Positions 1-64,000 of a DNA stretch of 64,000 bases are shown here, in pieces. Numbering within the stretch: the first letter of the stretch is position 1; each line of letters opens with the position of its first letter. Under the pieces are notes generated by a model. The model ran no database searches. It had not been told where the DNA came from and was given only the letters and a program-made list of their open reading frames with translations. The DNA lies in the IMG/VR virus record IMGVR_UViG_3300032675_000001, positions 124,001-188,000 of that record; one strand, written 5' to 3'. The position numbers were made by a program, and so were the translations under genes.

Positions 1-68
1 CCTCCGACTTCATTCGGTTTGCCAGTTGGGCGACGATTACCTTGTTTCTCTGAGTTATACTTGTTCAT
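1..68 (-). CDS. 5' part of a small late (probably virion) protein, truncated by the window edge
   Basis: ATG at 68 on the minus strand, 5 nt after a TAAATA late box; reads MNKYNSEKQGNRRPTGKPNEVG and stays open to the edge. Confidence 0.55.
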   Translation of the reverse strand, partial: MNKYNSEKQGNRRPTGKPNEVG

Positions 69-83
69 TTGTATATTTATCAT

Positions 84-3000
84 TTAGGTTACATCCACTT
101 CCAAGAACTTGGCTGGAATAGTCTGACTGATTTGCAACGGATCGCCCAATGTAGAGTTGTAAACATATGAATTCCAAGTCTGGTTATAGTAGGCACTTGG
201 AAGTTCATTATTAGATGTCAAACTGAAGGCTTCTGTATATTGCGGAATATAGAGTTGTGCGCCAGTTCCATTTGCTCCACGCTGCAAGCCACCCAAAGTA
301 TTATTAGTCAAGTTCACAATATTGAACTTGATTTGTTCACCATTTACGTAAATGGTATTACCTACCAGTGTATTAATGGTTAACGAATCACCAACAGTAA
401 TGTAACTTCCGACATTAATTTCTAATACAGGAGCTAGATCAACTATTACTACTTGATACGATGATGTAGGAATATATTGGTTAGTTCTATTATTGTAAAC
501 AGTAATTCCCGTAATCAGCGTCTTATCAACATTGTTTAACCCAATGCTATATACATTGTCGCCAAACTCATTGAGTGCAGCTTCTGGTGTCACAGAAGTT
601 TGTATTACATTGTTAGTCACAGATGTTACATCCTGAACGTAGATCAAGTCGCTTTCAAGTGACAGTGGCTGTGTTAGCCAAGTTCTTGTTCCAGTGTTTG
701 CTCTGTATACCGTAGCTTCTCCTGTCTGATTTACAAAGTTCATGTAAATTTCTTCTGACGGAGTTGCTGTTGGAATCATGTTAGTAATGATAACAGTATC
801 ACCAGACGAGATAGGAGCAAGTATGCTCAATTCATTTGACGAGTTCATACGTAGGCATGAAGATGGAACACGATAACCATTAATGGTTACCCACAAACGA
901 TCAACATTAGTCTGCTCCCATTGAGTTACATTTACAGTTCCACTTGCATTACTTAAAGCAACAACACTACCATATTGTGAAGAAGCCACATTAAATGTAG
1001 TTGGACTTAGGATTTCGTTAACATAATATGTTGTTCCCTGAATCAATCCTCCGAGAATGTTAGTGCCATCCAATGATCCAAGTTTACTGAATAATACCGG
1101 AGTATTGACATCCAACATAGCAGTGCTTGATACCGTTATGGCATTGTTGATTGATGCAGTTGCTGAGGCAGTAGTATCTACCAAATAATAGGAACCCTGA
1201 ATCCAAGTATATCCGCCGCCCGTGTATGCAGAAATAGCGGTTACTGGATAATTAACAGCATTAAGAGAAGAACTATATGCTTGAGTATATAAATCAAACT
1301 GTGTTGAAGATATTACTCTTACATAATAGTAGTTTCCATTAAGTTGTGTTGAACCCGCTGTTCCATCTATTCTGACTATTTCACCGGTTGTGAAACCATT
1401 GGTTCCGTTAGTGGTTACACGAACTGCTGGCTGTCCTCCTACTGTTACCAACATATTACCGCTGGCAGTCGTCAAAGATAGTGCTGATCCGCCTTGAGTG
1501 GCAGAAATCGTAAACGTGGTTGAGTTTACGATGCTTTTGACAAAATATACGGTTCCGCTAGTTGAAATTCCACCAAACCCAGTTCCTTCAAAGAATACAG
1601 TCTGATTGACCACAAAACCAGAAGTACTTGCAACGGTAATGTAGTTAGTACCAGAAGCAGTTGCTGTAGCGGTTGTGTTGGCAAGCGGTGCAGTAATATT
1701 ATTTGAAATAGTACTAATAGCATACACAGAATTAGAACCACTTGCCGTTATGGTTTGTGTATTCAAATATTGTTGTGTAGTATCGTTGTACGTTGTAACA
1801 GCAATAGGAGCATTCAATGCTGGTGCGGAATTGAACGTTATCGTGTTATTGGCTGGCGCGATTGTATACGTAGATGGTTTTTGACGCAATCCACTTACTT
1901 CTACCACTGCGCTGGCTGGATTTACAAGACCTTGGACATTATTTGAGAGATCAAATACTGTTTGTGAACCTGTTCCCGTAAACCATTGTGTTTCAGGAAT
2001 TGAATATCCTATTTGCTGTGGTTCGGTCTGCCCAAACAATGTATATGATAGGTAGTCATTATTGTTGCTATAGGCATCGGTTGAGAATATAATCATAGCC
2101 GAGATGCCATCTGGCTGAATACCAAATGCATAGTCATATGTGATGAACGTTGCGCCTCCCTGCTGAGTAGTCAATGGCAACACTGGACTTCCAGTAGGTG
2201 ATGTGGAAATAGTAAACGTGGTTGTTCCCAATACGTCAGCAACATAATATGTTTGAAGTGGAACAATATCAGGACCAAACATGTTAGCACTGAATGTTAT
2301 TGGCGATCCAGTAACCATTCCAGTAGTGGAGTTTGTTGTTATTGTATTGGTTCCAGCAGTCGTATTGGTTACGATATTGGTTCCACCACAAAGCAACTTT
2401 GTTCCATTATGGTAAATGATTGGAGAAGTCCACGTGGTTCCAGTACCGGCTTGAATGATAACGTACATTGATCCAGTAGCATCAGTCAATTCAAAGATTG
2501 GTCCTGCTTGACCAGTCATAGAGTTGAAAGAATCAGAAACCGTAATAGAATCGGTTGCAGTGCTTACACTCTTAACGTAATAGGTCGTGCCTTCTACTAT
2601 ATTACCAAAAGTAATTCCCTCAAAAGTGATGGCATCATTAATTGACAGTTGAGATACGCCAGCGCACACGATGCTATTATCACTAGCAATAGTCTGAGTG
2701 GCCTGAACATCAATGTCATATGATCCCGGCTTAACTACACCGCTTCCGTTGTAGATTGCAGCACTATAGTTGCAATCTACATAAATTTGATTGAAACCGG
2801 TAACAGGATCAGTTCTGATTGGGTCAACATCAGTATTAGATTTAACCAACTGACTACCGTTGCCCACTTCATATACATCTACTCTTAGTGTGTCCATTAG
2901 TGGCGTGAATGGAAGAGGATTGGTTAGCGTAATGGTTTTGTTGATCCAATTTACAGTGTAATCCGTATTTAAAGTCAATGTTGTACCGAGGCAGGATGTT

Positions 3001-6000
3001 GCGTCAATTTTCTGCACAAATACTTGAGCAGGATAATGCACAATATCAGCAAAACTATATACCGTTTGGGTTGCAGATTGCGGCACCATCTGTGTGGACA
3101 CCACATTGTAACCATTGTGACCATATTGTTCTACTGGCCAAGTAATACCCGGACGAGTAATAACTGTCATAGCAAAGTTATCCCATACAACCCCCGGAAC
3201 AAGTTCTTCTGGACCATAACCAGACTGGAATGTTCCTCCTTGAACGTCATAAACAGGAGGAACTGGTGTAAAGATAGAAGTATATGTCCAATTTACACCA
3301 TCTGTTGATGATAGAACAGCATTATTGTCACCAGTAACCACCCATGTGTTATTGGTATATGTTATACCATAAAGATTTTCAGTTATTCCTGAAGTTTGTA
3401 CTGTCCAGTTTACACCGTTTGCTGACGTAATAATAGTTCCAGTATTACCTACTGCTAACCAAAGACCATTTTCATAAACAACATTGTTTAGAGTTGGTGT
3501 ATTATTTACTGAACTCATTACTGTATATGCTGGAACCGATCCATTAGTCAAGGTAACCCCAGTCAACGTCAAAGAAGACGTAGATGTGATGCTGGCAATA
3601 GTATAATGTGTTCCAGCAACTATGGACGAGAATGAGTTGTTGAATACTACAGATTCACCAACCGTAAACCCGGATGTGTTAGTTACATTGATTGCGTTTG
3701 TATACGTGTTGACAGAAAGAGCATCAACCTCATTAAGTCCGAGCCAGTTAACTGCATTGAGACTTGTATAGATCACACCATTCTGACCTACAGCAATAAT
3801 CTGTCCAGTGACATTGTTTACAGCAACGCTATTCCAACCATTTTCAGTTATAGGAACAGGAGTTGTCTTAATGCCATTGAAATATTGATTCGTCAATGGC
3901 GCATCAATCCATTTAATTGAATCTGTGCTATATGATACAATGCTTGTTGGAACCAACGCAGATACTGGACCAGCATAACTATAAGTTACACCAGAACCAA
4001 CTGCAACATACCCAGTAAAGTATTGAGAATTTACATATGTTATGCCATTCATTTCAACTTCATATGTCGTGTTGTATGTATGAACTTCTGTCCAGTTGAC
4101 CCCATCTTGGCTAGTAATAATATTATTACCTACCGCTACCCAAAGTTCGTTTGAGTAAGAAGAAGATTGCAGAGTCAAGCCCACTGAAGATATTAAATTG
4201 TCGTTTGTGCTATTTGAATCACTATCATACGTGATGATATTACCACCTGAAGTCCAGTTAAATCCATCTAAACTTGTCAACAGCGGAGTTGCACTATTTG
4301 TTGATGTGATTAGATAGTTTCCATTTGCATATGAAATGGAAGTAATATCAACATTTGCGTTTAGCAACTTGTTGATTAGCCAATTTATACCATCAGTACT
4401 GTAAATGACTGCTGAATATGTTGGAAGGTTTGCAGTTGCAAAATAGTAACCATCATTATAAATGATTGATGTGATATTAATACCATTTGGATAAAATGGC
4501 TGATCTTGAAGAACCGTATCTAATGGATACTGTAATGAAGGCTGGAATGCATTACCCTGATAAATTGCATTAGGATAAGTTACTCCTTCAAACAACTGAG
4601 TAAGGTCCACACCCGGCATGTTCACGGTTGGTTGGTAGTATCCGATTACTCTATCCATTGCATTTAATCTTGGGTCATCAGAATCAATGAGTTCCCACTT
4701 GCCAAGCACAAATTCGCTATCGTTGTTTGAAACGACACAAACATACACTCTTCCGTTAAACTTAACGATAGATTGATTAAAGAAGAATGGTTCTGGTAAG
4801 AACGCAAAGCTTCCTGCTTTAGCAATAGTAAAGTTCGTGCTTGCGGCGGACGCAATGTTTATTGCACTTCCACCCGGTGTTGCTGATACTTGTAACTGTG
4901 TGCCATTTAAAATAGAGACAATATAATATGTTTGGTATTCAACTATAGTTGACGCAGAAACATCAGTGTTTCCGGTGAATACAACCGCATCATTGATATT
5001 AAATTGACCAGTATTTGAAATAGTTATTGAGTTGTTTGATGTGCTTACAGCAGTTACTGTATCTGTTGTGAATCCTACAAATGGGAAGTCAACTCCACTT
5101 ACTGGCTGACTCAACAGTTGATCGGAATATACTTCAAGCTGAGTTGGAGATATAACCTTCAAGTAATATTGCTGAGAAGTATAAGGAACCGTGCCGGAAC
5201 ATATTGCATTAATGATTCCGCCTGTTGAATTAATTGAGTTAACAGATAGAGTCACATCGTTAAGTGGAGATGTTCCACCAACCAATGCACCGCTGATTGT
5301 AATGATGTTGTCAATTGCAAATCCAGAACCAGAACTGGTAAAGATTGCTCTATACCCACCCAAAACATACGATATATCAATTGTAGGGGTAGAAGTAATA
5401 TATTGAGTCAACGTTGATCCAGATGTAGATGAAGACAGACTTACTGGCAATCCACCAATAGAAGTTGAAACCGTGATATATGGAGTTCCCACTCCAGTCA
5501 TCTCACCGGTTTGATCTGTCAATGCGACAACACTTCCTCCTTCTGTTGTTGATACAGTAAATTGTGTTCCACTCGTGATGGTTTTCACATAGTAGATTTG
5601 TCCAATAATCAATCCACCCAAAGATTGTCCAGAGAACACGATTGGCATACCAGAATACAAATACGATGTAGTGTTACATACAATTACGTTTCCATAATCT
5701 GATCCGAGAGTTTGGGTTGCAGATATTTCAATATTTGTTACATCTGACATACCGGAATATGTCAGAACGTAATAGGTTGTTCCCGTAGAAAGTCCGCCAA
5801 TTGCAGATGAGAACTGTATTGGCATACCCGCATAGAATAAATCTGTGCCATCAGAATTAATATCAAGAGCAATGATGTTAACACCGGATACCGTAGCATC
5901 AACTTGGCGTTCAATTAAATTGCCAACAGTCAATTCTGTAATATTTGGATACTGTCCAGAAGTTCCATATAGTGTGAATTGCTGACCGTTAACTTGTCCC

Positions 6001-9000
6001 GGACTTACTGGAAGCGAAACATTCATAGTCATGTTACCAGAGGCTGTAGTTAACACAGGTGAATCGCTCTGGTTGGTTACCGTCATTGAACCGGTTGCGG
6101 TTGTCAATGTTACCACTGGACCATTCAATGTTGCAGAAATGGTCATTTCAGTTTCACTAATTAATTCACTTACATAATATGTAACACCAGCAGTAATACC
6201 ACCGAACGTAGTTCCAGTAAAGATGATTGGATCGTTCAAATTAAATCCTGGATTTAAACTTGTAGTGATAATATTACCAGTTGCACTAGTTGCGGTGGCA
6301 GTTAAAGTTAGTTGCGTATCGTATGGAGAAATCGTAAACGTCTGCTGATCAATAACAGTGTTGATATAATAGACCTGATTTTCTACTATTCCACCAAACA
6401 CATTTTCACTGAAAAATACTGACAGACCCGGATAGAATCCACTAGTTCCTCCTGTGCCGATAACACTAGTTGGAACAGTCAAGTAGTTTGTTCCAGATGT
6501 GGTATTTGTCACATTTAGAATACCAGGATAGTTTATAGTCAGAACAGCAGTATTAACTGATTGTGCTATGTAGCATTGCAGCCCTGCGGCAGAAACTGTT
6601 GCCGTAGTCAATGATACCACTGGACCTCCAATAGTTTGTGAAACAGTGAAATCAGTTTCATTGATTACCGAGGCAACGTAATATAACTGCTCGTTTACGA
6701 GATTTCCTACCACAGCACCAATAAATTTGACTGGCATACCAACATAGAAGCCTATTGTGCTTCCTGATGCATTTGGTTCAGTGCTTCCTTGAGGAACAAG
6801 TCTGATGGCATTATTTGCACTATAAGTTCCACTAACGTATCTGATCGTTGATGACCAATCAAGTTGATTATTATTGCTTACATCAACGATTTCAAAAGTT
6901 GCTCCTTGTGCAGAAGAAAGGATACTTGCAATATTTGGATTTACGCTTTGCAATTGGATGTCAGAGCTTGACACTTGCAAAATGTTTTCGTAACTTCCAG
7001 CAAAGAAGGAGCCATAATATGCGCCAGATTCCCAATCAAGTATTTGAGAGTTGTATGTGGTTCTATCATATTTGATAGTAATATTATTCTCTCTTACTGG
7101 ATACGATGTTGAAATACCAAATGCTCTTGCGCCAGCACTTAATGTTAGTGAAGACGTTGAACCTATACTGTAGATATTAACACGATTCTTATCATTGATC
7201 GCATCTGAATATGTAGTATATAGTGCAATTACAGAAGTCGGAACAGTCTGTAGAACATTCACATAATACCACTGACCATCTTGCAGCCCTCCTATTCCAA
7301 CATCGTCAGTACCGGCGCGGTATTGTACAACTTGACCGGTAACCAATGATGGAGCATATACTACAATAGTGTTTAACAATTCATTTATTGCAGTATCAGC
7401 AAAATTAATGACATAGGATGGATCAATTATGATCTCAGGCATCGCGACATATCCCTGACCCGGATTAATGACATTAATCCCTATTACTGTGCCAAGGCTC
7501 ATTACTGCCTCAAGCTCAGCAGGAACAGTTGGTGCAGGATAAATGCTAGTATCAATATATGCAGTTACACGAGGAGGATTTTGATAGTCGTTTCCACCAT
7601 CCAACAGAACAACAGGAGGCAAATCCATAATGATTGGTGCACCCGGAATGTGGGTAGTGATCGTCGTGTTGTTTGCACCTCTGGTGAGACCAGAAATCAT
7701 GTTTAGTGCTGGATCAACCGTTTCATAGCCTATTTGCTCATCGTCTATTGTGATAATGCCGCTGCTAGGGAAACCATTGGCATTGTTAACAATCATAAAC
7801 GTAGATGATGTTGTCATATATGAAGTAAGGGTTGTCAATTGATAATCTGGCTGACCGGTCAATGATAAACCATAATTCTGATACCACTGTGTGTATGGAG
7901 CAGTTTGCCAGATTGAATCTGTGTTTAGGTATTCATATTCGGTATCTGCACCACTATACACAATCTGAGGTGAAATAAAATTCTGATACTGACTATTGAA
8001 TTGTGCAGGAACATCAAAATCAGTAATATTACCAGTATATTCTTCACTTCCAGTATAATCATACAAGAAATCCTTAATCAGAACGTGATAAGGCTTTACT
8101 TCATTGATGTAACCAGATAGGAAATCAAAGTTGTCTGTAACATAGTTTGAATATGGAAGAAGTTCGCGCAAAGTGTGTTGAACATCAAGCAAGGATGTTT
8201 TGTTTAACCATGGCAAGAAATTCTGTGATTCTACAGTTTCACTCTGAATGTATTGGAACAATAGAATTAAACTGAGATTTCTATATTGCAGTAAATCTTC
8301 CGTGAAGATTTGCTCATTCAATGCACGAATGATATAGTATGTTTCTTGGCTTGGATATGTGTCAAATGAACCAGTGTCAAAGAACGAACCGTCCCATCCA
8401 ATCTGTGCATCTGCATAATCCCACAATGAAGTGTTGAAAGCGATAGTGCCGTTTTGAAGACCAACACGAGTCCATACTCCATTGCCATCGTTTCTGTATA
8501 TTTCTGCCGAACCGTTACCATTTTGCTGCACCGTAACCAATGTTCCAGTTGAAACATTTAATGTAGCGAGGTCTGCATAATAAGGAACTTGATATAGTGA
8601 CTTTGTGCTATCGCTATATCCATCAGCCCACCAATAAGTGTAAGACCAGTAATCAGAAGTATTGAAAAATTCGCCTGATGCAAAAAGGAAAGTAGCATCT
8701 GGTCGTAGTTCTGTAATAGGATATTGTGCAAGAATACCATTTGCATATGTCAAATAGTTATTGATTGCCATAAATCTATCATAGAAGAAACTCTGACGAG
8801 GACGAACTTGAACACCAGATTGCACTGCGGCTGGCAAGAATGGATCAGGAACTACAGCACCAAATTGATCACATCCTGCCATTGAGTCAAGCATTCTTGC
8901 ATACAGTGAGGAAGGCTCACCGGAACTTACCGTAGTCGTATTTCCTTGAACTGTAGTAATTACTGTTGGGTGTTTTGTTATTGGAGGAATTCCGGGTAGG

Positions 9001-12000
9001 AAATCTTCAGCAAAACCTTCTCTGATCAGAGCAAATTCTTGGTGTGCTATATCATCATTGTTTCCGTTGGAGAACCCAACATGGAATACCGTATCTGTTC
9101 CATTGAAGAATTGCAATGAGTTATACATAGCAAATGTATTAGGCAACAATGGTGCCATAAACGAAATGCCAGAACCTCGTGGATTTGCGATGTATGAAGC
9201 CACTGATGAATCAGCAAGGGTCTTGTTTGCCTGAGTGAAAATAGTGTTGGTATTGCGTACCCAGAAATAGTATACTGGAACTACAACATTTGATGCATTC
9301 AGTACTGCATTGATGCAATATAGGTTAATGTTGTATGGTACACCCGGTCCCTGATATTGATTTGGTGGTATAAAACTTGCAATCCAAGAATATACAGCAA
9401 CATCTGATCCTGGGAAAACAGAACCCCAATACTTGCTGTTGTACACAACATCATTTTGATGATAGTTTACCCATCTTACATTAGTAGTGTCTAACCAAAG
9501 TTGACCAACCTGTGATGCACCCCACATATTACCATTATTACTTGCGAGATTGCTATTATACTGTGCTGGGTCCGCGCTCGTAATATAGTCAAGATTTTCT
9601 CGGGCAGCGCCGAGAATCTTTCCTTGTAATGGATCAATGTAATCAAAGTTGACCAGCGTTTCATTAGTTGATGCACTATAAAGTTGCGTATTCTGAATGG
9701 TATTAATATCAACAACCGGTGAGGAACTTCTATACACAGACCATACTGGAGTTCCTGTTGCGTTAGTATACACAACTACCTGACCATTATACAACCCAGG
9801 AACAAAGTTTGGTGTACCAACAACTACAGTATTATCATTGAAATCCAAAGAAGAACCATACATAGGCGAGTTGCCATATGATGTGGAGTTGTCATTAATG
9901 CTTTGTGCATATACATATTGACCCGGTGTGATTAGACTTTCATTATAATCTGCCATGTACTGGAACATATATACTGCACCAGCGTTTGGATACGAATCAA
10001 CAAATTGTGTCGCATTGTTATCAAACACCGTATCGTTATCAAGATCAATATAATCAACAAAATCAAATACTGTGCCTTCATAACGAGTACCACTTGGCGC
10101 GGAAACTACTATATTATTAAACTGATCTACCTTGATGGTATGACCAAACTGAGTTGGCCCAGTTGTGTATGGACATTGAAGTATTTGTGTTTCAGTGTAT
10201 GTGGTAATACCAATCTCTGATAGAATACCACTAGTGTTAGTAGCGGTGATTACCAACTCTTGGTTTACCTGAGCCAAGGCACTATTGATGCACTGAATAA
10301 TGATATTGTTGTCACTAGTTGCTGCAGCCTGAACATTAATAATACCTGCATTATTGATTGCATTTGCAACCACAGTAGCGTTTCCTGTAGGAATAGTTAC
10401 AGCAAACCCATTGATCAATATAGTGGATTGTGCAGTAACATTGCAGCCTCCTGAGCCGATTACAACACCATATTTTGCTCCACCATTTGAATATTTGTAA
10501 ACAGCGCCTTCTTGTCCGTTGATATCACTGATTTCAAATGGTGAACCGACGAGAACATCTGAGCCGCCATTTGAGTTTGCAACAGAATAACCAAAATGGA
10601 TACCCGTTCTGTCATGGTAGTTTGAATTAAATGTTTGAGCCAAGAAGAACTGACTATCACTTACGTTGATGATGTCACCAGCATTTAGCCCACCATAGTA
10701 GACAAAATTGCTGCCTACGGCGGCATAGTTGCAGTCATTTACCAGTGATCCATTAACACTTACATAAAGCGGAGTGACTTGAACATAAACCTGTACGCCA
10801 CTTAGTGATGCAGTCGCCAAACTTACCGGAGTTGTAGTGTTGCGGCTTGTTTTGATGGTGATGGTATTCGTTGATGTTGAAGCAATATAGTATACCTGAT
10901 TGGTACTGATGTTTGTACCAGAAAGGTTACCCGTAAACACGATTGGAGTATTTACTGGGTACGAAGTCATACTTGCGCTGCAAGTGATCAAATTCGTGCC
11001 TGAAGCAGTCGCGCTTGCTGTGATTGTAGAAGTAGCAACCGGGGTCCAAGCAAGAGGGAAAGTGATGGCTTGGCCAGCATTTGAGGTATACTGTGCTAAG
11101 AAGTTTTGTTCAGTTCGGTTGAATACCGAAACCTGACCCCAATCTTCAATTGTTCCGCTGTAGTTCTTTAATGGTGCACCAACAACAAGAAGGCTACCAT
11201 CTTGATCAGTTGACAGGGCTGCACTAAAATCATCACCAGAAACGTAACCATATGTTGAACCATTGATAACTGAAGCCTGTTGATATGTGCACTGTGTTGC
11301 AGTTCCGGTTCCGGTTCCAGAGCCAGTAGCAACAAATGTTATTCCTACTTCATTGTATACTGCCCCAATTGTGGTAAAGTCTGTTGTTCCAACTTCAGTA
11401 ATGATGTATGTCTGGCCGGAAACAAAGTGGCCAGCCTGCAATGGAATGTTTTCCTTGCGATATACATACACGTTATTGTTAACAATGTCAGAAATGTATA
11501 GCCAATTGGAGTCTTTGGACATAGCCATCGTGCTACCCCAGTTAGTTACACCACCGGGAGCAGAAATAGTCTGATATGCAATCAGATTATCACTAATTGG
11601 ACTACTGTTCAGCACATAAATGAATACATTTGGTGTTCCAGTTGGCTGAGACACGACATAAATGTTATTTGCTTCTGAATATACGATCTGTGATCCAAAA
11701 GATGTACTGTTGGTTATGGTCTGTGATAGATTGTAACTCTCAGACAATGCATTATACGTGTAGCAATAAAGCTTTCCAGCACCAGCATCTCCAATAAGGT
11801 ATCCTGCACTATTAGTGAATGCCACTGCGGAACCAAAAGTCGTTGATGTTGGTTGCTCAAGCTCATTTTGCATTTCATACGTATTTGATTTGAGAAGAAC
11901 AGCCCAATCACCATCTACGTTGGTGTCTACCCAAACTAAGTTGTCAACGAAATCTGCCTGAGTAAGATCAAGACCTTCAATGTCAGATGGATTTGTTACA

Positions 12001-15000
12001 CGATGTGACTCAAACGTCAACCCGATGCCGTATCCATTAACGGTAGTTTGATTTGCACCAATGATTGATAGGTTAATAGTAACTTGCATGATGTTTGGAA
12101 CATCAGTAATGATATAGTAGCCATCAATATTTGTTGCAAAGTTAACTATTGAAAGAGGCTGCAACTTAGTTAGATTATGGGGTGCAGCAAAAGTAACAGT
12201 TGCGGTAGAATTAAGATTGTTCTGAACCTTGATAACTTGACCAACCGATTTCCATGCAAACACGTTCCATTGGTTAAAGAAGTTTGCTATCCATGCATAC
12301 TGACCAACATAAAAGTTTTGTATAGGAACAATAGCACCACTGATATCAACCGCTCTAGGAAGTCCAGCGTAGAAATATGATGACATTGCAACGTCATTAA
12401 AGTTTACGTATCCTGCTGGCGGATACAGATATGATGCTGCTTCAGCCGTAGTGGTTGTTAGGATGTTAGGGTCGGATACCGGAGTTCCATAGTTGAACAA
12501 ACCATACAGTGGAACTTCTTGCATTGCTCCATCAGTACCTCCGCCATTTGTTAAGCTAACAATAGATGGATCACCTGACATCAAATCGGAGTCAATTTGG
12601 AAATCAACAAAATTATTGTTTAATACGCCACCGAACTGGCTTGACAATATTGCCCAGTTTTCATATGTATTGTATGATATACCACCGGTAGGAAGGGTTG
12701 CGCCATCAAATGCGCTAACGGCATTGAGAGTACCCATGTTCTTGATCATATTTTGATAGATTTGAACTTGGGCTTGGCTAGTCAAATCAAGCAGTGCGAG
12801 ATAGTCTCTTGGGCGATAACCTATCAAATTAAACGCCAATAAGTCTGCATCTTCCTGTAGGTTTGCTTGGTTCACATCATAATATAGCGTACTCTCGTAT
12901 GCACGAGTTGATGGGTTAGCCAACATACCAAACTGAATATCAGAATACAGAATCTGTTTCCAATATGTAGGGTCAAATGTTTGTGTTGGCTGCACAATGT
13001 CAAGTGCCTGCCAATACTTGTTCTTATATGTTACGATTTGACCTTTAGTGTATTTTAGATTACCTGTCCACTCTTGGATGTTGTCTTGACTAATAATGAA
13101 ACCGCCAGCATTTACCGTTCCATTCCAATCTGCAGATTTTATGCCACGGACATAGATACGATTTTGACGAAGACCAGTTACTAGATTATAAATGATATCA
13201 TTGAATACGGTAACATTATCAAACACGATGCCGTGTTCAAAGTTGCTCACGTTAAATTGTCCGTAAGCCAATGAGTCTCCCTGATTTAATGGATGTGCAC
13301 TAAATGCCGTGCCATCGCGATTTACGCAGAGATATTTTAAATCAATAGGATACAAGTCCTGATTCAAAATAAAGTTTTGATTCTGAATCGTTAGTGGTTG
13401 AACCACTGCTGTTCCCGGATCAATCTCCATCATTGTTGCTGCTGGATTAAGATTGATTAGACTTCCGTTAGCCCATCCAGTCTGTGCCCAATACAAGAAC
13501 TCATAAACCATTTGTGTCCAGTTAACCGGAACTCCATTTTGAATTTGATCAAAATTCATTCCTTGCTGTTCAAGATATGCGCCATAACTCATCAAGAACT
13601 GAGCAACTTCCTGTGCACTGTAGAATTTAGTGCCATAAGGAACAATGGTTGTTTTAGTTTCCGAATATTTATTAGTTACGTTTACGGATAGCTTTTCTAT
13701 GCTTAGGTTACTGTATCCACCAGTGAATATAGGATTGGCTACAGTAAAGTATGCGAACAGTTGTGAGTTCCCATATACAGTCCAATATCCGTCATTCTGC
13801 TGGATTATTACCCCACTGAAAATTATTTGCTCAAATGGCTGGTTTTCGTATAACAGTACAGAATAGCTCTCATTCGGAATTAGAAGTGAAGCGTTGGTAC
13901 TATTTGGTGAGCCTTTTTCAATATAGAATTGAAGTTGATTTTGATCACTAAACCCAGCTAGGCGATACACCAATCTTACATCAAGATTATTCAACAGTGT
14001 AGTAATGCCGGTGGTTGCATCAACACCTTGCTGTTTGGCAAAGTCAACCATCCAGTTAATATAGCTGGTTTTTGCAATTCCATTTCCATATACTTGAATA
14101 TTATTCAATACTAAATGGCTTCTATCATTTACCAAATATTGATTAAATTCTTCGCTGTACTTATAGTTGTCAAGGTCTACACCCAAGTTGAAGAACTCTG
14201 CCGGTCTTGTGAGAGCGTAGATTCTCATCAAATCAAATGGATATGTAGAACTGCGGCGATATGACAACTCAGTTGGACCATCATCACCAACCTTCCAATC
14301 TTTTTGGAAAGTGCTAGGATCATAGTTGCCCACTACAGCAGTCAATGGAGAAAGAAGATCACCGTTTGAATCAACTGGAATTATTGTAGAAAGTCCGGGT
14401 CTTGCAACCTCTGGATTTATATATGGGTCACCATTATTCCAAATTAAACCTGCTTCCAAGTCTCCCCAAAGAATACCATTGTCGCTCGTGTATGGTGCAG
14501 GACCATATCGTTCTACCCACCAAGTTGGTTGATTTGGAAGACCAAGCATTTCCCATGGAGTTTCATTCGGATTGGTAGTATCATACAGATATTCGTATAA
14601 GCCTCTCCAATAACCCTGCTGAATGACAGTGTTGTTAATCTTCACAGCAGAATTGGTATAGTTATAAGAATATTCGTTATACGCAGTATAAAACTGAGTT
14701 TTATAATCCAGACGATTCTGACCAATCCAGTTCAAAAATGCTGGACTATAGATTGACAAGAACTCAGACCAAGAATAAGTTGAATCTCTGAAAAAGCCAG
14801 GAACAACTTCATATTTGGATATTGGAACCTGTGTGCTCAACTTGAGATTGTTGTAGATTCTATTTTCAAATTCAAACAGGGCTTGGTCACGGAAATCTAT
14901 AAGAACCCCTAGGGATTCATCATAATCACCATATAGCTTGGTGTATGAACCGTCATGGCCTTTAATAAACCATGTTGGTATAGTATAATCAGAATCCAGA

Positions 15001-18000
15001 ACAACTGCTGGCTGGAATGCAGGATACAGACCCAACTTAGTTGGGGTATTTGGCACATACGAACCATATGTTTGATTGTATTCTTTGATCACTATCTGAT
15101 CACCAGCTTGAAGCGTAATGAACACCTCAAGAGTTGGAGAATCAGTGCTGATAGAATAATCCACTCCACTTAACAACTGCTTTTCAATAGCAACTCCCTG
15201 TGTGGTAGTCAAATGATACACGAGAACGCCATTGTAATTTGCGGTCTCAAAATTATAGATTTGACTTAATGGATAAAATGTGCTACTTGAAAGATTGTTA
15301 AAAGTATATGTATTGGAAATATATGGTGTTTGTGATGGCAGCATGTCTGACCAGAAAAATGCCTGATCTGGACTCTTTGCAGAAGTAATCTGCTGCAATG
15401 CTGTATCAAGAATCTGTGATGGGGTAAAACGCTGTGTGTAGTTATAGTTCTGTACAGTGTTGACAATAATCTGTTTGTATGTGATATATTCGCGGCTATT
15501 ATACAACAGTGCATCAAATATGTCATATTGAGTTGAACGCAAGAATGCCCCCGGCAAAACGAGTGATGCCGAGTTCTGAATTATTTTGGTTCCGTATGGA
15601 ACAAGATTTCCCAAATCTCTGTAATTATTTGCTCCAAATACTGGACCAGATGTGTTAGGCGCATTGATATAAATGTCCTGATACTGGTCACGTATATCAC
15701 CCATGTTAGCTGTAGTCAAGTTGTCATTTAGTGGGTTATTGTTTAGATTGATAGGAATATCATAATAACCAAACTGACTTACTTCATCACTAAGAACGAA
15801 TATTTGAATTACTGTTGGGGTTGTAGGTAACGTATTAAGAGTTACAATAGTTAAACTGTTACCAACTTCATAAGTATATGTTGATGGGTCCTGATATACA
15901 TTGTTGATATATACTTTTAAAGTTGGCCATCCTGGGTTTGAATCTGTAGGCGGAGTTAGTGCGGTGACATCACATACAAATGAATTTGAGACTGCCACAG
16001 TTGGATCATAATCATAGCTGAATACTTGATACTGAGTACTATCTGCAATGGCTGTTTGCCATCCCAACTGTCTTACCTCAGTGGTCAGGTCAGTATAATT
16101 ATAAACATAACCTATATTAACGTTTTCGGTTACAGCAGTGGTTCCGTTAACATAAGAAAATGTATCCAAGTTTAAAGAAACGTCAAAGCTTATATCACCA
16201 ATATTGTCAATGCTACTGTATCTGATTGGGAATCCAAGAACAGGATCATTAGTTCCAGTGCCAATACCATATGCAAATATCTTACATCCGTTAAACGAAG
16301 TACTTACATAAACCGATTGATCGCCCAATGATATTCCATTACTGTCAAAAATATCAAATAATGGTGCTTGGTTAACTGTCTTCTTCTGTTGACCAGATAC
16401 CCATGGACCATTTATATTTGCGGGATCGTAAAAGAATGTTAATCCTTGATTATAATATCCACGTGAGATGACGGTCTGTTCTTCTGGTAATACAACACCA
16501 TCCTCTGCTACAGTAAGCGTGATGATTGGAGTTGAGAATGGAGTGATTTGAGAGAACTCAGCAACATAAATTTTGTTTGCTACCTCTGGGTCTTCATCTG
16601 CCGCAAAGATAACGCGAGCGCCCGGAAATAGCGCATAATCGCTTACGTCCAAATCTGATGCGACGATGGACACATTATTTCCTGCGGAAACGTTCTGTGC
16701 AAACTCCCAAGAAACAGTAAGAGTAAGCGTAGTTGTTCCAGAAATGCTGGTAATCTGTGTATTGACTGGCAGCACGCCTGCCGAATCAGCGATAAACATC
16801 AAGTTTGCGAACGATCCTGTTACGGCGCTGGCAGGAACTGTTACAGTAGTAGATGTAGCGTTAGTTACAGGAGCAATGGTAGCAGAATACGTTGTGTATG
16901 TTTGAATGTCAGGATAATAATTAAATGATCCAGCAACCTGATTAAGTGCATTCGTTGCCTTCATATCAATATAATCTACTGGCAATTTACCTACAATACC
17001 AGAATTAAAGAGTTTTAGGTTTGGATAAAACTCAATGATTGGACGTACAGCACGATTGGATGCAGATGCATAAGTTGTGATGATTGTTGGGTCATTGTTG
17101 TATCCGGCAATCGCGCTGATAACATCCGCGTGGAACCAGCGATTGCTTCTGGACCAAGCATTCATGTTTATTGCTCCACGAGCAATAGTGATATAGTCCG
17201 GAACGGCAGGTATATTCAACTCGCCATCATAATTTAAATCATCATACCCAGTTGACGAAAATGGAATATATTCTTCTTGAGTAAATGCTTCTGGACAGAC
17301 CAAAGTGCTTGCAGGAACCAGTTGGATTGCAGTGCCAACTCCTTGCACATAGTACTGGTCCTGTAGATATGTTTCTGGGACCACACTTCCAGAAAATGTT
17401 ACAAGAAGACCGTTTGTGAAGACCACGCCATTAGGTGAGGTGTATGTCTTTTTGCCAAGAATATCCGTATCAACATCAATAGTAACATTTACATTGTTGT
17501 CAACAATGTTGATCACTCCAACGTTTTCTGGATTGGTTCCATCCTGATAATACAATGTATTCAGTGGAGCAGTTATACTTGGAACAAGATTAATATCACC
17601 AAGGACATCACGATAAAAAGGAAGACCGATCCATTCTACACCGTAGGTCGGAATAATATTTACTTGAGTAGGAATAACTGATGTTGGAATCAAACGAATG
17701 ATTGGGTTTGATGGATCGCCAACATATTGCACCGTGTAAAAAGTTTGGTTTACGGTTGAATACAGACCTTCTTCCCACAATCCTTGGTTCACATTTAATG
17801 TCATTGAGCCAGAGCCAGTGGTGAGAGTTAGAGGTGTTCCATTAAGAGTTTCTGAAATAGTAAAATCTGTTGAGTTCAATATTGAACTAATAAAGTATAC
17901 TTGACCAGCAACGATTCCGCCAAAAACTGGATTGTTGCCATTAACAGAAAAGGTTACTGTATTATTCACAGTTAATGATGAGGTGCTTCCTGTTGATAAA

Positions 18001-19064
18001 GTAAATGCATTGTCTACCGAACTTGACGCACTGACATTAAGAGTCAATGGTGGAATAACTACCTGATTATTTGGATCATATGGATCATTAGGAACGCCTT
18101 GATTAGTATCATATGGCGTTTCATTCAAATATTCAGAAGTATATCCTATTTCATTCGGAACACCAGTGTTATAGAACATCACGGTGAGTCCATTGAGAGA
18201 TGTTATACCATCAATGCCACCAAAGCTGTTTACTAACTGACCTTCAACTTCCGCGAATGGGAGAGTGCTTACCACATCAACTGAAACGCTGCTAGGAAAT
18301 ACATATTCACTTTGTGCGTTTGACAAAGGAACATTGAAAATTACCTCACCGCTAGTAGCGCCATTATTTTCAACGCCATCCACATCACGCAAATACAAAT
18401 TAGGATGAACAGTTGAATATCCAGAAATACCCGGCTGAGTCTGAATCCAAAACTGTGATGATTGATTAACATTGAACACATATGAACCACCACGCAACAG
18501 TGTTATTGGAGGATTAACAGAACTAGAACTTGATGTTCCGGTAGTAATTTCATAACCGTTTGGTAAATCAACAACTGTATAGTTTTCATTATTGTAAATC
18601 GTGGAAGTTCCAACGGTCACAGAAGGTGGCCCTTCTGGCAACCAGTAATATTGAGTATAGTTGATAAGCTTGTCTAGATCAGTAAAAGAATCCCATGAAT
18701 AAAACTGACTAGGGAACAATCTACTGTTATTATTTGTTACGCCACTTTCAAGTGATAATGCATCCAGAATTCCCGGATATGTAATAAAATCGGTTGCAGT
18801 TCCCGCTGGTGGATTCACCGAGGTTGATGGTGCCGTAAACACAACTGCCGGGTCCAATTGGTAGTTAGCACGAGTAGTATTTGGTTCAGTGACATAATAG
18901 TCATTGGCGTTAACGCCATACCCAATCTTACTGCCTACGTAGCCCTGAATCTTCATTGAGCTTGGTGGGTTTACCAATTGATCCAGTGTTGCTCCCAAAA
19001 ATTCTGCATTAGTAGCAGTTTGGAAGATGTTTGGGAGAAAGTTTAGTGTTCTTATTCTAGCCAT
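84..19064 (-). CDS. Giant baseplate wedge/fibre-like structural protein (6326 aa) with ~15 repeated small beta modules and FG-GAP/BNR-like propeller segments
   Basis: Single long ORF directly downstream of gp6; INEVKPYH motif typical of wedge proteins; repeated xxFxGxxFGGIxxGxxYYV modules; SxDGxxW repeats; FG/VGAP propeller motifs. Confidence 0.8.
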   Translation of the reverse strand: MARIRTLNFLPNIFQTATNAEFLGATLDQLVNPPSSMKIQGYVGSKIGYGVNANDYYVTEPNTTRANYQLDPAVVFTAPSTSVNPPAGTATDFITYPGILDALSLESGVTNNNSRLFPSQFYSWDSFTDLDKLINYTQYYWLPEGPPSVTVGTSTIYNNENYTVVDLPNGYEITTGTSSSSSVNPPITLLRGGSYVFNVNQSSQFWIQTQPGISGYSTVHPNLYLRDVDGVENNGATSGEVIFNVPLSNAQSEYVFPSSVSVDVVSTLPFAEVEGQLVNSFGGIDGITSLNGLTVMFYNTGVPNEIGYTSEYLNETPYDTNQGVPNDPYDPNNQVVIPPLTLNVSASSSVDNAFTLSTGSTSSLTVNNTVTFSVNGNNPVFGGIVAGQVYFISSILNSTDFTISETLNGTPLTLTTGSGSMTLNVNQGLWEEGLYSTVNQTFYTVQYVGDPSNPIIRLIPTSVIPTQVNIIPTYGVEWIGLPFYRDVLGDINLVPSITAPLNTLYYQDGTNPENVGVINIVDNNVNVTIDVDTDILGKKTYTSPNGVVFTNGLLVTFSGSVVPETYLQDQYYVQGVGTAIQLVPASTLVCPEAFTQEEYIPFSSTGYDDLNYDGELNIPAVPDYITIARGAINMNAWSRSNRWFHADVISAIAGYNNDPTIITTYASASNRAVRPIIEFYPNLKLFNSGIVGKLPVDYIDMKATNALNQVAGSFNYYPDIQTYTTYSATIAPVTNATSTTVTVPASAVTGSFANLMFIADSAGVLPVNTQITSISGTTTLTLTVSWEFAQNVSAGNNVSIVASDLDVSDYALFPGARVIFAADEDPEVANKIYVAEFSQITPFSTPIITLTVAEDGVVLPEEQTVISRGYYNQGLTFFYDPANINGPWVSGQQKKTVNQAPLFDIFDSNGISLGDQSVYVSTSFNGCKIFAYGIGTGTNDPVLGFPIRYSSIDNIGDISFDVSLNLDTFSYVNGTTAVTENVNIGYVYNYTDLTTEVRQLGWQTAIADSTQYQVFSYDYDPTVAVSNSFVCDVTALTPPTDSNPGWPTLKVYINNVYQDPSTYTYEVGNSLTIVTLNTLPTTPTVIQIFVLSDEVSQFGYYDIPINLNNNPLNDNLTTANMGDIRDQYQDIYINAPNTSGPVFGANNYRDLGNLVPYGTKIIQNSASLVLPGAFLRSTQYDIFDALLYNSREYITYKQIIVNTVQNYNYTQRFTPSQILDTALQQITSAKSPDQAFFWSDMLPSQTPYISNTYTFNNLSSSTFYPLSQIYNFETANYNGVLVYHLTTTQGVAIEKQLLSGVDYSISTDSPTLEVFITLQAGDQIVIKEYNQTYGSYVPNTPTKLGLYPAFQPAVVLDSDYTIPTWFIKGHDGSYTKLYGDYDESLGVLIDFRDQALFEFENRIYNNLKLSTQVPISKYEVVPGFFRDSTYSWSEFLSIYSPAFLNWIGQNRLDYKTQFYTAYNEYSYNYTNSAVKINNTVIQQGYWRGLYEYLYDTTNPNETPWEMLGLPNQPTWWVERYGPAPYTSDNGILWGDLEAGLIWNNGDPYINPEVARPGLSTIIPVDSNGDLLSPLTAVVGNYDPSTFQKDWKVGDDGPTELSYRRSSTYPFDLMRIYALTRPAEFFNLGVDLDNYKYSEEFNQYLVNDRSHLVLNNIQVYGNGIAKTSYINWMVDFAKQQGVDATTGITTLLNNLDVRLVYRLAGFSDQNQLQFYIEKGSPNSTNASLLIPNESYSVLLYENQPFEQIIFSGVIIQQNDGYWTVYGNSQLFAYFTVANPIFTGGYSNLSIEKLSVNVTNKYSETKTTIVPYGTKFYSAQEVAQFLMSYGAYLEQQGMNFDQIQNGVPVNWTQMVYEFLYWAQTGWANGSLINLNPAATMMEIDPGTAVVQPLTIQNQNFILNQDLYPIDLKYLCVNRDGTAFSAHPLNQGDSLAYGQFNVSNFEHGIVFDNVTVFNDIIYNLVTGLRQNRIYVRGIKSADWNGTVNAGGFIISQDNIQEWTGNLKYTKGQIVTYKNKYWQALDIVQPTQTFDPTYWKQILYSDIQFGMLANPSTRAYESTLYYDVNQANLQEDADLLAFNLIGYRPRDYLALLDLTSQAQVQIYQNMIKNMGTLNAVSAFDGATLPTGGISYNTYENWAILSSQFGGVLNNNFVDFQIDSDLMSGDPSIVSLTNGGGTDGAMQEVPLYGLFNYGTPVSDPNILTTTTAEAASYLYPPAGYVNFNDVAMSSYFYAGLPRAVDISGAIVPIQNFYVGQYAWIANFFNQWNVFAWKSVGQVIKVQNNLNSTATVTFAAPHNLTKLQPLSIVNFATNIDGYYIITDVPNIMQVTINLSIIGANQTTVNGYGIGLTFESHRVTNPSDIEGLDLTQADFVDNLVWVDTNVDGDWAVLLKSNTYEMQNELEQPTSTTFGSAVAFTNSAGYLIGDAGAGKLYCYTYNALSESYNLSQTITNSTSFGSQIVYSEANNIYVVSQPTGTPNVFIYVLNSSPISDNLIAYQTISAPGGVTNWGSTMAMSKDSNWLYISDIVNNNVYVYRKENIPLQAGHFVSGQTYIITEVGTTDFTTIGAVYNEVGITFVATGSGTGTGTATQCTYQQASVINGSTYGYVSGDDFSAALSTDQDGSLLVVGAPLKNYSGTIEDWGQVSVFNRTEQNFLAQYTSNAGQAITFPLAWTPVATSTITASATASGTNLITCSASMTSYPVNTPIVFTGNLSGTNISTNQVYYIASTSTNTITIKTSRNTTTPVSLATASLSGVQVYVQVTPLYVSVNGSLVNDCNYAAVGSNFVYYGGLNAGDIINVSDSQFFLAQTFNSNYHDRTGIHFGYSVANSNGGSDVLVGSPFEISDINGQEGAVYKYSNGGAKYGVVIGSGGCNVTAQSTILINGFAVTIPTGNATVVANAINNAGIINVQAAATSDNNIIIQCINSALAQVNQELVITATNTSGILSEIGITTYTETQILQCPYTTGPTQFGHTIKVDQFNNIVVSAPSGTRYEGTVFDFVDYIDLDNDTVFDNNATQFVDSYPNAGAVYMFQYMADYNESLITPGQYVYAQSINDNSTSYGNSPMYGSSLDFNDNTVVVGTPNFVPGLYNGQVVVYTNATGTPVWSVYRSSSPVVDINTIQNTQLYSASTNETLVNFDYIDPLQGKILGAARENLDYITSADPAQYNSNLASNNGNMWGASQVGQLWLDTTNVRWVNYHQNDVVYNSKYWGSVFPGSDVAVYSWIASFIPPNQYQGPGVPYNINLYCINAVLNASNVVVPVYYFWVRNTNTIFTQANKTLADSSVASYIANPRGSGISFMAPLLPNTFAMYNSLQFFNGTDTVFHVGFSNGNNDDIAHQEFALIREGFAEDFLPGIPPITKHPTVITTVQGNTTTVSSGEPSSLYARMLDSMAGCDQFGAVVPDPFLPAAVQSGVQVRPRQSFFYDRFMAINNYLTYANGILAQYPITELRPDATFLFASGEFFNTSDYWSYTYWWADGYSDSTKSLYQVPYYADLATLNVSTGTLVTVQQNGNGSAEIYRNDGNGVWTRVGLQNGTIAFNTSLWDYADAQIGWDGSFFDTGSFDTYPSQETYYIIRALNEQIFTEDLLQYRNLSLILLFQYIQSETVESQNFLPWLNKTSLLDVQHTLRELLPYSNYVTDNFDFLSGYINEVKPYHVLIKDFLYDYTGSEEYTGNITDFDVPAQFNSQYQNFISPQIVYSGADTEYEYLNTDSIWQTAPYTQWYQNYGLSLTGQPDYQLTTLTSYMTTSSTFMIVNNANGFPSSGIITIDDEQIGYETVDPALNMISGLTRGANNTTITTHIPGAPIIMDLPPVVLLDGGNDYQNPPRVTAYIDTSIYPAPTVPAELEAVMSLGTVIGINVINPGQGYVAMPEIIIDPSYVINFADTAINELLNTIVVYAPSLVTGQVVQYRAGTDDVGIGGLQDGQWYYVNVLQTVPTSVIALYTTYSDAINDKNRVNIYSIGSTSSLTLSAGARAFGISTSYPVRENNITIKYDRTTYNSQILDWESGAYYGSFFAGSYENILQVSSSDIQLQSVNPNIASILSSAQGATFEIVDVSNNNQLDWSSTIRYVSGTYSANNAIRLVPQGSTEPNASGSTIGFYVGMPVKFIGAVVGNLVNEQLYYVASVINETDFTVSQTIGGPVVSLTTATVSAAGLQCYIAQSVNTAVLTINYPGILNVTNTTSGTNYLTVPTSVIGTGGTSGFYPGLSVFFSENVFGGIVENQVYYINTVIDQQTFTISPYDTQLTLTATATSATGNIITTSLNPGFNLNDPIIFTGTTFGGITAGVTYYVSELISETEMTISATLNGPVVTLTTATGSMTVTNQSDSPVLTTASGNMTMNVSLPVSPGQVNGQQFTLYGTSGQYPNITELTVGNLIERQVDATVSGVNIIALDINSDGTDLFYAGMPIQFSSAIGGLSTGTTYYVLTYSGMSDVTNIEISATQTLGSDYGNVIVCNTTSYLYSGMPIVFSGQSLGGLIIGQIYYVKTITSGTQFTVSTTEGGSVVALTDQTGEMTGVGTPYITVSTSIGGLPVSLSSSTSGSTLTQYITSTPTIDISYVLGGYRAIFTSSGSGFAIDNIITISGALVGGTSPLNDVTLSVNSINSTGGIINAICSGTVPYTSQQYYLKVISPTQLEVYSDQLLSQPVSGVDFPFVGFTTDTVTAVSTSNNSITISNTGQFNINDAVVFTGNTDVSASTIVEYQTYYIVSILNGTQLQVSATPGGSAINIASAASTNFTIAKAGSFAFLPEPFFFNQSIVKFNGRVYVCVVSNNDSEFVLGKWELIDSDDPRLNAMDRVIGYYQPTVNMPGVDLTQLFEGVTYPNAIYQGNAFQPSLQYPLDTVLQDQPFYPNGINITSIIYNDGYYFATANLPTYSAVIYSTDGINWLINKLLNANVDITSISYANGNYLITSTNSATPLLTSLDGFNWTSGGNIITYDSDSNSTNDNLISSVGLTLQSSSYSNELWVAVGNNIITSQDGVNWTEVHTYNTTYEVEMNGITYVNSQYFTGYVAVGSGVTYSYAGPVSALVPTSIVSYSTDSIKWIDAPLTNQYFNGIKTTPVPITENGWNSVAVNNVTGQIIAVGQNGVIYTSLNAVNWLGLNEVDALSVNTYTNAINVTNTSGFTVGESVVFNNSFSSIVAGTHYTIASITSTSSLTLTGVTLTNGSVPAYTVMSSVNNTPTLNNVVYENGLWLAVGNTGTIITSANGVNWTVQTSGITENLYGITYTNNTWVVTGDNNAVLSSTDGVNWTYTSIFTPVPPVYDVQGGTFQSGYGPEELVPGVVWDNFAMTVITRPGITWPVEQYGHNGYNVVSTQMVPQSATQTVYSFADIVHYPAQVFVQKIDATSCLGTTLTLNTDYTVNWINKTITLTNPLPFTPLMDTLRVDVYEVGNGSQLVKSNTDVDPIRTDPVTGFNQIYVDCNYSAAIYNGSGVVKPGSYDIDVQATQTIASDNSIVCAGVSQLSINDAITFEGITFGNIVEGTTYYVKSVSTATDSITVSDSFNSMTGQAGPIFELTDATGSMYVIIQAGTGTTWTSPIIYHNGTKLLCGGTNIVTNTTAGTNTITTNSTTGMVTGSPITFSANMFGPDIVPLQTYYVADVLGTTTFTISTSPTGSPVLPLTTQQGGATFITYDYAFGIQPDGISAMIIFSTDAYSNNNDYLSYTLFGQTEPQQIGYSIPETQWFTGTGSQTVFDLSNNVQGLVNPASAVVEVSGLRQKPSTYTIAPANNTITFNSAPALNAPIAVTTYNDTTQQYLNTQTITASGSNSVYAISTISNNITAPLANTTATATASGTNYITVASTSGFVVNQTVFFEGTGFGGISTSGTVYFVKSIVNSTTFTISATQGGSALSLTTASGNMLVTVGGQPAVRVTTNGTNGFTTGEIVRIDGTAGSTQLNGNYYYVRVISSTQFDLYTQAYSSSLNAVNYPVTAISAYTGGGYTWIQGSYYLVDTTASATASINNAITVSSTAMLDVNTPVLFSKLGSLDGTNILGGLIQGTTYYVNEILSPTTFNVASSQYGSVVALSNASGTVNVTQWEQTNVDRLWVTINGYRVPSSCLRMNSSNELSILAPISSGDTVIITNMIPTATPSEEIYMNFVNQTGEATVYRANTGTRTWLTQPLSLESDLIYVQDVTSVTNNVIQTSVTPEAALNEFGDNVYSIGLNNVDKTLITGITVYNNRTNQYIPTSSYQVVIVDLAPVLEINVGSYITVGDSLTINTLVGNTIYVNGEQIKFNIVNLTNNTLGGLQRGANGTGAQLYIPQYTEAFSLTSNNELPSAYYNQTWNSYVYNSTLGDPLQISQTIPAKFLEVDVT

Positions 19065-19072
19065 GTATGTAC

Positions 19073-22000
19073 TTATCTTACTTGTAATTCAGCGGGTGTA
19101 AGTGCCGCTATCACCATGATGTCGTTTGCTGTAGCAGCGTTTACAAAGATTTCATAGGGCAAGCATGTGATTTCATATAGGTCTCCAAAGGGCTGTGTTG
19201 GATCATTTGATACCAAAACTGCTGAACTTATCAAGTCTCCGCATTCATTGTGAAGATAGGCACTCAATTCTGAGAAATAAAAAGTATCACCAAAATTCCA
19301 GTTGTTGATGTTGAAATAGTTATTCATGGCTGTCAACACGGCACTTTGAATTTCGCTATTGCTTGCACTGGTATTAGCTGCCGGAACGACTTTGATTGTT
19401 CCTTGAAGTGCTGGTGCAGCTTTTGCTCCAAACAATGGCTTAAATACTACGCTATTGAGAATCACAGAATCACTTAGCATCTTGTAATCCTGAATCAATG
19501 GATAATCTTGCGATAGTTCATTGATTGTAGGAACATCTGGTTTTGGAATAGTATTAGTGGTATCCTGAATCCAGTTCGTATACTGAGTATAATACGATTG
19601 AGTGACCAGATACAAATCAATAATGTTAGTCACAACAGGATCAATACGATTGGTATTGTTTGAGTTGTGTCTATACTGATATGACAGTCCTTGTCTGCCC
19701 GGTAGCATGGTATACTGTGGCTGAATCACCATGGTGTATGATGGAGTTATTACTGTTGGGTCCTGCACCGAGGTGTAAAAGTTGTTTTCTGCGTAAGCAT
19801 AAAACAGTTGACCAACAGGATAATCATACTTGACAACTTCAATCTGAGATATGGTTGGGTATTGATAAGAAACAGCAGATGAAGGGACGATGTAGTCTCT
19901 TGTCAAGTTTAATGGATCAACTACAGTTTCAAAGAACACATAGACACCAACGTTTGTGCTTCCATTTACGTATCCGGTAATGTTACTGAAGAAATCCGGA
20001 TTCAGAATCAACTGACGATTATTTACATCAGTTGCCGCAACTTCAACTTGGAAATCATTGACGTATCCATCAGACTCAACAGTTTGCCCAACTATATTCA
20101 ATGATGTGTCTTGTCCGAGAGGGACGCTATTTCCAAATTGAGAGTTGATTCCCAACACATTAACAAAATCCTGTAGTATCTGACCAGAATATGGGTCGTA
20201 TACCACCTGATTTGAATCAAACGTAAATCTGGTATCGGAAACCGATCCGAAATAATAAGTCAACGCATTGTAATAAACGATATAGTTATTATTTCCTGTA
20301 CTCTGTAAATTGACGAATGCAGCAGGATCATTGTATGTTGATATTGACCAACGATCTTGATTAATAGGAAGAGAGTTATTAAATACCAAAGAGAAACTCT
20401 GCTGAAGTTCCATTCTGATAATGGCTTCTTGTATATTAGCCGAAGAAATAATATTATCAAACACAGGAATCACTTGTGTTAGTATTACCCCAGATGGTAG
20501 ATAACCATTAACTTGTACCGGTCCAGAACCATTTGAGAAGCTTCCAATTCCATTGTTGCTTCCATCACCGATAACATTCAACACTGTGGTCCATACCGAA
20601 GTGCTATTATTTGGTCCGGGGATACCGGCTACAAGACGATTATTTGAGTCAAAATAATAACCAGTAGGAGCACTAAACTGACAAATTGCACCAGTAGTCA
20701 CATATTTTAGATTGCTACTTGAATACGTACCAACTGTCATCGGAATCTGTGCAGCCTGCACATATGTATATAGATATCCAGTTTCCGCCCCGGTGTCTAC
20801 TGTACTTGTTTGCCAATAAACTGTTCCCGGACCAACTGTTGAGTTGACAGCATATCTTGGATAGTTCTGAATGTAGTATTGATTAGCACGATTTAACCCG
20901 AGCACCGAAGCTAGGTTGTTGGTGAAGAAAGAAATAATATCACTAGTAGTGTTGATGGTTAACGTCAGTGTACCATCGGTATTATCCTGATATAATGCCC
21001 CATCTGAACCGAACGAGTTTGTACTTGAATATTTTCCAGTTGGGTCAAGCAAGTCAAGGTTCTTTGATACACCAACAGATGAACGGTTCACGGCAGTTGA
21101 CTTAATAATAGAACTATAGAGAGTGTATGGGAAATTGCTATAATCTTCGCCATTTACCATACGGTTCTGCGTGTAATAACGCAATGGAGCACGTTGCTTA
21201 ATGTCAGTGATTGTTTCACGTGCCTGTGCATTTGACACCGAAGTTTGCAACGATAGTGCCAGTGTGAGGGTCTGTGCTCTTCCAGTATTATCAATGTAAG
21301 TGAATGATACTGAAAGACCTGACATTTCAGTTGGATCAATCGTGTATGTTAGAGCATTACCAGAACGAACATATGATCTGAAATTGCCTACAGGAATCTG
21401 AGAAAATACTCCATCACCGAAGACATAACTTACTGTATCGTTTACACCAGAGTAAACAGAGAATAATGGATTCAAAGTTGTTGGGCTTTGTAAGTAAGCA
21501 TTTGCATAGATATTGTCTACTTGAACCCAAGGTGTTCTGGTTCCATCACTGTTTATCTGATACAACCAAGTATCGGTATTATTTATTCCTTCAATTGTTC
21601 CTATTGGAATAATCTGATTTGATATCTGCTGTTGAAGGCTAAAGTCGTAGTTTTGTAATGTGCCTTGTTTGAAGTAAAAGAAAAATCCAGTATTAGGACT
21701 TCCGAACCCAAGCTGGTCGTTACGATAAACCATGTTGAACTGTCCAGTTGGTGCTGGTGGAATCTCATAGATATAATCTTGATTGACAGAAGTTACACTA
21801 ACCAATTCAAAATTCATACCTTGGTTGTCAATTGTTGCGTTAAAAGGAATGATCGGCAGTGCATTAGGAGCGATCTGAATCGCATATTCACTAGTGGTTA
21901 CACCCAAAATATCCTGTGTATTTCCCGGCTTACCGATTCTCTGAGAGTTAATGATTGCCGCATTGAATATTGTGTTGAACTGTTCTAACCAGTTAGGATT

Positions 22001-22444
22001 AGCCGGGTCATTCCATAGAACTGGAATATTACTCAAGTTAAAACCGTTGATGTCCGTGATATTTTGCGTGGTTGATACGCTCGTTACCTTGAGATATCCT
22101 TGGGCAGCTAAGTTACGTTTTGGTGTATATCCGACAAGATTGGCAAGTTTAATAACTGAGTCTCTACGCTCAGCAGTGTCCATAAAGTTTTCGCGAGCAT
22201 TTAAGTCATCACGAAAAGCAAGACCTTGGCCCATGAAAGCAATAACATCCAAGAGGGCAATAAATTCTGACGATTCAGTATAATCATTGAAAGTTTCTGG
22301 ATAATACAGACGTAGATAGTCTACGAAACTCTTACGAAGTGTTTCGTAATCATAGCTTTGAAAGTCAGCCTGTTGGTATGTCTGATAGATTGTCTTCCAA
22401 TCGTTTACTCCAAACAATGCTGATTGTCTTGAACTTGTTGCCAT
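19073..22444 (-). CDS. Baseplate wedge subunit, T4 gp6-like
   Basis: DFxSYDYETLR, RENFMDTAERRDSV..LA..VGY.P and QNRMVNGEDY motifs; lies next to gp25. Confidence 0.85.
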   Translation of the reverse strand: MATSSRQSALFGVNDWKTIYQTYQQADFQSYDYETLRKSFVDYLRLYYPETFNDYTESSEFIALLDVIAFMGQGLAFRDDLNARENFMDTAERRDSVIKLANLVGYTPKRNLAAQGYLKVTSVSTTQNITDINGFNLSNIPVLWNDPANPNWLEQFNTIFNAAIINSQRIGKPGNTQDILGVTTSEYAIQIAPNALPIIPFNATIDNQGMNFELVSVTSVNQDYIYEIPPAPTGQFNMVYRNDQLGFGSPNTGFFFYFKQGTLQNYDFSLQQQISNQIIPIGTIEGINNTDTWLYQINSDGTRTPWVQVDNIYANAYLQSPTTLNPLFSVYSGVNDTVSYVFGDGVFSQIPVGNFRSYVRSGNALTYTIDPTEMSGLSVSFTYIDNTGRAQTLTLALSLQTSVSNAQARETITDIKQRAPLRYYTQNRMVNGEDYSNFPYTLYSSIIKSTAVNRSSVGVSKNLDLLDPTGKYSSTNSFGSDGALYQDNTDGTLTLTINTTSDIISFFTNNLASVLGLNRANQYYIQNYPRYAVNSTVGPGTVYWQTSTVDTGAETGYLYTYVQAAQIPMTVGTYSSSNLKYVTTGAICQFSAPTGYYFDSNNRLVAGIPGPNNSTSVWTTVLNVIGDGSNNGIGSFSNGSGPVQVNGYLPSGVILTQVIPVFDNIISSANIQEAIIRMELQQSFSLVFNNSLPINQDRWSISTYNDPAAFVNLQSTGNNNYIVYYNALTYYFGSVSDTRFTFDSNQVVYDPYSGQILQDFVNVLGINSQFGNSVPLGQDTSLNIVGQTVESDGYVNDFQVEVAATDVNNRQLILNPDFFSNITGYVNGSTNVGVYVFFETVVDPLNLTRDYIVPSSAVSYQYPTISQIEVVKYDYPVGQLFYAYAENNFYTSVQDPTVITPSYTMVIQPQYTMLPGRQGLSYQYRHNSNNTNRIDPVVTNIIDLYLVTQSYYTQYTNWIQDTTNTIPKPDVPTINELSQDYPLIQDYKMLSDSVILNSVVFKPLFGAKAAPALQGTIKVVPAANTSASNSEIQSAVLTAMNNYFNINNWNFGDTFYFSELSAYLHNECGDLISSAVLVSNDPTQPFGDLYEITCLPYEIFVNAATANDIMVIAALTPAELQVR

Positions 22445-22496
22445 AGTAACTCTCTTTTATGATATATTTATCATTATCAAAAAGGAGGTTTTTGGT

Positions 22497-22946
22497 TTAT
22501 GACAGTCCTGCTGTATTATTTTGTTGATCAAAAAAGACGTTCAAGGTCTGAGGATTGTTGAATGGAACGATAGAAAGCTGAATCTCTAAAAGAATACCGT
22601 TGTTCTGTGGGTATGCCTTGAGATAGTTTATGTCCAATCTCGGGTCCAGTGAAGCTACTCTTCTTATTTCATTTTCTAGCTGCCTTTGCACATCACCGGT
22701 ATTAGGTTCAAATACAAAATCCCACAATGTGGTACCATAACCCGGCTGACCAACTTTTGAACCAAGAGGTATGTTTAACGCATTAATGAAATCTTGCAAC
22801 ACCAACTGCCCATCAGTCATGGTATATTTTTTACCAGAATAGATGGGCCGGGTCGTTGTTCCTCCTCCGTTATCAACCCCATTTATGAGATTGGTGGATT
22901 TTGGCTGACATGCATTTATTGTGCTGAATCCTATATAAGTTACCAT
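22497..22946 (-). CDS. Baseplate wedge subunit, gp25-like
   Basis: G.K...P.YGT.LWD.VFEP...DPR pattern; size and gene order. Confidence 0.85.
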   Translation of the reverse strand: MVTYIGFSTINACQPKSTNLINGVDNGGGTTTRPIYSGKKYTMTDGQLVLQDFINALNIPLGSKVGQPGYGTTLWDFVFEPNTGDVQRQLENEIRRVASLDPRLDINYLKAYPQNNGILLEIQLSIVPFNNPQTLNVFFDQQNNTAGLS

Positions 22947-22961
22947 AATACTATTTAGTCC

Positions 22962-25900
22962 TTAAGAACCTGATGCTGGCCCCGTTATACCAGATATTGA
23001 GTTGCTTATTGCCTGCAAATTAGCCGCTGCTGATATTTGCAACGCCTGCGTGGATGTTCCTGCCAATCCATTTAACAGTGCTTGGTTATTAGCCTGAGAC
23101 AAAGAATTAGCAGTGGAGTTAAGCGATGAAAAATCACTCGTCAGTGATCCCGCGCTCGTCGCAAGTGCACCAATTGCAGAAGTAGACAGCGTTGATGCAC
23201 CTACTCCATTTGGCAGGGCATTTGACAAACCAGTGACACTTCCTGTAACTGAGGCAAGTCCTATCGTTGGGCTTCCTCCGGTTACTGATCCCAATAGACT
23301 TGAAATCGTAGAATTTGATGGGTTTGTTCCAGATGCATCTGCTGCTGCAACTGCGGTAGCAGTCGCATTCGTAGTTGTTGATGTCATAGATGCGGCGGTG
23401 CTTGCGGTTCCTGCTCCGCCGTCTATTGCTGCCGAGTTACCCAAATCATCTAGCTGCTTATTCAACGAAATATATGTAGGATCATTGAACAATGCCATAT
23501 ATGCATTATATGCAGAAGTGATGCCAGGATCACCAGCAGGTAGCGTTGCTTGAGCAGCTTCATATGCTTGCTTGGCAGCATCAATTTTATCATCCCATGC
23601 TTGAAGCTGATCCATAATCTTAAAGCCTTGGTTTGCATTTGCTATCAACGCATCTGCTTGATCTTGCGTACTTTGTGATACGCCACCAACAAGATTTGGC
23701 ATAGGAATACCTGGGTCGCCCAAAACTTTTGTTATTTGAGAAGTAATACTTGTGCGATCCGTGGTATTGACACCGAGAGTAGGAAGTTTGATGGTAGAAG
23801 GTCCACCAGAAGCCAACGATGCAATAGAAGATTGCAACTGAGCTATGGCTCCAACTGGCAAACCGGCAGACGCAAGTGCAGTAAGTCCATTTAGTTGTCC
23901 CTGCGCACTTCCCAAAGCATTTGATACTGTGTTGCCCAATGATCCTCCTGCTAAGCCTGACAATGAAGATGATATTCCACTCATCGCGGCTGTCTGTGCT
24001 GAATTTATAGCACCAGAAATTGCGCTTAAACCGGGTATAGAGTTTACAGCACCCGGTGCATTGTTTATGATAGAACCGGCAGTGCTTATTCCTCCCGGAA
24101 GATTACTCATTCCACTTGCGAGTGCAGAAGAAACAGAGGATGAACCGCCAGCTTGAATAGATGCGGCAGATGATGCCAATGAAGACAGTCCTCCTGTAGA
24201 TATAGTTGGACCTGCCCCTGCTATAGCACTTACAGAGTTTACTGCGGTCTGTATTCCTCCTACTATAGGATTGATCGCATTGACAACTGATGTTACCCCA
24301 GCCACTGCTCCACTCACGGAACTAGCAACACCGGTTATTCCGCCTATAGTAGTTGTTATTGTATTTGGCGTAGCTGATAATGTAGTTGCTGCTGTTGACA
24401 ATACATTTGTTGCCTGTGTTATTGATCCTGTAATTCCGCCAATACTATTGTTTAACAATCCTGCTGCTGCGTTTACCGAACCAATAGCAGAGGATGCAGC
24501 ATTTAATGCCCCAGAAGCGGCTGAGGCTATACCTGATAGTCCAGAAGTTGATATTCCAATACTGTTTGCTGCACCTGCTATACTTGATAGTCCTCCTGCC
24601 AAGCTTGCAGCCGAATTAATAGTGCTAGATAGCCCACCGAGGGCACTGGATGCGGCACCAAGCACCGAACTACCCAACTGTGAACTCTGGCTTGCTGTTG
24701 CTGCTGCAGTGGCCGCGTTGGCTTTTGCAATAGCAGTAAGATTTTGTGGTACACCAGCCTTTAATGGCTTAAATGAATTCTTGATGGCGTTAAACGCTGA
24801 TGCTGCAACACCTTCTGCCTGATTCAAAAGATTTGCCAAACTTGGAACACTTCCCATTGCGGTGAGTGCACTTGCGATTCCACCGAGGCCACCAATAGAT
24901 GATGCCAATCCGGCTGCTGCTGATCCTGATCCTATTGCATTCAAAGCTGACTGTGCCGTGTTAAGTGCACCAGTAACTTGTCCTACTGCTCCAGCAACTT
25001 GTCCTACTGTGCTATTGACTACACCAGCGGCGGCACCGGCCAATGCACCAGCAGCGCCTCCTACAGCGCCTCCTACAGCATTTGATACACTGTTGGATAC
25101 TCCGCCGATACCACTTGACGTTGCAAGTTGACTGGTTACTCCACTTATAGATTGAACAGCAGCCAGTGTTGAGTTGATCCCACAGGTAGCGGCAGCAGTT
25201 ACCAATCCCGCAACCTGTGCTGGTGCTTCGGCTCCGGTTATTGCACCTGCAGCACCAAGTGCAGTTTGTGCTTGTTGCATGGTATTAACTAATGCTGTAG
25301 CTTGTGCTACCGGATTCTGAACCAATGCAGTCAGATTAGTTGCCCCCGGAGCACCAGTAAACAGATTGTTTGTCATCGCTGATACGGCATTTGAACCAGA
25401 TGATATTAATCCATTGACCAGAGTTGAAGCACCTGGTTTTAAAACCCCAGCACTTGATAGCTGTGATGGCGTTAGAGCAAATGAACCTACTGCACACACA
25501 TTTCCTGTTGCAGTTGAAATTACTGCTGCACCTTGTGATGTGGCGGCGGCTAATGGCCCATTAGCAGCCTGTTTTGCAACGCCTGCTACCATTGCTGATG
25601 TAGTGTTTGTGTTAAGTGCAGCAGATACTGGAGGTGTAGATGGAGCAGACGCAACGGTAGCCACTGCGGGAGGAGTTGCTGATGGTGTTGCTGCTGCGGC
25701 AGCAGTAGTTTGTTGAACTGCCGAGGAAGAAGATGCTGGTAAATTTGAAGAAGCATCAAGTGACGTTTTTACGTCTACGCCTTGTCCCGCATTTGCCCAT
25801 GGTGCGTGTGCGGGTGCGCGCGAGCATATTGAAAGTAATTTTCCAGGAGCAGCCATGAAGCCTTTGGTTTGATCGTATAGCGTATCAGTTTGTGCAACCA

Positions 25901-27191
25901 AAGGAATGATTGGAACTGCTACTGGTGATGTTCCGGGAGCACCACTGTTTAAATTTACTTTTGATCCGTTTACGTATGCCTGACCTCCACCGACGAGTGA
26001 TGCGTCACCTCCTGCACCAAGTGCAATTGCTCCACCAGCAAGCACTGTATATTTGCCGAGTGCACTAAAGTTAATATCTTGCGTTGCTCTACCTGTTATA
26101 ACCTGTTCAGAGTTAAATCGTATGTTCTTACCTTGGAAATTCATATCTTCCATTGCATGAATATTGATATTCTGGTCTGCATGGAGGTTTAAGTCACCCT
26201 GGGTTCTCACATTAACTGAGTTAGTAGAGTACATATCAATCGTGCCCTCTTTACCCAACTCAATATATGATTGGCCATTTGAGTGGAGAATCATTAATGT
26301 CTGACCATCATCGCTCATTAGAATTTGATGACCAAGTGCAGTTCTGATTCTTATAAGCTGGTCGCGACCGATGACATCCCCATCGTCCATAACGATTGAA
26401 TGGCCGCCGCGTCTTGCCACAATTTGAAGTTGCGTGTTTTTTGATGGGTCTAGATTATTTGGTAGAGTTGAGTCATCATACCCACCAGCATAGATTGGTC
26501 TTCCGGGTGTGGATACACCCCAACCAACGCGACTGGCTGGTTCACGTGAAGCACTAGACGAAATAGGTCCACGAATAGGATCACGTATGATTCCTTGCTG
26601 GTTCATTATAGAAGCAGTATAACTATGTACTGGTCTAGGAGATGAATTAAACTGTGGGCTGTTTGTTTGACTTGGATTATTAGTATTCATGTTAGTCACT
26701 GGTAGCCTGACAGCACCACCATAACTCTCAGCTTCACCATCATTTGCAACAATATTATCAGATGAACCTATAGCAGGAACCATGTGCAGGGATTCAGGTT
26801 CTGGAACAGAACCTATATAAAAACCATAGTTTTGGTCACCATTAACGAATATACAAATAACCTTAGTACCGATATCGGGAGGAGCGTTCCATTGCCCATA
26901 TGAACTAGGATTAGATTTATATGTCCCATTATCATCACTCCCACTTCCTGCTGTAGGTTGGACCGTCCCAAAAAATGTACTGAGGTAGCTTACTGTAACC
27001 CAATTATCGGAACTATCCGAGTCGTTTGGACTTTTGTCACCAAGAAGAACTTTGATACGTCCAGAACATGTTGGGTCAATATTATCTTTGACTATACCAA
27101 AAACAGGAAAGTTTTTAGTATTTCCTCCACTGGTCTTTGCTGGATCGGCGGTTTTTAGTGCACCTGTCGTTTTCACTGTGTCTAATGGCAT
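22962..27191 (-). CDS. Central spike, gp5/VgrG-like, with a long Ala/Ser/Gly-rich C-terminal extension
   Basis: N-terminal OB-fold pattern (GIVKDNIDP..SGRIKV; PPDIGTKV.C.F.NGD); GHSIVMDD/GHQILMSD beta-helix repeats; then ~930 aa of low complexity. Confidence 0.75.
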   Translation of the reverse strand: MPLDTVKTTGALKTADPAKTSGGNTKNFPVFGIVKDNIDPTCSGRIKVLLGDKSPNDSDSSDNWVTVSYLSTFFGTVQPTAGSGSDDNGTYKSNPSSYGQWNAPPDIGTKVICIFVNGDQNYGFYIGSVPEPESLHMVPAIGSSDNIVANDGEAESYGGAVRLPVTNMNTNNPSQTNSPQFNSSPRPVHSYTASIMNQQGIIRDPIRGPISSSASREPASRVGWGVSTPGRPIYAGGYDDSTLPNNLDPSKNTQLQIVARRGGHSIVMDDGDVIGRDQLIRIRTALGHQILMSDDGQTLMILHSNGQSYIELGKEGTIDMYSTNSVNVRTQGDLNLHADQNINIHAMEDMNFQGKNIRFNSEQVITGRATQDINFSALGKYTVLAGGAIALGAGGDASLVGGGQAYVNGSKVNLNSGAPGTSPVAVPIIPLVAQTDTLYDQTKGFMAAPGKLLSICSRAPAHAPWANAGQGVDVKTSLDASSNLPASSSSAVQQTTAAAAATPSATPPAVATVASAPSTPPVSAALNTNTTSAMVAGVAKQAANGPLAAATSQGAAVISTATGNVCAVGSFALTPSQLSSAGVLKPGASTLVNGLISSGSNAVSAMTNNLFTGAPGATNLTALVQNPVAQATALVNTMQQAQTALGAAGAITGAEAPAQVAGLVTAAATCGINSTLAAVQSISGVTSQLATSSGIGGVSNSVSNAVGGAVGGAAGALAGAAAGVVNSTVGQVAGAVGQVTGALNTAQSALNAIGSGSAAAGLASSIGGLGGIASALTAMGSVPSLANLLNQAEGVAASAFNAIKNSFKPLKAGVPQNLTAIAKANAATAAATASQSSQLGSSVLGAASSALGGLSSTINSAASLAGGLSSIAGAANSIGISTSGLSGIASAASGALNAASSAIGSVNAAAGLLNNSIGGITGSITQATNVLSTAATTLSATPNTITTTIGGITGVASSVSGAVAGVTSVVNAINPIVGGIQTAVNSVSAIAGAGPTISTGGLSSLASSAASIQAGGSSSVSSALASGMSNLPGGISTAGSIINNAPGAVNSIPGLSAISGAINSAQTAAMSGISSSLSGLAGGSLGNTVSNALGSAQGQLNGLTALASAGLPVGAIAQLQSSIASLASGGPSTIKLPTLGVNTTDRTSITSQITKVLGDPGIPMPNLVGGVSQSTQDQADALIANANQGFKIMDQLQAWDDKIDAAKQAYEAAQATLPAGDPGITSAYNAYMALFNDPTYISLNKQLDDLGNSAAIDGGAGTASTAASMTSTTTNATATAVAAADASGTNPSNSTISSLLGSVTGGSPTIGLASVTGSVTGLSNALPNGVGASTLSTSAIGALATSAGSLTSDFSSLNSTANSLSQANNQALLNGLAGTSTQALQISAAANLQAISNSISGITGPASGS

Positions 27192-27213
27192 ATGTTATTC
27201 TCTTTATAAGCTA

Positions 27214-29787
27214 TTAATTTTCGGTACTATTGCTACTCATACTAACCCAAGATGAAGTTGTAGAATTCCATACATAATTTGAACCCGGAGGTGTTCCCAC
27301 AGGGTTAGCCGAGCTACTAGTGGCGACACCATCATCATTTGCTACTCCTTGAGAAGTCGTTGCTTGGGTTGGTGTATTGGTAGACGTGTTAGTTGGGGTT
27401 TGTTGTGGCTGAGCATTATTAACCGGAGGATCAGCAACAGTACCGGAATTCGTACTACTCTTTGTTGGGTTCGTGCTTGGTCCACTGGCGGTTCCGGTAC
27501 TTGACGTTGTTGGTCTTGCGTTTCCAGTATTGGTAGGCTCAGAATCCTGCATGGTATTCACTATTCCTTCCAATTTCTGTTTAAATGATCCATTGGAAAA
27601 AGTACTAGTAACATCAGTCAACATATAACTAATACCTTTTACATTAACATTTTGTGGATATTTAAAAAACAAAATACTATCGTTAATGGAAAGTGTTCCG
27701 GGATTTCCGGTTATACCTTGACCATTTGTACTGTTTGCAGGTATAATGTTTACGCCACCCGATGAATAATCAACCGCTTCTTTGAAATTTACCTCTATGA
27801 ATACCTGACCTCCATTTGGGTTTATAGTAAATCCATCCGGCCCATAAAACTGATCATATACAGTGTTAATACTCGATTCAGTGACGGACATGAGATAATC
27901 AGGATCACCAAAAATAGTCATTGACATATCTGCATATGCAGTCGGATCATACAAATTGGTTATATAGGAATTTTGTGCTTCCATACCATCACCAATTTTG
28001 CCAGTAGTTGGTTGATTTGTTTTTTGATTTGGTGCAAGAGCAATATCTTGCTGACTAGCAGATGTTGGGGGAGACTTATTGGAAGTAGTAGATGTTCCGG
28101 GCTGGGCATTTCCTGTATTGGAACCGCCACTTCCATTATTGTTACTTTCGGATGCTCCTCCTATAACATAGTTATAGTACAGATTATTCATATTCTGCTC
28201 ATATGATATGATTTCTGAATTTTGTCCAGTGTACCAGTAATCATATCTTTTATGAGGACCATAATATGAAGGGCCACCTTTAGCGTAGGGAGTTTCAACA
28301 ACCGGCGTTTTATACACTGATATTACATAATTGATATTGTATGTCCAATCTTTTATAGAATCGTCCCATTGTGGTTTTGATATCTCTGGACTACAATTGT
28401 ACCAGTTTATTTCAGCTTTTCCAGTACTTGTTACAGTTGGTTGTCCTCCCTTTTTCGGATCGGCTTCAGGAACAGAAGCATAGATTGCGTTGAGAGCATC
28501 TGACAAATATGTGCTTTGCGCGATTATTTGGTTTATAGCTGCAAGAATAGTTTGATCATTATTGAATGTTATGCTTCTTGCTTTTGTGTTTGTGATGGCG
28601 CGTATTTCAGTTGCAGCATTTGATTCTTCTGTTGTTTTTGCAGAACTAGTTGGCGTTTTCGATTTGTCTAAATCTGCTTGAGAGAAGATAGAAGCATTAT
28701 ATATAAGTTCAGTTCCAGGATTAAACGTTACGGTATACGTGTTTGCCAATTTAGATATAGGTGGATTCTGTTTCTTTTGTGATGACGATATCGTGTTTAG
28801 TTTTGTGAACAGATCGCCAATCAGTTCATCTACCGTTGTTCCAGTAACAGTTATATTATAAGGAATAATCCCCCTTTTAGTGGAATATGCCGCGCCCGGA
28901 GAAAGAGCGGCTGCTTCTACTGCATACTGCACAACCCTTCCATCAATTTTGGTTTTAACGGCAGTAATACCTATATCATGAAAAGTCTCAAAAAGCGCAC
29001 CATTAGATGAATTTGGGTCTAGTGGACTGCCATCAAAAACTTCAGTAGGTTTAACTAAGTTTCCAGATGAATCATATCCAAAAAAACGAATACCTAATAT
29101 AAAAATTTGTTTGGTTGGATTTTGTGGATTGGATTTTCCTATTGATTTTGAATATTGATCAATAGCATCAGATGCTGTTCTTAATCTAGTTATGAATGAA
29201 AAACCATATGGTTCTGTTATTGTGAAATTTATGGTACTTTCATTTGTAGCACTTTTTGTTTGTTTTCCACTTATTGCCTGCTTAATAGTAAGGTTATCGA
29301 TGTAATAATCATATTGAAACCCAGCAGCACGTTGACTATCTTTGTTGTTTACACCACCACTTTGTGCAATAATAAACGCACCTGGACCAGTTCCTGCACC
29401 AGTAGGACTGATATTACTTCCATTGAGTATGTTTATGTTTGTTCTACCAGAAGCCACAAATGCGTCATATGCGTCAGGAGTAATCATATACAATGTTATT
29501 TGATATGTGTAACTTGAAAGATACGCCAATGGATTTTTCAATCTTCTACCCGGCGTAGAATTCGCAACTGTTTTTTTTGGAGTTTGAACAACACTACTTG
29601 TCCCACCAGTGTTTGTTACTGGTGTTGCTGCATTTGGATTTGGTGGCGTGGATGAGGGACCACCTGATACTGGGGGAGTTGGGTTATTGGGTTGCTGTGG
29701 TGCACCAGTGGGATTGGTAGTGGTAGAAGCACTATCATCATTTGATGGAGAATTTAATATTTGTGTAGTTGGTGTTATTGCACCCAT
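27214..29787 (-). CDS. Baseplate hub protein (gp27-like)
   Basis: Lies between LysM-like gene and spike; ITEPYG, KRYDYWYTGQN, IFGDPDYL and VTSTFSNGSFKQ.L motifs. Confidence 0.6.
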   Translation of the reverse strand: MGAITPTTQILNSPSNDDSASTTTNPTGAPQQPNNPTPPVSGGPSSTPPNPNAATPVTNTGGTSSVVQTPKKTVANSTPGRRLKNPLAYLSSYTYQITLYMITPDAYDAFVASGRTNINILNGSNISPTGAGTGPGAFIIAQSGGVNNKDSQRAAGFQYDYYIDNLTIKQAISGKQTKSATNESTINFTITEPYGFSFITRLRTASDAIDQYSKSIGKSNPQNPTKQIFILGIRFFGYDSSGNLVKPTEVFDGSPLDPNSSNGALFETFHDIGITAVKTKIDGRVVQYAVEAAALSPGAAYSTKRGIIPYNITVTGTTVDELIGDLFTKLNTISSSQKKQNPPISKLANTYTVTFNPGTELIYNASIFSQADLDKSKTPTSSAKTTEESNAATEIRAITNTKARSITFNNDQTILAAINQIIAQSTYLSDALNAIYASVPEADPKKGGQPTVTSTGKAEINWYNCSPEISKPQWDDSIKDWTYNINYVISVYKTPVVETPYAKGGPSYYGPHKRYDYWYTGQNSEIISYEQNMNNLYYNYVIGGASESNNNGSGGSNTGNAQPGTSTTSNKSPPTSASQQDIALAPNQKTNQPTTGKIGDGMEAQNSYITNLYDPTAYADMSMTIFGDPDYLMSVTESSINTVYDQFYGPDGFTINPNGGQVFIEVNFKEAVDYSSGGVNIIPANSTNGQGITGNPGTLSINDSILFFKYPQNVNVKGISYMLTDVTSTFSNGSFKQKLEGIVNTMQDSEPTNTGNARPTTSSTGTASGPSTNPTKSSTNSGTVADPPVNNAQPQQTPTNTSTNTPTQATTSQGVANDDGVATSSSANPVGTPPGSNYVWNSTTSSWVSMSSNSTEN

Positions 29788-29788
29788 C

Positions 29789-30106
29789 TCAGATTCCTAA
29801 ATATGCCTGTAAGGTAGACAGTGTTGGGACATATATCCCTGTTCCAGCAGTAAAGTTAAAATATGGGTCCGGACCTAAACTGTTTGGATTTCTTGCAGCA
29901 AAAACCCACCAGAGTCTTTGATCGTTATACAAGTCATATGCCAACATGTCTGGTCTATACTCATACGCTGCAGGTATAGTATAATAGATGTCACTGGAAT
30001 TTCTAGGCAACAGTCGGTATTGCATAACATCTAAATATTTGTTATCTACAACATTAGTTGTATAATACGGACTTGTTGCAGTATAAATTGTTTGATTATA
30101 TGCCAT
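29789..30106 (-). CDS. Baseplate wedge protein, gp53/LysM-like
   Basis: YEYRPDMLAYDLY...LWWVFA.RN LysM-like motif; start at 30106 overlaps the upstream stop (TAATG). Confidence 0.8.
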   Translation of the reverse strand: MAYNQTIYTATSPYYTTNVVDNKYLDVMQYRLLPRNSSDIYYTIPAAYEYRPDMLAYDLYNDQRLWWVFAARNPNSLGPDPYFNFTAGTGIYVPTLSTLQAYLGI

Positions 30107-31563
30107 TACCACATACCTCCACCAGGTCTTCTTGTTCCTGCCAATAATTTACCAGATGCATAATCCGCAAGACTGAACTGATTGGAAATCTGATTTCTAC
30201 TTATGATTGGTAAGCAAGTTATTGACAATTGTATTTTTGTAGGAACCCATGTTACACCAACACTAGCCCCTTGCTGAGAAGCACCATAATTTGGCGGTGG
30301 GGGAGTTCCTCCCGGAGAAATCAATGACCCCAATCTGTTTATCGCGCTTGATATGCTCTGAATACTATTCTGTAAGCTCCCCGCAGGAGATGGTGCTTGC
30401 GTTTTAATATAATCAACATCGTTTGGCAAACTATATGTGAAGTTTGTTATGGCCAATGGATGAGCAGAAAACTGATAGTCACCCATGCCATACATATAAC
30501 ATAAAGGTGGTGGAGTTCCGGGTTTAGGATTCTGATCTTGCCCATAAAACATTTTAGTCATAGTTCTAAAGAAGTGAATGACTGCCAATAAGTAGTTTGC
30601 TTCTGACACATCCTGTGCAGTAAAATCGCCCGTAATAGAAACACTATCAATAGAACTGCTAGTATATTGATTGATAGCATAGTTACTATGGGTTGGTGAA
30701 TCACTTGAATACTTAGCAGCATAACTTACTTGAATCTGTGGAGTATACGGGAATATAACTCCATCAGTACCACCCTTTGTTGATAGAGGTTTTAAAATTC
30801 CCGGATTATTTGAGTTATACAAATAAGTTGCGCCGGGTGCTAAAGATAGTCTTACTCGCCAGTCTGCTTTGGCAGCAAACATCGCCTGATCTTGTGCCGT
30901 AGCAGATGCTTGGGTTGCTGCGACATTCCCGGTCAATCCCGATGCTGAACCAGTAGCAGATGATTGTGGGGCTTGAATGGGTGGAGTCTGTATATTATCT
31001 ATAGCCGATGTATCAATAGGAGCAATAGGTATCGGATCAGTTGATATTGATGCAGCAGGTATTTGGGGCACAGAAATGGTTGGGTCTACTGCACCACCTT
31101 CATCTGGGTCCCATGGAGTAGGGTCAGATACTGTTGGCCCAGTCGTTGCGTTATTGTCTATAGTTGTATTCGTATTCGGATCAGTGGTTGTTGCTGGACT
31201 TGATTCCGTAGAAGGGGTTGATGCCGTTTGCTGAGGCTGCTGTAACGTTGCTTGTATCTGATTTTCTTGTGATTGTATAGCATCACCTAAATTGCCAGTC
31301 AGACCCTGAACAGCAGCTATAGTCGCAGGATCGGTAATAGTCTGAGTTTGACCATTAACCTTTAGTGAAAGACTTACTATATTTCCATTAGCATCATAGT
31401 CATAACCCCCCGTACTTATACTATAACTCGAAGATGACAGATTGTATGATGATCCATTAGGTAATGTAAAGCTTGAGCTATAAGTTCCCGAATCAGGAGA
31501 ATATGTAGTTGTTACTACTGCGCCGCCTGTAATGGTAGTTGGTTGACTTGTATTATCTGCCAT
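30106..31563 (-). CDS. Tail-tube initiator / baseplate protein (gp48/54-like) with a Thr/Pro/Gln-rich N-terminal extension
   Basis: DWRVRLSL...GVIFPYTP.I, HFFRTMTKMFYG and PPP motifs; head of the baseplate operon. Confidence 0.6.
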   Translation of the reverse strand: MADNTSQPTTITGGAVVTTTYSPDSGTYSSSFTLPNGSSYNLSSSSYSISTGGYDYDANGNIVSLSLKVNGQTQTITDPATIAAVQGLTGNLGDAIQSQENQIQATLQQPQQTASTPSTESSPATTTDPNTNTTIDNNATTGPTVSDPTPWDPDEGGAVDPTISVPQIPAASISTDPIPIAPIDTSAIDNIQTPPIQAPQSSATGSASGLTGNVAATQASATAQDQAMFAAKADWRVRLSLAPGATYLYNSNNPGILKPLSTKGGTDGVIFPYTPQIQVSYAAKYSSDSPTHSNYAINQYTSSSIDSVSITGDFTAQDVSEANYLLAVIHFFRTMTKMFYGQDQNPKPGTPPPLCYMYGMGDYQFSAHPLAITNFTYSLPNDVDYIKTQAPSPAGSLQNSIQSISSAINRLGSLISPGGTPPPPNYGASQQGASVGVTWVPTKIQLSITCLPIISRNQISNQFSLADYASGKLLAGTRRPGGGMW

Positions 31564-31638
31564 ATTTTCCTCTGATAAATAGACTTTGCTCTATTTGTAT
31601 TTATCGCTCAAAAAAACTCGTTTTTTTACCCATAACTG

Positions 31639-31667
31639 TTGTATTTTTACAACAGGGATAGTACAAT
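31639..31667 (+). promoter_or_regulatory. Sigma70-type promoter upstream of the late sigma factor gene
   Basis: TTGTAT-17 nt-TACAAT. Confidence 0.5.
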
Positions 31668-31691
31668 AGTAATCTACGCAGAGGATCAACC

Positions 31692-32585
31692 GTGGCGATT
31701 AAACCAAAGAAACCAATAAACTACTTAAACAATAGAGACATTCTCAAAGAGATACACAAGAGCAAGGCAACATACTGTTATTATACCCAACCAGAGTATC
31801 ACATGTATGATCTGATTATTGATGCTCCGGAAAGTTCAATAGAGTTTAGCCTTGAATACGCACTTAAAGATGAACAAATACAGACTGCAAAAATAGTTAG
31901 AGCGGCAAGGTTATCACAGGAATCAGAACAGAAAATTCTTCCAGATTCTATCCCTACACAAGATTTAGTTTTTCGCGTTATGACTTGGGATCACATTCCG
32001 GTATCACAGAAGCAACCAAGAAAGACCACCAAGAAGAAAACCGCCAAGGACATCATAGCATTTGACGAAGATGATGTTGAGGACTTTTCAGACTTAGAAG
32101 ATAAGTCAACCAAAGGCGAGGTGGATGATATGGTTCACGTAAAGGTTAACTTCCCTCCATTCCAACATTTTAAACTTGATGAAACCAACACATTTAGATG
32201 TGTTGGTAAATCTCATTGGGTTGATGGCATTGAGAATGGACACTTTTCTAAAGATCACGGCAACATCACTAACAAGTTAGCTCGTATGTATATGATGCTT
32301 TGTGAGAAGTATGCTATGAAGTTCAACTGGCGCGGCTACACTTACAATGATGAAATGAAGGCGAGTGCCGTTTTACAGTTAACTTATGTCGGTCTACGTT
32401 TCAACGAAGCTAAATCGGCAAACCCATTTGCCTATTATACAGCAGCAATCACGAATAGCTTTTGCCGGGTGTTAAACACGGAAAAGCGCAATCAAAGCAT
32501 TCGTGATGACATTCTTGAGATGAATGGATTGAACCCGTCATTCTCGCGACAGATGAGTACGCCAAAGGCACCGATCATAGAATAA
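31692..32585 (+). CDS. Late-transcription sigma factor, T4 gp55-like
   Basis: NYLNN.D.L.EI; NWRGYTYNDEM; FNEAKSANPFAYYT; adjacent to gp47/gp46 as in T4-like phages. Confidence 0.85.
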   Translation: MAIKPKKPINYLNNRDILKEIHKSKATYCYYTQPEYHMYDLIIDAPESSIEFSLEYALKDEQIQTAKIVRAARLSQESEQKILPDSIPTQDLVFRVMTWDHIPVSQKQPRKTTKKKTAKDIIAFDEDDVEDFSDLEDKSTKGEVDDMVHVKVNFPPFQHFKLDETNTFRCVGKSHWVDGIENGHFSKDHGNITNKLARMYMMLCEKYAMKFNWRGYTYNDEMKASAVLQLTYVGLRFNEAKSANPFAYYTAAITNSFCRVLNTEKRNQSIRDDILEMNGLNPSFSRQMSTPKAPIIE

Positions 32586-32643
32586 TATTATCAATTGTAC
32601 CATATTGATTGATTTTTTTGTTCAAATGGTCTATACATAAGTT

Positions 32644-33660
32644 ATGTCGAACCTATTCAAAAAAGCAGCAGTATTCACCGACATACACTTTGGACTAAAG
32701 AGCAATAGCCTGCAACACAATCAAGATTGTGCAGACTTTGTTGATTGGTTTATAGAGAAGGCAAAATCTGAAGGGTGTGAAACGTGTTTGTTTTTGGGTG
32801 ATTGGAATCACCACAGAGCAAGCATTAACATTCACACCCTCCAGTTTGGTCTTCGTGCATTAGAAAAACTCAATGCATCGTTTGAAAAAGTGTATTTCAT
32901 TCCCGGCAACCATGATCTCTACTACCGAGACCGTAGAGACATTCATTCAGTTGAGTGGGCATCTCATCTGCCTAATGTGACCATCGTAAACGATTGGTTC
33001 AGTGAAGGCAATGTTGTGATCGCTCCTTGGCTGGTGGGTGAAGACTATAAGAACCTACCCAAACTAAAGGGTAAGTATCTTTTCTCGCATATGGAACTAC
33101 CAAACTTCTATATGAACGCAATGGTTGAAATGCCAGATCATGGCGAAGTCAACCTTGATCACATCAAACACTTTGATCGCGTATTTTCTGGACACTTCCA
33201 CAAGCGCCAATCCAAGAAAAACGTCTGGTATATTGGTAATGCCTTCCCGCATAACTATGCAGATGCTGGTGATGATGCGCGTGGTATGATGATATTGGAA
33301 TGGGACCAAGAACCTGAGTTTTATTCATGGCCCGGACAGCCAATGTTCCGTGTATACAAACTCAGTGAGATTCTTGACAATCCAGAAGGATTACTTCTTC
33401 CGAAGTCAAACGTGAGAGTTCATCTTGATATTGACATCTCATACGAAGAAGCAAACTTTATCCGAGAAACTTTAATCCCGACATACAGTCTTCGTGAAAT
33501 GGCACTTATTCCAGTAAAGAATAGTGAACATTCACAAGACTTGGCACCGGGAGAACTAAAGTTTGAGTCCGTTGACCAGATTGTATTAGAAAGTATAAAT
33601 AACTTAGAAAGTTCCACCTTCGATAGGAATTTACTAAGGAGCATATATGATAATCTGTGA
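32644..33660 (+). CDS. Recombination nuclease, gp47/Mre11/SbcD-like
   Basis: Metallophosphoesterase motifs DIH, GD, GNHD, H, SGHFH. Confidence 0.92.
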   Translation: MSNLFKKAAVFTDIHFGLKSNSLQHNQDCADFVDWFIEKAKSEGCETCLFLGDWNHHRASINIHTLQFGLRALEKLNASFEKVYFIPGNHDLYYRDRRDIHSVEWASHLPNVTIVNDWFSEGNVVIAPWLVGEDYKNLPKLKGKYLFSHMELPNFYMNAMVEMPDHGEVNLDHIKHFDRVFSGHFHKRQSKKNVWYIGNAFPHNYADAGDDARGMMILEWDQEPEFYSWPGQPMFRVYKLSEILDNPEGLLLPKSNVRVHLDIDISYEEANFIRETLIPTYSLREMALIPVKNSEHSQDLAPGELKFESVDQIVLESINNLESSTFDRNLLRSIYDNL

Positions 33661-34615
33661 GTATTGTAAATTAGAGGCAGCGCACACCTTCAAAAACGGA
33701 ATTCATTGTTGCAGTAAAAATGTGTCTGGGTGTCCAGAAATCCGAGCAAGACGAGAGAATACCGCTATGGTGAAATACGGAGACAAAAACTTCAAAAACC
33801 ACACCAAAGCAAAAAAAACTAAGCTAACACGGTACGGTGATGAAAATTATAATAATCGCCAGCAAGCAGAAGCAACGACAACTAAAATGTATGGAGTTTC
33901 CAATGTTAGTAAAATAGAAGACATAAAAGTAGCGAAACAATCTACCTTTAGTAAAAACTATCCTATAGGGTCATCCGAAAGAACTGACTTAGGTAATACC
34001 AGGGCAATCTCTTGGAAATCGAATGTTGTGTCCGAGATTACGGACAAAATAAAAACTACGTGCGCAGATAGGTATGGAGTGGACAATCCGAATAAAAACC
34101 CAGATATCGTTTCTAAACGAAAGCAAACAAACTTGGCTAGATACGGACAGCAGCCCGGATTCGGCACGGAGAAGTTTAAAAACACCATTAGACAAAAATA
34201 CGGGGTGGAGAATGTCTCGCAACTCGCAGAAATTCACGAAAGACAACAGCGACCTAATTGGAAATCATACACTCTTCCTTCCGGAAAAATTATTAAGGTG
34301 CAAGGATACGAAAACTTAGCGCTGGATGCATTGATGTCGGTGTATGACGAAAATGATGTTATTACGGTTAGGAAAGAAATACCGGCGGTTTGGTATGAAC
34401 ACGATAACATACGCAGAAGGTATTATCCAGATATGTTAGTTGTGCCTACCAACACGATAATAGAAGTTAAATCGGAATACATTTTTAAAAATAATGAAGA
34501 AGTCAACATGAAGAAAAAAGATGCATGTTTATCCATGGGGCTGGCATTTGAGTTTTGGATATACGAATCAAAAACACACGAACTAAGAAAGCTAATATAT
34601 CCCGCATGTCAATAA
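33647..34615 (+). CDS. Putative free-standing homing endonuclease with a C-terminal PD-(D/E)xK domain
   Basis: N-terminal Cys cluster; repeated KYGVxNxS DNA-binding-like motifs; YYPD...IIEVKS; inserted between gp47 and gp46 and overlapping both. Confidence 0.7.
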   Translation: MIICEYCKLEAAHTFKNGIHCCSKNVSGCPEIRARRENTAMVKYGDKNFKNHTKAKKTKLTRYGDENYNNRQQAEATTTKMYGVSNVSKIEDIKVAKQSTFSKNYPIGSSERTDLGNTRAISWKSNVVSEITDKIKTTCADRYGVDNPNKNPDIVSKRKQTNLARYGQQPGFGTEKFKNTIRQKYGVENVSQLAEIHERQQRPNWKSYTLPSGKIIKVQGYENLALDALMSVYDENDVITVRKEIPAVWYEHDNIRRRYYPDMLVVPTNTIIEVKSEYIFKNNEEVNMKKKDACLSMGLAFEFWIYESKTHELRKLIYPACQ

Positions 34616-36684
34616 TTTTGAAAAACATAACACTGCGTAATTTTCTTTCAATCGGGGCAGTTTGCCAAGCTGTCAACTTTGATAGCAAAGAACTAACACT
34701 CATCATGGGTCAAAACTTAGACCTTGGTGGAGATGGTGCAAGAAACGGAACAGGAAAAACCACCCTGATTCAAGGGCTGGCATATGCTCTATTTGGATCA
34801 CCGATCAATAGCATTCGCAAGGATAACCTAATCAACCGAACCAATGGTAAGGGAATGATGGTAACTCTAGAGTTTAATGCAAATGGCATTGATTACAAGA
34901 TTGAGCGTGGACGTAAACCAAACATTCTTAAGTTCTATGCAAACAGCAGCTTGCTAGAGGGTAAGGATGATGCTCAGGGAGAAAACAAGGAAACACAGGC
35001 TGCAATTGAGCGCGCTATTGGTATGTCTCCTGACATGTTCAAACACATTGTCGCGTTGAACACGTATTCTGAACCATTTCTGGCTATGAAGGCAAATGAT
35101 CAACGTCAGGTCATTGAGCAGTTACTTGGTATCACTTTACTGTCTGAGAAGGCAGAAGCCATCAAGGAAAAAAGTAGGGCGAACAAGGAAAGCATTCAGC
35201 AGGAAGAGTTCAAGGTAAAGGCCATTGAAGAGGCAAACAGGCGCATCCAAGAGCAGATTGATGCGCTTAAGAGAAGACAGACACTTTGGATCAAAAAGCA
35301 CGAAGAAGATTTAAACAAGCTTGTCGCAGATTATGACGAACTGACGAAGATTGACATTGATGCTGAACTTCAAGCACACAAAGACCTTGCTGCGTATCAG
35401 ATCACCAAAAAGAAGCACGATGATCGCAATGCTCTTATTTCTCGCCAGATAGCATGGAAGCAGAAGCAAGACAAAGACATTGCTTCTTTACAAAAAACTT
35501 ACGATACACTGAGTCGTATTGACATTGATGCTGAACTTCAAGCACATCTTGACTTGGTTACATACAACCAAAATAAGACACAGGTTGATAATGCAAAGAT
35601 CAGAGTAAAACAACTTGAAACGAGTTTAGTTAAAGACCAAAAGGCAATTGACAAACTCACTAGTGAGATTAAAACTCTTGAGAGTAACAAGTGTTATGCC
35701 TGTGGTCAAGACTTCCATGATGATAGCCATTCGGACGTTATTAACTCCAAGCGTGAACTCTTATCATCTGCTATGGCAGAGTTGGACCAGACCAAAAATG
35801 ATTTAGAAAAAAATAAACTTTTAATCGTAGATTTTGGTCAACCTCCAGTCACTTACTATAAGACTCACGCCGAAGCAATCAAGCACAGTTCTGAACTTGA
35901 AAACATTCAAAACCAAATCATAGCGAAGCAGAACGAATCTGATCCATATGCGGAGCAAATCTCAGAAACTGATGCCTTAGAAACCCTTGGAACGCTTCCT
36001 AAGACTATATACGATACGGAGACACAGGCGATTGAACATCGGTCTACTGTGGCAAGCTTATTGCAGCAGATTGAACGTAAAGTCGCGGAGAGTGATCCTT
36101 ATGCGGAACAAGTAGTTGAAATGGAATCTCAGGCATTACAAGTTGTGGATTTTGAAAAGATCAATGAACTGTCAAAGTATGGTGATCACTTGAAGTTTCT
36201 ACTGGACTTGTTGACGAGCAAAGATTCCTTTGTTCGCAAGAAGATCATTGATCAAAACTTGTCATATTTGAACGCAAGACTTACTCATTACTTGGACAAA
36301 ATGGGACTTCCTCATACTGTCATTTTCAAGAATGACTTGTCGGTTGAAATCACTGAACTCGGGCGTGAACTTGATTACTACAACCTATCACGTGGTGAGC
36401 AGAACCGACTAATTCTTGGGTTGTCGTTTTCGTTTAGAGATGTATGGGAGAATTTATATTATCCCATCAATGCGATGTTTATTGATGAACTGCTGGATAA
36501 TGGTACCGATGCGGTTGGGATGGAAAATTCAATGACGGTCCTTAAGGATATGAACAGGACCCGAGGAAAATCAATATGGCTAGTCAGCCATAAGGATGAT
36601 CTAACCAACCGCGTCAATAATGTTCTCAGTGTTGTCAAATCGGGTGGGTTCACCAGTTATTCAATGGTAACTGAGTCAGAATAA
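34606..36684 (+). CDS. Recombination ATPase, gp46/Rad50/SbcC-like (probable start 34606)
   Basis: Walker A NGTGKT, CYAC zinc hook, LSRGE signature, FIDE Walker B, VSH. Confidence 0.92.
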   Translation: MSIILKNITLRNFLSIGAVCQAVNFDSKELTLIMGQNLDLGGDGARNGTGKTTLIQGLAYALFGSPINSIRKDNLINRTNGKGMMVTLEFNANGIDYKIERGRKPNILKFYANSSLLEGKDDAQGENKETQAAIERAIGMSPDMFKHIVALNTYSEPFLAMKANDQRQVIEQLLGITLLSEKAEAIKEKSRANKESIQQEEFKVKAIEEANRRIQEQIDALKRRQTLWIKKHEEDLNKLVADYDELTKIDIDAELQAHKDLAAYQITKKKHDDRNALISRQIAWKQKQDKDIASLQKTYDTLSRIDIDAELQAHLDLVTYNQNKTQVDNAKIRVKQLETSLVKDQKAIDKLTSEIKTLESNKCYACGQDFHDDSHSDVINSKRELLSSAMAELDQTKNDLEKNKLLIVDFGQPPVTYYKTHAEAIKHSSELENIQNQIIAKQNESDPYAEQISETDALETLGTLPKTIYDTETQAIEHRSTVASLLQQIERKVAESDPYAEQVVEMESQALQVVDFEKINELSKYGDHLKFLLDLLTSKDSFVRKKIIDQNLSYLNARLTHYLDKMGLPHTVIFKNDLSVEITELGRELDYYNLSRGEQNRLILGLSFSFRDVWENLYYPINAMFIDELLDNGTDAVGMENSMTVLKDMNRTRGKSIWLVSHKDDLTNRVNNVLSVVKSGGFTSYSMVTESE

Positions 36685-36695
36685 ATTGATAAATG

Positions 36696-36760
36696 GGTGT
36701 GAGTCGCGGGAGTCCATTCCCCACTCATACTAATGCTAATCATTAATAAGGAGCATCAGC
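36696..36760 (+). promoter_or_regulatory. Structured 5' leader of the GIY-YIG endonuclease gene (two hairpins, the second overlapping the SD)
   Basis: GTGTGAGT/ACTCATAC stem with inner GGGA/TCCC; ATGCT/AGCAT stem overlapping AAGGAG; late-type TAAATG box at 36690. Confidence 0.5.
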
Positions 36761-36761
36761 A

Positions 36762-37517
36762 ATGAATATTTATCATAAAACATTACCATATATCTATAAA
36801 TGGATACATATACCTACCGGAAAATGGTATATTGGTTCTAAAGTGAGAACTGGATGGAACCCCTCGCGACATGAAGAGTATATATGTTCGAGCAAAGAAG
36901 TCAAGCCATTGGTTATGGAAAATCGAGATGATTGGGAATATCATATTCTGCATACTGGTGATGCAGCTTATATTGTCAATTTGGAAAAAATTATACTGTC
37001 TGAATTAGATGCTAGGAATGACCCAATGAGTTATAACCAGCACAACGGGGATGGACTATACAATAGATATGGTGTTAAAGAAAATGAAAACACTAGACTT
37101 AAGAAAAGTGCCGCTCGCTTAGCCGAAAAAAACCCAATGTATGGTAAAAGAGGTGACCTGTCCCCACATTATGGTAAATCACATTCATCTTGTTGGAGAA
37201 AAAACCAAAGCATTGGTCTAAAATTGTATAATGAAAATAGACCTGCTGAGCATAACAATAATATTTCAAAAGCATTGAAGGGTAACCCAAAACTATCAGA
37301 AAAAATGATTGGAGAAAATAACCCGCGTTATGGCAAACCAGCTTTAGAGCACAACAAACGCGCCTCGTCAATTGCAAATTCAGGAAACAATAACCCCATG
37401 AAAAAACCAGAACATCAGCGTACATGTGAACATTGCTGTAAAACCGTGGCTAAAAATCATTATACACTATTCCATCGGGACAAATGTAGATCAAAACCTG
37501 CAACCGACATAGAATAA
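36762..37517 (+). CDS. GIY-YIG-like (Seg-type) homing endonuclease with NUMOD3-like repeats
   Basis: YIYKW...WYIGS; NPMYGK/NPRYGK repeats; C-terminal CxxC..H..C. Confidence 0.75.
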   Translation: MNIYHKTLPYIYKWIHIPTGKWYIGSKVRTGWNPSRHEEYICSSKEVKPLVMENRDDWEYHILHTGDAAYIVNLEKIILSELDARNDPMSYNQHNGDGLYNRYGVKENENTRLKKSAARLAEKNPMYGKRGDLSPHYGKSHSSCWRKNQSIGLKLYNENRPAEHNNNISKALKGNPKLSEKMIGENNPRYGKPALEHNKRASSIANSGNNNPMKKPEHQRTCEHCCKTVAKNHYTLFHRDKCRSKPATDIE

Positions 37518-37554
37518 AAATTTTCAGGTGCGATTGTAAAGGATAAATCATTAT

Positions 37555-38148
37555 ATGCCATCACCACAGAAAGCTAAAGGTTCTTCCTTCGAACGTGAAG
37601 TCGCAAAGTTCCTGTCTAAAACCTATAACGAAAGTTTCATCAGAGCACCTGGCTCTGGAGCTTATGTTGGAGGAAAGAATCAGGAACGCAAGCAGTTTCT
37701 ACACGAAGGACAGATTCGCAGCTTCAAAGGTGACATCGTGCCCGGACAGACTTTCACTAAGTTTAACGCAGAGTGCAAGTCATATGCAGACTTCCCGTTT
37801 CATTTAATGTTAACGGGAAGTTGCAAAATCCTGGATACTTGGATTGAACAGCTTATGGCTGTAGCAGAAGAAGATGATTGTAACATTCTATTCATGAAGT
37901 TCAATCGTAAGGGACGCTATGTCGCTGTTCAAGCCAAGTATACTTGGGTAACAGATTATTTCATATACTACAGTTCCGCCAAGGTTGGCGACTGGGTATT
38001 CATTGAATTTGATACATTTTTTGAAAACAACAAAGACCTTTTTAAAGCATATTCAGGCTCAACATCTAGCTCATTATCTAGCCCATCACCTAGCCCATCA
38101 GACACCATGTCAGACACATCAGCTAACATTCTCACCATAAACATTTAA
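37555..38148 (+). CDS. Holliday junction resolvase-like PD-(D/E)xK nuclease (Hjc-type)
   Basis: KG..FEREVA, R.P.SGA, GDI and ECK motifs. Confidence 0.7.
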   Translation: MPSPQKAKGSSFEREVAKFLSKTYNESFIRAPGSGAYVGGKNQERKQFLHEGQIRSFKGDIVPGQTFTKFNAECKSYADFPFHLMLTGSCKILDTWIEQLMAVAEEDDCNILFMKFNRKGRYVAVQAKYTWVTDYFIYYSSAKVGDWVFIEFDTFFENNKDLFKAYSGSTSSSLSSPSPSPSDTMSDTSANILTINI

Positions 38149-38176
38149 CTCAACATCTAGCACATTTCCTAGCACA
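38058..38176 (+). repeat. Cluster of short C/A-rich direct repeats
   Basis: CTCAACATCTAGC at 38058 and 38149; CTAGCCCATCA x2; CAGACAC x2; CTAGCACA x2. Confidence 0.6.
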
Positions 38177-38189
38177 AAAACCCCACATT

Positions 38190-38760
38190 GCTGTCTGGTG
38201 TACGTTCGTAGACCCTCCTTGAGGAAGCAGGATTTAGAACCCCTGTAGTCCGGATTCTGGAGTATGCCTGACCGAGAGGTCAGTGCCAGATTCAACATAG
38301 TCTGGTGGAGTCTGATAGTAATATCGACCGCAAAAGCGTTAAGCAGCAATATGGTGTTTAACATTTGTGCTTTAGGAATACCGACAGGGCAATCGCACAG
38401 TAGGCGAACCCTGAATGAGTCCGTATTTAGTTTATCTCGTGGATACGGAACATGCGTTGTCGAGGAACTGGGTTAAACCAGCAGCCTCACTACACCTCCA
38501 TAAAAACCTTACAGGACAACCGGTGGCGAGCAGTAGCGTAAAAAGGCTAACTGATCGGGAGAGAGATAATAATGTATACGATGGGCCATGGCATATCGGA
38601 ATATTAGTAGTGCTTTCTGCGGAAAGCACTACTATGTCCTCCAAACCGGCAATTGTATCCGAAGTGACAATCTTTCTTAAAGAAATTAAAGCTACTAAAC
38701 GATAAAAAAATGAAAACGAACGAAGTGAGTTTTCAGATGAACGAAGTTCATCTCTTGACT
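38190..38760 (+). ncRNA. Candidate large structured ncRNA / structured origin element
   Basis: No credible ORF; more than 12 consecutive stem-loops, including GAGA and GTAA (GNRA) loops, a 13-bp cTGCGg (UNCG) hairpin, a long-range GTTGTC/GACAAC pair and terminal cGAAg hairpins. Confidence 0.6.
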
Positions 38761-38805
38761 TAAACAAAAGATGAACTCCTTAATATACGGCTGGGATAGG
38801 TGGGT

Positions 38806-39036
38806 TTAGAAATAAGGCAGTTGTGATTGCTTGGTTATTTCTAGATTGTTCTCAATGATTTCATTGATAGACTGACGTTCAAAAGCAGACATATTTAATA
38901 TGTCCTCATAAGAAGCACCTCCACGCATGTGCCATGCCATGGATAATGCTCCTTTCTTCACTCCCTCAACTTCAACTTCGTATTGTTTAATAAGCTTCTG
39001 AATTTCCTCGGGTGTGGAATGCAGAAGCTTTATTCG
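38806..39036 (-). CDS. gp51-like / gpT-like segment, probably translated by -1 frameshift from the upstream gene
   Basis: 76-codon open -1 frame RIKLLHSTPEEIQKL...WHMRGG.SYEDILNMS.FER...LPYF with no start codon in its first ~25 codons; not in the ORF track. Confidence 0.7.
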   Translation of the reverse strand, partial: RIKLLHSTPEEIQKLIKQYEVEVEGVKKGALSMAWHMRGGASYEDILNMSAFERQSINEIIENNLEITKQSQLPYF

Positions 39037-39854
39037 AAAAAATCCACTGGGCTTAGTGTGAATGGTTGTTCATATTCGTGCCCACATCCGTCACACTTAA
39101 TGTTAAGTGGTTTTATTTCTGTTGCGGCTTTAAGTTCACCGTTGTAATCTCTGATCTTATTGTAGACATTTCTATCACAGTTCTTCAAGTAATCAAGGAT
39201 GAATTCTTTTTGATCTACTCTAACGCTTGAAGTTTGAATATACTCAATAGTCTGTGTCAATAGATTCATTGTGAGAGCAGTAATCTTTTCTAACGTATCT
39301 TTAGTGATTCTGTTCTTTTCTTCTTCTGATTCTGAGTTTTCAATGTTCACAAATGTACGCTGAAGTTCAAAATTTGCCAAAGCGGCATCATTCATTTCCT
39401 TGTAAGTAAGAGGTTTGAACTTGATGCTCAAGTCTCCAACAGTCAAAGTGTTATCGTAATTTCCTGGCTTTAAGGTATTAAGAATAGGAATAAGATTGAC
39501 GCCATAAGTGTTGGTTTCTGTGCACGAAGGGCATGAAGTTTCAAGCTCAAGTACATCACCGGAAGAAGCAATCTTGATGGCGATCAAAATAGCATCCATA
39601 TCGTTGCTGCTAATTTTCCAAGGGTCTTTGATCACTGGAACACAACTTTTCACAATGTCAACGAGTGCCGTACCATTAAAAAGTGCGTCCGGTGTTCTGG
39701 TGGTGATTTCATCAATAGCAGTCATGGGATATACTGGGATTTCTCCAGTTTCAGGGATGTCAATCATGCCATCCACGTAATCTTTTCCTCCGGAAGGAAG
39801 CTTAAAATATACAGCCGGTCTTCGGAAGTATTGCTTTAGTGGGTTGTTGTTCAT
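39030..39854 (-). CDS. Baseplate hub / tail assembly chaperone, gp26-like
   Basis: NPLKQYFRRP..Y..LPS.G, PMTAIDEI, two CxxC pairs, ends DFFE. Confidence 0.7.
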   Translation of the reverse strand: MNNNPLKQYFRRPAVYFKLPSGGKDYVDGMIDIPETGEIPVYPMTAIDEITTRTPDALFNGTALVDIVKSCVPVIKDPWKISSNDMDAILIAIKIASSGDVLELETSCPSCTETNTYGVNLIPILNTLKPGNYDNTLTVGDLSIKFKPLTYKEMNDAALANFELQRTFVNIENSESEEEKNRITKDTLEKITALTMNLLTQTIEYIQTSSVRVDQKEFILDYLKNCDRNVYNKIRDYNGELKAATEIKPLNIKCDGCGHEYEQPFTLSPVDFFE

Positions 39855-39951
39855 TTCAGTTCCTCATAAAAAATGGAGTATTTACTAGTAATAAATAGTT
39901 ACGTAATATTTAGTGCTCAAAAAGTAGCAAAAAATAAAGTTCGGATTGACA

Positions 39952-42900
39952 ATGGACGCAGACTTAATTGCTCAGATAAATGATAAGCTTAAAGAGATGA
40001 ATGACTTGCTTACTAAGCAAGGTTCTGTTATTACAAGTCAAGTAAATGCAATAAACAGTTCTACATCAGCAACTAAAAATTTGTATTCGTCCACTCAAAC
40101 CCTATCAAATTCAGAGAAAGAGGCTGATTCCACCTATACTGGAGTTTCTAAAAAAAGTGAAGCTGCGGCAAAAGCATCTTCTGTTATGGATGAATCTACC
40201 ACTCAGCTTACTAAGGCATTGAATGACGGGAGCACCGCCGTCCTCGGCTTTGCGCACAGTATGTTGGATACCACTCCGGGCTTAACAAAATACGCCAGAA
40301 GTGTTACCGATATGGCCCTTGTTGTTTCTGACCTTGCCGCTCCATTTGGGCTGTTAGGTAAAGCAGCGGGCGGAATAGTGGCTATTCTCGGTACTCTTGT
40401 GGGTGCTTCATTTAAGTATTCAGATGCTGCTGTAAAAAGTTACGACGAGATATCAAAGGCTGGGGCTGGCATAGGAGAAAGTGCTGATAGCTTTTTAAAG
40501 CTTGCACATCAGGCAAATTTATCATCTCAAAACATGGGAATACTGTCAAAAGGAGTAACTGACTTAGGTGATAAGCTTTTATTCTTGGGTTCAACTACGT
40601 CAAAGGGCGCTGAAACCTTTGTTAAAATGGCTTCGTTTAACGACAAGACCTTAAAGCAATACAGAAATCTAGGTTTTACTCAACAGGACCTTATTGAGTC
40701 TCAAGAAAAATATTTAGAATTGCAGGCACAATCTGGCGCTGATATGAGAAAAAGCCCACAAGAGTTGCAGAAGGCTTCTCTTGAATGGATTGACCAACAG
40801 AATGAACTTGCTGAACTAACCGGAATCAATGCAAAAACTCAACAAGAAGCATTAGCTAAGGCTTTAGCTCAGGCCAACTTCCAAGCATATATTACCGGAG
40901 AAGAACAAAAGAAAAATGATGCCATCAAAAGGGGAGATACCGCATTAGCTGCTGAAATAGAACAACGAATAAAAGTAAAGAAAGAAGCAGCAACCTATGC
41001 GGAAGCAACATACGGTGCAGTAAAAGCCACCGCCATTCTTCAAGGTATATCTACAGATGGTGCAACAGTAATAGGACAGAACCAAGCCGCTCTTATGCGT
41101 AGTGGTCAAAATGTTGCAGAATATAATGAAATGTTGAATAAAGGTCAAAGTGTAGTTAAACGTATGTCTTCGGATAACGTTAATGCTATAGACCAATATA
41201 GAAAAAACTATGGTGAAATGGGTCAGGCTGCTGGTGAAGCATCCAGAAACATGATGAAAATCAACATGATTGACAATCAATCAATCGCAGCAGCCGCAAG
41301 AGACTCTCAACTGAAAACTACAGCAGGAAAGAGACAACAAACAAAAGAAGAACAAGAAGCTGCAGCCGCCCTTGAACGTGAGAAAAAATATAATGGCGAA
41401 ATCATGGCTAATAGGGCGCAGCAGGAACAATATGAACGTCAAATTCGTCAAGCACTTGATCCTATACTAGGAAAGTTATCAGATCAAATCAATGTACTTG
41501 TTTTAAAGCTTCAGCCGGTGATCACTAAAGTTATCGGTCTAATCAGTAAGAATATGAATTATGTAATTGATGTCGCAAAAGGTTTAGCAGTAACGTTTGG
41601 TATTATGTTTGGTGCGGTAGCGATAGGTAAAGTAGTAGGGTCAGTAAGATCATTTAAAGATGGTTTTTCTAAATGGAGAAAAGGTGAAAGTGGTGCAGTA
41701 GGTAGTGCAAACAATGCTGCTTGGGTAGTTTTTGATGAAAAGAGTGAAGTATTAAGTAAATTGTCAGGTGGAGGAGGAACTTCCGGGATACCCAAAGTTA
41801 GAAAAGCAGATTTGCTTGATAAAAATGGTAAAGTTTTACAAGGTGGCGCACTGCAAGAGAGAATGAAAAAGCTGGCAAGACAGCAAGGTCTTTCTGGGCA
41901 TACGGAAAATAGTGAACAAGAACTTGGTGGAACATTAGGCAATTTAGTTGATGTACTAAAATACGCTTCCAAAAATGCAGCAGATATTATAAAAGGTGGT
42001 GCAGCATTAGGACTTTCTTTAGCCGCTGTGGGTGGTGGAGCCGCCGCCGCCATATGGATTGTGGGTAAAGCTTTACCAACTTTTGCAAATGGTATGAAAT
42101 CGTTCAACGAGGTTAATGGTAAAAATCTTGAGGGCGTTGGCATAGGGTTGGCTGGAATCGGAAGCGGCATCCTAATGATGTCTAGTGGCGCAGTATTGGG
42201 CGTTTTAAGTACTATTGCAACATTGGTTGGTGGAAAAACCCCATTACAAAAAGCGGCAGATGAACTTTATCAGTTCCAAAAGCTAAACATAGATTCTAAA
42301 AAAGTTAAAGCAAATGGAGAAGCTGCTATAGTATTTGCTAAAGCACTAGCTGGTGCTGTGGCTATATCTGAGTTCAGTAAGCTTACTGACAGTTTAAATG
42401 GTTTTTTTGAGTCTAAACCTCCTTTTAAGGATTTTGAGGATTTCTCAAAACTAAACATAAATGAACCTAAAGTAAAAAATAATGCTACAGCATTCAAGGA
42501 GTTTGCCGAAGCGATGGATTCATACAAAGGTGGTGGTACCGTTGGTACTGTAACTACCGCTATAGCTGAATCTGTTGCTAACCATTTCAAGGTAAATCCT
42601 CCTATCAAGGAATTTCAGTATTTTTCAACATTGAAGATTGATCCTATTCAAACAAAAAAGAATGCAACAGCATTCAAGTATTTTTCTGAGGCAATCGCAG
42701 AATACAAAGGAACTAATAGTGGGGTAATAGACTCACTTAATGCTCTCATCGGAAGCTCGTTGAATAAGTTGTTCAATTTGGATGGGCCGATAGATTCTTT
42801 TGTAAACTTCACAAACAAGTCGTTTGGTCCAAATGCAGAAAAAAATGCTGACGCTTTCTACAAATTTGCTTCGGCTATGGGAATACTGTCAGGTTCAACT

Positions 42901-43797
42901 AATGCAACTGGCTCGGCAAACTCCGCAGTAAACGGGGTGGTTGGAGCTATAGGCGGTGCACTAAGTTCCGGTGCAACTATATTGGGCGCTGCGGCAGGTG
43001 CGGCAGCAGATTGGGTTTCTAGCGTATTCAAGTTAGGAAAACCAAAACCAGAATATGTTGGTGTTATGCAGATCGCAAAAAAATCTGGTGATCCTCATCC
43101 GGAAATAACTGCAGCACAGTGGGCATTGGAATCCGGATGGGGTAAACATATGTCTGGTAAAAACAACCCATTTGGGCAAAAAGCAAAAAAGGATAAAGGT
43201 GGAAATCCTATAGAGCCAGCCACTTTACGCAGAACGCGAGAAGTTATAGGAGGAAAGGAGATATTCATCAATGATTATTTCAAAGATTATCCTACACAAG
43301 ATGCTGCAATTGCTGAACATGCACAAAAGTGGACAGCAAGAAAAACCCAGCCGGGATCATCCCCGCTAGAAGCTGCCGCAGCAATTAAAGCGGCAGGATA
43401 TGCCACTGACCCAAATTATGTTAAATCATTGGCTAATATTGTTGCAAGTAATGGTATTGATCCAAAAGCGCCACTGAAAGCCGCAAAAGGTGGTATTTTT
43501 GATGGTCCAATAACTGGATATCCAATGGAACTTCACGGAACTGAAATTGTAGTACCAATGGATAAAGACTCCTTACTAAAAAGACTGGCCACACAAAATC
43601 ATGACGAACAGGAGGATTTGTTACATTCACTTATGTCGCCTGAAACAAAAATCCATCATGAAACAGAATCTGATGTTATTGTAAAAATGGATACGGAAAT
43701 GAAGATGGTTTTACTTGATAAGTTAAGTAAAATGCTATCGGTCATTGATAGTAGACATGAAACTGCTAAAAAAATACTACAACACACACGTACATAA
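39952..43797 (+). CDS. Tape-measure-like protein 1 with a C-terminal GH73 glucosaminidase (FlgJ-like) domain
   Basis: Long helical Ala/Lys-rich body with hydrophobic segments; AAQWALESGWG, NNPFGQK and GYATDPNY motifs; ATG 39952 aligns with the paralog start. Confidence 0.75.
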   Translation: MDADLIAQINDKLKEMNDLLTKQGSVITSQVNAINSSTSATKNLYSSTQTLSNSEKEADSTYTGVSKKSEAAAKASSVMDESTTQLTKALNDGSTAVLGFAHSMLDTTPGLTKYARSVTDMALVVSDLAAPFGLLGKAAGGIVAILGTLVGASFKYSDAAVKSYDEISKAGAGIGESADSFLKLAHQANLSSQNMGILSKGVTDLGDKLLFLGSTTSKGAETFVKMASFNDKTLKQYRNLGFTQQDLIESQEKYLELQAQSGADMRKSPQELQKASLEWIDQQNELAELTGINAKTQQEALAKALAQANFQAYITGEEQKKNDAIKRGDTALAAEIEQRIKVKKEAATYAEATYGAVKATAILQGISTDGATVIGQNQAALMRSGQNVAEYNEMLNKGQSVVKRMSSDNVNAIDQYRKNYGEMGQAAGEASRNMMKINMIDNQSIAAAARDSQLKTTAGKRQQTKEEQEAAAALEREKKYNGEIMANRAQQEQYERQIRQALDPILGKLSDQINVLVLKLQPVITKVIGLISKNMNYVIDVAKGLAVTFGIMFGAVAIGKVVGSVRSFKDGFSKWRKGESGAVGSANNAAWVVFDEKSEVLSKLSGGGGTSGIPKVRKADLLDKNGKVLQGGALQERMKKLARQQGLSGHTENSEQELGGTLGNLVDVLKYASKNAADIIKGGAALGLSLAAVGGGAAAAIWIVGKALPTFANGMKSFNEVNGKNLEGVGIGLAGIGSGILMMSSGAVLGVLSTIATLVGGKTPLQKAADELYQFQKLNIDSKKVKANGEAAIVFAKALAGAVAISEFSKLTDSLNGFFESKPPFKDFEDFSKLNINEPKVKNNATAFKEFAEAMDSYKGGGTVGTVTTAIAESVANHFKVNPPIKEFQYFSTLKIDPIQTKKNATAFKYFSEAIAEYKGTNSGVIDSLNALIGSSLNKLFNLDGPIDSFVNFTNKSFGPNAEKNADAFYKFASAMGILSGSTNATGSANSAVNGVVGAIGGALSSGATILGAAAGAAADWVSSVFKLGKPKPEYVGVMQIAKKSGDPHPEITAAQWALESGWGKHMSGKNNPFGQKAKKDKGGNPIEPATLRRTREVIGGKEIFINDYFKDYPTQDAAIAEHAQKWTARKTQPGSSPLEAAAAIKAAGYATDPNYVKSLANIVASNGIDPKAPLKAAKGGIFDGPITGYPMELHGTEIVVPMDKDSLLKRLATQNHDEQEDLLHSLMSPETKIHHETESDVIVKMDTEMKMVLLDKLSKMLSVIDSRHETAKKILQHTRT

Positions 43798-43829
43798 GAA
43801 ATATTAAATACATTGTAACGAGGAAATAG

Positions 43830-46800
43830 ATGGATTCAGAGTTAGAAGCACAGTTAAATGAACAGTTACAGCAGATGTCTGATCTATTGAGTCAGCAGAA
43901 TTCTGCTATGTCTGCTCAAATTAAGGCAATGAATGATGCCGTCAACGCATCTAACGGTCAGTCTTCTGCTGCTAAAAATTTATCCTCCGCTGAAAATGAT
44001 GCCGTAAAAAATACTAGCACAAGTAATAAAAAGGTAGAGTCTGCCGGAAAAGCCATGGACATGGTTAAAGAGGCAAATGAACGCTTATCGACCTCTTTAG
44101 ATAAAGGCAAATCAGCCATATCAGGATTTGCTGTAGCAATGACTGATGTTACCCCTGGAATGGCAAAATATGCAGCAAGCTTAAAAGATGCTACACTTGC
44201 TGTTGCTACCATGGCTTCTGGTTTTGGTCCTTTAGGAAAAGCAACAGAAGGTATTCTTGGTGTTTTTGCTAGTCTTGTTACCGCCGCCACCAAATACAAT
44301 GATGCAGTGGTTCAGGGTTATGATGATGTTTCTAAGCTAGGAGCAGGCATAGGAACGAGTGCGGAAGACATAGTTAAACTTGGACATAATGCAGGTCTTT
44401 CATCACAAAACTTATCGCTGTTGACAAAGAACGCTGCATCTTTGGGAATGAATATTCGCTCGCTTGGAACAACAACTTCCAAAGGTTTAGATACATTTGG
44501 AAAGATGATAGCAGTTGGTGATACCACTCTTGAGCAATATCGTAAGTTGGGTTTTTCTCAAGAGGACTTGATTGAAGCGCAGACTGCATATATTGACATA
44601 CAAACGCAGGCTGGTGCAGATTTAAAGAAAAGTCCAGAAGAACTCCAAAAAGCATCTTTGGCTTATATTGACAATCTTAATGTCATGGCTGAAATGACTG
44701 GTGTTTCCGTAAAGCAACAACAGGATGCACAGAAACAAGCATTAGCACAAGAAAACTTTGATGTCTATATGTCAGGACTGCAAGCCAAAAAGGCAGAAGC
44801 ATTAAAATCGGGAAACAAGGCGGAAGCGGATAGATTACAAAAAATTTATGATGCTAAGTTAGAACTTGCAACTCAGGCTAAAGCAAACCTTGATCCAAAA
44901 CAAGCACAAGGAGTTTTAGAAGGCATTTCTACTAATGGTAAGACCATTATGTCTAAAGAAGTTGCCAAGCTTGAAATGTCTGGTATTCATATTAGTAAAA
45001 TGAATGATGAATTGAACAAGGGCAACAAGCAAACCGGAAGATTACTGGGAGAAAATGCGCAGGCAGTAGAAAACTATAGAAAACGATTCGGTGATTTGGG
45101 GACTGCTGCCGGGGATGCCTCCATTGGAATGATGAATGCATTCAATCTAGGTGTAAAAAGTTTTGAGTCTGGTAATAAATTTTATGATCTCAGAACAAAA
45201 GAAGGACAAGAGGCTTGGCAAAAACAATATGATGCCACAGTAGAAAAGCAGAAAAAAGATAAAGAAAGTCATGATAAATTACTGGACCAAAGAGCGGCTC
45301 TGGAAAAGAATGAAAGACAAGCAAGATTAGCGTTTGATGATTTGCTTTCAAAACTTTCTGCTATGTTTACTAAGGTTGCTTTAAAAGCAATGCCTCTAAT
45401 GGTATCGGCTTTAACTTTCATTTCTAATCATTTTGATACTATTGTTACTGTAACTAAAACTCTTGGTATTGCACTGGCAGCACTCGCAGCAGTTATGGCT
45501 GGTGCGAAAGTTGTTAACTTTTTCCGATCATTTACTGATAATATGAAAGGAATATTTTTAGGAAAACAAACACTAGGATCATCTACTACCAAACCAATGC
45601 ATGTTCGTATGGCAGGATCAGGTAAAGCGGTTACAACTGGTTCCGGCGCAGTAAGTAAAATGATTGGAAAATCAGCAAGTGCTGGGAATTTACTAAATGA
45701 AGCGGAAGAAGTTGCCGGTAAAAAAGGTAACAAAAATGGGATGCTTGGTAAAGCAGAACAAGGCATGTCTGGGATATCAAAAATGTCCTCCGCACCGGGA
45801 GCAGACAAATCTGGAATTTTTCTGGAAGGACTAGCCAAAGGACTTCAAGCATTAGGTAAAGCTGCCCCAGAGGTTATTGAAGGTTCTGGTGCTCTAGCAG
45901 CAGCAATTGTTGCTATTGGCGCTGCAGTGGGTGCAGCAGGGTTTATACTTGGTAAAACTTTACCATATCTTGCAACGGGATTGCATGATTTTGATAAAGT
46001 TAATGGTGAAAATCTAAAAGATGTTGGTATTGGTATGGCAGGTCTCGGCGCAGGTATACTTGCCATGGGAGGTTCTACTGTTGTTAATGCATTTGGTAGT
46101 ATCGTCAGTATGTTCAGTCAGGGAAAGGATGAAAAAAATGATCCTATCAAAAAACTTGGTGAACAGATTGTCAATTTTCAAAATATACCTATTAAACCAG
46201 ATAAAGTTGAAAAGAACGCAAAAGCTTTCGTGGCGTTTTCCCAAGCATTTGCTCAAGCTGCCGCAACTTCTTCTTTGGGAACTGTTGCGTCTGGTATAGC
46301 AAATGGCGTTAGTGGATTTTTTAGTAAGGAGCCACCATTCAAAAAATTCAAAGAATTCTCTGAGTTAAAGATAAACGAAGTCCAAACAAAAAAGAATGCA
46401 TTGGCGTTTAAAGAATTTGCTGAGGCAATGTCTTCTTATCATGGCAATGGTCCATTGGGAGCACTTGGTAGCATCAGTACGGCACTTGCTGATGCTGTGT
46501 ACAAGCATTTTCAAATGAAACCACCGGTTGATGAATTTGCGCATTTTGCAAGTCTCCCTATTGATCCAAAAAAGGCAAAATCTAATGCGGAAGCATTTGT
46601 TGATTTCGCAAACGCGATGTCCAACTATAAAGCAGCGCCGGGAGCATTAGATGCTTTAAGTCAACTAGTTGGTGGTGGATTAATGAAACTGGTTGGTGTA
46701 GGAGGACCAGTTGATGCTTTTGCTGATTTTGCAAAAAGAGACTTTGGTCCAAATATGGAAAAAAATGCAGACGCATTTCAAAAATATGCCGAAAGTATGG

Positions 46801-47714
46801 CTGCGTCTGGTGGAATCGCAGGATCAAGTCCTGGTGGCGGTGGCGGCGGTGGCGCTGGTGGATCAAGTGGCGCTGGTGGCAGTGCACTACAATCAGGAGT
46901 AAGTGCAGGACAGGCTGCAGTTGGATTTGTTGGTGGTCTAGTTAGTGGTGCAGGAAATTTAGTGTCTAATGCATTTGATTGGGCAAAAGCAGGGATTACA
47001 GGAAAACCAACTGACGTTTTGAATTTCACAGGCGAATCAGGTCAATATGCAAATTTTGCAGCACTTGACCCTGCCATGCAACAGGCTGTTATTCTATCAG
47101 CAACAGATTATAAAAAAGCAACCGGAAGAAAAATGACAATAAACAGCGCAAGACGTTCTGTTGCAGACCAAGAAAGATTGTGGGCGGAAACTGTAAAGTT
47201 GGGACATCCGGGCATAGGTCCACATGGCATGTTAGTTGCGAAGCCACCAAGACTTGGTGGTAATCCTCCTCATTTAAGAGGTAATGCCATTGATATTCAA
47301 GAAGGTGTTTCTGATTCGGCTAAAGCAATACCTATTCTCAAAGCACATAACTTAAAACAAACATATGGTGGAAAAGACCCGGTTCACTTTGATTTAAAAG
47401 CAAAAGATGGTGGTGTATTTGATGGTCCACGTGGTGGATATCCTATTGCAATGCATGGTTCCGAAATGATCTCTCCTTTGAAAAAGGATTCCATTCTGAT
47501 GAAACTTGCTAAAACGTCTGCATCAAAAGTAAATGCAACTGATGCGAAAAAGAAAATATCACAAGTAAGTCAAACACATGGATCAAGTCAAGTATTATAT
47601 TCAGAAAACATGAGACTTAATAAAGAGATAGCTGAAAAGCTGGATAGAGTTATTACGGTTCTTGAAAGCGATCACGATACTCAGCATAAGATATTGCGTG
47701 AAGTTCGCATTTAA
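43830..47714 (+). CDS. Tape-measure-like protein 2 with a C-terminal M15-like Zn peptidase domain
   Basis: Colinear paralog of the previous ORF; INSARRS..Q..L, H.RGNAID and DPVHF motifs. Confidence 0.75.
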   Translation: MDSELEAQLNEQLQQMSDLLSQQNSAMSAQIKAMNDAVNASNGQSSAAKNLSSAENDAVKNTSTSNKKVESAGKAMDMVKEANERLSTSLDKGKSAISGFAVAMTDVTPGMAKYAASLKDATLAVATMASGFGPLGKATEGILGVFASLVTAATKYNDAVVQGYDDVSKLGAGIGTSAEDIVKLGHNAGLSSQNLSLLTKNAASLGMNIRSLGTTTSKGLDTFGKMIAVGDTTLEQYRKLGFSQEDLIEAQTAYIDIQTQAGADLKKSPEELQKASLAYIDNLNVMAEMTGVSVKQQQDAQKQALAQENFDVYMSGLQAKKAEALKSGNKAEADRLQKIYDAKLELATQAKANLDPKQAQGVLEGISTNGKTIMSKEVAKLEMSGIHISKMNDELNKGNKQTGRLLGENAQAVENYRKRFGDLGTAAGDASIGMMNAFNLGVKSFESGNKFYDLRTKEGQEAWQKQYDATVEKQKKDKESHDKLLDQRAALEKNERQARLAFDDLLSKLSAMFTKVALKAMPLMVSALTFISNHFDTIVTVTKTLGIALAALAAVMAGAKVVNFFRSFTDNMKGIFLGKQTLGSSTTKPMHVRMAGSGKAVTTGSGAVSKMIGKSASAGNLLNEAEEVAGKKGNKNGMLGKAEQGMSGISKMSSAPGADKSGIFLEGLAKGLQALGKAAPEVIEGSGALAAAIVAIGAAVGAAGFILGKTLPYLATGLHDFDKVNGENLKDVGIGMAGLGAGILAMGGSTVVNAFGSIVSMFSQGKDEKNDPIKKLGEQIVNFQNIPIKPDKVEKNAKAFVAFSQAFAQAAATSSLGTVASGIANGVSGFFSKEPPFKKFKEFSELKINEVQTKKNALAFKEFAEAMSSYHGNGPLGALGSISTALADAVYKHFQMKPPVDEFAHFASLPIDPKKAKSNAEAFVDFANAMSNYKAAPGALDALSQLVGGGLMKLVGVGGPVDAFADFAKRDFGPNMEKNADAFQKYAESMAASGGIAGSSPGGGGGGGAGGSSGAGGSALQSGVSAGQAAVGFVGGLVSGAGNLVSNAFDWAKAGITGKPTDVLNFTGESGQYANFAALDPAMQQAVILSATDYKKATGRKMTINSARRSVADQERLWAETVKLGHPGIGPHGMLVAKPPRLGGNPPHLRGNAIDIQEGVSDSAKAIPILKAHNLKQTYGGKDPVHFDLKAKDGGVFDGPRGGYPIAMHGSEMISPLKKDSILMKLAKTSASKVNATDAKKKISQVSQTHGSSQVLYSENMRLNKEIAEKLDRVITVLESDHDTQHKILREVRI

Positions 47715-47747
47715 ACTAAATAGTCTATAACTAAGAGAAATAGGTCC

Positions 47748-49541
47748 ATGGCATTTAAAAAGAAATTCATTAATAAGAGTGGTGTTTCCTCACCAATCTC
47801 CGGTGCAAATAGCAATGCTGGTGCATGGAACGGTTCACCGGGTCAGAATGGTATGCCAACTGGTGGCTGGAACAATGATGATTTCGGCTACAAGAATTAT
47901 ATGTCAAGGCTTCCGGAAGTCTATACTGGGCACCCAAACAGAATTGAACGATACAATCAGTATGAAATGATGGACGTTGATGCGGAAATAAATGCATGTT
48001 TGGACATTCTGGCAGAGTTTTCAACCCAACGTAACGAACACAATAGAACTCCATTTGAGATTGAGTTTAGAGATGAACCTACTCCACATGAAGTAGAACT
48101 TCTTACCAAGCAGCTACAGCAGTGGTGCAAACTCAATGAGTTTGACGTTCGTATGTTCAAGATATTCCGTAATGTTGTTAAGTATGGCGACCAAGTATTT
48201 GTTCGTGATCCAGAAACATTCAAGTTGTTCTGGGTTGATATGGTCAAAGTTATTAAAGTTATCGTTAACGAATCAGAAGGTAAGAAACCGGAACAGTATG
48301 TTATTAAAGACATCAATATTAACTTACAGAACCTGTCAGTAGCACAAAAAACAAATACCGACTTTGCTGCTAATCCAGCAACAGGACTTGGTGGATCAGG
48401 CGGAGGCACAAACACTCCATATACTGTTCCAGCAATGCCATATAATACATCTGGATCACGTTTTACTCTTGGGCAATCAGAATCGGCCATTGACTCAAAA
48501 CATGTTGTTCACCTTTCATTAACAGAGGGTCTTGATCGCTTCTGGCCATTCGGACAGAGCATTTTAGAGAACATCTTCAAAGTTTATAAACAGAAAGAAC
48601 TGTTAGAAGACGCTGTTCTTATCTATCGTGTTCAGAGAGCGCCGGAACGTAGAGTCTTTAAGATTGACGTTGGTAACATGCCATCACACATGGCAATGGC
48701 ATTCGTTGATCGTGTCAAGAACGAAATTCACCAGAGACGTATTCCCTCCATTTATGGTGGACAGTCTGTAGTTGATGCAAGCTATAATCCGCTGTCAATG
48801 AACGAAGACTATTTCTTCCCTGTTACGGCAGAAGGTCGCGGTTCAACTGTTGATATTCTTCCGGGTGGACAGAATCTTGGTGAAATTGATGACTTGAAAT
48901 ATTTCAACAATCGTCTTGCTCGTGGTCTTCGTGTTCCAAGTTCATATCTGCCAACTGGACCAGATGATAATACTACTCCAATGAATGATGGTCGTGTTGG
49001 TACTGCCATGATTCAAGAGTTCAGGTTCAACCAGTACTGCGAACGATTACAGAACTATATCTGTTTGAAACTTGATGAAGAGTTCAAGTTATTCTTGCGT
49101 TGGAGAGGGTTTAATATTGATACTGGTCTCTTTAGTATCATGTTCAACGCTCCACAAAACTTTGCATCTTACCGTCAGGCAGAAATGGATACTGCTCGTG
49201 TTTCCACTTTTGCTACGATGGAAGCATTTCCGTATATCTCAAAACGTTTTGCACTTGAAAGATTCCTAGGTCTTACCGAAGAAGAAATCAAGAAAAATGA
49301 AAAGATGTGGGCAGAAGAAAATGCTGATGAGCAGCTTGATGAACCACAGGGTTCCGATCTTAGAAACATTGGTGTTTCAACTGGTGACTTTGAAGCAGAT
49401 TCGGATACCGCAGATCAGATTGAGCAATCACAATCCGATATGGATGGAGAAATGGGTGTAGCTGGTCCAGTAGCATCAGACATTGGTGCACAAGGTGCAG
49501 CAGGAGGCGGCGCAGCAGCCGGTCCAGTCGGTAATAGTTAA
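47748..49541 (+). CDS. Portal protein, T4 gp20-like
   Basis: LLEDAVLIYRVQRAPERRVFKIDVGNMP; EDYFFP...GRGS.V..LPGGQNLGEIDD. Confidence 0.95.
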   Translation: MAFKKKFINKSGVSSPISGANSNAGAWNGSPGQNGMPTGGWNNDDFGYKNYMSRLPEVYTGHPNRIERYNQYEMMDVDAEINACLDILAEFSTQRNEHNRTPFEIEFRDEPTPHEVELLTKQLQQWCKLNEFDVRMFKIFRNVVKYGDQVFVRDPETFKLFWVDMVKVIKVIVNESEGKKPEQYVIKDININLQNLSVAQKTNTDFAANPATGLGGSGGGTNTPYTVPAMPYNTSGSRFTLGQSESAIDSKHVVHLSLTEGLDRFWPFGQSILENIFKVYKQKELLEDAVLIYRVQRAPERRVFKIDVGNMPSHMAMAFVDRVKNEIHQRRIPSIYGGQSVVDASYNPLSMNEDYFFPVTAEGRGSTVDILPGGQNLGEIDDLKYFNNRLARGLRVPSSYLPTGPDDNTTPMNDGRVGTAMIQEFRFNQYCERLQNYICLKLDEEFKLFLRWRGFNIDTGLFSIMFNAPQNFASYRQAEMDTARVSTFATMEAFPYISKRFALERFLGLTEEEIKKNEKMWAEENADEQLDEPQGSDLRNIGVSTGDFEADSDTADQIEQSQSDMDGEMGVAGPVASDIGAQGAAGGGAAAGPVGNS

Positions 49542-49558
49542 CAGGGATAAATAACTTT

Positions 49559-49798
49559 ATGAACTTAAACGAGATGTTTGATCCGCCGATTCAGGGCTTC
49601 CAAGATGTCAATTCTGACAATAGTAAACCTGTGTGGAGAACATCCCGTAAGACTAAACTTACTCTCAAGCAGATTCGCAAACTTAGACGTATGCTTGATG
49701 TAAGAAATTATGAAAAGAAAAAGCATTTAGAAAAGGTTCGTAAACAGTATGGACCAAGACCAGAAGACACCGCAGGGGCAGCACCAGCAGTGGCTTGA
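49559..49798 (+). CDS. Small basic prohead-associated protein
   Basis: Between portal and core genes; RKTKLTL.QI.KLR motif; has its own late box. Confidence 0.6.
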   Translation: MNLNEMFDPPIQGFQDVNSDNSKPVWRTSRKTKLTLKQIRKLRRMLDVRNYEKKKHLEKVRKQYGPRPEDTAGAAPAVA

Positions 49799-49830
49799 TG
49801 TTTAAAATCTCCTAAATTATTCAAAAACGT

Positions 49831-49860
49831 AAAAAGTAGGCACTTATTGCCTACTTTTTT
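49831..49860. terminator. Bidirectional rho-independent terminator
   Basis: AAAAAGTAGGCA-CTTAT-TGCCTACTTTTT. Confidence 0.75.
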
Positions 49861-49913
49861 AGTATATGGTCTAAATATATATTACAAAGCCATTTCTATC
49901 AGGAGACAATTTA

Positions 49914-50765
49914 ATGGACATTAGAAAATATGAAAAGTTGATTAATTTAGTAATCAACGAAGACCAAGAAGCAGCCGACGCTCTTTTCCACGAAATCGTA
50001 GTAGAAAAGTCACGTGAAATCTTTGAATCAATCATGTCAGAAGAAGATGATTTGGAAGAAGGAATGGGCGGACAAGTCGGTGATATGCTAGACGAGATTA
50101 ACGCTGAAGAATCAGGAATGATGGAAGGCGAAGACGAAGAAGATATTGATTTTGACCATGAAGCCGAAGAAGATGGCGAAGACTTCACACATGATTTGGA
50201 AGCAGATCATGACGAAGAAGACATGGAACATGAAGAAATTGAAGATGCTGTAATCCGCATTGAAGACAAGCTTGACCAGTTGATGGCTGAGTTTGAAGAA
50301 ATCATGGGTGGTGGTGACGAAGGCGCAGAAGATTTCGGCGGCGAAGAAGACTTTGGTGACGAAGGTGACTTCGGGGACGAAGGCGATTTCGGTGGTGAAG
50401 ACGAAGAAGAGCCAATGATGGAAAACATCAATCTTCACAAAGTTTCAGTCACACACGGCGACAACGGCGCAAACACTAAGAATCCAGTAGCTTTCAACTC
50501 AGGTCAAGCTGGAATGGACAGTCGCCCAGTTAAGTTTTCTGGCGATGCAGAAACAGTTCCAACAAGCCCAAAGAAGCCAAGTGACTACTTGACTAAGGGT
50601 GAAGGTAACTTGCCGGGAGCAGGAAACTTCAAGAACGTACCGGGTAAGAACAACTTCAAGGATAAGGGCGATGCAGCACCAAAGCCAAAGCATGGTGATG
50701 ACGGTTCCAATCACAGAAGTCCAGTTGCAGAGTCAAGACGCCCTGCACGTAGACCAGTACGATAA
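49914..50765 (+). CDS. Acidic prohead core protein
   Basis: Very D/E-rich with DFGDEG repeats; between portal and protease; SD AGGAGA. Confidence 0.65.
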   Translation: MDIRKYEKLINLVINEDQEAADALFHEIVVEKSREIFESIMSEEDDLEEGMGGQVGDMLDEINAEESGMMEGEDEEDIDFDHEAEEDGEDFTHDLEADHDEEDMEHEEIEDAVIRIEDKLDQLMAEFEEIMGGGDEGAEDFGGEEDFGDEGDFGDEGDFGGEDEEEPMMENINLHKVSVTHGDNGANTKNPVAFNSGQAGMDSRPVKFSGDAETVPTSPKKPSDYLTKGEGNLPGAGNFKNVPGKNNFKDKGDAAPKPKHGDDGSNHRSPVAESRRPARRPVR

Positions 50766-50782
50766 TAGGAATCTGAGAGCAA

Positions 50783-51421
50783 ATGGCTTTGTATCTTAGA
50801 GAGAATCTGACATTTGACCGAGCCAATATGGTAGTCGAGTCAGTGTCAGAAGGCGATGACAAACTGAAGTCCCTCTATATGAAGGGTATCTTCATTCAAG
50901 GCGGGGTAAAGAACGCAAACGAGCGCATTTACCCCGTCAATGAGATTGAAAACGCAGTTCATACTCTCAATAAGCAAATTCATGAAGGCTATTCTGTTCT
51001 AGGCGAAGTCGATCACCCAGATGATCTAAAGATCAATCTTGATCGTGTATCACATATGATTACTCAAATGTGGATGGACGGTGCAAATGGGTTCGGTAAG
51101 CTAAAAATTCTCCCAACTCCAATGGGCGATCTTGTAAAGACAATGTTGGAGTCAGGGGTTAAGCTAGGTGTATCCAGTCGTGGTTCAGGTAACGTAAACG
51201 ACTTAGATGGCCGTGTCAGTGATTTTGAAATAATCACTGTCGATATTGTTGCACAACCAAGCGCGCCAAACGCATATCCTAAAGCAATTTATGAAGGACT
51301 TCAAAACATGAAGTACGGCCATAAAGTACTTGAGATTGCTAAGGACGCTCAAGGCAACAAACAAGTACAGAGATACCTTGCTGAGGAAGTAAAGCGCCTC
51401 ATCAACGATCTCAAATTATAA
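50783..51421 (+). CDS. Prohead protease, T4 gp21-like
   Basis: N.N.R.YP, GEVDHP, GVSSRGSG and DIVAQPS motifs. Confidence 0.93.
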   Translation: MALYLRENLTFDRANMVVESVSEGDDKLKSLYMKGIFIQGGVKNANERIYPVNEIENAVHTLNKQIHEGYSVLGEVDHPDDLKINLDRVSHMITQMWMDGANGFGKLKILPTPMGDLVKTMLESGVKLGVSSRGSGNVNDLDGRVSDFEIITVDIVAQPSAPNAYPKAIYEGLQNMKYGHKVLEIAKDAQGNKQVQRYLAEEVKRLINDLKL

Positions 51422-51432
51422 GGGGAACAAGC

Positions 51433-52539
51433 ATGTTAGATGCTATCAAGCCACTACTAGAAAGCGGACTTATCAACGAGGACGTGGGCAGAGAACTAAA
51501 CGAAGCCTGGGAATCCAAGTTGAACGAAGCTCGTAGTCAAGTTCGTGCGGAACTCCATGAAGAGTTTGCACAACGTTACGAACATGACAGAATGGTTATG
51601 GTAGAATCCCTTGACAAGATGATCACTGCCCACCTCGCAGATGAAATTGCAGAATTTGCATCTGAGAGAGCAGCAATGAACGAAGACCGAGTAAAAAATC
51701 AAATCAAACTTCGCGAAAGCGCAACTAAGTTCAATGATTTCATGGTTACTAAACTAGCCGAAGAAATCCGTGAATTGCGTGCAGATCGCAAAATTCAAAT
51801 GGAAAATCAGAAGAAGTTAGAACAGTTTATTGTTCATGCTTTGGCACGTGAAATCAAAGAATTTGCGATTGATAGAGAAGCCGTTGTTGAAGCAAAGGTC
51901 AAGCTCGTTGCAGAAGGTCGCCAACAGATTGAAGCACTTAAAGAAAAGTTCATTTCTGAAAGTGCCAAGAAGGTTAGCACCATGGTTGGAAATCATCTTA
52001 AGGGTGAACTATCACAACTCAAAGAAGATATCAAAATCGCAAAAGAAAACAATTTCGGTCGCAAGATTTTTGAATCATTTGCTGGTGAATTCTCAGTAAC
52101 TTATCTCAATGATAAGGCTGAAACCCGCAAAGTGATGAGTGCTCTTGCACAAAAAGACCGTCAACTCGCAGAAGCCAAAAAGCAACTACAAAATGCTGCT
52201 AAATTGGTAGAAAGCAAGGACCGCGAAGTTCGCATTATCAAGGAATCAACTCAGCGTCAGAAGACAATGGATGAACTATTGTCAACTCTCAATGAGCAAA
52301 AAGCCGAAGTAATGAGAAGTTTGCTAGAAAGCGTTCAGACACCTAAGTTGAAGAATGCATTCGACAAATATTTACCAGCGGTACTTAATACAGGTACAGC
52401 ACCAAAGGCAACAAAGGCACCTTTGACTGAATCTGTTATTGTAGAGGCAACTGGTAATAAAACTGCCCAGAGACCAACTGAAGTCGATGAATACGAAAAA
52501 GACAACGTAATCGACATCAAGCGCCTGGCGGGGCTTTGA
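51433..52539 (+). CDS. Prohead scaffold protein, gp22-like
   Basis: Coiled coil between protease and capsid genes; several L/I/V-x-ES putative protease sites. Confidence 0.8.
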   Translation: MLDAIKPLLESGLINEDVGRELNEAWESKLNEARSQVRAELHEEFAQRYEHDRMVMVESLDKMITAHLADEIAEFASERAAMNEDRVKNQIKLRESATKFNDFMVTKLAEEIRELRADRKIQMENQKKLEQFIVHALAREIKEFAIDREAVVEAKVKLVAEGRQQIEALKEKFISESAKKVSTMVGNHLKGELSQLKEDIKIAKENNFGRKIFESFAGEFSVTYLNDKAETRKVMSALAQKDRQLAEAKKQLQNAAKLVESKDREVRIIKESTQRQKTMDELLSTLNEQKAEVMRSLLESVQTPKLKNAFDKYLPAVLNTGTAPKATKAPLTESVIVEATGNKTAQRPTEVDEYEKDNVIDIKRLAGL

Positions 52540-52565
52540 TAAAAGACATATTAGGAGAATATTAA

Positions 52566-53762
52566 ATGTCAAAAGTACTATTAGAAAGCCGTTGGAGCGA
52601 AACAAAGGAAGCTCTGCTTGAAGGCTTAAAGGGCAATCGTCGCTCAACTATGGGTGTTATCCTTGAAAACACCAAAAAGCAGTTACTCGCAGAATCTTCT
52701 GCTGGCACGACTACTGCTGGTAATATCGCAACTCTAAACCGCGTTATCCTTCCAGTTATTCGCCGTGTTATGCCAACTGTTATCGCAAACGAACTCGTAG
52801 GTGTTCAGCCAATGACTGGTCCAGTCGGTCAAATCCACACTCTCCGTGTACGTTACGCTCAGTCATTGACTGACAACTCAGCAGCACAGACTTCAGTCGT
52901 TGCTGGTGAAGAAGCACTTTCACCATTCAAGATCGCACAGGCATACTCACGTGTGACTGAAGCAACTTCAAGCACTAACTACTACACTGGTGCTGATACT
53001 GCTACTCTTGAAGGTGACGGCGGTAAGCAAATCTCCGTGCAGATTCTCAGACAGGCTGTTGAAGCCAAGTCACGTAAGCTCCAAGCTCGTTGGACTTTTG
53101 AAGCTGCTCAGGACGCTCAATCACAGCATGGTATTGACGTTGAAGCAGAAATCATGGCAGCACTTGCACAGGAAATCACTGCTGAAATCGATCAGGAAAT
53201 CTTGCTTTCATTGGCAACTCTTGCATCAACTGAATACACTTACAACCAAGCAACTGTATCAGGTACTGCTACTTACGTTGGTGACGAACACGCTGCTCTT
53301 GCTGTTCTTATCAACCGCGTTGCAAACTTGATTGCACAGCGCACTCGTCGTGGTGCAGGTAATTGGGCTGTTGTTTCACCAGCTTCATTGACTGTTCTTC
53401 AGTCAGCAACTACCTCAGCATTTGCTCGTACAACAGAAGGTACATTTGAAGCTCCAACTAACACTAAGTTCGTTGGTACTTTGAACGGTGCAATGCGCGT
53501 ATTCGTTAACTCATATGCTCCTGACACTCAGCCAGTTCTGGTTGGTTATAAGGGTTCATCTGAAACTGACGCAGCAGCATTCTACTGCCCATACATTCCG
53601 TTGATGTCATCTGGCGTTGTCCTTGATCCGTCAACTTTCGAACCAGTCGTTTCGTTCATGACGAGATACGGATACATAGAATTGACAAATACTGCGTCAT
53701 CGTTTGGTAATGCCGCCGACTACGTTGGGGAAATTGCAGTTTCTAACCTTACTTTTCAGTGA
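52566..53762 (+). CDS. Major capsid protein, T4 gp23-like
   Basis: VGVQPMTGP.G.I, AKSRKL.A.WT.E.AQD, EI..EID.E, FYCPYIPL and TRYG motifs; strong codon bias. Confidence 0.95.
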   Translation: MSKVLLESRWSETKEALLEGLKGNRRSTMGVILENTKKQLLAESSAGTTTAGNIATLNRVILPVIRRVMPTVIANELVGVQPMTGPVGQIHTLRVRYAQSLTDNSAAQTSVVAGEEALSPFKIAQAYSRVTEATSSTNYYTGADTATLEGDGGKQISVQILRQAVEAKSRKLQARWTFEAAQDAQSQHGIDVEAEIMAALAQEITAEIDQEILLSLATLASTEYTYNQATVSGTATYVGDEHAALAVLINRVANLIAQRTRRGAGNWAVVSPASLTVLQSATTSAFARTTEGTFEAPTNTKFVGTLNGAMRVFVNSYAPDTQPVLVGYKGSSETDAAAFYCPYIPLMSSGVVLDPSTFEPVVSFMTRYGYIELTNTASSFGNAADYVGEIAVSNLTFQ

Positions 53763-53802
53763 AATATCAGATACTTACACAATCAACACAGTAAGAAAAA
53801 TG

Positions 53803-53828
53803 GAAAAGGGGGCTTCGGTCCCCTTTTC
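53803..53828 (+). terminator. Rho-independent terminator after the capsid gene
   Basis: GAAAAGGGGGC-TTCG-GTCCCCTTTTC (cUUCGg loop). Confidence 0.85.
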
Positions 53829-53830
53829 TA

Positions 53831-53859
53831 TTGACAAAACCACAAAACTATAGTATTAT
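53831..53859 (+). promoter_or_regulatory. Sigma70-type promoter upstream of the HNH gene
   Basis: TTGACA-17 nt-TATTAT. Confidence 0.6.
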
Positions 53860-53894
53860 TTATTGGAAAGTGAGATTCTGGAATAAATAATATT

Positions 53895-54650
53895 ATGTTC
53901 AAAGAAAACAAATACACCAAACATTACATGCTTCTCATCGATAATGCAAGAAATCGTAAACTTCCACTAGAGCAGTATAAAGAACGCCATCACATCATAC
54001 CCCAATCATTAGGCGGCTCGAATGATAAATCTAATTTAGTTTGGCTTACTGGACGAGAACATGCACTTTGTCATTGGGCACTATTAAAGATGACAGAAGG
54101 AGAAAATCGTGCTAAAATGTCATATGCATTTAATGGAATGAACGCAGAGAATGAGTTCCAACAGAGATACCATTCTCGAATTATAACGCGAGCATATGAA
54201 CGGCATCGGATTGAACATGCTAAAGTACATTCTGAAAGAATGAAGGGTAAAACTGCGTGGAACAAAGGCAGAAAATTGGAAGGCGAAGAGTTAGAACAGC
54301 ACCTAGAACGAACACGTAACAGAATTATTGATCCAGTTAAACAGGCTGAGGGGCAATTAAAAAGGATTGCTAAAGTAACTGGCCAAAAACGCACAGAAGA
54401 AACAAAAATAAAAATGAGTATTGCTTCAACAGGTAAACTAAAGGGAGCAATGTCAGATGATCATAAAGCCGCCATAAGTGCAAGCGGGAAGGGTAAACCT
54501 AAGAAAGAAGGACATGCTGAAAATGTTCGTAAAGCCAACATAGGTAACGTGTCTATTAACAAAAATGGGATTGAGAAAAAAGTCAAACGTGATACTCTTG
54601 ATCAGTGGTTGAGTGAAGGCTGGAGTCTAGGCGGAAGGAAAAGAAAATGA
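53895..54650 (+). CDS. HNH homing endonuclease (Mob-like) with NUMOD3-like repeats
   Basis: ERHHIIPQSLGGSN...NLV.LT.REH...H; AWNKG and RTEETK.KMS motifs. Confidence 0.85.
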   Translation: MFKENKYTKHYMLLIDNARNRKLPLEQYKERHHIIPQSLGGSNDKSNLVWLTGREHALCHWALLKMTEGENRAKMSYAFNGMNAENEFQQRYHSRIITRAYERHRIEHAKVHSERMKGKTAWNKGRKLEGEELEQHLERTRNRIIDPVKQAEGQLKRIAKVTGQKRTEETKIKMSIASTGKLKGAMSDDHKAAISASGKGKPKKEGHAENVRKANIGNVSINKNGIEKKVKRDTLDQWLSEGWSLGGRKRK

Positions 54651-55165
54651 CTAAAGAAACCTCTGAGGAAAAATTAATACGATATATCAAACGTGATTCA
54701 CTAGATGTAGTAAGGGATCATTATTTTAATACTAGATGGACCTCATACAAAGAGTTAATGGCATATATCAAATCAGCCGGATGGACTAGAGGAGAGTTAG
54801 TTAAAGCTGACCGCCCGAAAGGGAGAGGGGAAGCACGTTGGGAAAAGCAAAGTTTGTATTGGTATCTGACTGGAGGTCCAGATTATTATGATACTATCCC
54901 CGATGACGAAATAGCTGCGTTTGAAGGAGCGATATGTAACAACCTACCAACGATTGTTGTCACGTATCATGGACCATATGAATCGGAAATTATATACAAC
55001 CCCACATTCAAACGTTTATTGCGGTGTGTCAGGGAATCTATTTACGTGAATAAGGACCCGGATCACTGTGGTATAGGTAGGCTGCCTGATGTTGAAATAT
55101 TTGATGATGGCGGAGTCAATCAAGATATCAGATATCAAGTCATAACTTTTTCAATGGATAGCTAA
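54647..55165 (+). CDS. Hypothetical protein
   Basis: ATGA overlap with the HNH gene; no recognisable motif. Confidence 0.6.
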   Translation: MTKETSEEKLIRYIKRDSLDVVRDHYFNTRWTSYKELMAYIKSAGWTRGELVKADRPKGRGEARWEKQSLYWYLTGGPDYYDTIPDDEIAAFEGAICNNLPTIVVTYHGPYESEIIYNPTFKRLLRCVRESIYVNKDPDHCGIGRLPDVEIFDDGGVNQDIRYQVITFSMDS

Positions 55166-55167
55166 CA

Positions 55168-55323
55168 ATGAACAAAAAATTACCACAGTGGAAAGACCGA
55201 GTAGTTGCTGAGAACATACAGGAACTATCAGATCAGGAACTGGCTTCTAGAGTACAACAACATCATGCTGCATGTGTAGCAATTATGAAAAAAATCAAGA
55301 GATTCACCGATGAAAATAAGTGA
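55168..55323 (+). CDS. Small hypothetical protein (51 aa, MNKKLPQWKDRVVAE...)
   Basis: Fills the gap between its neighbours; too short for the ORF track. Confidence 0.45.
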   Translation: MNKKLPQWKDRVVAENIQELSDQELASRVQQHHAACVAIMKKIKRFTDENK

Positions 55324-55618
55324 TTTGTTGACTGAATCAGCAGACTCTATTGCCACATACCTTGCTATTCTAGGACATGACATTGTTTATTATGAGAATG
55401 GTTCCTCTTCGATCAAATCACAGTACATGGACAATCCCACATCAAATAATAAAATGGCAGCAAAAGCCATTCTGAATGACGTTAATCTCAAGATTCTTAC
55501 GTTAATCAGCGACATCGATTTGTGGAACAGATTTGAGGAAGACCCTGACGTGGAAATGATATATAACCGGTTTGTCAACCTTTATAATCAAAACAATGAC
55601 TATATTGAGTCATTGTGA
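55310..55618 (+). CDS. Hypothetical protein with an N-terminal MKISDLLTE tag
   Basis: ORF whose N-terminus nearly matches that of the downstream kinase-like protein. Confidence 0.55.
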   Translation: MKISDLLTESADSIATYLAILGHDIVYYENGSSSIKSQYMDNPTSNNKMAAKAILNDVNLKILTLISDIDLWNRFEEDPDVEMIYNRFVNLYNQNNDYIESL

Positions 55619-55672
55619 CGAGAGTACGTATACATTGGCACGGTGATAACTGTAAACAACGATAAATACACT

Positions 55673-56245
55673 ATGCGTATATCAGAACTCCTCACCGAAT
55701 CAGAAATGTTAGATGAAATCAGCCGTCCCTCGGGCAGAATGGCACAGCATATTTTAAAAAAAGCTGGTTACACTGTGTTAGGTAGTGGTTCAAATGCTGA
55801 CGTATATGCCAAACCTAACGAAAACACGGTTCTTAAATTGTTCAACAATGAAGACACAGCATATCAAGATTTCGTATACTTAACTATTAGTAACCCTAAT
55901 CCGCACTTCCCGAAATTCAAGGGGAAGATGATGAAAGTTACTGATGACTATTCTGCTATTCGTATGGAAAGATTGACTCCTTTACCGGACAATTACGAAA
56001 CAAGATTGTACGCTACGAGAATCTCGCTCTACACAAAACTGATTCAGAACAAATCAGGTCGTGCAGCTAATATGAATACCGAAGAAATAATGCGAGACAT
56101 TGATGAGATTGAAAAAGAACAACCCGGCATCAAATATGCTTGTGCCATCATAGGTAACAATCTCAAAAAGGAAATAATAGACATTCATAATGAGAACATT
56201 ATGATGCGTGGAAATGTTTTGGTCATCACCGATCCGGCCATTTAA
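55673..56245 (+). CDS. Protein-kinase-like protein (probable start 55673, MRISELLTE)
   Basis: Gly loop LGSGSNADVY, VLK, MERL, DIHNENIM catalytic loop, ITDP; late box 4 nt upstream of the ATG. Confidence 0.7.
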   Translation: MRISELLTESEMLDEISRPSGRMAQHILKKAGYTVLGSGSNADVYAKPNENTVLKLFNNEDTAYQDFVYLTISNPNPHFPKFKGKMMKVTDDYSAIRMERLTPLPDNYETRLYATRISLYTKLIQNKSGRAANMNTEEIMRDIDEIEKEQPGIKYACAIIGNNLKKEIIDIHNENIMMRGNVLVITDPAI

Positions 56246-56257
56246 CTAAATATAAAA

Positions 56258-56875
56258 ATGGTAGAAACTGAATTTTACTACATTGATGCACCGCCATACT
56301 CAATGTCAAATGAACTGTTAAACTCATTTGCTGATTACGATTATGCACTGGGAGTACTTCCATTGTGGTGTGGAGTAAATCAGTTCAACAACCAGCAAGA
56401 AAACGTAACGGGTAATACTATATCAGAGTTATATAGAAAAACCACGTTATTCAATGATCAGGAAGCATTCAATCAGATACGATTGAAATGTATGAACCAA
56501 TTCATATTAAATACGATGCTAATCCTCCTTCATCAAAATGCGAATGTTATGTGTGCTGCTCCTGCACACAGACATGGAGGACGAAGAAAAGAAAATGCTA
56601 CCGAATTATTTGATTCTATGCGCTGTGTAACGGTGGTCATTCCTACTAATACTTATGGGCCGTCAACTTCATATTTTTGGGCAAACTATCAGGATGAAGT
56701 ACCCCATGATCCGACCGATCAAACTATAAAAGGGCATATACAAAAAATAAAAATGCCAGACCCCGGCCAGTATCTTATACTAGATTTTGATTCGGTTAAG
56801 ACATTGCATGGAGTGGATAACAGCCTTGGTAACAAAAATGAGTTTCTGTGCTTAATGGCAGAAACTTTCTATTGA
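56258..56875 (+). CDS. Putative 2OG-Fe(II) dioxygenase/cupin-like protein
   Basis: PAHRH proximal motif and distal F....LHGVDN motif. Confidence 0.4.
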   Translation: MVETEFYYIDAPPYSMSNELLNSFADYDYALGVLPLWCGVNQFNNQQENVTGNTISELYRKTTLFNDQEAFNQIRLKCMNQFILNTMLILLHQNANVMCAAPAHRHGGRRKENATELFDSMRCVTVVIPTNTYGPSTSYFWANYQDEVPHDPTDQTIKGHIQKIKMPDPGQYLILDFDSVKTLHGVDNSLGNKNEFLCLMAETFY

Positions 56876-56888
56876 GCGATCACGCTTA

Positions 56889-57257
56889 TCATGCGACTAT
56901 AGTATCCCCATCCACAGTGGTATCTAGTATTGATTTTCTTCCGGTTCTGATTTGTTTATTGTGAATCCTGCTGCAGTTGGCACACATTGTCATCAAATTT
57001 GATACGTCTTTGTTCTTCTTGTTTCCATCCTTGAAAACTAGATCAAGCTGCACTCTGTCTTCGGGAACGAATCCACATTGTTCACATATGTTACCTTTAT
57101 GCTGGAGGTGATTAAATCTACCATTGTATAAGGCTTTGGCGCAATCTACGCAATATTTGTGCCATTGCTGGAATCCGTGTTTGCTTTTTCCATTAGGTTT
57201 AGCAAGAGCAAAACCACAATGTGCACATATGGGACGAGGTTTTTGGTTGGTAATCAT
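56889..57257 (-). CDS. Zn-finger protein with a degenerate HNH fold (probable start 57257)
   Basis: Four CxxC pairs; LDLVFKDGNKKN...NL.T.CANC.R.H. Confidence 0.65.
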   Translation of the reverse strand: MITNQKPRPICAHCGFALAKPNGKSKHGFQQWHKYCVDCAKALYNGRFNHLQHKGNICEQCGFVPEDRVQLDLVFKDGNKKNKDVSNLMTMCANCSRIHNKQIRTGRKSILDTTVDGDTIVA

Positions 57258-57344
57258 CATGTATTTAGGAGAACTGTAGTTCTTTTTTCCGACTTTCAAA
57301 AAACCAAAAAACTATAAATAGTATAAACATAATGGAATCAATAC

Positions 57345-59213
57345 ATGACAGCACAGGTTTTTAATTCGTTAAGTGGTTATTCAGTCGGTATTCCGCCTGT
57401 AACAGTAGTTGACGCTAATGGAAATGTTGTTACTAACGTTTTTACATCTGGAAATGTGTTCGCTAACGTAGTGTATGCAAACACATTTAAATTTTCCAAT
57501 GGACAACCTCTTTCAATATCTGCTGCAGGTTCTAATACGCAGGTCCAGTTTAATAGTAATGGTCAACTTGGTGCAGATGCCAATTTCACGTACACCACTG
57601 ACGGAGAACTTCTCGGGGTAGCGAACATAATTGTTTCGTCTCACACGAATCTTGGAAGCATATCAAATGTTACTATTACCGGTGGCAACAATGGGTACTT
57701 CCTACAAACAGATGGTACTGGAAATTTAACTTGGGCACCAGCAAGCGGTGGCGGGGGCGGAAACGGTTCACCTGGAGGAGCAAACTCGCAAGTTCAGTTT
57801 AACAATGATGGTAATTTTGGAGGTTTTCCTGGGTTCATATTTAATACGACAACATCAACACTGAATTCACCAAACATTACTGCCAACACCATTACTGGTA
57901 ATGTAATAACTTCAAACAGCTTTACTGGGAATTATCTAAGTCAATCCCTGCAATCCAATATAACTTCATTGGGAAATCTAACCTCACTGACAGTTGATGG
58001 CAATGCTTCTTTCGTTGGACCAGGAAAAGTATCACTTGGTTCAGTTTCAAACATTAGTATTACTGGTGGATTCAATGGTTATGTTTTAACTACCGATGGT
58101 ACTGGTAATCTTACTTGGGAAAATCCAGGCAGTGGACAAGGTAATCCGGGTGGTTCAAACACTACTATTCAGTATAACAACAATGGAAATTTTGCTGGTT
58201 CAAATGCTTTTATTTTCAATAGTGTATCAAACTCAGTAACTCTAACTGGAAACCTAACTACAAAAAATATAACATCTAATAACCAAACGGTTTATGGTGT
58301 CATCAACGTAACCGAGAACATAAGTGTTGCTGGATACTACTATGGAGATGGAAGTTACATATCAAATATTCAGGCTAATTTGGCAAACTATGTTTCTCAG
58401 CCATCACAGCCAAATATAACCAGCGTAGGGACATTACTCACTCTATCAGTAACTGGAAACATTCTTACTTCCCAGTACGTAAGTGCAGGAGGCTTCCAGA
58501 CTTCCGGTAGCGTAAATTCTGGATCAATAAACACAAGTGGTATAGCAACTATACACACTTTGAATTCCGTAGGAAACGCAACATTTAGTGGACCAAATGT
58601 AAATCTAGGAAACGTCTCAAATCTTCATATTGAAGGTGGTTTAAATGGATATTTCCTTCAAACTGACGGTCTAGGTGGATTAAGTTGGCAGTCTGTAGGA
58701 AGCGGAGGAGGAAACGCCATTCCGGGCGGTGGTAATACCCAAATTCAATATAACAATGCCGGAAATTTTGCTGGAAGCAGTTACTTCACTTTCAATGATA
58801 ATACAAACACAGTACAAGTTGCCGGAACGTTGATAGCCAATGTAGTACAAGTGGGGTCTGGTTCCTATCAGTTTGGAACATCCGAAGTCTATTTTGCAAA
58901 CAGTTCATCAACTTCAACGCAAGTTATATACACTATTCCAGTATCAGCATGTTCTGGTGTTGACTTTGAAATAATCGCAACGGACTCGGTTGGTCAGCGC
59001 AGACAGTCGGCAAAGTTCTCTTCACTGTATTATGCTGGGGTAGTTGAATACAGCGAATATGCAGGATTGAATATTAATGGAGGAATAGGAAACTTTCAAG
59101 TAGTGTATAATCCAGGTAATGTACTTGTTGCTCCATCACTGGATATGCAAGTAACACCATTCACTTCCGATCCGGTGGTATATAAGATGTTAATAACCAT
59201 ATTGGCCAATTAA
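57345..59213 (+). CDS. Tail fibre-like virion protein
   Basis: Repeats ITGG.NGY.LQTDG.GNL.W (x3) and GxNxQxQ(F/Y)N (x4); Asn/Gly/Thr-rich. Confidence 0.7.
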   Translation: MTAQVFNSLSGYSVGIPPVTVVDANGNVVTNVFTSGNVFANVVYANTFKFSNGQPLSISAAGSNTQVQFNSNGQLGADANFTYTTDGELLGVANIIVSSHTNLGSISNVTITGGNNGYFLQTDGTGNLTWAPASGGGGGNGSPGGANSQVQFNNDGNFGGFPGFIFNTTTSTLNSPNITANTITGNVITSNSFTGNYLSQSLQSNITSLGNLTSLTVDGNASFVGPGKVSLGSVSNISITGGFNGYVLTTDGTGNLTWENPGSGQGNPGGSNTTIQYNNNGNFAGSNAFIFNSVSNSVTLTGNLTTKNITSNNQTVYGVINVTENISVAGYYYGDGSYISNIQANLANYVSQPSQPNITSVGTLLTLSVTGNILTSQYVSAGGFQTSGSVNSGSINTSGIATIHTLNSVGNATFSGPNVNLGNVSNLHIEGGLNGYFLQTDGLGGLSWQSVGSGGGNAIPGGGNTQIQYNNAGNFAGSSYFTFNDNTNTVQVAGTLIANVVQVGSGSYQFGTSEVYFANSSSTSTQVIYTIPVSACSGVDFEIIATDSVGQRRQSAKFSSLYYAGVVEYSEYAGLNINGGIGNFQVVYNPGNVLVAPSLDMQVTPFTSDPVVYKMLITILAN

Positions 59214-59251
59214 CCCGAACAGATAAATATTAGATAGCACAGGACAGTAAT

Positions 59252-60934
59252 ATGGCAATCAAACCACTAAATTCAGTCGCAGGTTTCTCAACAGGAGCTA
59301 ATGCTAATGTTGTCATTGATGCTAACTCGAATTTTGCTGCAAGCAATCTTGCAGTAGCTGGTATTAGTAATTTAAACAATGTCGGAAATGTAAAAATTGG
59401 TGGAGGTTTCCCCGGTCAAATATTACAAACTGATGGAGCAGGAAATTTATCTTGGCAAAACGGAAGTCAGTCAACCGCCGACTACATAATTTATGTTTCA
59501 GTTAACGGCTCAGACACAAATGATGGAAGTTTCAACTCGCCATTCCAGACTATCAAAGCCGCACTGGCTGCTGCTTATACACTATCAGAAATGGGAACTC
59601 TCACGGTTTCTGTCCATGTAGAACCGGGAACATATACCGAAGATATGCCAATCACTATCACTCCTAACGTGTCCTTGATGGGTGACAATATTAGAAGTGT
59701 ATATATACAGCCTGCCGATCCAACCAAAGACATGTTTTATATGACAAATGGGTCATATGTTTGGGGCATAACAATACAGAATTATACAAGTACAGCTTTT
59801 AGTTATAATCCGGATGGTAGTACTTGTGCTACGTATGGTTCTGTGTTTAATTCTCCCTATATACAAAACGTAAGTTCTTACACTACAATACCTTTTCTGT
59901 ATATAACAAATACTACATCAACTAGTGGGCAATTTAGTGCTCCGTCTACTCAACCGGCACCATGGCCAGAAGTTGGAGATAAAGTATTAGTTACGGGTCA
60001 GTTAACTGGTACAGCCACGATAGAAGGGTATATATCAAATACGGTATATTATGTAGTAGCAAGCACACCTGGAGAAACTTTCACGTTATCCGAAACATCG
60101 GGTGGTCCACCAATCACAACCACAGAAGGTACAACTGATGGGCTGACGTTTAATTATTATGTATTTGGTGGTCTTTGTGTTAGTATTGATGGTAGCTTAG
60201 TTGACGAATACAGCACGAAAGCCATGATTTTGGGATTCATTACAATATTGAATCAAAATGGAACTGGATTGTATTTACTTAACGAAGGGTACAGCCAAGC
60301 AGTCAATATCTATACTCTCTATACTGATATTGGCGTAAAAGTTGATTCAGGAGCGTTCATTACATTAAATGCTTGTGACTGTGGTGTTGGTAACTATGGT
60401 CTTATTGCCAATGGTGTTGGAAGTCTTCAAACTACAGGAACAACGGTAGGAACTAGTACTGCCGGAACATTCATCGTAAACAACCTATCAAATGGTCAGC
60501 CATTTGTTAATACAGTCATGCAAGTTGAGGGCGATCCTAATTATTATACCATTGATACTATCATTCCAATAGATGCTCTTACAAGTACTGTAATCATTCA
60601 GCAGGTTTACAATAATGTAGTACCGGCTGGGACCACATTAACCTTTTATACTCGTAGCGCCATTATTGCTAGTGCTCACACATTTGAATATGTAGGTGCA
60701 GGAGTAACTTATGCAGGATTGCCTCAGTATGGTGGTATTCCGAAAGAAGAAAATGAAGTTATACAGACTAATGGAGGAGTTGTAACGTTTACTAGTACAG
60801 ATCACAAAGGTAATTTTAAAGTTGGAGCAGGATTCACTATTAACCAAGCCACGGGAAGTATAACAGGTAACGATTTTTATGAAAGTTTGTTTGCTGAAAT
60901 GACCCCGTTCATACTGGCATTAGGCTCAGATTGA
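59252..60934 (+). CDS. Virion fibre/spike protein with a pectin-lyase-like beta-helix
   Basis: YVSVNGSDTNDGS...PF.TI.AA, V.PG.Y.E, SL.GD.IR, SPYIQN and STDH.GNF.VG motifs. Confidence 0.65.
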   Translation: MAIKPLNSVAGFSTGANANVVIDANSNFAASNLAVAGISNLNNVGNVKIGGGFPGQILQTDGAGNLSWQNGSQSTADYIIYVSVNGSDTNDGSFNSPFQTIKAALAAAYTLSEMGTLTVSVHVEPGTYTEDMPITITPNVSLMGDNIRSVYIQPADPTKDMFYMTNGSYVWGITIQNYTSTAFSYNPDGSTCATYGSVFNSPYIQNVSSYTTIPFLYITNTTSTSGQFSAPSTQPAPWPEVGDKVLVTGQLTGTATIEGYISNTVYYVVASTPGETFTLSETSGGPPITTTEGTTDGLTFNYYVFGGLCVSIDGSLVDEYSTKAMILGFITILNQNGTGLYLLNEGYSQAVNIYTLYTDIGVKVDSGAFITLNACDCGVGNYGLIANGVGSLQTTGTTVGTSTAGTFIVNNLSNGQPFVNTVMQVEGDPNYYTIDTIIPIDALTSTVIIQQVYNNVVPAGTTLTFYTRSAIIASAHTFEYVGAGVTYAGLPQYGGIPKEENEVIQTNGGVVTFTSTDHKGNFKVGAGFTINQATGSITGNDFYESLFAEMTPFILALGSD

Positions 60935-60950
60935 TGAAGAAGGAAAAACC

Positions 60951-61295
60951 ATGCCAGCAGCATTAAATAATTTCAAAACAACATTAGCAAACATAACGAC
61001 TGCAACCGCCAACGTGTATACACCTCCTGTTGGATACGCAACTGTAGTTTTGATGGCACAAGTAAGTAATAATGGAGATGAAACGATACAGATATCTGCT
61101 GGCGTAAACAGAGGTGGAAATACTACAGCACTTATAAATGGAGCTAGTGTCCCTGTAAATGATGCCATTACGGTTCTTACGGGAAGGTTAATTCTACAAT
61201 TTGGTGACACGTTACAATTCACTAGTAGTGATAATACTAGTGCACAATTAGTTTTGAGTTATCTGGAAACTCTGGTAACAGGTAGCGGCGGATAA
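60951..61295 (+). CDS. Small virion structural protein
   Basis: YT.P.G..TVV.....N...G.L.L..GD.L pattern, within the fibre cluster. Confidence 0.55.
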   Translation: MPAALNNFKTTLANITTATANVYTPPVGYATVVLMAQVSNNGDETIQISAGVNRGGNTTALINGASVPVNDAITVLTGRLILQFGDTLQFTSSDNTSAQLVLSYLETLVTGSGG

Positions 61296-61297
61296 AA

Positions 61298-62764
61298 ATG
61301 GCATTGAATTCATCAAAGCTGCTAAGCGGTCGTGTCCCGGTAACACCATATACTCAGCTTTCTAATACTCGTTATCAATTTTTAGGGCTACCACAAGCGG
61401 AGCCTAGTTTGGGTGTACCTATTACGGATGGAAGTGTGTTTACTTCAACTGCAAATGGTATTAGAAGTTGGTCCAATGCGGTTAATCTTAACTCAAATGT
61501 TGTAACTTTTTATAATTCTTATTCTTTCCCAAATACAAATCCTTCTCGTGGTCAGTTATTGGTTGCTAATGGGAATGGTGGACTTGTATTTTATACTCCT
61601 ATCATCACTTCTGTATCCAATGCAAACAGTATTATCAATACATTTTCTAGTACAGGAAACGCTAATAATGGAAGCATTACCATGTCAGTTGACAATGTTT
61701 CCAATGTTGTTGTGGTCACGTCTACGGGATCAAACATTAACGGCGTACTAAATGTAACAGGTAATATTAGTGCTTCGCAGTTTATTTCAAATGTTGCAAC
61801 TGGTAATCCTCCTCTCGTAGTGACATCTACCACTCAGGTAGCTAATTTAAATGTTGCTACATCAGGAACTGCCGGTACAGTAACAACTAATGCACAACCA
61901 AACATAACATCTATAGGTAACCTAACATCACTGACGGTTAATGGTATAAGCAATTTGAGTTCAGTCAGTAATGTAAAAATAACTGGTGGTTCCAATAACT
62001 ATGTTCTTCAGACAGATGGAACTGGAAATCTTTCGTGGGTCTCCATAGGACAAGGTAATGGGATAGCCAACGGAAATTCAAACATAACTGCTGGGATCGC
62101 CAATGGAAACATTACGGTATCAATTGGTGGAATTTCAAATACGGTAATATTCACCACCACCGGAGTCAATGTAGCTGGAAATCTCACTGTAGTTGGGAAC
62201 ATAACCGATTCAAACACCGTCAGTGCAAACTATCTTATCTCTACTCAGGGGTGTGTTTCTGTATCACAAGGTGTTATTGCGGTAATAGGCAACAATGCTG
62301 GTATTTTTAACACATTGACAGGAAATATTAATATTGGGACAGAAGCCAATGTTACGTTTGGTTCGCCAACAGGTAATGTTACTTCTCAAGGGACATTTAC
62401 TGCTCCAAACATTGTAACCAGTGGAACGCTCAGTGCACAAAACATAACAGTTGGTGATCTCTATAGTGATAGAACGCCTATTACGGTAAGTGCTAATACA
62501 GTTATAGATTCATTTCCTATCAGTGAGTACAGATCGGCAAAATACACAATTAATGCTAGTACTTCCGGTGGATATCAGGCACTCGAGGTCCTATTAATCC
62601 ACGATAGTATAAATAGTATCACTACTGTTTATGGTAACTTAACTACCACCGGTTCTGATATTATAACGGTTGATTCAAGTATTAGCAGCAACGTAGTTCA
62701 ACTTTTGGCTACTGCAACTGGCGGAACTACTACTGTAAATCTTTTGGGAACTTATGTTCCATGA
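61298..62764 (+). CDS. Tail fibre-like virion protein
   Basis: Shares LQTDG.GNLSW, VTSTTQVANLN and AQPNITS.G.L repeats with its neighbours; C-terminal DSF....YRSAKY domain. Confidence 0.7.
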   Translation: MALNSSKLLSGRVPVTPYTQLSNTRYQFLGLPQAEPSLGVPITDGSVFTSTANGIRSWSNAVNLNSNVVTFYNSYSFPNTNPSRGQLLVANGNGGLVFYTPIITSVSNANSIINTFSSTGNANNGSITMSVDNVSNVVVVTSTGSNINGVLNVTGNISASQFISNVATGNPPLVVTSTTQVANLNVATSGTAGTVTTNAQPNITSIGNLTSLTVNGISNLSSVSNVKITGGSNNYVLQTDGTGNLSWVSIGQGNGIANGNSNITAGIANGNITVSIGGISNTVIFTTTGVNVAGNLTVVGNITDSNTVSANYLISTQGCVSVSQGVIAVIGNNAGIFNTLTGNINIGTEANVTFGSPTGNVTSQGTFTAPNIVTSGTLSAQNITVGDLYSDRTPITVSANTVIDSFPISEYRSAKYTINASTSGGYQALEVLLIHDSINSITTVYGNLTTTGSDIITVDSSISSNVVQLLATATGGTTTVNLLGTYVP

Positions 62765-62790
62765 TGTCTGATGATCTAGGATGATATAAA

Positions 62791-64000
62791 ATGAGTACAA
62801 AAAACTTTAACGTTAAAAACGGACTTACAGTAGGTGTTGCAAATATTGATGCCACAACTGGTAATACATATATTGGTAACTTAGTCACCAGTGGTCAGGC
62901 GAATCTTGCTTCATTGGTTGTTCCCGGCACTTCAAATCTGGGTCCGATTGGTAATGTTACGATAACTGGTGGTTCATCTGGGTATTATCTTCAAACCAAT
63001 GGATCAGGTGGTCTTTCTTGGGCATCAGTTCCTACTGGCACTGGCATTTCTAATGGCAACTCCAATGTTAATATTCCTGTTGCCAACGGAAACGTAAACA
63101 TTTCGTCTGCTGGTAACGCTAATATTGTAGTAGTTACGGGCACTGGTGCAAACGTTAATGGATCATTAACAGTAAGTGGTGTTAGTAACTTAGGGCCAGT
63201 CAGTAACGTTGTTATCACAGGTGGTACATCAGGATACTATCTACAAACCAATGGATCAGGTGTTCTTTCTTGGCAACCCATTTCAGTTGGCACTGCACTC
63301 CAGAATGGTAATTCAAATGTTACTGTAACTGCTAACTCAAATGTCAATACTTCTGTTGCGGGTGTTGCTAACGTATTCGTAGTAACGAGTACCGGAGCAA
63401 ACCTGACAGGCACATTTAACACCACAGGTAATGCTAACGTAGGTAATTTGGGAACAGCCGGATTAATCACCGCAACAGGTAACGTCACTGGCGGCAACCT
63501 GACCACTGGTGGTATAGTTTCTGCAACAGGTAACGTCACTGGTGGAAACTTGACTACTGGCGGTATAGTTTCTGCAACAGGTAACGTCACTGGCGGCAAT
63601 ATTACTACTGCTGGACAGCTTGTTTCATCTGTTTCAACTGGTACTGCCCCACTTGTCGTTACATCAACAACACAGGTAGCAAACTTGAATGTCGCTACAG
63701 CCGGTACTGCAAGCAATGCTGGAAACGTTCAGGCCAACACCTCAACAAGTTCTACGGTATATTTAACTGGCACAACAAGTGCTACGAACGCATACGTTTC
63801 TTTGAACTTCGTATCTGGCATTTATGCCAATATGAGCAACAACTCAATTACTGCAACTCAGTTTGTTGGTACTCACATCGGTAACGTACAGGCCACTGGT
63901 GCAAATGGTACGGTATTCGCAAACAATGTAACTATATCAGGTGCAGCAGGTGGAAACAGTAACGTTTCTACTGTAACCGGTAACTTGGGCTTAAGAACTA
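62791..64000 (+). CDS. Tail fibre-like protein, 5' part (runs off the window)
   Basis: ATG 62791, MSTKNFNVKNGL; GGSSGYYLQTNGSG.LSW repeats; continues toward the edge. Confidence 0.75.
   Translation, partial: MSTKNFNVKNGLTVGVANIDATTGNTYIGNLVTSGQANLASLVVPGTSNLGPIGNVTITGGSSGYYLQTNGSGGLSWASVPTGTGISNGNSNVNIPVANGNVNISSAGNANIVVVTGTGANVNGSLTVSGVSNLGPVSNVVITGGTSGYYLQTNGSGVLSWQPISVGTALQNGNSNVTVTANSNVNTSVAGVANVFVVTSTGANLTGTFNTTGNANVGNLGTAGLITATGNVTGGNLTTGGIVSATGNVTGGNLTTGGIVSATGNVTGGNITTAGQLVSSVSTGTAPLVVTSTTQVANLNVATAGTASNAGNVQANTSTSSTVYLTGTTSATNAYVSLNFVSGIYANMSNNSITATQFVGTHIGNVQATGANGTVFANNVTISGAAGGNSNVSTVTGNLGLRT
63472..63615 (+). repeat. 51-bp tandem repeat (about 3 copies) encoding ATGNVTGGNLTTGGIVS
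   Basis: GCAACAGGTAACGTCACTGG at 63472, 63523 and 63574. Confidence 0.85.

What the first reader, a model, noticed from the sequence alone, without database searches (positions are those of the whole stretch)
38652..38753. ssDNA-type cGAAg hairpins at the 3' end of the structured element: possible RNA-primed replication origin
Seen: TGAAAAC-GA-AC-GAA-GT-GA-GTTTTCA (38711-38735) is immediately followed by AGATGAAC-GAA-GTTCATCT (38735-38753), with a weaker cGAAg at 38660 and an A-tract just before the pair. Established: GNA triloops closed by C-G and tandem G.A pairs are exceptionally stable in single-stranded DNA, and similar hairpins occur in primosome/single-strand initiation signals. ColE1 and T4 origins are primed by persistent RNA-DNA hybrids. 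Inference: loop type switches from RNA-like to DNA-like along the element, which suggests a folded primer RNA followed by an ssDNA signal, i.e. an origin next to the gp46/47/resolvase genes.
Basis: partly seen in the sequence, partly recalled or inferred. Interest (0 to 1): 0.7.

Follow-up and report, generated by a model that had tools for sequence, protein, structure and literature searches.

The report
Conserved G·A/GNA double hairpin beside phage RNA
Two small hairpins with unusual G·A pairs and GAA loops are real, occur once per genome and are conserved in about 200 related lake and marine jumbo-phage sequences, always just after a previously undescribed large folded RNA; whether they mark a replication origin remains untested.

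Summary
Comparative data, not single-sequence folding, show they are real: 98% of cells paired, 12 of 16 pairs with compensatory changes, 0 of 500 shuffles as good. There is one copy per genome in six large phage genomes.

They always follow a roughly 0.45-kb pseudoknotted RNA that matches no Rfam family. That RNA lies on the + strand right after a D14-like nuclease gene.

A core hairpin is capped by GNRA tetraloops. H1 and H2 instead carry cGNAg/GNNA loops, tandem G·A pairs and almost no G·U wobble.

The origin interpretation stays unsupported:
- GC skew follows gene strand and shows no extremum or sign change at the site.
- No promoter-like site adjoins the AT-rich linker.
- No RNA or coverage data could be obtained.

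A canonical terminator is also a poor fit. There is no U-tract after H2, and the minus-sense hairpin before the conserved U5 run is weak.

My best reading (confidence about 0.4) is a 3' boundary module of the new RNA that folds on the + strand. DNA-level hairpins on an R-loop's displaced strand remain a live rival (about 0.2).

The parts
37555..38148 (+). D14-like PD-(D/E)XK putative resolvase gene. The RNA element starts just after its stop codon in relatives; the window carries about 50 extra nt in between.
   Evidence: Pfam PF24608 at 1.4e-24 and phrog_244. Annotated as D14/resolvase in PA5oct-type phages. It lies directly upstream of the RNA in 216 of 219 loci that could be evaluated.
38196..38652 (+). 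Core of an undescribed structured RNA. It has a 5' hairpin, long-range helices (38379-38383/38521-38525 and 38456-38461/38515-38520), a pseudoknot (38496-38499/38558-38561) and a window-specific insertion at about 38263-38375.
   Evidence: RNAalifold gives 65 pairs, 41 with compensatory changes. G·U pairs identify the + strand. The pseudoknot covaries. No Rfam family matches. More than 300 homologous loci were found.
38652..38671 (+). Local ATTGT/ACAAT hairpin holding the 'weaker cGAAg' (38660-38664). It is not conserved.
   Evidence: Sequence. The matching alignment columns are variable in relatives.
38671..38710 (+). AT-rich, A-biased linker of variable sequence and length, ending in an A7 run (38704-38710).
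   Evidence: The window linker is 53% A and 28% T. Across 183 elements it is 75.6% A+T (44% A), against 59% A+T for the genome. A is conserved at -7 to -3 before H1.
38711..38735 (+). H1: a 7-bp outer stem, tandem sheared-type G·A/A·G (38718-19 with 38727-28), a 2-bp inner helix (38720-21/38725-26) and a GAA triloop (38722-24).
   Evidence: Five of six outer pairs and both inner pairs show compensatory changes, and the G and A of the mismatches are invariant. The motif is kept in 167 of 195 elements. Larger versions nest or repeat the same GA-NN...NN-GA frame.
38735..38753 (+). H2: a perfect 8-bp stem closed by C-G over a GAA triloop.
   Evidence: Five of eight pairs show compensatory changes. 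The stem is a perfect 8 bp in 183 of 197 elements. Loops: cGAAg 107, cGTAg 14, cGTAAg 12, and a minority of non-G..A loops.
38769..38776 (+). Third copy of AGATGAAC. It can pair with the 3' arm of H2 to form an alternative hairpin. Seen only in the window's close relatives.
   Evidence: MFE fold of 38690-38835. The same arrangement occurs in L002 and L123.
38806..39027 (-). Conserved small convergent ORF that ends 52 nt beyond H2. It is followed upstream by the baseplate-hub gene (39030-39854, minus strand).
   Evidence: 49% identity over 73 aa to the L055 counterpart. Present and convergent in 217 of 233 loci. The hub gene is PF12322 / phrog_150.

Best explanation
H1 and H2 form a conserved, single-copy double hairpin that folds on the + strand. 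It closes the 3' side of a previously undescribed, roughly 0.45-kb pseudoknotted RNA gene placed right after the D14-like nuclease gene of a clade of lake and marine jumbo T4-like phages.

Most likely the module is transcribed together with that RNA, in the order core, A-rich linker, H1, H2. The RNA probably forms the 3' part of the gp47-gp46-D14 transcript, because no promoter is conserved in front of it. In the transcript, the compact G·A- and GNA-capped hairpins would give the RNA a defined, nuclease-resistant or protein-recognised 3' structure.

Because the stems are kept strictly Watson-Crick, they can also fold in the antisense direction. There, followed by the conserved U5 run, they may help keep the convergent late baseplate transcripts out of the RNA gene.

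Shown: the hairpins, their covariation, strand specificity, single copy and fixed linkage to the RNA. Inferred: that they are transcribed, and that they define or protect the 3' end.
For: Covariation is strong: 98.2% of cells paired, 12 of 16 pairs with double changes, 0 of 500 shuffles. The module is present in 194 of 197 unique elements, with H2 perfect in 183, always 125-373 nt after the core motif. There is one strong model match per genome in the window's own genome and in five related genomes of 259-525 kb.

The invariant G·A mismatches and the G..A loops make sense only on the + strand, which is the strand of the RNA according to the core's G·U pairs. Compensatory changes in H1 are mainly transitions, as in the core. 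No conserved promoter lies between the D14 gene and the RNA's 5' hairpin, and no + strand promoter-like site was found at 37000-39300. A U5 run on the minus strand follows H1 in 80-90% of elements.
Against: No transcript data are available; no RNA run was listed. The linker between core and H1 varies in sequence and length, so no structural coupling to the core is shown. Synteny in this clade is rigid, so linkage to the RNA cannot be separated from linkage to the neighbouring genes.

The loop repertoire (GAA, GTA, GATA, GTTA) fits the DNA mini-hairpin rule better than the RNA GNRA rule that a core hairpin obeys. G·U is almost absent. H2 changes mostly by transversion flips. The predicted RNA stability of the pair is modest, -13.5 kcal/mol. 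No U-tract follows H2 in the + sense.
Confidence: 0.4

Rival explanations
1. DNA-level function. The long RNA runs into the AT-rich linker and forms a persistent RNA-DNA hybrid. The displaced non-template (+) DNA strand then folds into H1/H2. These are hyperstable as DNA, keep the R-loop open, and give a priming or helicase-loading signal. The site would be an origin, or another single-strand initiation site.
For: The loops follow the DNA mini-hairpin rules cGNAg/GNNA, whereas a core hairpin uses GNRA. d(GCGAAGC) melts at 76.5 C, against 39 C for the RNA r(GCGAAAGC), and such hairpins occur at the G4 origin, RSF1010 ssiA and N4 promoters (PMC13037366). Stems are strictly Watson-Crick, with wobble no commoner than other mismatches. 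H2 changes by transversion flips. The G·A/GNA strand is the non-template strand for the RNA. An AT-rich linker lies directly upstream. There is one copy per genome. No canonical terminator ends the + RNA. The site lies next to the gp46/gp47/resolvase genes.
Against: GC skew follows gene strand (+0.047 in + genes, -0.040 in - genes). Its cumulative extremes are at about 120 and 266 kb, and nothing marks 162.7 kb. T4 R-loop origins need only a promoter plus an AT-rich unwinding element of about 100 bp, share no motif and lie at transcriptional divergences (PMC3016281). Here no promoter-like site adjoins the linker and transcription converges locally. About 16% of H2 loops are not G..A type (TTT, TGC, AAA and others). 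The core's invariant junctions and pseudoknot are unexplained by a primer role. No replication data of any kind exist.
Confidence: 0.2
2. The hairpins are transcription terminators between convergent units and nothing more. H1 in antisense plus U5 would stop the late baseplate operon, and H2 would stop the + strand transcript.
For: The module sits between convergent genes in 217 of 233 loci. The conserved A5 run before H1 is a U5 run on the minus strand, 1-2 nt after the stem. Strict Watson-Crick stems would fold in both senses.
Against: The consensus scan calls no terminator here. After H2 the sequence is 'YU' followed by A/G-rich sequence, with a longest T run of 2 or fewer in 112 of 120 elements. 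In the minus sense, H1 is a 6-7 bp A/U-rich stem with an 11-nt loop, and the predicted energy for both hairpins together is only -12.1 kcal/mol. The same genome's clear terminators have G+C-rich stems and T4-T6 runs (sequences upstream of 49914 and 53895). A terminator does not explain the invariant + strand G·A pairs, the selected GAA loops, or the sequence conservation of the stems.
Confidence: 0.15
3. A DNA or RNA site recognised by a specific protein and unrelated to the RNA's 3' end or to an origin. Examples are a structure-specific target for the neighbouring SbcCD-like gp46/47 or the D14-like nuclease, a packaging or nicking site, or an N4-type hairpin promoter.
For: The outer halves of H2 (AGATG/CATCT or AGTTG/CAACT) are conserved in sequence. 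The site is single copy. It is adjacent to hairpin- and branch-cutting nuclease genes. N4 promoters use cGNAg hairpins (PMC13037366).
Against: The inner stem positions vary but stay complementary, so intrastrand pairing is selected, not a duplex operator. No virion RNA polymerase was detected: the 6326-aa ORF is a structural protein family, although the rest of the genome was not screened. There is no direct evidence for any such activity.
Confidence: 0.1

Closest known systems
DNA mini-hairpins d(GCGAAGC)/cGNAg at single-strand initiation sites (G4 complementary-strand origin, RSF1010 ssiA) and at N4 virion-RNAP promoters
   Same: C-G-closed GNA and GNNA loops with a sheared G·A pair, and short stems. 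In H1 the frame is often literally GC-GAA-GC. The motif is strand-specific.
   Different: The known sites act in ssDNA phages or plasmids, or with a virion RNA polymerase. Here the host genome is a 360-kb T4-like dsDNA phage with no detected vRNAP. The hairpins carry extra tandem G·A pairs and follow a large folded RNA. Function as DNA has not been shown.
T4 oriF/oriG R-loop origins
   Same: An RNA made by the host polymerase could run into an AT-rich stretch, and the site is near recombination and replication genes.
   Different: T4 origins are about 100 bp (middle promoter plus unwinding element), have no conserved structure or hairpins, and are not conserved in sequence (PMC3016281). Here a conserved structured RNA of roughly 450 nt precedes the AT-rich stretch, and no adjacent promoter-like site was found.
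ColE1 RNA II primer with downstream primosome assembly sites
   Same: A folded pre-primer-sized RNA (roughly 0.5 kb) followed by hairpin-forming single-strand signals.
   Different: No homology. No antisense regulator was seen. This is a phage with its own T4-type replisome. The core RNA has invariant junction nucleotides and a pseudoknot. Nothing was tested.
Large 'ornate' bacterial and phage RNAs of unknown function (GOLLD, ROOL, OLE)
   Same: A size of several hundred nt, many covarying helices, a pseudoknot, phage and environmental distribution, and unknown function.
   Different: No match to their Rfam models or to any other. The genomic context differs, lying after a D14-like nuclease gene rather than near tRNAs. 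The 3' G·A/GNA hairpin module has no counterpart that I know of.
Intrinsic (Rho-independent) terminators, including bidirectional ones
   Same: Hairpins between convergent genes with an A-tract on one side.
   Different: The stems are A/T-rich, there is no U-tract in the + sense, and the loops and mismatches are conserved.

Membership tests
T4-type R-loop origin (oriF/oriG) | Promoter (middle-mode) immediately upstream of the unwinding element, within a unit of about 100 bp | tested here: not met
   No + strand sigma-70-like site between 37000 and 39300. No conserved motif in front of the RNA or in the linker. MotA boxes were not searched specifically.
T4-type R-loop origin (oriF/oriG) | [quoted passage not shown] | tested here: met
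   The linker is 75.6% A+T across 183 elements, against 59% A+T for the genome. This is a test of composition only.
T4-type R-loop origin (oriF/oriG) | Persistent R-loop and initiation of DNA synthesis at the site | not testable with these tools
   No RNA runs were listed and DNA runs are held only as contigs.
Replication origin in general | Strand-composition shift (cumulative GC-skew extremum) at the site | tested here: not met
   The extremes lie at about 120 and 266 kb, and skew rises monotonically through 162.7 kb. Skew follows gene strand, so the test has little power in this genome.
Single-strand initiation / DNA mini-hairpin signals | C-G-closed GNA or GNNA loop with a sheared G·A pair on a short stem | tested here: met
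   H2 loops: cGAAg 107, cGTAg 14, cGTAAg 12, GTTA 4 of 195. H1 core loops: GAA 102, GATA 24, GTA 23.
Single-strand initiation / DNA mini-hairpin signals | Acts as single-stranded DNA recognised by a primase or primosome | not testable with these tools
   Needs biochemistry or replication mapping.
Intrinsic terminator | Stable G+C-rich hairpin followed directly by a U-tract on the transcribed strand | tested here: not met
   + sense: the longest T run after H2 is 2 or fewer in 112 of 120 elements. Minus sense: U5 is present, but the adjacent hairpin is weak. The scan does not call either one.
N4-type hairpin promoter | 5-7 bp stem with a 3-nt purine-rich loop, used by a virion-packaged single-subunit RNA polymerase | tested here: inconclusive
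   The hairpin geometry is similar. The giant ORF is a structural protein family, not an RNAP. The whole genome was not screened for a vRNAP.
Any Rfam 15 RNA family (for the whole element) | Covariance-model match at or near the gathering score | tested here: not met
   No match at gathering score in the window. Only chance-level hits with E of 5 or more in 37900-39000. None with E of 1 or less in nine homologous loci.
Structured RNA (generic) | Compensatory base changes that maintain helices, with G·U pairs on one strand only | tested here: met
   Core: 41 of 65 pairs have double changes, and 7.6% of paired cells are G·U. A pseudoknot covaries. H1/H2 covary but carry almost no G·U.

The most novel reading that the evidence does not exclude
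The locus is a new kind of phage replication or priming site. A conserved ornate RNA, made from the recombination-gene operon, invades the AT-rich linker. The displaced non-template strand locks the R-loop open by folding into DNA-type hyperstable G·A/GNA mini-hairpins (H1/H2), which also serve as the loading or priming signal. This would be a hairpin analogue of the G-quadruplex-stabilised R-loops known elsewhere, present once per genome across a widespread clade of lake and marine jumbo phages.
Probability: 0.15. Interest if true: 0.85.

Novelty: new variant of a known kind. Interest (0 to 1): 0.6.

Why it matters
The hairpins belong to a conserved noncoding locus of roughly 600 nt, found in more than 300 contigs of uncultured jumbo phages from lakes and the sea. 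The locus combines an undescribed pseudoknotted RNA with a module that obeys DNA mini-hairpin rules rather than RNA loop rules.

If the module works as RNA, it is a new 3' end or protein-binding motif built from nested tandem G·A pairs. If it works as DNA, it would be the first case of mini-hairpins stabilising a priming site in a T4-like phage, and it would give a sequence signature for origins in uncultured jumbo phages.

Either way, the contrast within a single locus makes the RNA-versus-DNA question directly testable with a few oligonucleotides and a metatranscriptome. That contrast is GNRA loops, G·U wobble and transition-type changes in the core, against GNA/GNYA loops, no wobble and transversion flips in H2.

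Tried and rejected
- **Rfam.** Searched at gathering and at permissive thresholds on the window and on nine homologous loci. Nothing was found.
- **tRNA/tmRNA.** None found.
- **Coding explanation.** The window ORFs across the element (38415-38705 on +, 38432-38767 on -) have no collinear counterparts in L055, and the helices covary, so a coding reading is rejected.
- **Cultured relatives.** blastn of the element against deposited phage genomes gave no match. PA5oct, the nearest cultured relative by gp46, has no such RNA after gp46 or beside its D14-like gene.
- **Recurrent genome signal.** A descriptor search and a covariance model each find only this one copy.
- **Long-range pairing.** Pairing of the conserved CCGTAA before H1 with the TTACGG after H2 was considered. 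The downstream motif varies while CCGTAA stays unchanged, so there is no covariation (sequences).
- **Hammerhead-like reading of AGATGA...GAA.** The required core positions are absent (by inspection).
- **Giant ORF as an N4-like virion RNA polymerase.** No support; it belongs to a structural protein family.
- **RNA-seq evidence.** No RNA run was listed for the element. The metagenome contig scan returned only contigs of 1 kb or more, with no transcript-like ends.
- **Literature.** Searches found no description of this RNA.
- **Promoter upstream of the RNA.** No motif is conserved between the D14 coding sequence and the 5' hairpin.

Full report
**Context.** The window is bases 124001-188000 of a 360,683-bp, 41% G+C virus record with a 123-bp terminal repeat. 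Gene content is that of a jumbo T4-like phage. On the + strand it reads:
- gp55-like late sigma factor (31692-32585);
- gp47/SbcD-like (32644-33660);
- a homing-endonuclease ORF;
- gp46/SbcC-like (34555-36684);
- a second homing-endonuclease ORF;
- a D14-like PD-(D/E)XK putative resolvase (37555-38148).

About 650 nt without a conserved ORF follow. Beyond that lie a small conserved ORF (38806-39027) and a baseplate-hub gene (39030-39854) on the minus strand, and then a gp5-like gene on the + strand. The closest cultured relatives by gp46 are PA5oct-type and other jumbo phages, at only 35-40% identity. The DNA occurs in lake-water metagenomes.

**The observation.** A single sequence proves little. 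Folding energies of 38700-38765 are only 1.4-2.0 sd below shuffles, as RNA or DNA and on either strand. A loose H1-type pattern occurs 15 times in the genome against about 7 in shuffles.

The evidence comes from relatives. Using gp46 I fetched 80 IMG/VR loci. That gave about 200 distinct copies.
- On 28 diverse modules, 98.2% of cells form standard pairs.
- 12 of 16 pairs show changes on both sides.
- No shuffle out of 500 reaches any of the five measures.
- Sliding the partners drops pairing to 29-46%.
- H2 is a perfect 8-bp stem in 183 of 197 copies.
- The H1 frame GA-NN-loop-NN-GA with Watson-Crick inner pairs is found in 167 of 195.
- The G and A of the mismatches are invariant while the flanking pairs change (AC/GT 106, GC/GC 47, GT/AC 6).

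Larger H1 versions nest or repeat the same frame, for example GAATGA...GAATGA arms. The A run before H1 is conserved, with A at -7 to -3 in 80-90% of copies. The 'weaker cGAAg' at 38660 lies in a variable stretch and is not conserved.

A covariance model of the module finds exactly one strong match in the window's own genome (74 bits). It also finds one in each of five related genomes of 259-525 kb.

**What lies upstream.** The 'structured element' is a genuine RNA on the + strand.
- RNAalifold on 38 copies gives 65 pairs, 41 with compensatory changes. Two are long-range helices: 38379-83/38521-25 and 38456-61/38515-20.
- A pseudoknot, 38496-99/38558-61, also covaries: UA 27 / CG 7 and CG 33 / UA 4.
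- G·U pairs make up 7.6% of paired cells, which fixes the strand.
- It matches no Rfam 15 family, and I found no description of it in the literature.
- It always follows the D14-like gene (216 of 219 loci) and precedes the convergent small ORF (217 of 233).
- No promoter-like motif is conserved in front of it, so it is probably made as the 3' part of the gp47-gp46-D14 transcript.

Between the core and H1 lies a linker of variable sequence and length. It is 75.6% A+T with A in excess at 44%.

**RNA-like versus DNA-like.**
- Loops. In a core hairpin, all 55 G..A tetraloops are GNRA: GTGA, GCAA, GCGA, GTAA. In H1/H2 the loops are GAA and GTA triloops. Among tetraloops, GATA, GTTA and similar forms (GNYA) outnumber GNRA.
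- Wobble. G·U pairs fall from 7.6% in the core to 0.45% in H1/H2. In H2, wobble is no commoner than other mismatches, 6 versus 5 in about 1,550 pairs.
- Type of compensatory change. Changes are mainly transitions in the core (199 versus 89 cells) and in H1 (24 versus 10). In H2 they are mainly transversion flips (2 versus 18).

These counts are not corrected for phylogeny. A 2026 review states that d(GCGAAGC) melts at 76.5 C while r(GCGAAAGC) melts at 39 C. It adds that GNNA variants are tolerated in DNA, and that such hairpins occur at the G4 origin, RSF1010 ssiA and N4 promoters (PMC13037366).

**Origin?** The tests that could be run do not support it.
- GC skew follows gene strand (+0.047 in + genes, -0.040 in - genes).
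- The cumulative curve has its extremes at about 120 and 266 kb, and rises steadily through 162.7 kb. This test is weak for a T4-like phage.
- T4 R-loop origins are units of about 100 bp, made of a promoter and an AT-rich unwinding element. They have no shared motif and lie near transcriptional divergences (PMC3016281). Here no promoter-like site adjoins the linker and transcription converges locally.
- The core's invariant junctions and pseudoknot suggest a functional folded RNA rather than a primer.
- About 16% of H2 loops are not of the G..A type.

Several facts do fit an R-loop model. The G·A/GNA strand is the non-template strand for the RNA. The + RNA has no canonical terminator. The module is single copy. 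RNA ends, hybrids and coverage gradients could not be examined.

**Terminator?** It is a poor fit.
- The scan calls nothing here.
- H2 is followed by 'YU' and then purines.
- In the minus sense a U5 run follows H1, but that hairpin is a 6-7 bp A/U-rich stem with an 11-nt loop.
- The genome's evident terminators have G+C-rich stems and T4-T6 runs.
- A terminator also does not explain the conserved + strand mismatches and loops.

**Verdict.** The hairpins are a real, selected, + strand-specific, single-copy module tied to a new RNA locus. I rate the readings as follows:
- Transcribed 3' structure of that RNA, with a possible insulating role against the convergent late operon: about 0.4.
- DNA-level R-loop or priming reading: about 0.2.
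- Plain terminators: about 0.15.
- A separate protein-recognition site: about 0.1.

The remaining 0.15 is left open.

Noticed in passing
window 38196-38652: Undescribed RNA of roughly 450 nt with long-range helices and a covarying pseudoknot. It has no Rfam match and occurs in more than 300 lake contigs and some marine contigs, always after a D14-like nuclease gene.
   Followed up: partly
window about 38263-38375: The window's copy of the RNA carries an extra insertion of roughly 110 nt, predicted to form hairpins, that most relatives lack (alignment A1, columns 95-200).
   Followed up: no
window 38769-38776 (with 38746-38753): A third copy of AGATGAAC downstream of H2 can pair with H2's 3' arm, giving an alternative hairpin that excludes H2. 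It is present only in the window, L002 and L123.
   Followed up: partly
relatives, e.g. L066:11140-11190, L024:4153-4215, L114; absent in the window at 38754-38805: A third hairpin lies between H2 and the stop codon of the convergent small ORF. Its stem covaries, and its large loop holds a conserved (A/C)TAAATGAAYAG motif. That motif resembles the clade's late-promoter-like motif [CA]TAAATA[CGT], seen upstream of late genes.
   Followed up: partly
window 33647-34615 and 36762-37517: Two homing-endonuclease-like ORFs (DUF7487; NUMOD3) sit inside the gp47-gp46-D14 cluster. In L055, gp46 is followed directly by the D14-like gene, so the second ORF at least is an insertion in the window's genome.
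   Followed up: partly
window 84-19064 (minus strand): A single 6326-aa ORF. It matches phrog_10938 (virion structural protein) over roughly its first two-thirds, has no significant Pfam domain, and lies next to baseplate-wedge genes.
   Followed up: partly
window about 38050-38110: The D14-like protein ends in a low-complexity Ser/Pro-rich tail encoded by a short imperfect DNA repeat. This tail is variable among relatives.
   Followed up: no
L081:7009-8521 (PA5oct MK797984.1, 75667-77179): PA5oct has about 1.5 kb annotated with only four tiny hypothetical ORFs beside its D14-like gene. None of this RNA's conserved motifs was detected there.
   Followed up: partly
window 31564-31691 and genome-wide: The main switch of gene orientation (divergent, genome about 155.6 kb) and the cumulative GC-skew minimum (about 120 kb) do not coincide. 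The 30-kb block of giant structural genes on the minus strand has slightly positive skew.
   Followed up: no

Follow-up and report, generated by a model that had tools for sequence, protein, structure and literature searches.

A candidate new large structured RNA of jumbo phages

The locus and its conservation

The 64,000-nt stretch of viral DNA analysed here, referred to as the window, contains an unusually long gap between two convergent gene groups. On the left, a PD-(D/E)XK endonuclease gene (37555-38148, +) follows the SbcCD genes. Its product matches Pfam PF24608 (E = 1.4e-24) and PHROG 244, which is labelled RusA-like, thereby amending the designation of resolvase given in an earlier note on this sequence. 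On the right lie a conserved 51-aa ORF (38806-38961, -) and a T4 gp26-type baseplate hub gene (39030-39854, -; Pfam PF12322). G+C is 0.46-0.48 across 38100-38600 versus 0.37-0.41 in the flanks, and the + strand folds better than shuffled sequence (z = -6.2, versus -4.2 for the minus strand). The earlier note proposed that 38190-38760 encodes a multi-domain non-coding RNA read rightward, which it could not match to a known class, an interpretation supported by our comparative data. Family-wide conservation, however, delimits the RNA to 38186-38654 (+), which is 469 nt here and 332-470 nt (median 365) in relatives.

Homologues occur in 236 fetched IMG/VR loci (designated by L numbers below). An nhmmer profile built from an alignment gave full-length hits in 216 loci, comprising 132 distinct sequences in 26 clusters at 80% identity. 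There is one copy per locus and one in the window, where it scores 177.9 bits (E = 2.5e-49) against a covariance model of the family. Of the first 110 distinct copies, 91 have the nuclease upstream on the same strand and the small ORF and hub downstream on the opposite strand; tblastn finds the latter two genes in nearly all loci. The RNA was not found elsewhere. A blastn search of the 1.8-kb region against 50,697 phage records gave no match, indicating no cultured phage carries this exact family. Moreover, a scan of 185,579 species genomes for a 20-nt core pattern gave 3 hits, where we estimate about 17 by chance, and none was confirmed by nhmmer. Thus, the RNA was not found in bacterial or archaeal genomes.

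The element does not appear to encode protein. Each of the six frames carries a mean of 4-8 stops in 110 homologues, relatives have different short ORFs with none shared, and the four ORF pieces within the gap have no Pfam hit, nor do the two searched against PHROGs have a PHROG hit. Rfam 15 (4227 covariance models, including group I/II introns, RNase P, tmRNA, 6S, SRP, GOLLD, ROOL, OLE, raiA, HEARO and riboswitches) gave no hit at gathering score in the whole window, in 6 related loci or in 5 loci of cultured relatives. At E up to 10, on the element of the window and of the compact relative L029, only noise of 12-15 bits appeared. ARAGORN found no tRNA or tmRNA in the window, and literature searches revealed no description of this RNA.

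Covarying helices and pseudoknots

We examined base pairing on a MAFFT alignment not fitted to the structure. Fifty-two core pairs were 95.9% paired, whereas shuffled partners gave 81.5% (0 of 500 shuffles reached the observed value) and partners slid by 1-3 columns gave 31-41%. Changes on both sides were seen at 42 pairs and in 617 cells. G.U wobbles outnumbered A.C by 137 to 49, which favours the + strand. Every stem listed in the earlier note is present, and five are kept in relatives through compensatory changes: H5, H6, H7, the long-range pair PB, and H9. The note overlooked two pseudoknots, the UACCG/CGGUG helix closing the core, and the 5' helices H1-H3.

The 5' domain begins with hairpin H1 (38198-38213), which carries a G-G mismatch in the window and whose six pairs show GC/AU/UA/CG exchanges (for example, GC:20, UA:8, CG:8 at one pair). 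H2 (CUCC 38215-38218 with GGAG 38259-38262) encloses the internal loop UUGA/GGAUUCU and the extended hairpin H3 (38223-38251). H2 is 100% paired in 73 sequences, with rare compensatory changes at 3 of its 4 pairs; its pairing led us to reject an anti-Shine-Dalgarno role for CCUCCUU. The H3 closing pair G-C switches to A-U in 6 sequences, and the H3 core pairs covary. A variable peripheral region follows (38264-38374). Most relatives have a single hairpin here (H4; 38268-38283 with a GAGA loop in the window), often capped by a GNRA loop (GCGA, GUGA, GCAA, GUAA). The stems at 38268-38283, 38285-38306 and 38310-38328, cited in the note as part of the structure, lie in a lineage-specific expansion of about 110 nt that, among the sequences aligned, is shared only with L004, the closest relative of the window phage. 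One compensatory change separates the two in the third hairpin (GTC/GAC versus GTT/AAC). A leader pairing (38184-38193 with 38344-38356) is also predicted by the minimum-energy fold and is kept in L004 through GCUG/CAGC becoming GAUG/CAUC.

The core is a four-way junction (38379-38525) closed by PA (UACCG 38379-38383 with CGGUG 38521-38525), which stacks on PB (GUUGUC 38456-38461 with GACAAC 38515-38520). PA is 97% and PB 95% paired in 72 sequences, with rare compensatory changes such as GUCAC/GUGAC in L032, the most divergent member, and GUUAC/GUAAC in L048. Within the junction, H5 (38385-38413; CAGGG/CCCUG and UCG/CGA around the conserved internal loop CAA/A) is 99.7-100% paired, with counts of GC:37, CG:29, UA:5 at one pair and GC:47, AU:25 at another. 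H6 (38415-38453; AUG/CAU and UCCGU/ACGGA, the latter at 38420-38449) is 99.8% paired, with changes on both sides at all 8 pairs. H7 (GAGG/CCUC, 38462-38488) has a variable top and is 79.5% paired on the MAFFT alignment, where a one-base register shift affects part of the family. The joining strand that follows, up to 38514, holds CACUACA (38488-38494), CUCC (38496-38499) and the family-conserved ACAG (38511-38514) just 5' of PB; ACUAC is invariant in 131 of 132 sequences.

Two pseudoknots lock this junction, which is rich in invariant unpaired bases, and both covary. Their 3' strands (38558-38569) follow H8 (38527-38557), an 11-bp hairpin with changes on both sides at 10 of 11 pairs and 92.7% of cells paired. 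In PK1, the H6 loop (38432-38437) pairs with AGAUAA (38564-38569); it is 99.8% paired and 5 of 6 pairs covary. In PK2, CUCC (38496-38499) inside the PB loop pairs with GGAG (38558-38561), just before the PK1 strand; it is 100% paired and all 4 pairs covary, with the window having CUCC/GGAG where most relatives have UCCC/GGGA. The window copy forms every one of these core pairs, and the family shares the invariant ACUAC and ACAG-GCAAC-CGG motifs.

Downstream, 38570-38603 (family consensus GAUGACGGGCAUGGCAA) is conserved, but no consistent covarying helix was found there or between the 3' tail and any other region. Pairing of the tail CGGCAA with the PB 5' strand was rejected because both sides are invariant and it is mismatched in about a third of sequences, as was pairing between the two CAUGG-containing elements, because the window changes one without the other. 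The element ends with H9 (38604-38617 with 38622-38634) and a conserved tail ending CGGCAA (38604-38654 in all). H9 is 13 bp here and 10 bp in relatives, and is nearly invariant in sequence, with compensatory changes in the window (UAG/CUA versus UGG/CCA), L003 and L032. The cUGCGg loop highlighted in the note is specific to the window, as relatives mostly have GAAU. Two further hairpins, hp1 (38712-38734) and hp2 (38735-38753), also covary (for example, AU:25, CG:11, UA:7), and the loop motif GAACGAAGU occurs only at these two places in the window. An A-run precedes hp1 on the + strand in all lineages sampled, corresponding to a U-run after it on the minus strand, whereas no U-run follows hp2 on the + strand. 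These hairpins are therefore most likely the intrinsic terminator of the convergent small-ORF/hub operon, to which the last 60 nt of the span proposed in the note probably belong.

Possible roles of the RNA

Collectively, the data indicate that 38186-38654 (+) is a gene for a stable, compactly folded non-coding RNA of a family absent from Rfam 15. We consider a real conserved structured RNA on the + strand nearly certain and its novelty relative to catalogued families probable. In many relatives the fold starts about 10 nt after the nuclease stop codon, so co-transcription with that gene is likely but inferred; we propose the RNA is made as the end of the rightward SbcD-SbcC-nuclease transcript or from a promoter inside the nuclease gene. 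Consensus scans revealed no recognisable sigma-70 promoter or + strand terminator in the window, and in the absence of expression data the transcript itself remains a prediction. About 50 invariant nucleotides sit in the junctions, while peripheral helices vary freely, accept insertions and, at H4, often carry GNRA caps. This pattern, together with a double pseudoknot, is that seen in ribozymes and in RNA subunits of RNPs. Our preferred explanation is thus a trans-acting catalytic or protein-binding RNA that serves the phage during infection, acting through its folded core and not by coding or simple antisense pairing. We assign this overall reading a probability of roughly 0.55, although the ribozyme or RNP-core mechanism is only a tentative guess, as sequence alone cannot reveal catalytic or binding activity and large structured RNAs with no known catalysis exist (GOLLD, ROOL, OLE).

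A less likely alternative is a cis-acting, riboswitch-like RNA whose core senses a ligand or protein and whose H9 5' strand (GUAGUG) pairs either with its hairpin partner or with the identical core CACUAC, controlling read-through into the convergent late operon, stability of the nuclease mRNA, or translation of the AUG abutting H9. The short distance from the nuclease stop codon would also fit a cis-acting 3' UTR element. H9 is far more conserved in sequence than a plain hairpin needs to be and its 3' strand duplicates the core CACUAC, which hints at a conformational switch. In L032 all three segments changed together (core CCUUAC, H9 5' strand GUAAGG, H9 3' strand CCUUAC), and an AUG immediately follows H9 in 131 of 132 sequences. 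However, the three-way change rests on one lineage, a scan for more L032-like variants returned only L032's own contig, and in L003 H9 changed (GUAGAG/CUCUAC) while the core did not. Furthermore, no gene follows on the + strand, H9 is not followed by a U-run, and the mini-ORF after H9 is 10-25 codons long with no conserved peptide, a 1-nt indel placing CGGCAA in different frames in different relatives. About 370 nt with two pseudoknots is also much larger than known aptamers.

Similarly unlikely is a self-assembling structural RNA in the manner of ROOL, GOLLD or OLE, which form homo-oligomeric complexes (PMC12286853). The RNA is large, phage-borne and richly pseudoknotted, and conserved loops and single strands, such as 38570-38603 and the tail, have no intramolecular partner. 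Nonetheless, it shows no similarity to the ROOL, GOLLD, OLE or raiA covariance models even at E up to 10, and the palindromic CCAUGG elements are not kept in all members.

A guide or partner RNA for the adjacent nuclease is improbable. The fold starts 1-100 nt after a nuclease gene on the same strand in most loci, and stays next to the nuclease where another gene is inserted in L063. Yet in the divergent loci L190, L200, L123 and L206 the upstream gene encodes a different nuclease, a 147-aa GIY-YIG protein, with no PD-(D/E)XK gene present. No hypervariable guide-like segment with conserved flanks was seen, the nuclease is an ordinary PF24608 protein that many phages carry without this RNA, and the adjacency can be explained by the conserved gene order of the clade. 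A DNA-level element, such as a replication origin, packaging site or recombination hotspot, might be suggested by the position at the junction of convergent transcription units beside SbcCD and the nuclease, but compensatory changes preserve long-range helices and two pseudoknots that double-stranded DNA function does not require, the wobble asymmetry is strand-specific, there are no iterons or AT-rich unwinding repeats, and G+C is higher than in the flanks. Least likely is a diverged member of a known RNA class or a decayed or recoded protein gene, given the silent Rfam models, the negative ARAGORN search, the absence of an interrupted host gene and the stops in all six frames.

Comparison with known RNAs

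The putative lncRNAs ncRNA001-004 of PA5oct (PMC7318152) are non-coding transcripts of a jumbo phage from the same broad Rak2/PA5oct supergroup, found by RNA-seq in ORF-free gaps. They lie at 8.3, 22.0, 103.1 and 246.1 kb, while the hub slot is near 77 kb; ncRNA001, 002 and 004 lack the GUUGC...ACAGAGCAAC module. The omega-RNAs of TnpB/IscB (OMEGA) systems are likewise structured, pseudoknotted RNAs of a few hundred nt encoded on the same strand directly at the 3' end of a nuclease gene. Here, however, the neighbour is a 190-aa PD-(D/E)XK or 147-aa GIY-YIG protein and not a RuvC-type TnpB or IscB, there are no transposon ends and no variable guide, and the HEARO model does not match.

The RNA has a nested-then-crossing order (PA 5', internal helices, PK2 5', PA 3', H8, PK2 3') that recalls P3 / P4-P6 / P7 / P8 of the group I intron core (RF00028), along with GNRA-capped variable peripheral hairpins. 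Group I introns are common in T4-like phages, and a homing endonuclease gene lies 1 kb upstream. Nevertheless, there is no RF00028 hit, the nuclease ORF is complete through its conserved C-terminus with the next genes on the other strand, the PK2 5' strand lies inside PB and not after a P6-like hairpin, and no P1, internal guide sequence or conserved G-binding pair could be identified. An apparent resemblance of ACAGAGCAACCGG to CR-V of RNase P RNA does not extend to the topology, as two hairpins here separate the 5' strands of PA and PB, and no RNase P model hit was obtained. GOLLD, ROOL and OLE resemble this RNA in being large (over 350 nt), in having multiple pseudoknots, in their discovery by comparative genomics, often in phages or prophages, and in having no known function when discovered; these orphans have yielded unexpected structures (PMC12286853). 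The present RNA is not next to tRNA genes.

The closest system we identified is a ~500-nt conserved element, unannotated or covered only by tiny hypothetical ORFs that are probably not genes, in cultured Rak2-like jumbo phages (Asteriusvirus, Eneladusvirus, Mimasvirus), for example E. coli phage ph0011 (L214:7232-7736) and Serratia phage BF (L213:7191-7729 and L249:401-881). We found no description of it in the literature. It is about 150 nt longer, has a long-range closing helix (GAUGAG/CUCGUC) and an internal hairpin followed by a U-run, and lacks recognisable H2, PA and H9 equivalents. Serratia phage BF has at least two full copies, and BLAST reports 4-5 places per genome, not necessarily full copies. 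Searches with the family profile and covariance model (filters off) against the hub loci of Atu_ph07, PA5oct, Phosso, Serratia BF and E. coli ph0011 gave no credible hit, and a profile of the cultured-phage element found nothing in the window or the fetched loci. Homology is likely but not proven. In ph0011 we read a sigma-70-like TTGAGA-18-TATAAT upstream, and the element is divergent from the neighbouring endonuclease VII gene, suggesting that this possible relative is an independent transcription unit. A more speculative and doubtful reading is that both RNAs form an unrecognised class of large catalytic or RNP-core RNAs specific to this supergroup of jumbo phages (E. coli 121Q/PBECO4 group, Serratia BF, Erwinia, Cronobacter and others), with a double-pseudoknot active core, expressed as its own gene and needed for efficient infection. 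The element occupies the same slot (baseplate hub, small ORF, the element, then a junction-resolving nuclease and SbcCD) with the same orientation relative to the hub, and displays the same core order. A hairpin loop pairs with the strand just after a second pseudoknot strand (7 bp; AUUGUAU/AUACAAU changes to GUCGAAU/AUUCGAC), and a strand inside the loop of helix GUUGC/GCAAC pairs after the next hairpin (5 bp, covarying). That helix is preceded by ACAGA, giving an identical 11-mer, ACAGAGCAACC, with the matching CGUUGC opposite it, and the 9-nt spacing between the pseudoknot strand and ACAGA is the same in both groups.

Gene neighborhood, relatives and coding potential

The RNA locus belongs to an uncultivated jumbo phage, and the stretches around it match two IMG/VR contigs of 360 kb and 90 kb at 100% identity. 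The baseplate hub protein encoded nearby is 30–34% identical to those of Agrobacterium phage Atu_ph07, Pseudomonas phage PA5oct and the Rak2-like phages of enterobacteria. On the + strand, an SbcC-like gene (34555-36684) is followed by a GIY-YIG/NUMOD3 homing-endonuclease-like gene (36762-37517) and a PD-(D/E)XK endonuclease gene (37555-38148; Pfam PF24608, termed RusA-like by PHROGs), which the earlier note had called a resolvase. A gap of 657 nt (38149-38805) separates the nuclease from two minus-strand genes, a conserved 51-aa ORF (38806-38961) and a T4 gp26-type baseplate hub (39030-39854). The nuclease ends in a low-complexity Ser/Pro/Thr tail, and DNA in this region (38040-38180) carries repeated CTAGC-containing motifs, with CTCAACATCTAGC occurring at about 38059 and again at 38150, just after the stop codon. 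Many relatives have CACAGAACCC just upstream of the RNA, and these elements could be processing or promoter signals. Elsewhere in the window, a single minus-strand ORF of 6326 aa (84-19064) is followed on the same strand by ORFs of 1123, 1409 and 857 aa.

The earlier note had described the gap as densely tiled with stem-loops, and this observation is real. G+C rises to 0.46–0.48 in 38100-38600, against 0.37–0.41 around it, and the + strand folds at z = -6.2 and the minus strand at z = -4.2 relative to dinucleotide shuffles. All of the stems listed in the note are present. To find relatives, we conducted protein-anchored and DNA-pattern searches of IMG/VR, which brought in 246 loci. A profile of the gap finds exactly one hit in each of 236 loci, giving 216 full-length copies, 132 distinct sequences of 332–470 nt and 26 clusters at 80% identity. 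The closest relative of the window copy is 85% identical, whereas most others are 68–76% identical.

Gene order is constant. In 91 of the first 110 distinct copies the nuclease is upstream on the same strand, with the small ORF and hub downstream on the opposite strand, and the exceptions are mostly contig ends. In 7 of the 110 distinct loci, the nuclease tblastn hit was scored as overlapping the RNA coordinates, with an offset of about -920, which could be an artifact of the distance calculation or a rearrangement. Four divergent loci (L190, L200, L123 and L206) carry a 147-aa GIY-YIG protein in place of the PD-(D/E)XK gene directly upstream of the RNA, which may represent non-orthologous replacement of the junction-resolving nuclease. 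One lineage (locus L063) has an extra 248-aa gene (5060-5806) between the RNA and the small ORF, with the RNA remaining next to the nuclease gene.

Relatives have different short ORFs in different frames, and across 110 homologues every one of the six frames carries 4–8 stops on average. The four ORF pieces in the window gap have no Pfam hit, and the two tested have no PHROG hit. Thus, the region is not protein-coding, and it is not a gene that needs to be read through stops. An AUG abuts the 3' end of hairpin H9 in 131 of 132 homologues and opens an ORF of 10–25 codons (23 codons in the window, 38634-38705). However, the peptide is not conserved and an indel shifts the frame of the conserved CGGCAA between lineages, so this is probably not a gene.

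Covariation-supported structure and strand

Helices were evaluated on MAFFT alignments that were not fitted to any structure, and those described here are kept by compensatory change. The 5' domain contains H1 (38198-38213), followed by H2, in which CUCC (38215-38218) pairs with GGAG (38259-38262). H2 is 100% paired in 73 sequences and its rare changes are all compensated. H3 (38223-38251) has a closing G-C pair that becomes A-U in six sequences. A variable hairpin, H4, is often capped by GNRA, and in the window and its relative L004 it is expanded by about 110 nt of extra hairpins (38264-38374). The core comprises PA, where UACCG (38379-38383) pairs with CGGUG (38521-38525), H5 (38385-38413), H6 (38415-38453), PB, where GUUGUC (38456-38461) pairs with GACAAC (38515-38520), H7 (38462-38488) and H8 (38527-38557). 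Two pseudoknots were also identified. PK1 joins the H6 loop (38432-38437) to 38564-38569, and PK2 joins 38496-38499, inside the PB loop, to 38558-38561.

For the core, 95.9% of cells were paired (52 pairs in 72 sequences), as compared with 81.5% when shuffled (0 of 500 shuffles reached the observed value) and 31–41% when the 3' partner was slid by 1–3 columns. Changes on both sides were seen at 42 pairs (28.0 shuffled) and in 617 cells (167 shuffled). PK1 is 99.8% paired with 5 of 6 pairs covarying, and PK2 is 100% paired with 4 of 4 pairs covarying. The window itself carries a double compensatory change in PK2, having CUCC/GGAG where most relatives have UCCC/GGGA. H9 (38604-38634), a hairpin of 10–13 bp, is almost invariant in sequence and is compensated in the three lineages where it changes. 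The stretch 38570-38603 and the tail (to 38654) are conserved, but no partner could be established for either. In the paired cells, G.U and U.G occur 137 times and A.C and C.A 49 times, with many of the A.C cases lying in the misaligned H7. At one H8 pair, 20 sequences have U.G, which would be C.A on the other strand. The RNA is read from the + strand.

Two hairpins at 38712-38753, which the earlier note had included in the element, also covary. An A-run precedes them on the + strand and no U-run follows them, whereas on the minus strand they are hairpins followed by a U-run, directly after the small ORF. We therefore assign them to the terminator of the hub operon. Their loops nonetheless show more conservation than a terminator needs. 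GAACGAAGU occurs only at these two places in 64 kb, and both hairpins end in a C-GAA-G cap. A similar AACGAAGUGA / AACGAAUGAAAUGAG motif appears, without explanation, in the same slot of Serratia phage BF (locus L213, near 7148-7156) and E. coli phage ph0011 (locus L214, near 7170-7200).

Possible function

Collectively, these data show a conserved, single-copy, + strand, noncoding RNA with a double-pseudoknot core. The interpretation in the earlier note of a multi-domain noncoding RNA holds, with corrected boundaries and gene names. Comparative support is already strong, although evidence of expression or activity is lacking and the mode of action is inferred. The RNA is inferred to act through its fold, as the distribution of conservation is that of ribozymes and RNP cores: junction nucleotides are invariant, helices change sequence freely, GNRA caps sit on variable peripheral helices and insertions occur only at the periphery. 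We tentatively favor a catalytic or protein-binding trans-acting RNA, with a probability of about 0.35.

Of the alternatives, a cis-acting switch survives best but appears unlikely. This idea rests on one observation. The invariant core CACUAC (38488-38495) is identical to the 3' strand of H9, and both complement the H9 5' strand, which may indicate an alternative pairing. All three changed together in L032, a divergent homologue, but in the homologue L003 H9 changed alone. A self-assembling ornate RNA is a slightly weaker possibility. A partner RNA for the nuclease is very unlikely, a DNA-level element marginally more so, and a diverged known class or coding gene is the least likely explanation.

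Comparison with known RNA families and cultured phages

Against every catalogued RNA family the element is probably new. Rfam 15 gives nothing at gathering score in the window and in 11 other loci, and only noise of 12–15 bits at E up to 10 on the element itself, in the window and in the compact relative L029. There is no tRNA or tmRNA, and no cultured phage has this sequence among the phage records searched. The 20-nt core pattern is not truly present in 185,579 species genomes, as its three hits are at chance level and fail the profile. Literature searches found no description of the RNA. The PA5oct lncRNAs reported by RNA-seq (PMC7318152) lie elsewhere, and the three that were retrieved lack the core module. 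In Sinorhizobium phage Phosso (locus L212), an unannotated minus-strand gap of about 1 kb (8233-9246) lies between RNase HI and the resolvase in the same neighborhood. It is visibly G+C-rich and full of stems and may hold another large RNA, although neither Rfam nor R1, our covariance model of the window RNA family, hits it.

A likely relative was found in cultured Rak2-like phages, which keep the same gene order of hub, small ORF, gap, junction-resolving nuclease and SbcCD. The gap is unannotated and 375–1000 nt long. It carries a conserved, structured element of about 500 nt, found at L214:7232-7736 (-) in E. coli phage ph0011, at L213:7191-7729 (-) and L249:401-881 in Serratia phage BF and in further loci of cultured phages (L248, L250-L253). 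The ph0011 gap is conserved at 65–72% identity over about 480 nt in phages of Escherichia, Salmonella, Klebsiella, Erwinia, Serratia, Pectobacterium, Yersinia and Cronobacter. It usually has no annotated feature, although some records place tiny hypothetical ORFs over it, and BLAST reports 4–5 matching places per genome. Serratia phage BF has at least two full copies, one in the hub slot and one at 258.8 kb. In ph0011 the element is divergent from the endonuclease VII gene and a sigma-70-like TTGAGA-18-TATAAT is read upstream of it. There it must be its own transcription unit.

Eight copies of this element align into a structure with many compensated pairs, within which we find the same core module as in the window RNA. 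Neither the profile HMM nor the covariance model crosses between the two groups, so common ancestry is likely but unproven. Nonetheless, the order and spacing match. A hairpin loop pairs over 7 bp with a downstream strand (AUUGUAU/AUACAAU changing to GUCGAAU/AUUCGAC), and helix GUUGC/GCAAC has one compensated variant, GUUAC/GUAAC. ACAGA lies directly 5' of GCAAC, giving the 11-mer ACAGAGCAACC, which is identical to the consensus of the window's family, the window copy itself reading ACAGGACAACC. Finally, a strand inside the loop of that helix, 9 nt before ACAGA as in the window family, pairs over 5 bp just after the next hairpin and sits immediately 5' of the return strand of the first pseudoknot.

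What the first reader, a model, noticed from the sequence alone, without database searches (positions are those of the whole stretch)
38806..39045. Programmed -1 frameshift (lambda G/GT-like) at the end of the gp26-like gene
Seen on the minus strand: ...GAT TTT TTC GAA TAA contains an in-frame slippery heptamer T TTT TTC (39042-39036). Five nt later a perfect 9-bp stem AAGCTTCTG/CAGAAGCTT (39030-38992) begins, with an inner TTCC/GGAA. The -1 frame stays open for 76 codons and has no start codon near its beginning. Established: tail-assembly chaperones of long-tailed phages are made as G and GT forms by -1 frameshifting near the tape-measure gene. Inference: products of 274 aa and ~349 aa, implying that this T4-like 'gp26/gp51' pair is a G/GT chaperone system. 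Here it is transcribed divergently from the tape-measure genes.
Basis: partly seen in the sequence, partly recalled or inferred. Interest (0 to 1): 0.7.

Follow-up and report, generated by a model that had tools for sequence, protein, structure and literature searches.

The report
Conserved -1 frameshift joining gp26 and gp51
A jumbo T4-like lake phage almost certainly makes a short and a long baseplate-hub assembly protein from one gene by a programmed -1 ribosomal frameshift; the two forms correspond to the separate gp26 and gp51 proteins of phage T4, and the same signal is conserved across distant T4-like phages without being annotated.

Summary
The minus-strand gene 39854-39030 (274 aa, Pfam PF12322, the T4 gp26/gp51 family) ends GAT TTT TTC GAA TAA. 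Five nt later a hairpin starts (-15.8 kcal/mol, z -5.6). The -1 frame stays open for 76 more codons, giving a 349-aa product.

Comparative evidence for a programmed -1 frameshift is strong:
- The heptamer T TTT TTC is invariant in 73 unique junctions, down to about 30% protein identity (Rak2-like phages, PA5oct, Atu_ph07). It is also present in cyanophages, KVP40-like and other T4-like phages.
- The -1 region evolves as coding sequence from the slip site onward.
- 58 of 73 junctions have no start codon there, and internal ATGs lack ribosome-binding sites.
- The stem arms use atypical synonymous codons and show a few compensatory changes.

The main new point concerns T4. The -1 extension is homologous to the C-terminal tail of T4 gp51. 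T4 has two PF12322 genes (gp26 short, gp51 long), while all ten frameshift-type genomes checked have one.

A chaperone role like lambda G/GT is analogy only: I found no sequence or fold similarity to known tail assembly chaperones. No protein evidence exists, and I found no publication or annotation of this frameshift.

The parts
39030..39854 (-). 0-frame gene: a 274-aa member of the T4 gp26/gp51 baseplate-hub assembly family with a four-Cys motif. This is the short product, equivalent to T4 gp26.
   Evidence: PF12322 at 60 bits against a cut-off of 24.5; phrog_150 'baseplate hub'. AlphaFold2 model pLDDT 95.7. It is the only PF12322 gene in the complete 360,683-bp genome.
39036..39042 (-). Slippery heptamer U UUU UUC in X XXY YYZ register. 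Two tRNA-Phe can re-pair one base back on UUU UUU.
   Evidence: Read directly. Invariant, together with the preceding A and following G, in 73 unique junctions. Elsewhere in the same genes Phe codons are 54% TTT and 46% TTC, and Asp is 71% GAT.
39030..39032 (-). 0-frame stop codon TAA, one codon after the heptamer and lying within the spacer and the foot of the stem.
   Evidence: The stop lies one codon after the heptamer in 68 of 73 junctions.
38992..39030 (-). Stimulatory hairpin 5 nt downstream of the heptamer. Outer 9-bp stem 39030-39022 / 39000-38992; inner UUCC 39019-39016 / GGAA 39007-39004.
   Evidence: MFE -15.8 kcal/mol, z -5.55. RNAalifold recovers the outer stem in 64 sequences: 95.5% of cells paired, 5 compensatory cells. 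Across 71 loci the site window averages -13.8 kcal/mol against -4.6 for windows from the same genes. Codon choice in the arms is atypical.
38806..39042 (-). -1 frame extension: FF plus 76 codons plus TAA. It forms the C-terminal 76 aa of the 349-aa transframe product (join 39854-39036 with 39036-38806) and is equivalent to the C-terminal tail of T4 gp51.
   Evidence: Translation. Homologous -1 ORFs start at the slip site in all relatives. Codon-position entropy shows a coding pattern from the slip site. hhalign against gp51 tails gives E 1.9e-6.
38938..38954 (-). AAGGAG (38954-38949), 8 nt, then ATG (38940-38938) inside the extension. This is a possible internal start for a 44-aa peptide, specific to this phage.
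   Evidence: Read. It is not conserved: of 47 relatives with a start-type codon at this position, 5 have a Shine-Dalgarno match of 4 nt or more and 1 has 5 nt or more.
39946..43797 (+). Divergently transcribed 1283-aa protein with a C-terminal glucosaminidase domain. Probably tape-measure-like; not part of the frameshift cassette itself.
   Evidence: PF01832 at residues 1042-1169. Among named Atlas look-alikes, the tape-measure families TMP_3 and PhageMin_Tail score 0.91-0.92. It shares a 115-aa C-terminal tail with the next gene, 43830-47714. Similarity to T4 gp29 is not significant.

Best explanation
The gp26-like gene is expressed as two proteins by a programmed -1 ribosomal frameshift.

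**Proposed mechanism.** Most ribosomes read GAU UUU UUC GAA and stop at UAA, giving the 274-aa protein. A fraction pause with tRNA-Phe in both the P and A sites on U UUU UUC, because a hairpin begins 5 nt downstream. Both tRNAs slip back one base onto UUU UUU. Translation then continues with CGA (Arg) for 76 more codons, giving a 349-aa protein with the same first 273 residues and a new, probably helical, tail.

**What the products are.** The short form corresponds to T4 gp26. The long form corresponds to T4 gp51, which has the same domain plus a homologous C-terminal tail. In T4 both are listed as baseplate-hub assembly chaperones. T4 encodes them with two diverged paralogous genes. This phage and many other T4-superfamily phages encode both with one gene plus the frameshift.

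**Shown here:**
- the site, hairpin and open frame;
- their conservation;
- the coding signature of the -1 frame;
- the absence of a conserved start;
- homology of the extension to the gp51 tail;
- one gene in the frameshift-type phages against two in T4.

**Inferred:**
- that ribosomes actually shift, and how often;
- that the two forms act as assembly chaperones for the hub and tape measure, as lambda G/GT do for the tail.
For: **1. The heptamer is conserved at the nucleotide level.** T TTT TTC, with the preceding A and following G, is invariant in 73 unique junctions from IMG/VR relatives at 50-100% protein identity and from cultured jumbo phages at about 30% identity: Atu_ph07, Phosso, Vibrio 2.275.O, GAP32, CBB and PA5oct. 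It is also present in cyanophages Syn19 and P-HM2, Aeromonas AS-zj, Stenotrophomonas Mendera, KVP40-like Va3, ACP17, Paraglaciecola GD1 and ORM_20. Background codon usage gives P(GAT TTT TTC | Asp-Phe-Phe) = 0.18 per lineage. T4 gp26 needs no shift, and there the homologous Phe-Phe is encoded TTC TTT.

**2. The -1 ORF is conserved from the slip site.** It is 57-79 aa in all these lineages and is recognisably homologous starting at the slip site.

**3. The -1 frame evolves as coding sequence.** Entropy by codon position for extension codons 4-33 is 0.90/0.72/1.41. The upstream coding region gives 0.95/0.60/1.37. Sequence after the extension's stop is flat at 1.70/1.74/1.79.

**4. There is no conserved independent start.** In 58 of 73 junctions the codon after FFR cannot start translation. 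Internal ATGs almost never have a Shine-Dalgarno sequence.

**5. No naturally fused gene was found among close relatives.** The best 150 cluster representatives (30% identity or more) all end at the Phe-Phe site.

**6. The hairpin is conserved.**
- In the window it folds at -15.8 kcal/mol, z -5.55.
- Across 71 loci the mean is -13.8 against -4.6 kcal/mol for windows in the same genes; 79% fall in the lowest 5%.
- In the 64-sequence alignment 95.5% of cells are paired, with CG to UA three times and GC to AU twice.
- Stem codons are atypical. Leu is CTT in 72 of 74 against 16% background. At extension codon 16, AAG is used in 67 of 74 genes (all 67 Lys codons) against 33% background.

**7. The extension is homologous to the gp51 tail.**
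- L029 extension against T4 gp51 residues 200-249: BLASTP E 6e-6.
- Jumbo-only extension profile against gp51 tails: hhalign probability 89.6%, E 1.9e-6.
- Cyanophage-type extensions against gp51 tails: probability 95.9%, E 5.7e-9, aligned from the junction Phe.

**8. Gene counts match the model.** T4 has two PF12322 genes. The window's complete genome and nine other frameshift-type genomes have one each.

**9. The review PMC3004832 lists gp26 and gp51 as hub assembly chaperones**.

**10. The sequence is identical in independent assemblies**.
Against: - There is no direct evidence: no protein, ribosome-profiling or reporter data. Frameshift efficiency is unknown.
- Both stem arms encode conserved residues (R/K-L-L and Q/K-K-L). 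Part of the stem's conservation is therefore protein-driven, and compensatory changes are few (5 cells).
- In the most distant phages the downstream structure is weak or displaced. GAP32 and CBB fold at only -6.5 and -7.5 kcal/mol, L029 has no stable structure, and the Atu_ph07 stem starts about 18 nt after the heptamer.
- Some junctions place an ATG or GTG over the stop codon: 14 of 73 in the 73-junction set (13 ATG, 1 GTG), among them Atu_ph07 and Phosso. Termination-reinitiation is possible in those.
- The window has its own AAGGAG-N8-ATG inside the extension, so a separate 44-aa peptide may also be made.
- The direct gp51-tail HMM scores the window's own extension only marginally (6.9 bits). 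The homology rests on profile-profile comparison and on intermediates.
- The chaperone role is carried over from T4 genetics, not tested here. Complex prediction gave no answer.
Confidence: 0.85

Rival explanations
1. The downstream ORF is a separate small gene. It would be translated by its own initiation or by termination-reinitiation after the gp26-like stop, and the T-run would be conserved only because the protein needs Asp-Phe-Phe.
For: GenBank records annotate it this way, as small 'hypothetical protein' or 'gp51' ORFs starting at internal ATGs. Atu_ph07, Phosso and about a fifth of junctions have ATG or GTG overlapping the stop. The window has AAGGAG-N8-ATG at 38954-38938.
Against: - 58 of 73 junctions have a non-start codon (ATA, CTA, TTA, GTA and others) at the stop overlap.
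- The amino-acid sequence and the coding-type substitution pattern begin at the slip site, 20-35 codons before the first common ATG.
- Internal ATGs lack a Shine-Dalgarno sequence in nearly all relatives.
- The synonymous positions of the heptamer are invariant although Phe codon usage elsewhere is 54/46, and T4 gp26 uses TTC TTT at the same place.
- In T4 gp51 the homologous tail is covalently joined to the domain.
Confidence: 0.07
2. The two frames are joined at the RNA level. RNA polymerase would slip on the T6 run and produce a fraction of mRNAs with one base more or fewer. This would be transcriptional slippage rather than ribosomal frameshifting.
For: A homopolymer run is present and invariant. 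No RNA data were available to exclude this: run with kind 'any' and so not a dedicated RNA search, listed only DNA runs.
Against: Six T is short. From general knowledge, well-documented bacterial and phage cases need runs of about 8-9 or more. The register of the run relative to the 0 frame is strictly conserved (X XXY YYZ). A stable hairpin sits at the canonical 5-7 nt spacing with selected synonymous codons. Ribosomal frameshifting needs both features; polymerase slippage needs neither.
Confidence: 0.05
3. The gene is simply broken: a frameshift mutation or homopolymer sequencing error in what should be a single 349-aa gp51-like ORF.
For: T4 gp51 shows that a continuous long ORF of this architecture exists.
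Against: The same arrangement, with the stop one to four codons after the heptamer and the continuation in the -1 frame, recurs in 73 unique junctions and in about 15 cultured phage lineages. None of the best 150 cluster representatives is fused. Four independent metagenome assemblies give the identical sequence with no insertion or deletion.
Confidence: 0.01

Closest known systems
Lambda gpG/gpGT and the conserved tail-assembly-chaperone frameshift of long-tailed phages (Xu, Hendrix and Duda 2004, cited in PMC9024508; phage P2 E/E+E' at TTTTTTG, from memory)
   Same: A -1 frameshift on a canonical heptamer a few codons before the stop of a tail-morphogenesis gene. It yields a major short form and a minor long form that share the N-terminal part. 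The gene lies next to a tape-measure-like gene. In some relatives (L029, AS-zj, ORM_20) it lies directly after a tail tube gene.
   Different: - The protein family is unrelated: PF12322, a 230-280-aa domain with four Cys, with no Pfam tail-assembly-chaperone hit and no fold match to solved structures.
- The extension is only about 60-76 aa.
- In this window the gene is divergent from the tape-measure-like genes, not upstream of them.
- The T4 homologues act in baseplate-hub assembly.
- Binding to the tape measure or the tube is untested.
Phage T4 gp26 (208 aa) and gp51 (249 aa), hub assembly chaperones
   Same: Same Pfam family. The 0-frame product ends at the same ...FF-x position as gp26 (KEFFELL). 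The transframe product has the gp51 architecture, domain plus a homologous C-terminal tail. That tail is helical in the gp51 model.
   Different: T4 uses two separate, divergently transcribed, diverged genes and no frameshift; its Phe-Phe codons are TTC TTT in gene 26, and gene 51 is continuous. The jumbo-phage extension is about 25 aa longer than the gp51 tail. In a tree, gp26 and the gp51 domains group together (support 90/91, with a long-branch warning), nested among single-gene lineages. This suggests the T4 state is derived by duplication.
'gp51' mini-ORFs annotated downstream of gp26 in cyanophages and relatives (T4-like gene cluster 12; P-HM2 30 aa, Paraglaciecola GD1 57 aa; the adjacent gp51/gp26 pair of DLP6, PMC5349666)
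   Same: These are the same -1 frame extension. The P-HM2 'gp51' ORF is in frame with, and forms the last 30 codons of, the 64-aa -1 ORF that starts at GAT TTT TTC.
   Different: They are annotated as free-standing genes starting at internal ATGs. No record or paper that I found links them to gp26 by a frameshift.

Membership tests
Canonical -1 programmed ribosomal frameshift cassette | Slippery heptamer X XXY YYZ in register with the upstream frame | tested here: met
   T TTT TTC at 39042-39036 in the 0 frame. Invariant in 73 unique junctions and in 8 further cultured lineages.
Canonical -1 programmed ribosomal frameshift cassette | Stable RNA structure 5-9 nt downstream of the heptamer | tested here: met
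   The hairpin starts 5 nt downstream; -15.8 kcal/mol, z -5.55. It is conserved within the clade with selected synonymous codons. It is weak or displaced in GAP32, L029 and Atu_ph07.
Canonical -1 programmed ribosomal frameshift cassette | A -1 ORF that overlaps the slip site, has no start of its own and is under protein-coding selection from the slip site | tested here: met
Canonical -1 programmed ribosomal frameshift cassette | Transframe protein demonstrated (junction peptide, reporter assay or ribosome profiling) | not testable with these tools
   No protein or ribosome data are available. Published proteomes of relatives were searched against annotated ORFs only.
Lambda G/GT-type tail assembly chaperone | Short and long products sharing the N-terminus through a -1 shift near the 3' end | tested here: met
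   Predicted products of 274 and 349 aa. Inferred from the comparative evidence, not observed.
Lambda G/GT-type tail assembly chaperone | Gene located between the tail tube gene and the tape measure gene | tested here: inconclusive
   In the window the gene is adjacent to, but divergent from, two tape-measure-like genes, with no tube gene upstream. In L029, AS-zj and ORM_20 it directly follows a tail tube gene.
Lambda G/GT-type tail assembly chaperone | Sequence or fold similarity to known tail-assembly-chaperone families | tested here: not met
   No tail-assembly-chaperone Pfam or PHROG hit. Foldseek against the PDB gives no hit better than E 0.5. VIA-align finds only a generic helical hairpin, Z 7.4 or less. 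There is no solved PF12322 structure.
Lambda G/GT-type tail assembly chaperone | Binds the tape measure protein; required for assembly; absent from virions | not testable with these tools
   Complex prediction with the tape-measure-like C-terminal tail returned 'no answer'. The review PMC3004832 says T4 gp51 is absent from particles.
PF12322 (T4 gp26/gp51 baseplate-hub assembly proteins) | Pfam profile match above the gathering threshold | tested here: met
   60 bits against 24.5, residues 38-273. T4 gp26 scores 215 bits and gp51 177 bits against the same model.
PF12322 (T4 gp26/gp51 baseplate-hub assembly proteins) | Two conserved CxxC pairs (probable zinc ribbon) | tested here: met
   C108, C111, C254 and C257 are invariant or nearly so in alignments A3 and A5.
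PF12322 (T4 gp26/gp51 baseplate-hub assembly proteins) | gp51-type C-terminal tail (listed as PF28602 in precomputed annotations) | tested here: met
   Present only through the -1 frame. hhalign E 1.9e-6 for jumbo extensions and 5.7e-9 for cyanophage-type extensions. The direct gp51-tail HMM scores the window's own extension marginally, 6.9 bits. PF28602 is not in the local Pfam copy.

The most novel reading that the evidence does not exclude
The PF12322 gene with its -1 frameshift is the ancestral T4-superfamily counterpart of the G/GT tail assembly chaperone, the chaperone that T4-like phages have appeared to lack. T4's long-enigmatic gp26 and gp51 would then be the two frameshift products, fixed as separate genes after a duplication. 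If so, hundreds of published cyanophage, jumbo-phage and KVP40-like genomes carry an unannotated recoding event.
Probability: 0.5. Interest if true: 0.8.

Novelty: new variant of a known kind. Interest (0 to 1): 0.72.

Why it matters
**Roles of T4 gp26 and gp51.** T4 is the reference myovirus, yet these roles have stayed unclear. [quoted passage not shown] If the two are the short and long products of what is one frameshifted gene in most of the superfamily, this gives a concrete model: a common domain with or without a small helical tail, made in a fixed ratio. That model can be tested by genetics and pull-downs.

**Reach of the two-form frameshift theme.** It would extend the '-1 frameshift, two-form tail chaperone' theme to the T4 superfamily, with an unrelated protein fold.

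**Evolution.** It would give a clean natural example of gene duplication replacing a recoding signal, or the reverse.

**Annotation.** It would correct many phage genomes. The extension is currently annotated as a tiny 'hypothetical' or 'gp51' ORF, or left unannotated as in PA5oct.

Tried and rejected
- **Pfam, PHROGs and NCBIfam on the 78-aa extension:** no family found.
- **Rfam on 38700-39200:** nothing.
- **tRNA and promoter/terminator scans around the locus:** nothing useful.
- **Sequence search of the PDB with family profiles:** no structure.
- **Foldseek against the PDB and a wide VIA-align search with the pLDDT 95.7 model:** no meaningful match, so neither a tail-assembly-chaperone fold nor any other fold can be assigned.
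- **Complex prediction of the 274-aa protein with the conserved C-terminal tail of the tape-measure-like protein:** verdict 'no answer'. This is not evidence either way.
- **BLASTP of the 1283-aa neighbour against T4 gp29:** not significant (E 0.089).
- **hhalign of the extension profile against a single T4 gp51 sequence:** weak (P 0.009). It became convincing only with family alignments.
- **Direct gp51-tail HMM:** finds cyanophage-type extensions (P-HM2 33 bits) but scores the window's extension marginally.
- **Literature:** ten full-text searches found no description of a gp26/gp51 frameshift. Subscription-only papers are not covered.
- **CBB and phAPEC6 proteome papers:** gave no usable information on this gene.
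- **Rejected explanations:** sequencing error, pseudogene, and a free-standing small gene (see rivals).
Full report
**1. What is in the sequence**

On the minus strand, the ORF 39854-39030 encodes a 274-aa protein. It ends GTG GAT TTT TTC GAA TAA.
- The heptamer T TTT TTC (39042-39036) is in X XXY YYZ register with the 0 frame.
- The stop follows one codon later.
- After a 5-nt spacer there is a hairpin spanning 39030-38992: a 9-bp outer stem with an inner UUCC/GGAA stem.
- It folds at -15.8 kcal/mol, z = -5.55 against dinucleotide shuffles.
- Read from the heptamer, the -1 frame gives FFRIK...LPYF, 78 aa. The predicted products are therefore 274 and 349 aa.

The sequence is the same in contigs from four independent lake or freshwater metagenome runs, apart from one substitution at 39503 and with no insertion or deletion.

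**2. What the gene is**

The 274-aa protein belongs to Pfam PF12322 (T4_baseplate): 60 bits against a cut-off of 24.5, and phrog_150 'baseplate hub'.

The window comes from a complete 360,683-bp phage genome with terminal repeats. It carries a T4-type core: gp6-, gp25- and gp5-like baseplate genes, a late sigma factor, SbcCD-like nuclease genes, a gp20-like portal, a protease and a major head protein.

The nearest cultured relatives of the gene are jumbo phages at 30-34% identity: Atu_ph07, Phosso, PA5oct and the Rak2-like group.

**3. Conservation of the frameshift signal**

A tblastn search with the -1 extension alone hits the same phages. The matches start at extension residue 1 and overlap the end of the gp26-like gene in the -1 frame.

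I read the junctions directly:

| Phage | Junction |
|---|---|
| Atu_ph07 | CAT TTT TTC GCA TGA |
| Phosso | CAT TTT TTC GAA TGA |
| Vibrio 2.275.O | TAT TTT TTC GAA TAA |
| GAP32 | AAT TTT TTC GTA CAA AGC TTC TAA |
| PA5oct | AGT TTT TTC AGA GAA TCC TAG |

Across 105 IMG/VR loci plus these phages there are 73 unique junctions.
- All carry the heptamer. The flanking A and G are also invariant in the window's clade.
- The 0-frame stop follows after one codon in 68 of them.
- The -1 ORF is 72-79 aa long.

Synonymous sites elsewhere in these genes are close to saturated: third-position entropy is about 1.4 bits. Phe codons are 54% TTT and 46% TTC, and Asp is 71% GAT. The chance of GAT TTT TTC given Asp-Phe-Phe is therefore 0.18 per lineage.

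**4. The -1 region is translated from the slip site**

| Region | Entropy by codon position |
|---|---|
| Upstream 0-frame coding region | 0.95 / 0.60 / 1.37 |
| Extension codons 4-33, before any common ATG | 0.90 / 0.72 / 1.41 |
| After the extension's stop | 1.70 / 1.74 / 1.79 |

- In 58 of 73 junctions the codon overlapping the stop is ATA, CTA, TTA, GTA or similar, and cannot initiate.
- Internal start-type codons rarely have a Shine-Dalgarno sequence. At extension codon 35, 5 of 47 do; at codon 39, 2 of 69 do.
- The window's own AAGGAG-N8-ATG (38954-38938) is therefore specific to this phage.
- Among the 150 best cluster representatives, at 30% identity or more, none is a fused long protein. 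All end at the Phe-Phe site.

**5. The hairpin**

RNAalifold on 64 ungapped sequences recovers the outer stem, GCUUCU paired with AGAAGC.
- 95.5% of cells are paired, against 36-60% when the 3' partner is slid by 1-3 columns.
- Five cells carry compensatory changes: CG to UA three times and GC to AU twice. No shuffle out of 500 reaches this.

Because the arms encode conserved R/K-L-L and Q/K-K-L, I checked codon choice.

| Stem-arm codon | At the site | Background in the same genes |
|---|---|---|
| Leu CTT | 72 of 74 | 16% |
| AAG at extension codon 16 | 67 of 74 (all 67 Lys codons) | 33% |
| Gln CAG vs CAA | 27 vs 4 | CAG 27% |

So the stem is under selection at the RNA level.

Across 71 unique loci, the 45-nt window starting 5 nt after the heptamer averages -13.8 kcal/mol. 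Windows from the same genes average -4.6 (mean z -3.5), and 79% of the site windows lie in the lowest 5%. In distant phages the structure differs or is weak (GAP32, L029, Atu_ph07).

**6. Link to T4 gp26 and gp51**

T4 has two PF12322 genes.
- Gene 26 (208 aa) is the domain only and ends KEFFELL.
- Gene 51 (249 aa) is the domain at residues 1-201 plus a tail of about 48 aa. Precomputed annotations list that tail as a separate Pfam family, PF28602.

The -1 extension is homologous to that tail.

| Comparison | Result |
|---|---|
| L029 extension vs T4 gp51 residues 200-249 (BLASTP) | E 6e-6 |
| Extension profile A1 vs gp51 alignment (hhalign) | probability 79%, E 1.6e-5, at the gp51 C-terminus |
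| Extension profile A1 vs T4 gp26 (hhalign) | no match |
| Jumbo-only extensions (72 sequences) vs gp51 tails (hhalign) | probability 89.6%, E 1.9e-6 |
| Cyanophage-type extensions vs gp51 tails (hhalign) | probability 95.9%, E 5.7e-9, aligned from the junction Phe |

- T4 gene 26 encodes the homologous Phe-Phe as TTC TTT, which is not slippery.
- T4 gene 51 is continuous across the equivalent point.
- The window's genome, Atu_ph07, Phosso, Vibrio 2.275.O, GAP32, Syn19, AS-zj, Mendera, Va3 and S8 each have a single PF12322 gene.
- In a maximum-likelihood tree, T4 gp26 groups with the gp51 domains (support 90/91, with a long-branch warning), nested among the single-gene lineages. This fits a duplication in the T-even lineage with the frameshift as the older state, but it does not prove it.

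**7. How widespread it is**

A gp26-like query from L029 hits 1087 cultured phage records. I read ten further lineages.
- Eight have T TTT TTC one to three codons before the stop, plus a homologous 57-66-aa -1 ORF: Syn19, P-HM2, AS-zj, Mendera, Va3, ACP17, Paraglaciecola GD1 and ORM_20.
- Two, ViI-like S8 and Vibrio K448, keep the homologous -1 ORF but have ATT TTC A or CTT TTC A instead. This is unexplained.

GenBank annotates the tail end of this ORF as a 30-aa 'gp51' in P-HM2, and as a 57-aa 'baseplate hub assembly catalyst' in GD1. PA5oct leaves it unannotated. No record examined annotates a frameshift. Ten full-text literature searches found none described.

**8. Function**

The T4 tail review lists gp26 and gp51 as hub assembly chaperones. 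It calls gp51 essential, absent from particles and of unknown function. One phage record labels its gp51 homologue 'tape measure protein assembly chaperone'.
- The AlphaFold2 model of the 274-aa protein is confident (pLDDT 95.7).
- The model of a T4-type gp51 (pLDDT 91.8) shows the tail as four short helices.
- Neither Foldseek nor a wide VIA-align search finds a related solved fold. There is therefore no structural link to lambda-type tail assembly chaperones.
- The divergent neighbours are 1283 and 1294 aa. One has a glucosaminidase domain, and they share a C-terminal tail. Their Atlas features resemble tape measure families, but similarity to T4 gp29 is not significant.
- In L029, AS-zj and ORM_20 the frameshifted gene directly follows a tail tube gene. 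That is the classical chaperone position.
- A complex prediction with the tape-measure-like tail gave no answer.

**9. Verdict**

The frameshift is very probably real, ancient and widespread. The equivalence of its two products to T4 gp26 and gp51 is well supported by profile comparisons and gene counts. The G/GT-like chaperone role is a reasonable analogy, not a demonstrated membership. What is missing is any direct protein-level evidence.

Noticed in passing
window 84-19064 (-): A single 6326-aa ORF lies next to the gp6-like baseplate wedge gene (19073-22444). It is presumably a giant fibre or baseplate-associated protein.
   Followed up: no
window 33647-34615, 36762-37517, 53895-54650 (+): Homing-endonuclease-like ORFs are inserted in conserved modules. 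One lies between the SbcD-like and SbcC-like nuclease genes, one after them, and one directly after the major head protein gene.
   Followed up: partly
window 39946-43797 and 43830-47714 (+): Two tandem proteins of about 1290 aa share only a 115-aa C-terminal tail (35% identity). The first carries a glucosaminidase domain. Language-model features resemble tape measure proteins. Two tape-measure-like genes in tandem would be unusual.
   Followed up: partly
L042 (PA5oct NC_071039) 2031-2258: The 75-aa -1 ORF after the gp26-like gene of PA5oct has no annotation at all in RefSeq, although the heptamer AGT TTT TTC and a -13.8 kcal/mol hairpin are present.
   Followed up: yes
L125 (P-HM2) 1587-1781; L131 (Paraglaciecola GD1) 1596-1769: ORFs annotated 'gp51 baseplate hub assembly catalyst' (30 and 57 aa) are the tail ends of the -1 extension of the preceding gp26 gene.
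   Followed up: yes
L128 (Salmonella phage S8, ViI-like) about 1630-1820; L133 (Vibrio K448) about 1610-1800: Both keep a homologous -1 ORF (..MPWHL..) after the gp26-like gene but lack the canonical heptamer (GAG ATT TTC ATT TAA; CTT TTC AAG TAA). They may use a P-site-only slip on U UUC or reinitiation (K448 has TAATG).
   Followed up: partly
window about 38605-38632 (-), within the gene-poor stretch 38150-38800: A perfect 12-bp hairpin (AGTAGTGCTTTC / GAAAGCACTACT, loop CGCA) lies downstream of the extension's stop. It has no T-tail, and there is no tRNA. The Rfam search covered only 38700-39200, not this hairpin.
   Followed up: partly
L029 (IMGVR_UViG_3300037837_000054) 573-2249: In this T4-like contig, which is closest to cyanophage gp26, the PF12322 gene directly follows a tail tube gene (PF23849). 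It uses T TTT TTT immediately before TGA as the slip site, with no stable downstream hairpin.
   Followed up: partly
window 38700-39900: The phage is present with identical sequence in at least 16 lake-water metagenome runs and in a freshwater run from another study. It is therefore an abundant freshwater jumbo phage with no cultured close relative.
   Followed up: partly

What the first reader, a model, noticed from the sequence alone, without database searches (positions are those of the whole stretch)
39952..47714. Tandem tape-measure paralogs with swapped peptidoglycan-hydrolase cassettes
Seen: two proteins of nearly equal length (~1281 and 1294 aa) are colinear (e.g. QYRNLGFTQQDLIE vs QYRKLGFSQEDLIE; internal K.NA.AF..FA.AM repeats). 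Both end in a shared GG.FDGP..GYP...HG.E motif. Just before that motif, one carries a GH73 glucosaminidase domain (~43070-43470) and the other an M15-like peptidase (~47040-47400). Inference: a heteromeric tape measure that delivers both glycan-cutting and peptide-cutting activity, or two alternative tail types.
Basis: partly seen in the sequence, partly recalled or inferred. Interest (0 to 1): 0.6.

Follow-up and report, generated by a model that had tools for sequence, protein, structure and literature searches.

The report
Tandem tape-measure genes, complementary wall-cutting domains
A 360-kb freshwater jumbo phage carries two adjacent copies of its putative tail tape-measure gene, one ending in a sugar-chain-cutting and the other in a peptide-cutting cell-wall enzyme. 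Related uncultured phages keep this split even though the enzyme modules themselves have been swapped many times.

Summary
Window 39952-43797 (1281 aa; 1283 from an upstream TTG) and 43830-47714 (1294 aa) are collinear paralogs: 40% identity over about 1,020 residues and 35% over the last 113. Between these lies a non-homologous cassette. Paralog 1 has GH73 (Pfam 2e-16, catalytic Glu present). Paralog 2 has an M15/LAS zinc peptidase, shown by fold search and invariant H-x6-D and D-x-x-H motifs.

The window belongs to a lake-water Rak2/GAP32/PA5oct-like jumbo myovirus. The gene family always sits between a T4-type hub gene and the portal gene. Its N-terminus is homologous to the single-copy 720-800-aa virion structural protein of cultured relatives (hhalign 97%). 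Distant members hit tape-measure PHROGs.

Ten complete tandem pairs were found. In nine, gene 1 carries a glycan-cleaving fold (GH73, GH24, SLT, other lysozyme-like) and gene 2 a peptidase (three LAS types, M23). An eleventh, partial pair has Amidase_2 in gene 2. Single-copy relatives often carry both classes in one protein.

Paralog lengths co-vary (r = 0.97), both are under purifying selection (dN/dS about 0.05), and the genes are mosaics of exchangeable modules. Tape-measure identity is inferred (about 0.75). Whether the two proteins share one tail is untested.

The parts
39030..39854 (-). T4-type baseplate hub gene (gp26/gp51-like), divergently oriented from paralog 1
   Evidence: Pfam T4_baseplate PF12322 at E 3.6e-16 and PHROG 150 'baseplate hub'. 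It is found immediately upstream of the family gene(s) in every locus that reaches that far.
39952..43797 (+). Tape-measure-like paralog 1. It is 1281 aa from the ATG, or 1283 aa from the TTG at 39946. Residue numbers in this report use the 1283-aa form, P0001.
   Evidence: Its ortholog in L006 is 79% identical overall. dN/dS is 0.056 over aa 120-600.
39961..40911 (+). N-terminal conserved module of paralog 1 (aa 6-322). It is homologous to the N-terminus of the virion structural protein of cultured Rak2-like phages.
   Evidence: hhalign of A2 vs A7 gives prob 97.3%, E 1.8e-11, columns 6-322 vs 7-301. Invariant F134-G135-x-x-G138, D167, G243, L279 and T292-G293.
41563..42234 (+). Hydrophobic, Gly/Ala-rich segments of paralog 1 (about aa 540-567, 685-710, 733-763). 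These are candidate membrane-inserting or channel segments.
   Evidence: Kyte-Doolittle 19-residue windows of at least 1.5. AF2 confidence is low here. Distant relatives give a Gly-zipper hit in the equivalent region.
42283..42900 (+). Array of ~60-aa helical-hairpin repeats of paralog 1, each ending K.NA.AF..F..AM
   Evidence: The strict regex finds repeat cores at aa 846, 906 and 967, and a looser copy lies near aa 786. AF2 shows repeated helix pairs at 784-981.
43069..43452 (+). GH73 N-acetylglucosaminidase cassette of paralog 1 (aa 1042-1169)
   Evidence: Pfam PF01832 at E 2.3e-16. ALESGWG with E1062 and YATD at 1152. It is 95% identical to the cassette of L006 gene 1.
43489..43797 (+). 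C-terminal shared module of paralog 1: the motif GGIFDGPITGYPMELHGTEIVVP, a linker, and the terminal amphipathic helix KLSKMLSVIDSRHETAKKILQHTRT
   Evidence: 35% identical to the same module of paralog 2. Conserved family-wide as GGxFxGPxxGYPxxLHGxExVxP ... KLDxxIDxLExxxxTQxKIL.
43798..43829 (+). 32-nt intergenic spacer, with GAGGA 6 nt upstream of the ATG of paralog 2
   Evidence: Sequence read directly. The junction is bridged by independent contigs X17 record 4 and X18 record 13.
43830..47714 (+). Tape-measure-like paralog 2 (1294 aa, P0002)
   Evidence: Its ortholog in L006 is 69% identical overall. dN/dS is 0.046 over aa 60-600.
45438..46085 (+). Hydrophobic, Gly/Ala-rich segments of paralog 2 (about aa 537-565, 681-712, 734-752)
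   Evidence: Kyte-Doolittle windows, maximum 2.39.
46122..46814 (+). Four ~60-aa repeats of paralog 2
   Evidence: Regex hits at aa 796, 856, 919 and 979.
47007..47399 (+). M15/LAS zinc-peptidase cassette of paralog 2 (about aa 1060-1190). Putative zinc and catalytic residues are H1148, D1155, D1183 and H1186, plus S1106 and R1109.
   Evidence: Alignment A6 shows these residues invariant. The AF2 model matches ChiX 5opz, Ply500 2vo9, LdcB, VanXYc, LysECD7 and EndoT5 by Foldseek. Pfam gives weak VanY at E 0.016.
47409..47714 (+). C-terminal shared module of paralog 2: GGVFDGPRGGYPIAMHGSEMISP ... KLDRVITVLESDHDTQHKILREVRI
47748..49541 (+). T4-type portal gene. It is the invariant downstream neighbour of the family gene(s).
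   Evidence: PHROG 213 portal at 7e-105. Portal_T4 in every related locus that extends downstream of the family gene(s).

Best explanation
The two genes are a conserved tandem duplication of the phage's tape-measure-type protein, the functional analogue of T4 gp29.

Shared architecture of the two paralogs:
- an N-terminal helical module of about 320 aa, shared with all Rak2-like jumbo phages;
- an all-alpha body of about 1,000 residues in total, with three hydrophobic Gly/Ala-rich segments and ~60-aa repeats;
- a Gly-rich linker;
- one exchangeable peptidoglycan-hydrolase cassette;
- a conserved C-terminal motif followed by an amphipathic helix.

Inferred mechanism:
- Both proteins are made late from one transcription unit.
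- Both are loaded into the tail-tube lumen through the same N- and C-terminal contacts, most likely into the same tail. This could be as a mixed oligomer or as co-resident oligomers.
- On sheath contraction they are expelled through the tube tip.
- Paralog 1 then cuts the glycan strand (GH73) and paralog 2 cuts the peptide stem or cross-link (M15/LAS).
- The hydrophobic segments help form the conduit across the periplasm and inner membrane.

In this phage the gp5-like spike has no recognisable lysozyme, so the tape-measure cassettes may be the virion's wall-opening enzymes.

The duplication let the two bond classes, which single-copy relatives carry in one chain, be split between two length-matched chains. 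Recombination then replaced cassettes repeatedly but kept the class at each gene position.

Shown: paralogy, cassette identities and catalytic motifs, synteny, the family-wide position rule, mosaicism, purifying selection.
Inferred: tape-measure role, virion presence, co-assembly, ejection, order of events.
For: Paralogy:
- E 4e-212 between the two genes.

Cassettes:
- GH73, Pfam 2e-16.
- M15 fold with invariant zinc ligands.

Synteny:
- The order hub(-), family gene(s)(+), portal(+) holds in every uncultured locus that spans both flanks, about 30 distinct loci, and in cultured GAP32, CBB, 121Q, K64-1, EJP2 and PA5oct.
- This resembles T4's arrangement 26(-) | 51-27-28-29(+).

Homology to virion proteins:
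- hhalign of A2 vs A7 gives 97.3%, E 1.8e-11.
- A7 members are annotated as structural proteins. PA5oct gp148 carries an ESI-MS/MS note. CBB gp251 is 'virion structural protein' and 121Q gp597 is 'structural protein'.

Tape-measure link:
- Family members L038 and L032 match the family HMM at E 1e-150 and 1e-161.
- They hit tape-measure PHROGs 794 (7e-14), 167 (3e-13), 58 (3e-12) and 23574 (2.5e-11) over long collinear stretches.
- Searches with PHROGs 167 and 794 find no other tape-measure candidate in the 360-kb genome.
- The AF2 model of aa 1-1000 is all-alpha.

Position rule:
- 9 of 10 complete pairs have a glycosidase fold in gene 1 and a peptidase in gene 2.
- The cassette types are labelled.
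- Type-by-position Fisher test, p = 0.005.

Both classes in one chain in single-copy relatives:
- L011, L025 and L029 combine GH19 with VanY. L038 combines LysM, GH19 and VanY.

Other support:
- Paralog lengths co-vary, Pearson r = 0.97, n = 10.
- dN/dS is 0.056 and 0.046.
- Module mosaicism and horizontal cassette exchange.
- No GH24 or SLT elsewhere in the genome, and the spike has no lysozyme hit.
Against: - P0001 and P0002 themselves hit no tape-measure family in Pfam or PHROGs.
- The cultured homologues belong to phrog_14121, labelled only 'virion structural protein'.
- There is no similarity to T4 gp29.
- The genes are co-oriented with the head-gene block and abut the portal gene.
- There are no proteomic, RNA or imaging data for this phage; no RNA run holds it.
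- Co-assembly is not shown. The complex prediction of the C-termini gave no verdict.
- If the tape measure is a strict trimer, a 1:1 heteromer is impossible.
- L010 breaks the rule: gene 1 has a peptidase and gene 2 has no cassette.
- The length correlation uses 10 phylogenetically related pairs.
- Reciprocal monophyly of 'firsts' and 'seconds' is recovered only within subgroups.
Confidence: 0.55

Rival explanations
1. Alternative tails. Each paralog forms its own homo-oligomeric tape measure, so a burst contains two virion subpopulations. One is armed with a glycosidase and the other with a peptidase. This would be bet-hedging against host peptidoglycan modifications such as O-acetylation, N-deacetylation or altered stems.
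For: Tape measures in solved tails are homotrimers as far as I know (own knowledge, not tested here), and a trimer cannot be 1:1. The two paralogs are only 22-58% identical along their length, with no recent gene conversion in this phage, so homotypic specificity could have evolved. The complementary classes also fit bet-hedging.
Against: Single-copy relatives put both classes in one chain, so co-delivery appears to be the selected state. The tight length matching of the paralogs (r = 0.97) is required for co-residence in one tube but not for separate virions. In some lineages the N-terminal modules of the two paralogs group together (L046, 96*). That suggests homogenisation, as expected for partners that share contacts.
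Confidence: 0.25
2. Not tape measures. The family would be a set of ejected internal or pilot proteins encoded with the head genes, comparable to T7 gp14-16 or the ejection proteins of giant phages. They would be stored in the capsid or portal channel and would carry wall hydrolases into the periplasm.
For: The genes lie directly upstream of, and are co-oriented with, the portal, protease, scaffold and capsid genes. PHROGs files the cultured homologues under 'head and packaging / virion structural protein'. P0001 and P0002 give no direct tape-measure family hit.
Against: Distant family members hit four tape-measure PHROGs over hundreds of collinear residues. The divergent pairing with the hub gene mirrors T4's 26 | 51-27-28-29 arrangement. 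Searches with two TMP PHROG models found no other tape-measure candidate in the complete genome. The cultured homologues are 720-800 aa, which fits their ~120-140 nm tails at about 1.5-1.7 A per residue (tail lengths are from my own knowledge). One cultured homologue is annotated 'pore-forming tail tip protein'.
Confidence: 0.15
3. Only one paralog is the working ruler. The other is a redundant or decaying copy, or has been recruited for another role such as a lysis enzyme.
For: In L010 gene 2 has lost its cassette. In L007 gene 2 is split into two ORFs.
Against: Both copies show dN/dS of about 0.05. Both keep every module, including intact catalytic motifs. The pair persists in at least 10 divergent lineages. 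The paralog lengths co-vary.
Confidence: 0.05

Closest known systems
phrog_14121 virion structural protein of cultured Rak2-like jumbo phages (GAP32_244, CBB gp251, 121Q gp597, the K64-1 homologue, 2.275.O gp437; PA5oct gp148 as a more distant member of alignment A7 with no PHROG hit)
   Same: The genomic slot is identical: hub gene on the minus strand, this gene, then the portal gene. The N-terminal ~300 residues are homologous (hhalign 97.3%, E 1.8e-11). The body is all-helical.
   Different: The cultured proteins are single-copy, 619-798 aa, and the annotations and PHROG scans seen here show no hydrolase cassette in them. They lack the C-terminal GGxFxGP...KLDxxI module as far as HMM search shows. 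Their spike protein carries the GH24 lysozyme instead.
T4 gp29 (baseplate hub subunit and tail-length determinator)
   Same: The inferred role is the same. The local gene arrangement is similar, next to a divergently transcribed hub gene. Both belong to T4-type contractile tails.
   Different: No detectable sequence similarity. gp29 is 590 aa, single-copy and has no hydrolase domain. In T4 the lysozyme is on gp5.
Tape-measure proteins with built-in muralytic domains: T5 pb2, mycobacteriophage TM4 Tmp, SPbeta CwlP (SLT + M23), phiKZ gp181. This list is from my own knowledge and from the pb2 reference cited in PMC10253068.
   Same: A long helical ruler with hydrophobic segments and C-terminal peptidoglycan hydrolase(s). 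Single-copy family members with GH19 + VanY resemble the two-enzyme CwlP layout.
   Different: Those are single genes. Here the gene is duplicated in tandem, the two bond classes are partitioned by gene position, and the host virus is a T4-like jumbo myovirus.
Modular endolysins and virion-associated lysins (domain shuffling of enzymatically active domains)
   Same: Catalytic cassettes are exchanged horizontally between otherwise diverged genes. The WIN gene 2 cassette is 72-78% identical to cassettes in genes whose bodies are only about 50% identical.
   Different: The cassette is embedded between conserved structural modules of a roughly 1,300-aa virion protein, and the exchange respects a position-specific class constraint.

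Membership tests
Phage tail tape-measure proteins (functional class) | Sequence homology to an established tape-measure family | tested here: inconclusive
   P0001 and P0002 give no hit. Family members L038 and L032 hit PHROGs 794, 167, 58 and 23574 at 7e-14 to 3.5e-8, so the link is transitive. GAP32_244 hits phrog_167 only at E 0.028.
Phage tail tape-measure proteins (functional class) | Long, almost entirely alpha-helical protein with hydrophobic or Gly-rich central segments and internal repeats | tested here: met
   The AF2 model of aa 1-1000 has helices only, apart from a few isolated bridge residues. Kyte-Doolittle hydrophobic windows and ~60-aa repeats are present in both paralogs.
Phage tail tape-measure proteins (functional class) | Encoded in the tail or hub module, and the only such protein in the genome | tested here: inconclusive
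   The genes are adjacent to and divergent from the hub gene, as in T4's 26 | ...29 arrangement. They are also adjacent to the portal and head genes. Searches with PHROGs 167 and 794 find no other candidate. Only two families were searched.
Phage tail tape-measure proteins (functional class) | Protein length sets tail length, and the protein is present in the tube lumen | not testable with these tools
   The phage is uncultured, known only from lake metagenomes. There are no virion images or proteomes.
GH73 N-acetylglucosaminidase (PF01832) | Pfam score above the gathering cut-off, and the catalytic Glu in the A-L-E-S-G-W-G motif plus the YATD Tyr | tested here: met
   61 bits against a cut-off of 30.2. 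E1062 and Y1152 are present. That these residues are catalytic rests on my own knowledge of FlgJ, Auto and AcmA.
M15 / LAS zinc peptidases (VanY, Ply500, ChiX, EndoT5 type) | LAS fold with the H-x(6)-D and D/E-x-x-H zinc-binding and catalytic motifs | tested here: met
   Foldseek top hits are 5opz, 2vo9, 4jid, 6akv and 4mus, with prob 0.99-1.0. H1148-x6-D1155 and D1183-x-x-H1186 are invariant in 10 homologues. The Pfam VanY score is below the cut-off (15.4 vs 25 bits), so this is a divergent member.
T4 gp29 family | Detectable sequence or profile similarity to T4 gp29 | tested here: not met
   hhalign of A2 and of A7 vs gp29 gives prob 0.2-0.5%. The gp29 side was a single sequence, so sensitivity was limited.
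phrog_14121 (Rak2-like virion structural protein) | Profile similarity and the conserved slot between the hub and portal genes | tested here: met
   hhalign of A2 vs A7 gives 97.3%, E 1.8e-11 over ~290 columns. Synteny is shown. A direct hmmscan of P0001 and P0002 aa 1-1000 against PHROGs gives no hit, so they are remote members at best, through the N-terminal module only.

The most novel reading that the evidence does not exclude
An obligately heteromeric tape measure. The two length-matched paralogs would co-assemble in every tail and co-deliver a glycan-cleaving and a peptide-cleaving enzyme. A structural constraint would fix which enzyme class each chain can carry. This would explain why the class stays tied to gene position while the cassette families are replaced again and again. 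It would be the first tape measure built from two different gene products, and a natural plug-and-play scaffold for virion-delivered lysins.
Probability: 0.4. Interest if true: 0.75.

Novelty: new variant of a known kind. Interest (0 to 1): 0.62.

Why it matters
Tape measures are treated as single-gene homo-oligomeric rulers. A conserved two-gene version with a division of labour raises three questions. What is the stoichiometry inside the tail tube? How do globular enzymes travel through it? Why do some phages need both bond specificities at entry?

The family is also a natural catalogue of at least 12 interchangeable wall-hydrolase cassettes, flanked by defined recombination joints: a Gly-rich linker upstream and the GGxFxGP motif downstream. 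This is useful for understanding, and possibly for engineering, virion-associated lysins.

It further shows a shift of the entry lysin from the gp5-type spike in cultured Rak2-like phages to the tape measure in a freshwater lineage of jumbo phages.

Tried and rejected
- **Default BLASTP of the two proteins** showed only the C-terminal HSP because of composition adjustment. tblastn and unadjusted BLASTP resolved this.
- **megablast and tblastn of the genes against 50,697 phage records** found no homologue of the body. Only the GH73 domain hit, in cyanophage lysozyme or hypothetical genes.
- **Pairwise BLASTP to PA5oct gp148 and to 2.275.O gp437 and gp438** found nothing.
- **HMM search of those two genomes with A2** found nothing.
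- **Single-sequence hhalign** was weak: 5.6% for PA5oct gp148 and 20% for GAP32_244. Only profile against profile worked.
- **T4 gp29** showed no similarity.
- **Foldseek of the 1,000-residue body model** against the PDB gave no meaningful match.
- **PDB profile searches for cassette clusters 2 and 3** found nothing significant. Cluster 3 was assigned to LAS peptidases from its SGVR...H.DGSAID...HIHLD motifs only. Cluster 2 was assigned as lysozyme-like from ESGG...GKYQ and a JGI name only.
- **Complex prediction of the two C-terminal modules** (P0001 1170-1283 with P0002 1181-1294) gave no verdict. The score was 0.22 against a mark of 0.34. This is not evidence either way.
- **RNA evidence.** No RNA run holds the stretch.
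- **AU test for a single clade of all 'first' genes** did not finish in the time limit.
- **Literature searches** for two, duplicated or paralogous tape measures found no precedent in the held library. This does not prove that none exists.
- **Assembly artefact** was considered and rejected. At 40% identity the copies are too divergent to be collapsed strain variants, and the junction recurs in independent contigs.
- **A read-through fusion of the two genes** was considered and rejected. They are in different frames and are separated by a TAA stop.

Full report
**1. What is in the sequence**

- Two adjacent ORFs on the + strand fill window 39946/39952-43797 and 43830-47714.
- Gene 1 (P0001) is 1283 aa from a TTG, or 1281 aa from the ATG at 39952. 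The database copy, P0003, uses the ATG. Gene 2 (P0002) is 1294 aa.
- A 32-nt spacer with a GAGGA Shine-Dalgarno separates them.
- tblastn of P0001 on its own genome finds P0002 at E 4e-212, 40% identity over aa 3-1026. It finds it again at 35% over aa 1170-1282. The stretch in between is not alignable.
- The unalignable stretch of P0001 is a GH73 glucosaminidase. Pfam gives 2.3e-16 for aa 1042-1169, and ALESGWG (E1062) and YATD are present.
- The unalignable stretch of P0002 scores only weakly against VanY.
  - A ten-sequence alignment shows S1106, R1109, H1148, D1155, D1183 and H1186 invariant.
  - The AF2 model has a cassette core with pLDDT 78-94.
  - Its best PDB matches are ChiX, Ply500, LdcB, VanXYc, LysECD7 and EndoT5, all M15/LAS zinc peptidases.

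**2. Genomic setting**

- The window is bases 124001-188000 of a 360,683-bp virus record with direct terminal repeats. It is found in lake-water metagenomes.
- The major capsid protein is 64-67% identical to those of Vibrio phage 2.275.O, PA5oct, GAP32 and relatives. The phage is therefore a Rak2-like, T4-distant jumbo myovirus.
- Around the pair lie:
  - a gp55-like late sigma factor, SbcD, SbcC and RusA;
  - a T4_baseplate hub gene on the minus strand (39030-39854);
  - then the pair;
  - then portal, prohead protease, scaffold-like and capsid genes.
- The junction between the two genes is bridged by contigs from independent runs.

**3. The family**

- Word searches found about 50 relatives, all from metagenomes.
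- Contig look-ups and an IMG/VR scan gave about 40 loci.
- An HMM of the family finds its members in one slot only. The hub gene on the minus strand is upstream and the T4-type portal gene is downstream.
- Ten complete tandem pairs were recovered, plus partial ones. About 20 distinct loci have a single gene of 823-1671 aa.
- Cultured relatives have one gene of 619-798 aa in the same slot in GAP32, CBB, 121Q, K64-1, EJP2 and PA5oct. In 2.275.O it lies inverted next to the hub gene. These are annotated as virion structural proteins, and PA5oct gp148 carries an ESI-MS/MS note.
- Pairwise and HMM searches do not connect them to the lake family. Profile against profile does: 97.3% probability, E 1.8e-11, N-terminal ~300 residues.

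**4. Is it a tape measure?**

For:
- Distant but secure family members (L038, L032) hit four tape-measure PHROGs over long collinear stretches.
- The body is all-alpha, with hydrophobic Gly/Ala-rich segments and ~60-aa helical-hairpin repeats.
- The divergent pairing with the hub gene recalls T4's 26 | 51-27-28-29 arrangement.
- Two tape-measure PHROGs find no other candidate in the complete genome.
- C-terminal muralytic domains are a known tape-measure feature, for example T5 pb2 (reference cited in PMC10253068).

Against:
- P0001 and P0002 hit no tape-measure family directly.
- The cultured homologues are only 'virion structural protein'.
- There is no similarity to T4 gp29.
- The genes abut the head module.

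I put the tape-measure reading at about 0.75.

**5. Cassettes and the position rule**

The region between the last repeat and the GGxFxGP motif was extracted, clustered and labelled.

| Pair | Gene 1 cassette | Gene 2 cassette |
|---|---|---|
| This window | GH73 | M15 (type 0a) |
| L006 | GH73 | LAS (cluster 3) |
| L008 | lysozyme-like (cluster 2) | LAS (type 0b) |
| L043 | lysozyme-like (cluster 2) | LAS (type 0b) |
| L044 | lysozyme-like (cluster 2) | LAS (type 0b) |
| L013 | SLT | M23 |
| L016 | GH24 | M15 (type 0a) |
| L045 | SLT-like | LAS (cluster 3) |
| L046 | SLT-like | LAS (cluster 3) |
| L010 | LAS (type 0b) | none |

- L010 is the only exception among the ten complete pairs.
- L014 is a partial pair whose gene 2 carries Amidase_2.
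- Unpaired proteins can be assigned to 'first' or 'second' clades of the tree.
  - About 20 of 21 'firsts' have glycosidase folds. These also include the Enc34-type lysozyme fold (PDB 7Q47; PMC8943055) and GH19.
  - About 22 of 24 'seconds' have a peptidase or amidase, and none has a glycosidase.
- Counting cassette types rather than genes gives 7:1 against 0:5, Fisher p = 0.005.
- Single-copy relatives frequently carry both classes in one chain. L011, L025 and L029 have GH19 + VanY, and L038 has LysM + GH19 + VanY.

**6. Evolutionary dynamics**

- All paired genes form one clade that excludes the proven single-copy genes (SH-aLRT 95 and 92).
- Within the window's subgroup, 'firsts' and 'seconds' are reciprocally monophyletic on the whole pre-cassette region (99*/99*).
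- On the first 600 residues some paralog pairs group together (L046, 96*). The AU test did not finish. The choice between one duplication with later gene conversion and several duplications is open.
- The genes are mosaics.
  - Gene 2 here is 90-100% identical to L006 gene 2 over aa 60-600, about 60% over 600-1020, and about 20% in the cassette.
  - Its cassette is 72-78% identical to those of L016 gene 2 and P0016, whose bodies are only about 50% identical to it.
  - Gene 1 is 23-55% identical to P0005 in the N-terminal half but 78-95% over aa 660-960 and 80-90% at the C-terminal end.
- Both paralogs are under strong purifying selection against their L006 orthologues, with dN/dS 0.056 and 0.046.
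- Paralog lengths co-vary across the ten pairs (1097-1369 aa; Pearson r = 0.97). The pairs are phylogenetically related.

**7. Mechanism**

- Late co-expression, loading into the tail lumen through the shared N- and C-terminal modules, ejection on contraction, and local cutting of both the glycan and the peptide bonds are inferences.
- Co-residence in one tail is favoured by the length matching, by the complementary classes, and by the two-enzyme single-copy relatives. It is not shown.
- The complex prediction of the C-termini gave no verdict.
- The gp5-like spike of this phage shows only an OB-fold hit and no lysozyme. No GH24 or SLT domain exists anywhere in the genome. Cultured relatives carry GH24 on the spike. 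The entry lysin therefore seems to have moved to the tape measure in this lineage.

**8. Novelty**

- Muralytic tape measures and cassette shuffling are known.
- A conserved tandem pair of tape-measure paralogs with a position-specific partition of bond classes was not found in the held literature.
- I rate it a new variant of a known kind, with interest about 0.6.

Noticed in passing
window 84-19064 (-): A single 6326-aa ORF lies next to the gp6-like wedge gene (19073-22444). It is presumably a giant baseplate or fibre protein, like the very large neighbours in PA5oct and 2.275.O.
   Followed up: no
window 22962-27191 (-), and the whole 360-kb genome: The gp5-like central spike (PHROG 13211, weak OB-fold hit) has no lysozyme domain. 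No PF00959 or PF01464 domain exists anywhere in the genome. Cultured relatives (GAP32_234, 2.275.O gp427) carry GH24 on the spike.
   Followed up: partly
window 24001-26000: A GC-rich island (0.48 against about 0.40 for the window) lies inside the spike gene.
   Followed up: no
window 33647-34615, 36762-37517, 53895-54650: Three homing-endonuclease-like ORFs. One lies between SbcD and SbcC and overlaps both, and one lies just after the major capsid gene.
   Followed up: partly
L010:9001-15676: This pair is the exception to the position rule. Gene 1 carries the LAS-type peptidase, and gene 2 has only an 83-residue linker with no cassette.
   Followed up: partly
L007:9532-13401: In a contig nearly identical to L006, gene 2 is split into ORFs of 686 and 577 aa. 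This is either a frameshift or an assembly error.
   Followed up: no
L046:1230-8846: The first 600 residues of the two paralogs of this phage group together in the tree (SH-aLRT 96). This suggests gene conversion of the N-terminal module between the tandem copies.
   Followed up: partly
L041:129-3578: In this distant single-copy member, the family's GGxFxGPxxGYPxELHGxExVxP motif reads GGITNGMSIAGEAGREAVVPLP. From memory this resembles the GEAGPEA..PL motif near the C-terminus of many tape measures. That resemblance was not tested.
   Followed up: no
window 55643-56875: Two adjacent ORFs. The first hits a T7-type protein kinase PHROG, and the equivalent ORFs in relative L009 give faint or weak Phage_T7_kinase Pfam hits. 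The second ORF has no PHROG hit. They lie downstream of the capsid gene block.
   Followed up: no
PDB 9vvp chain L ('Gp29', 1295 aa): The cluster-1 cassette profile (Enc34-type lysozyme fold) matches the N-terminal ~110 residues of this large solved phage protein at E 3e-12. No paper on the entry was found in the library.
   Followed up: partly
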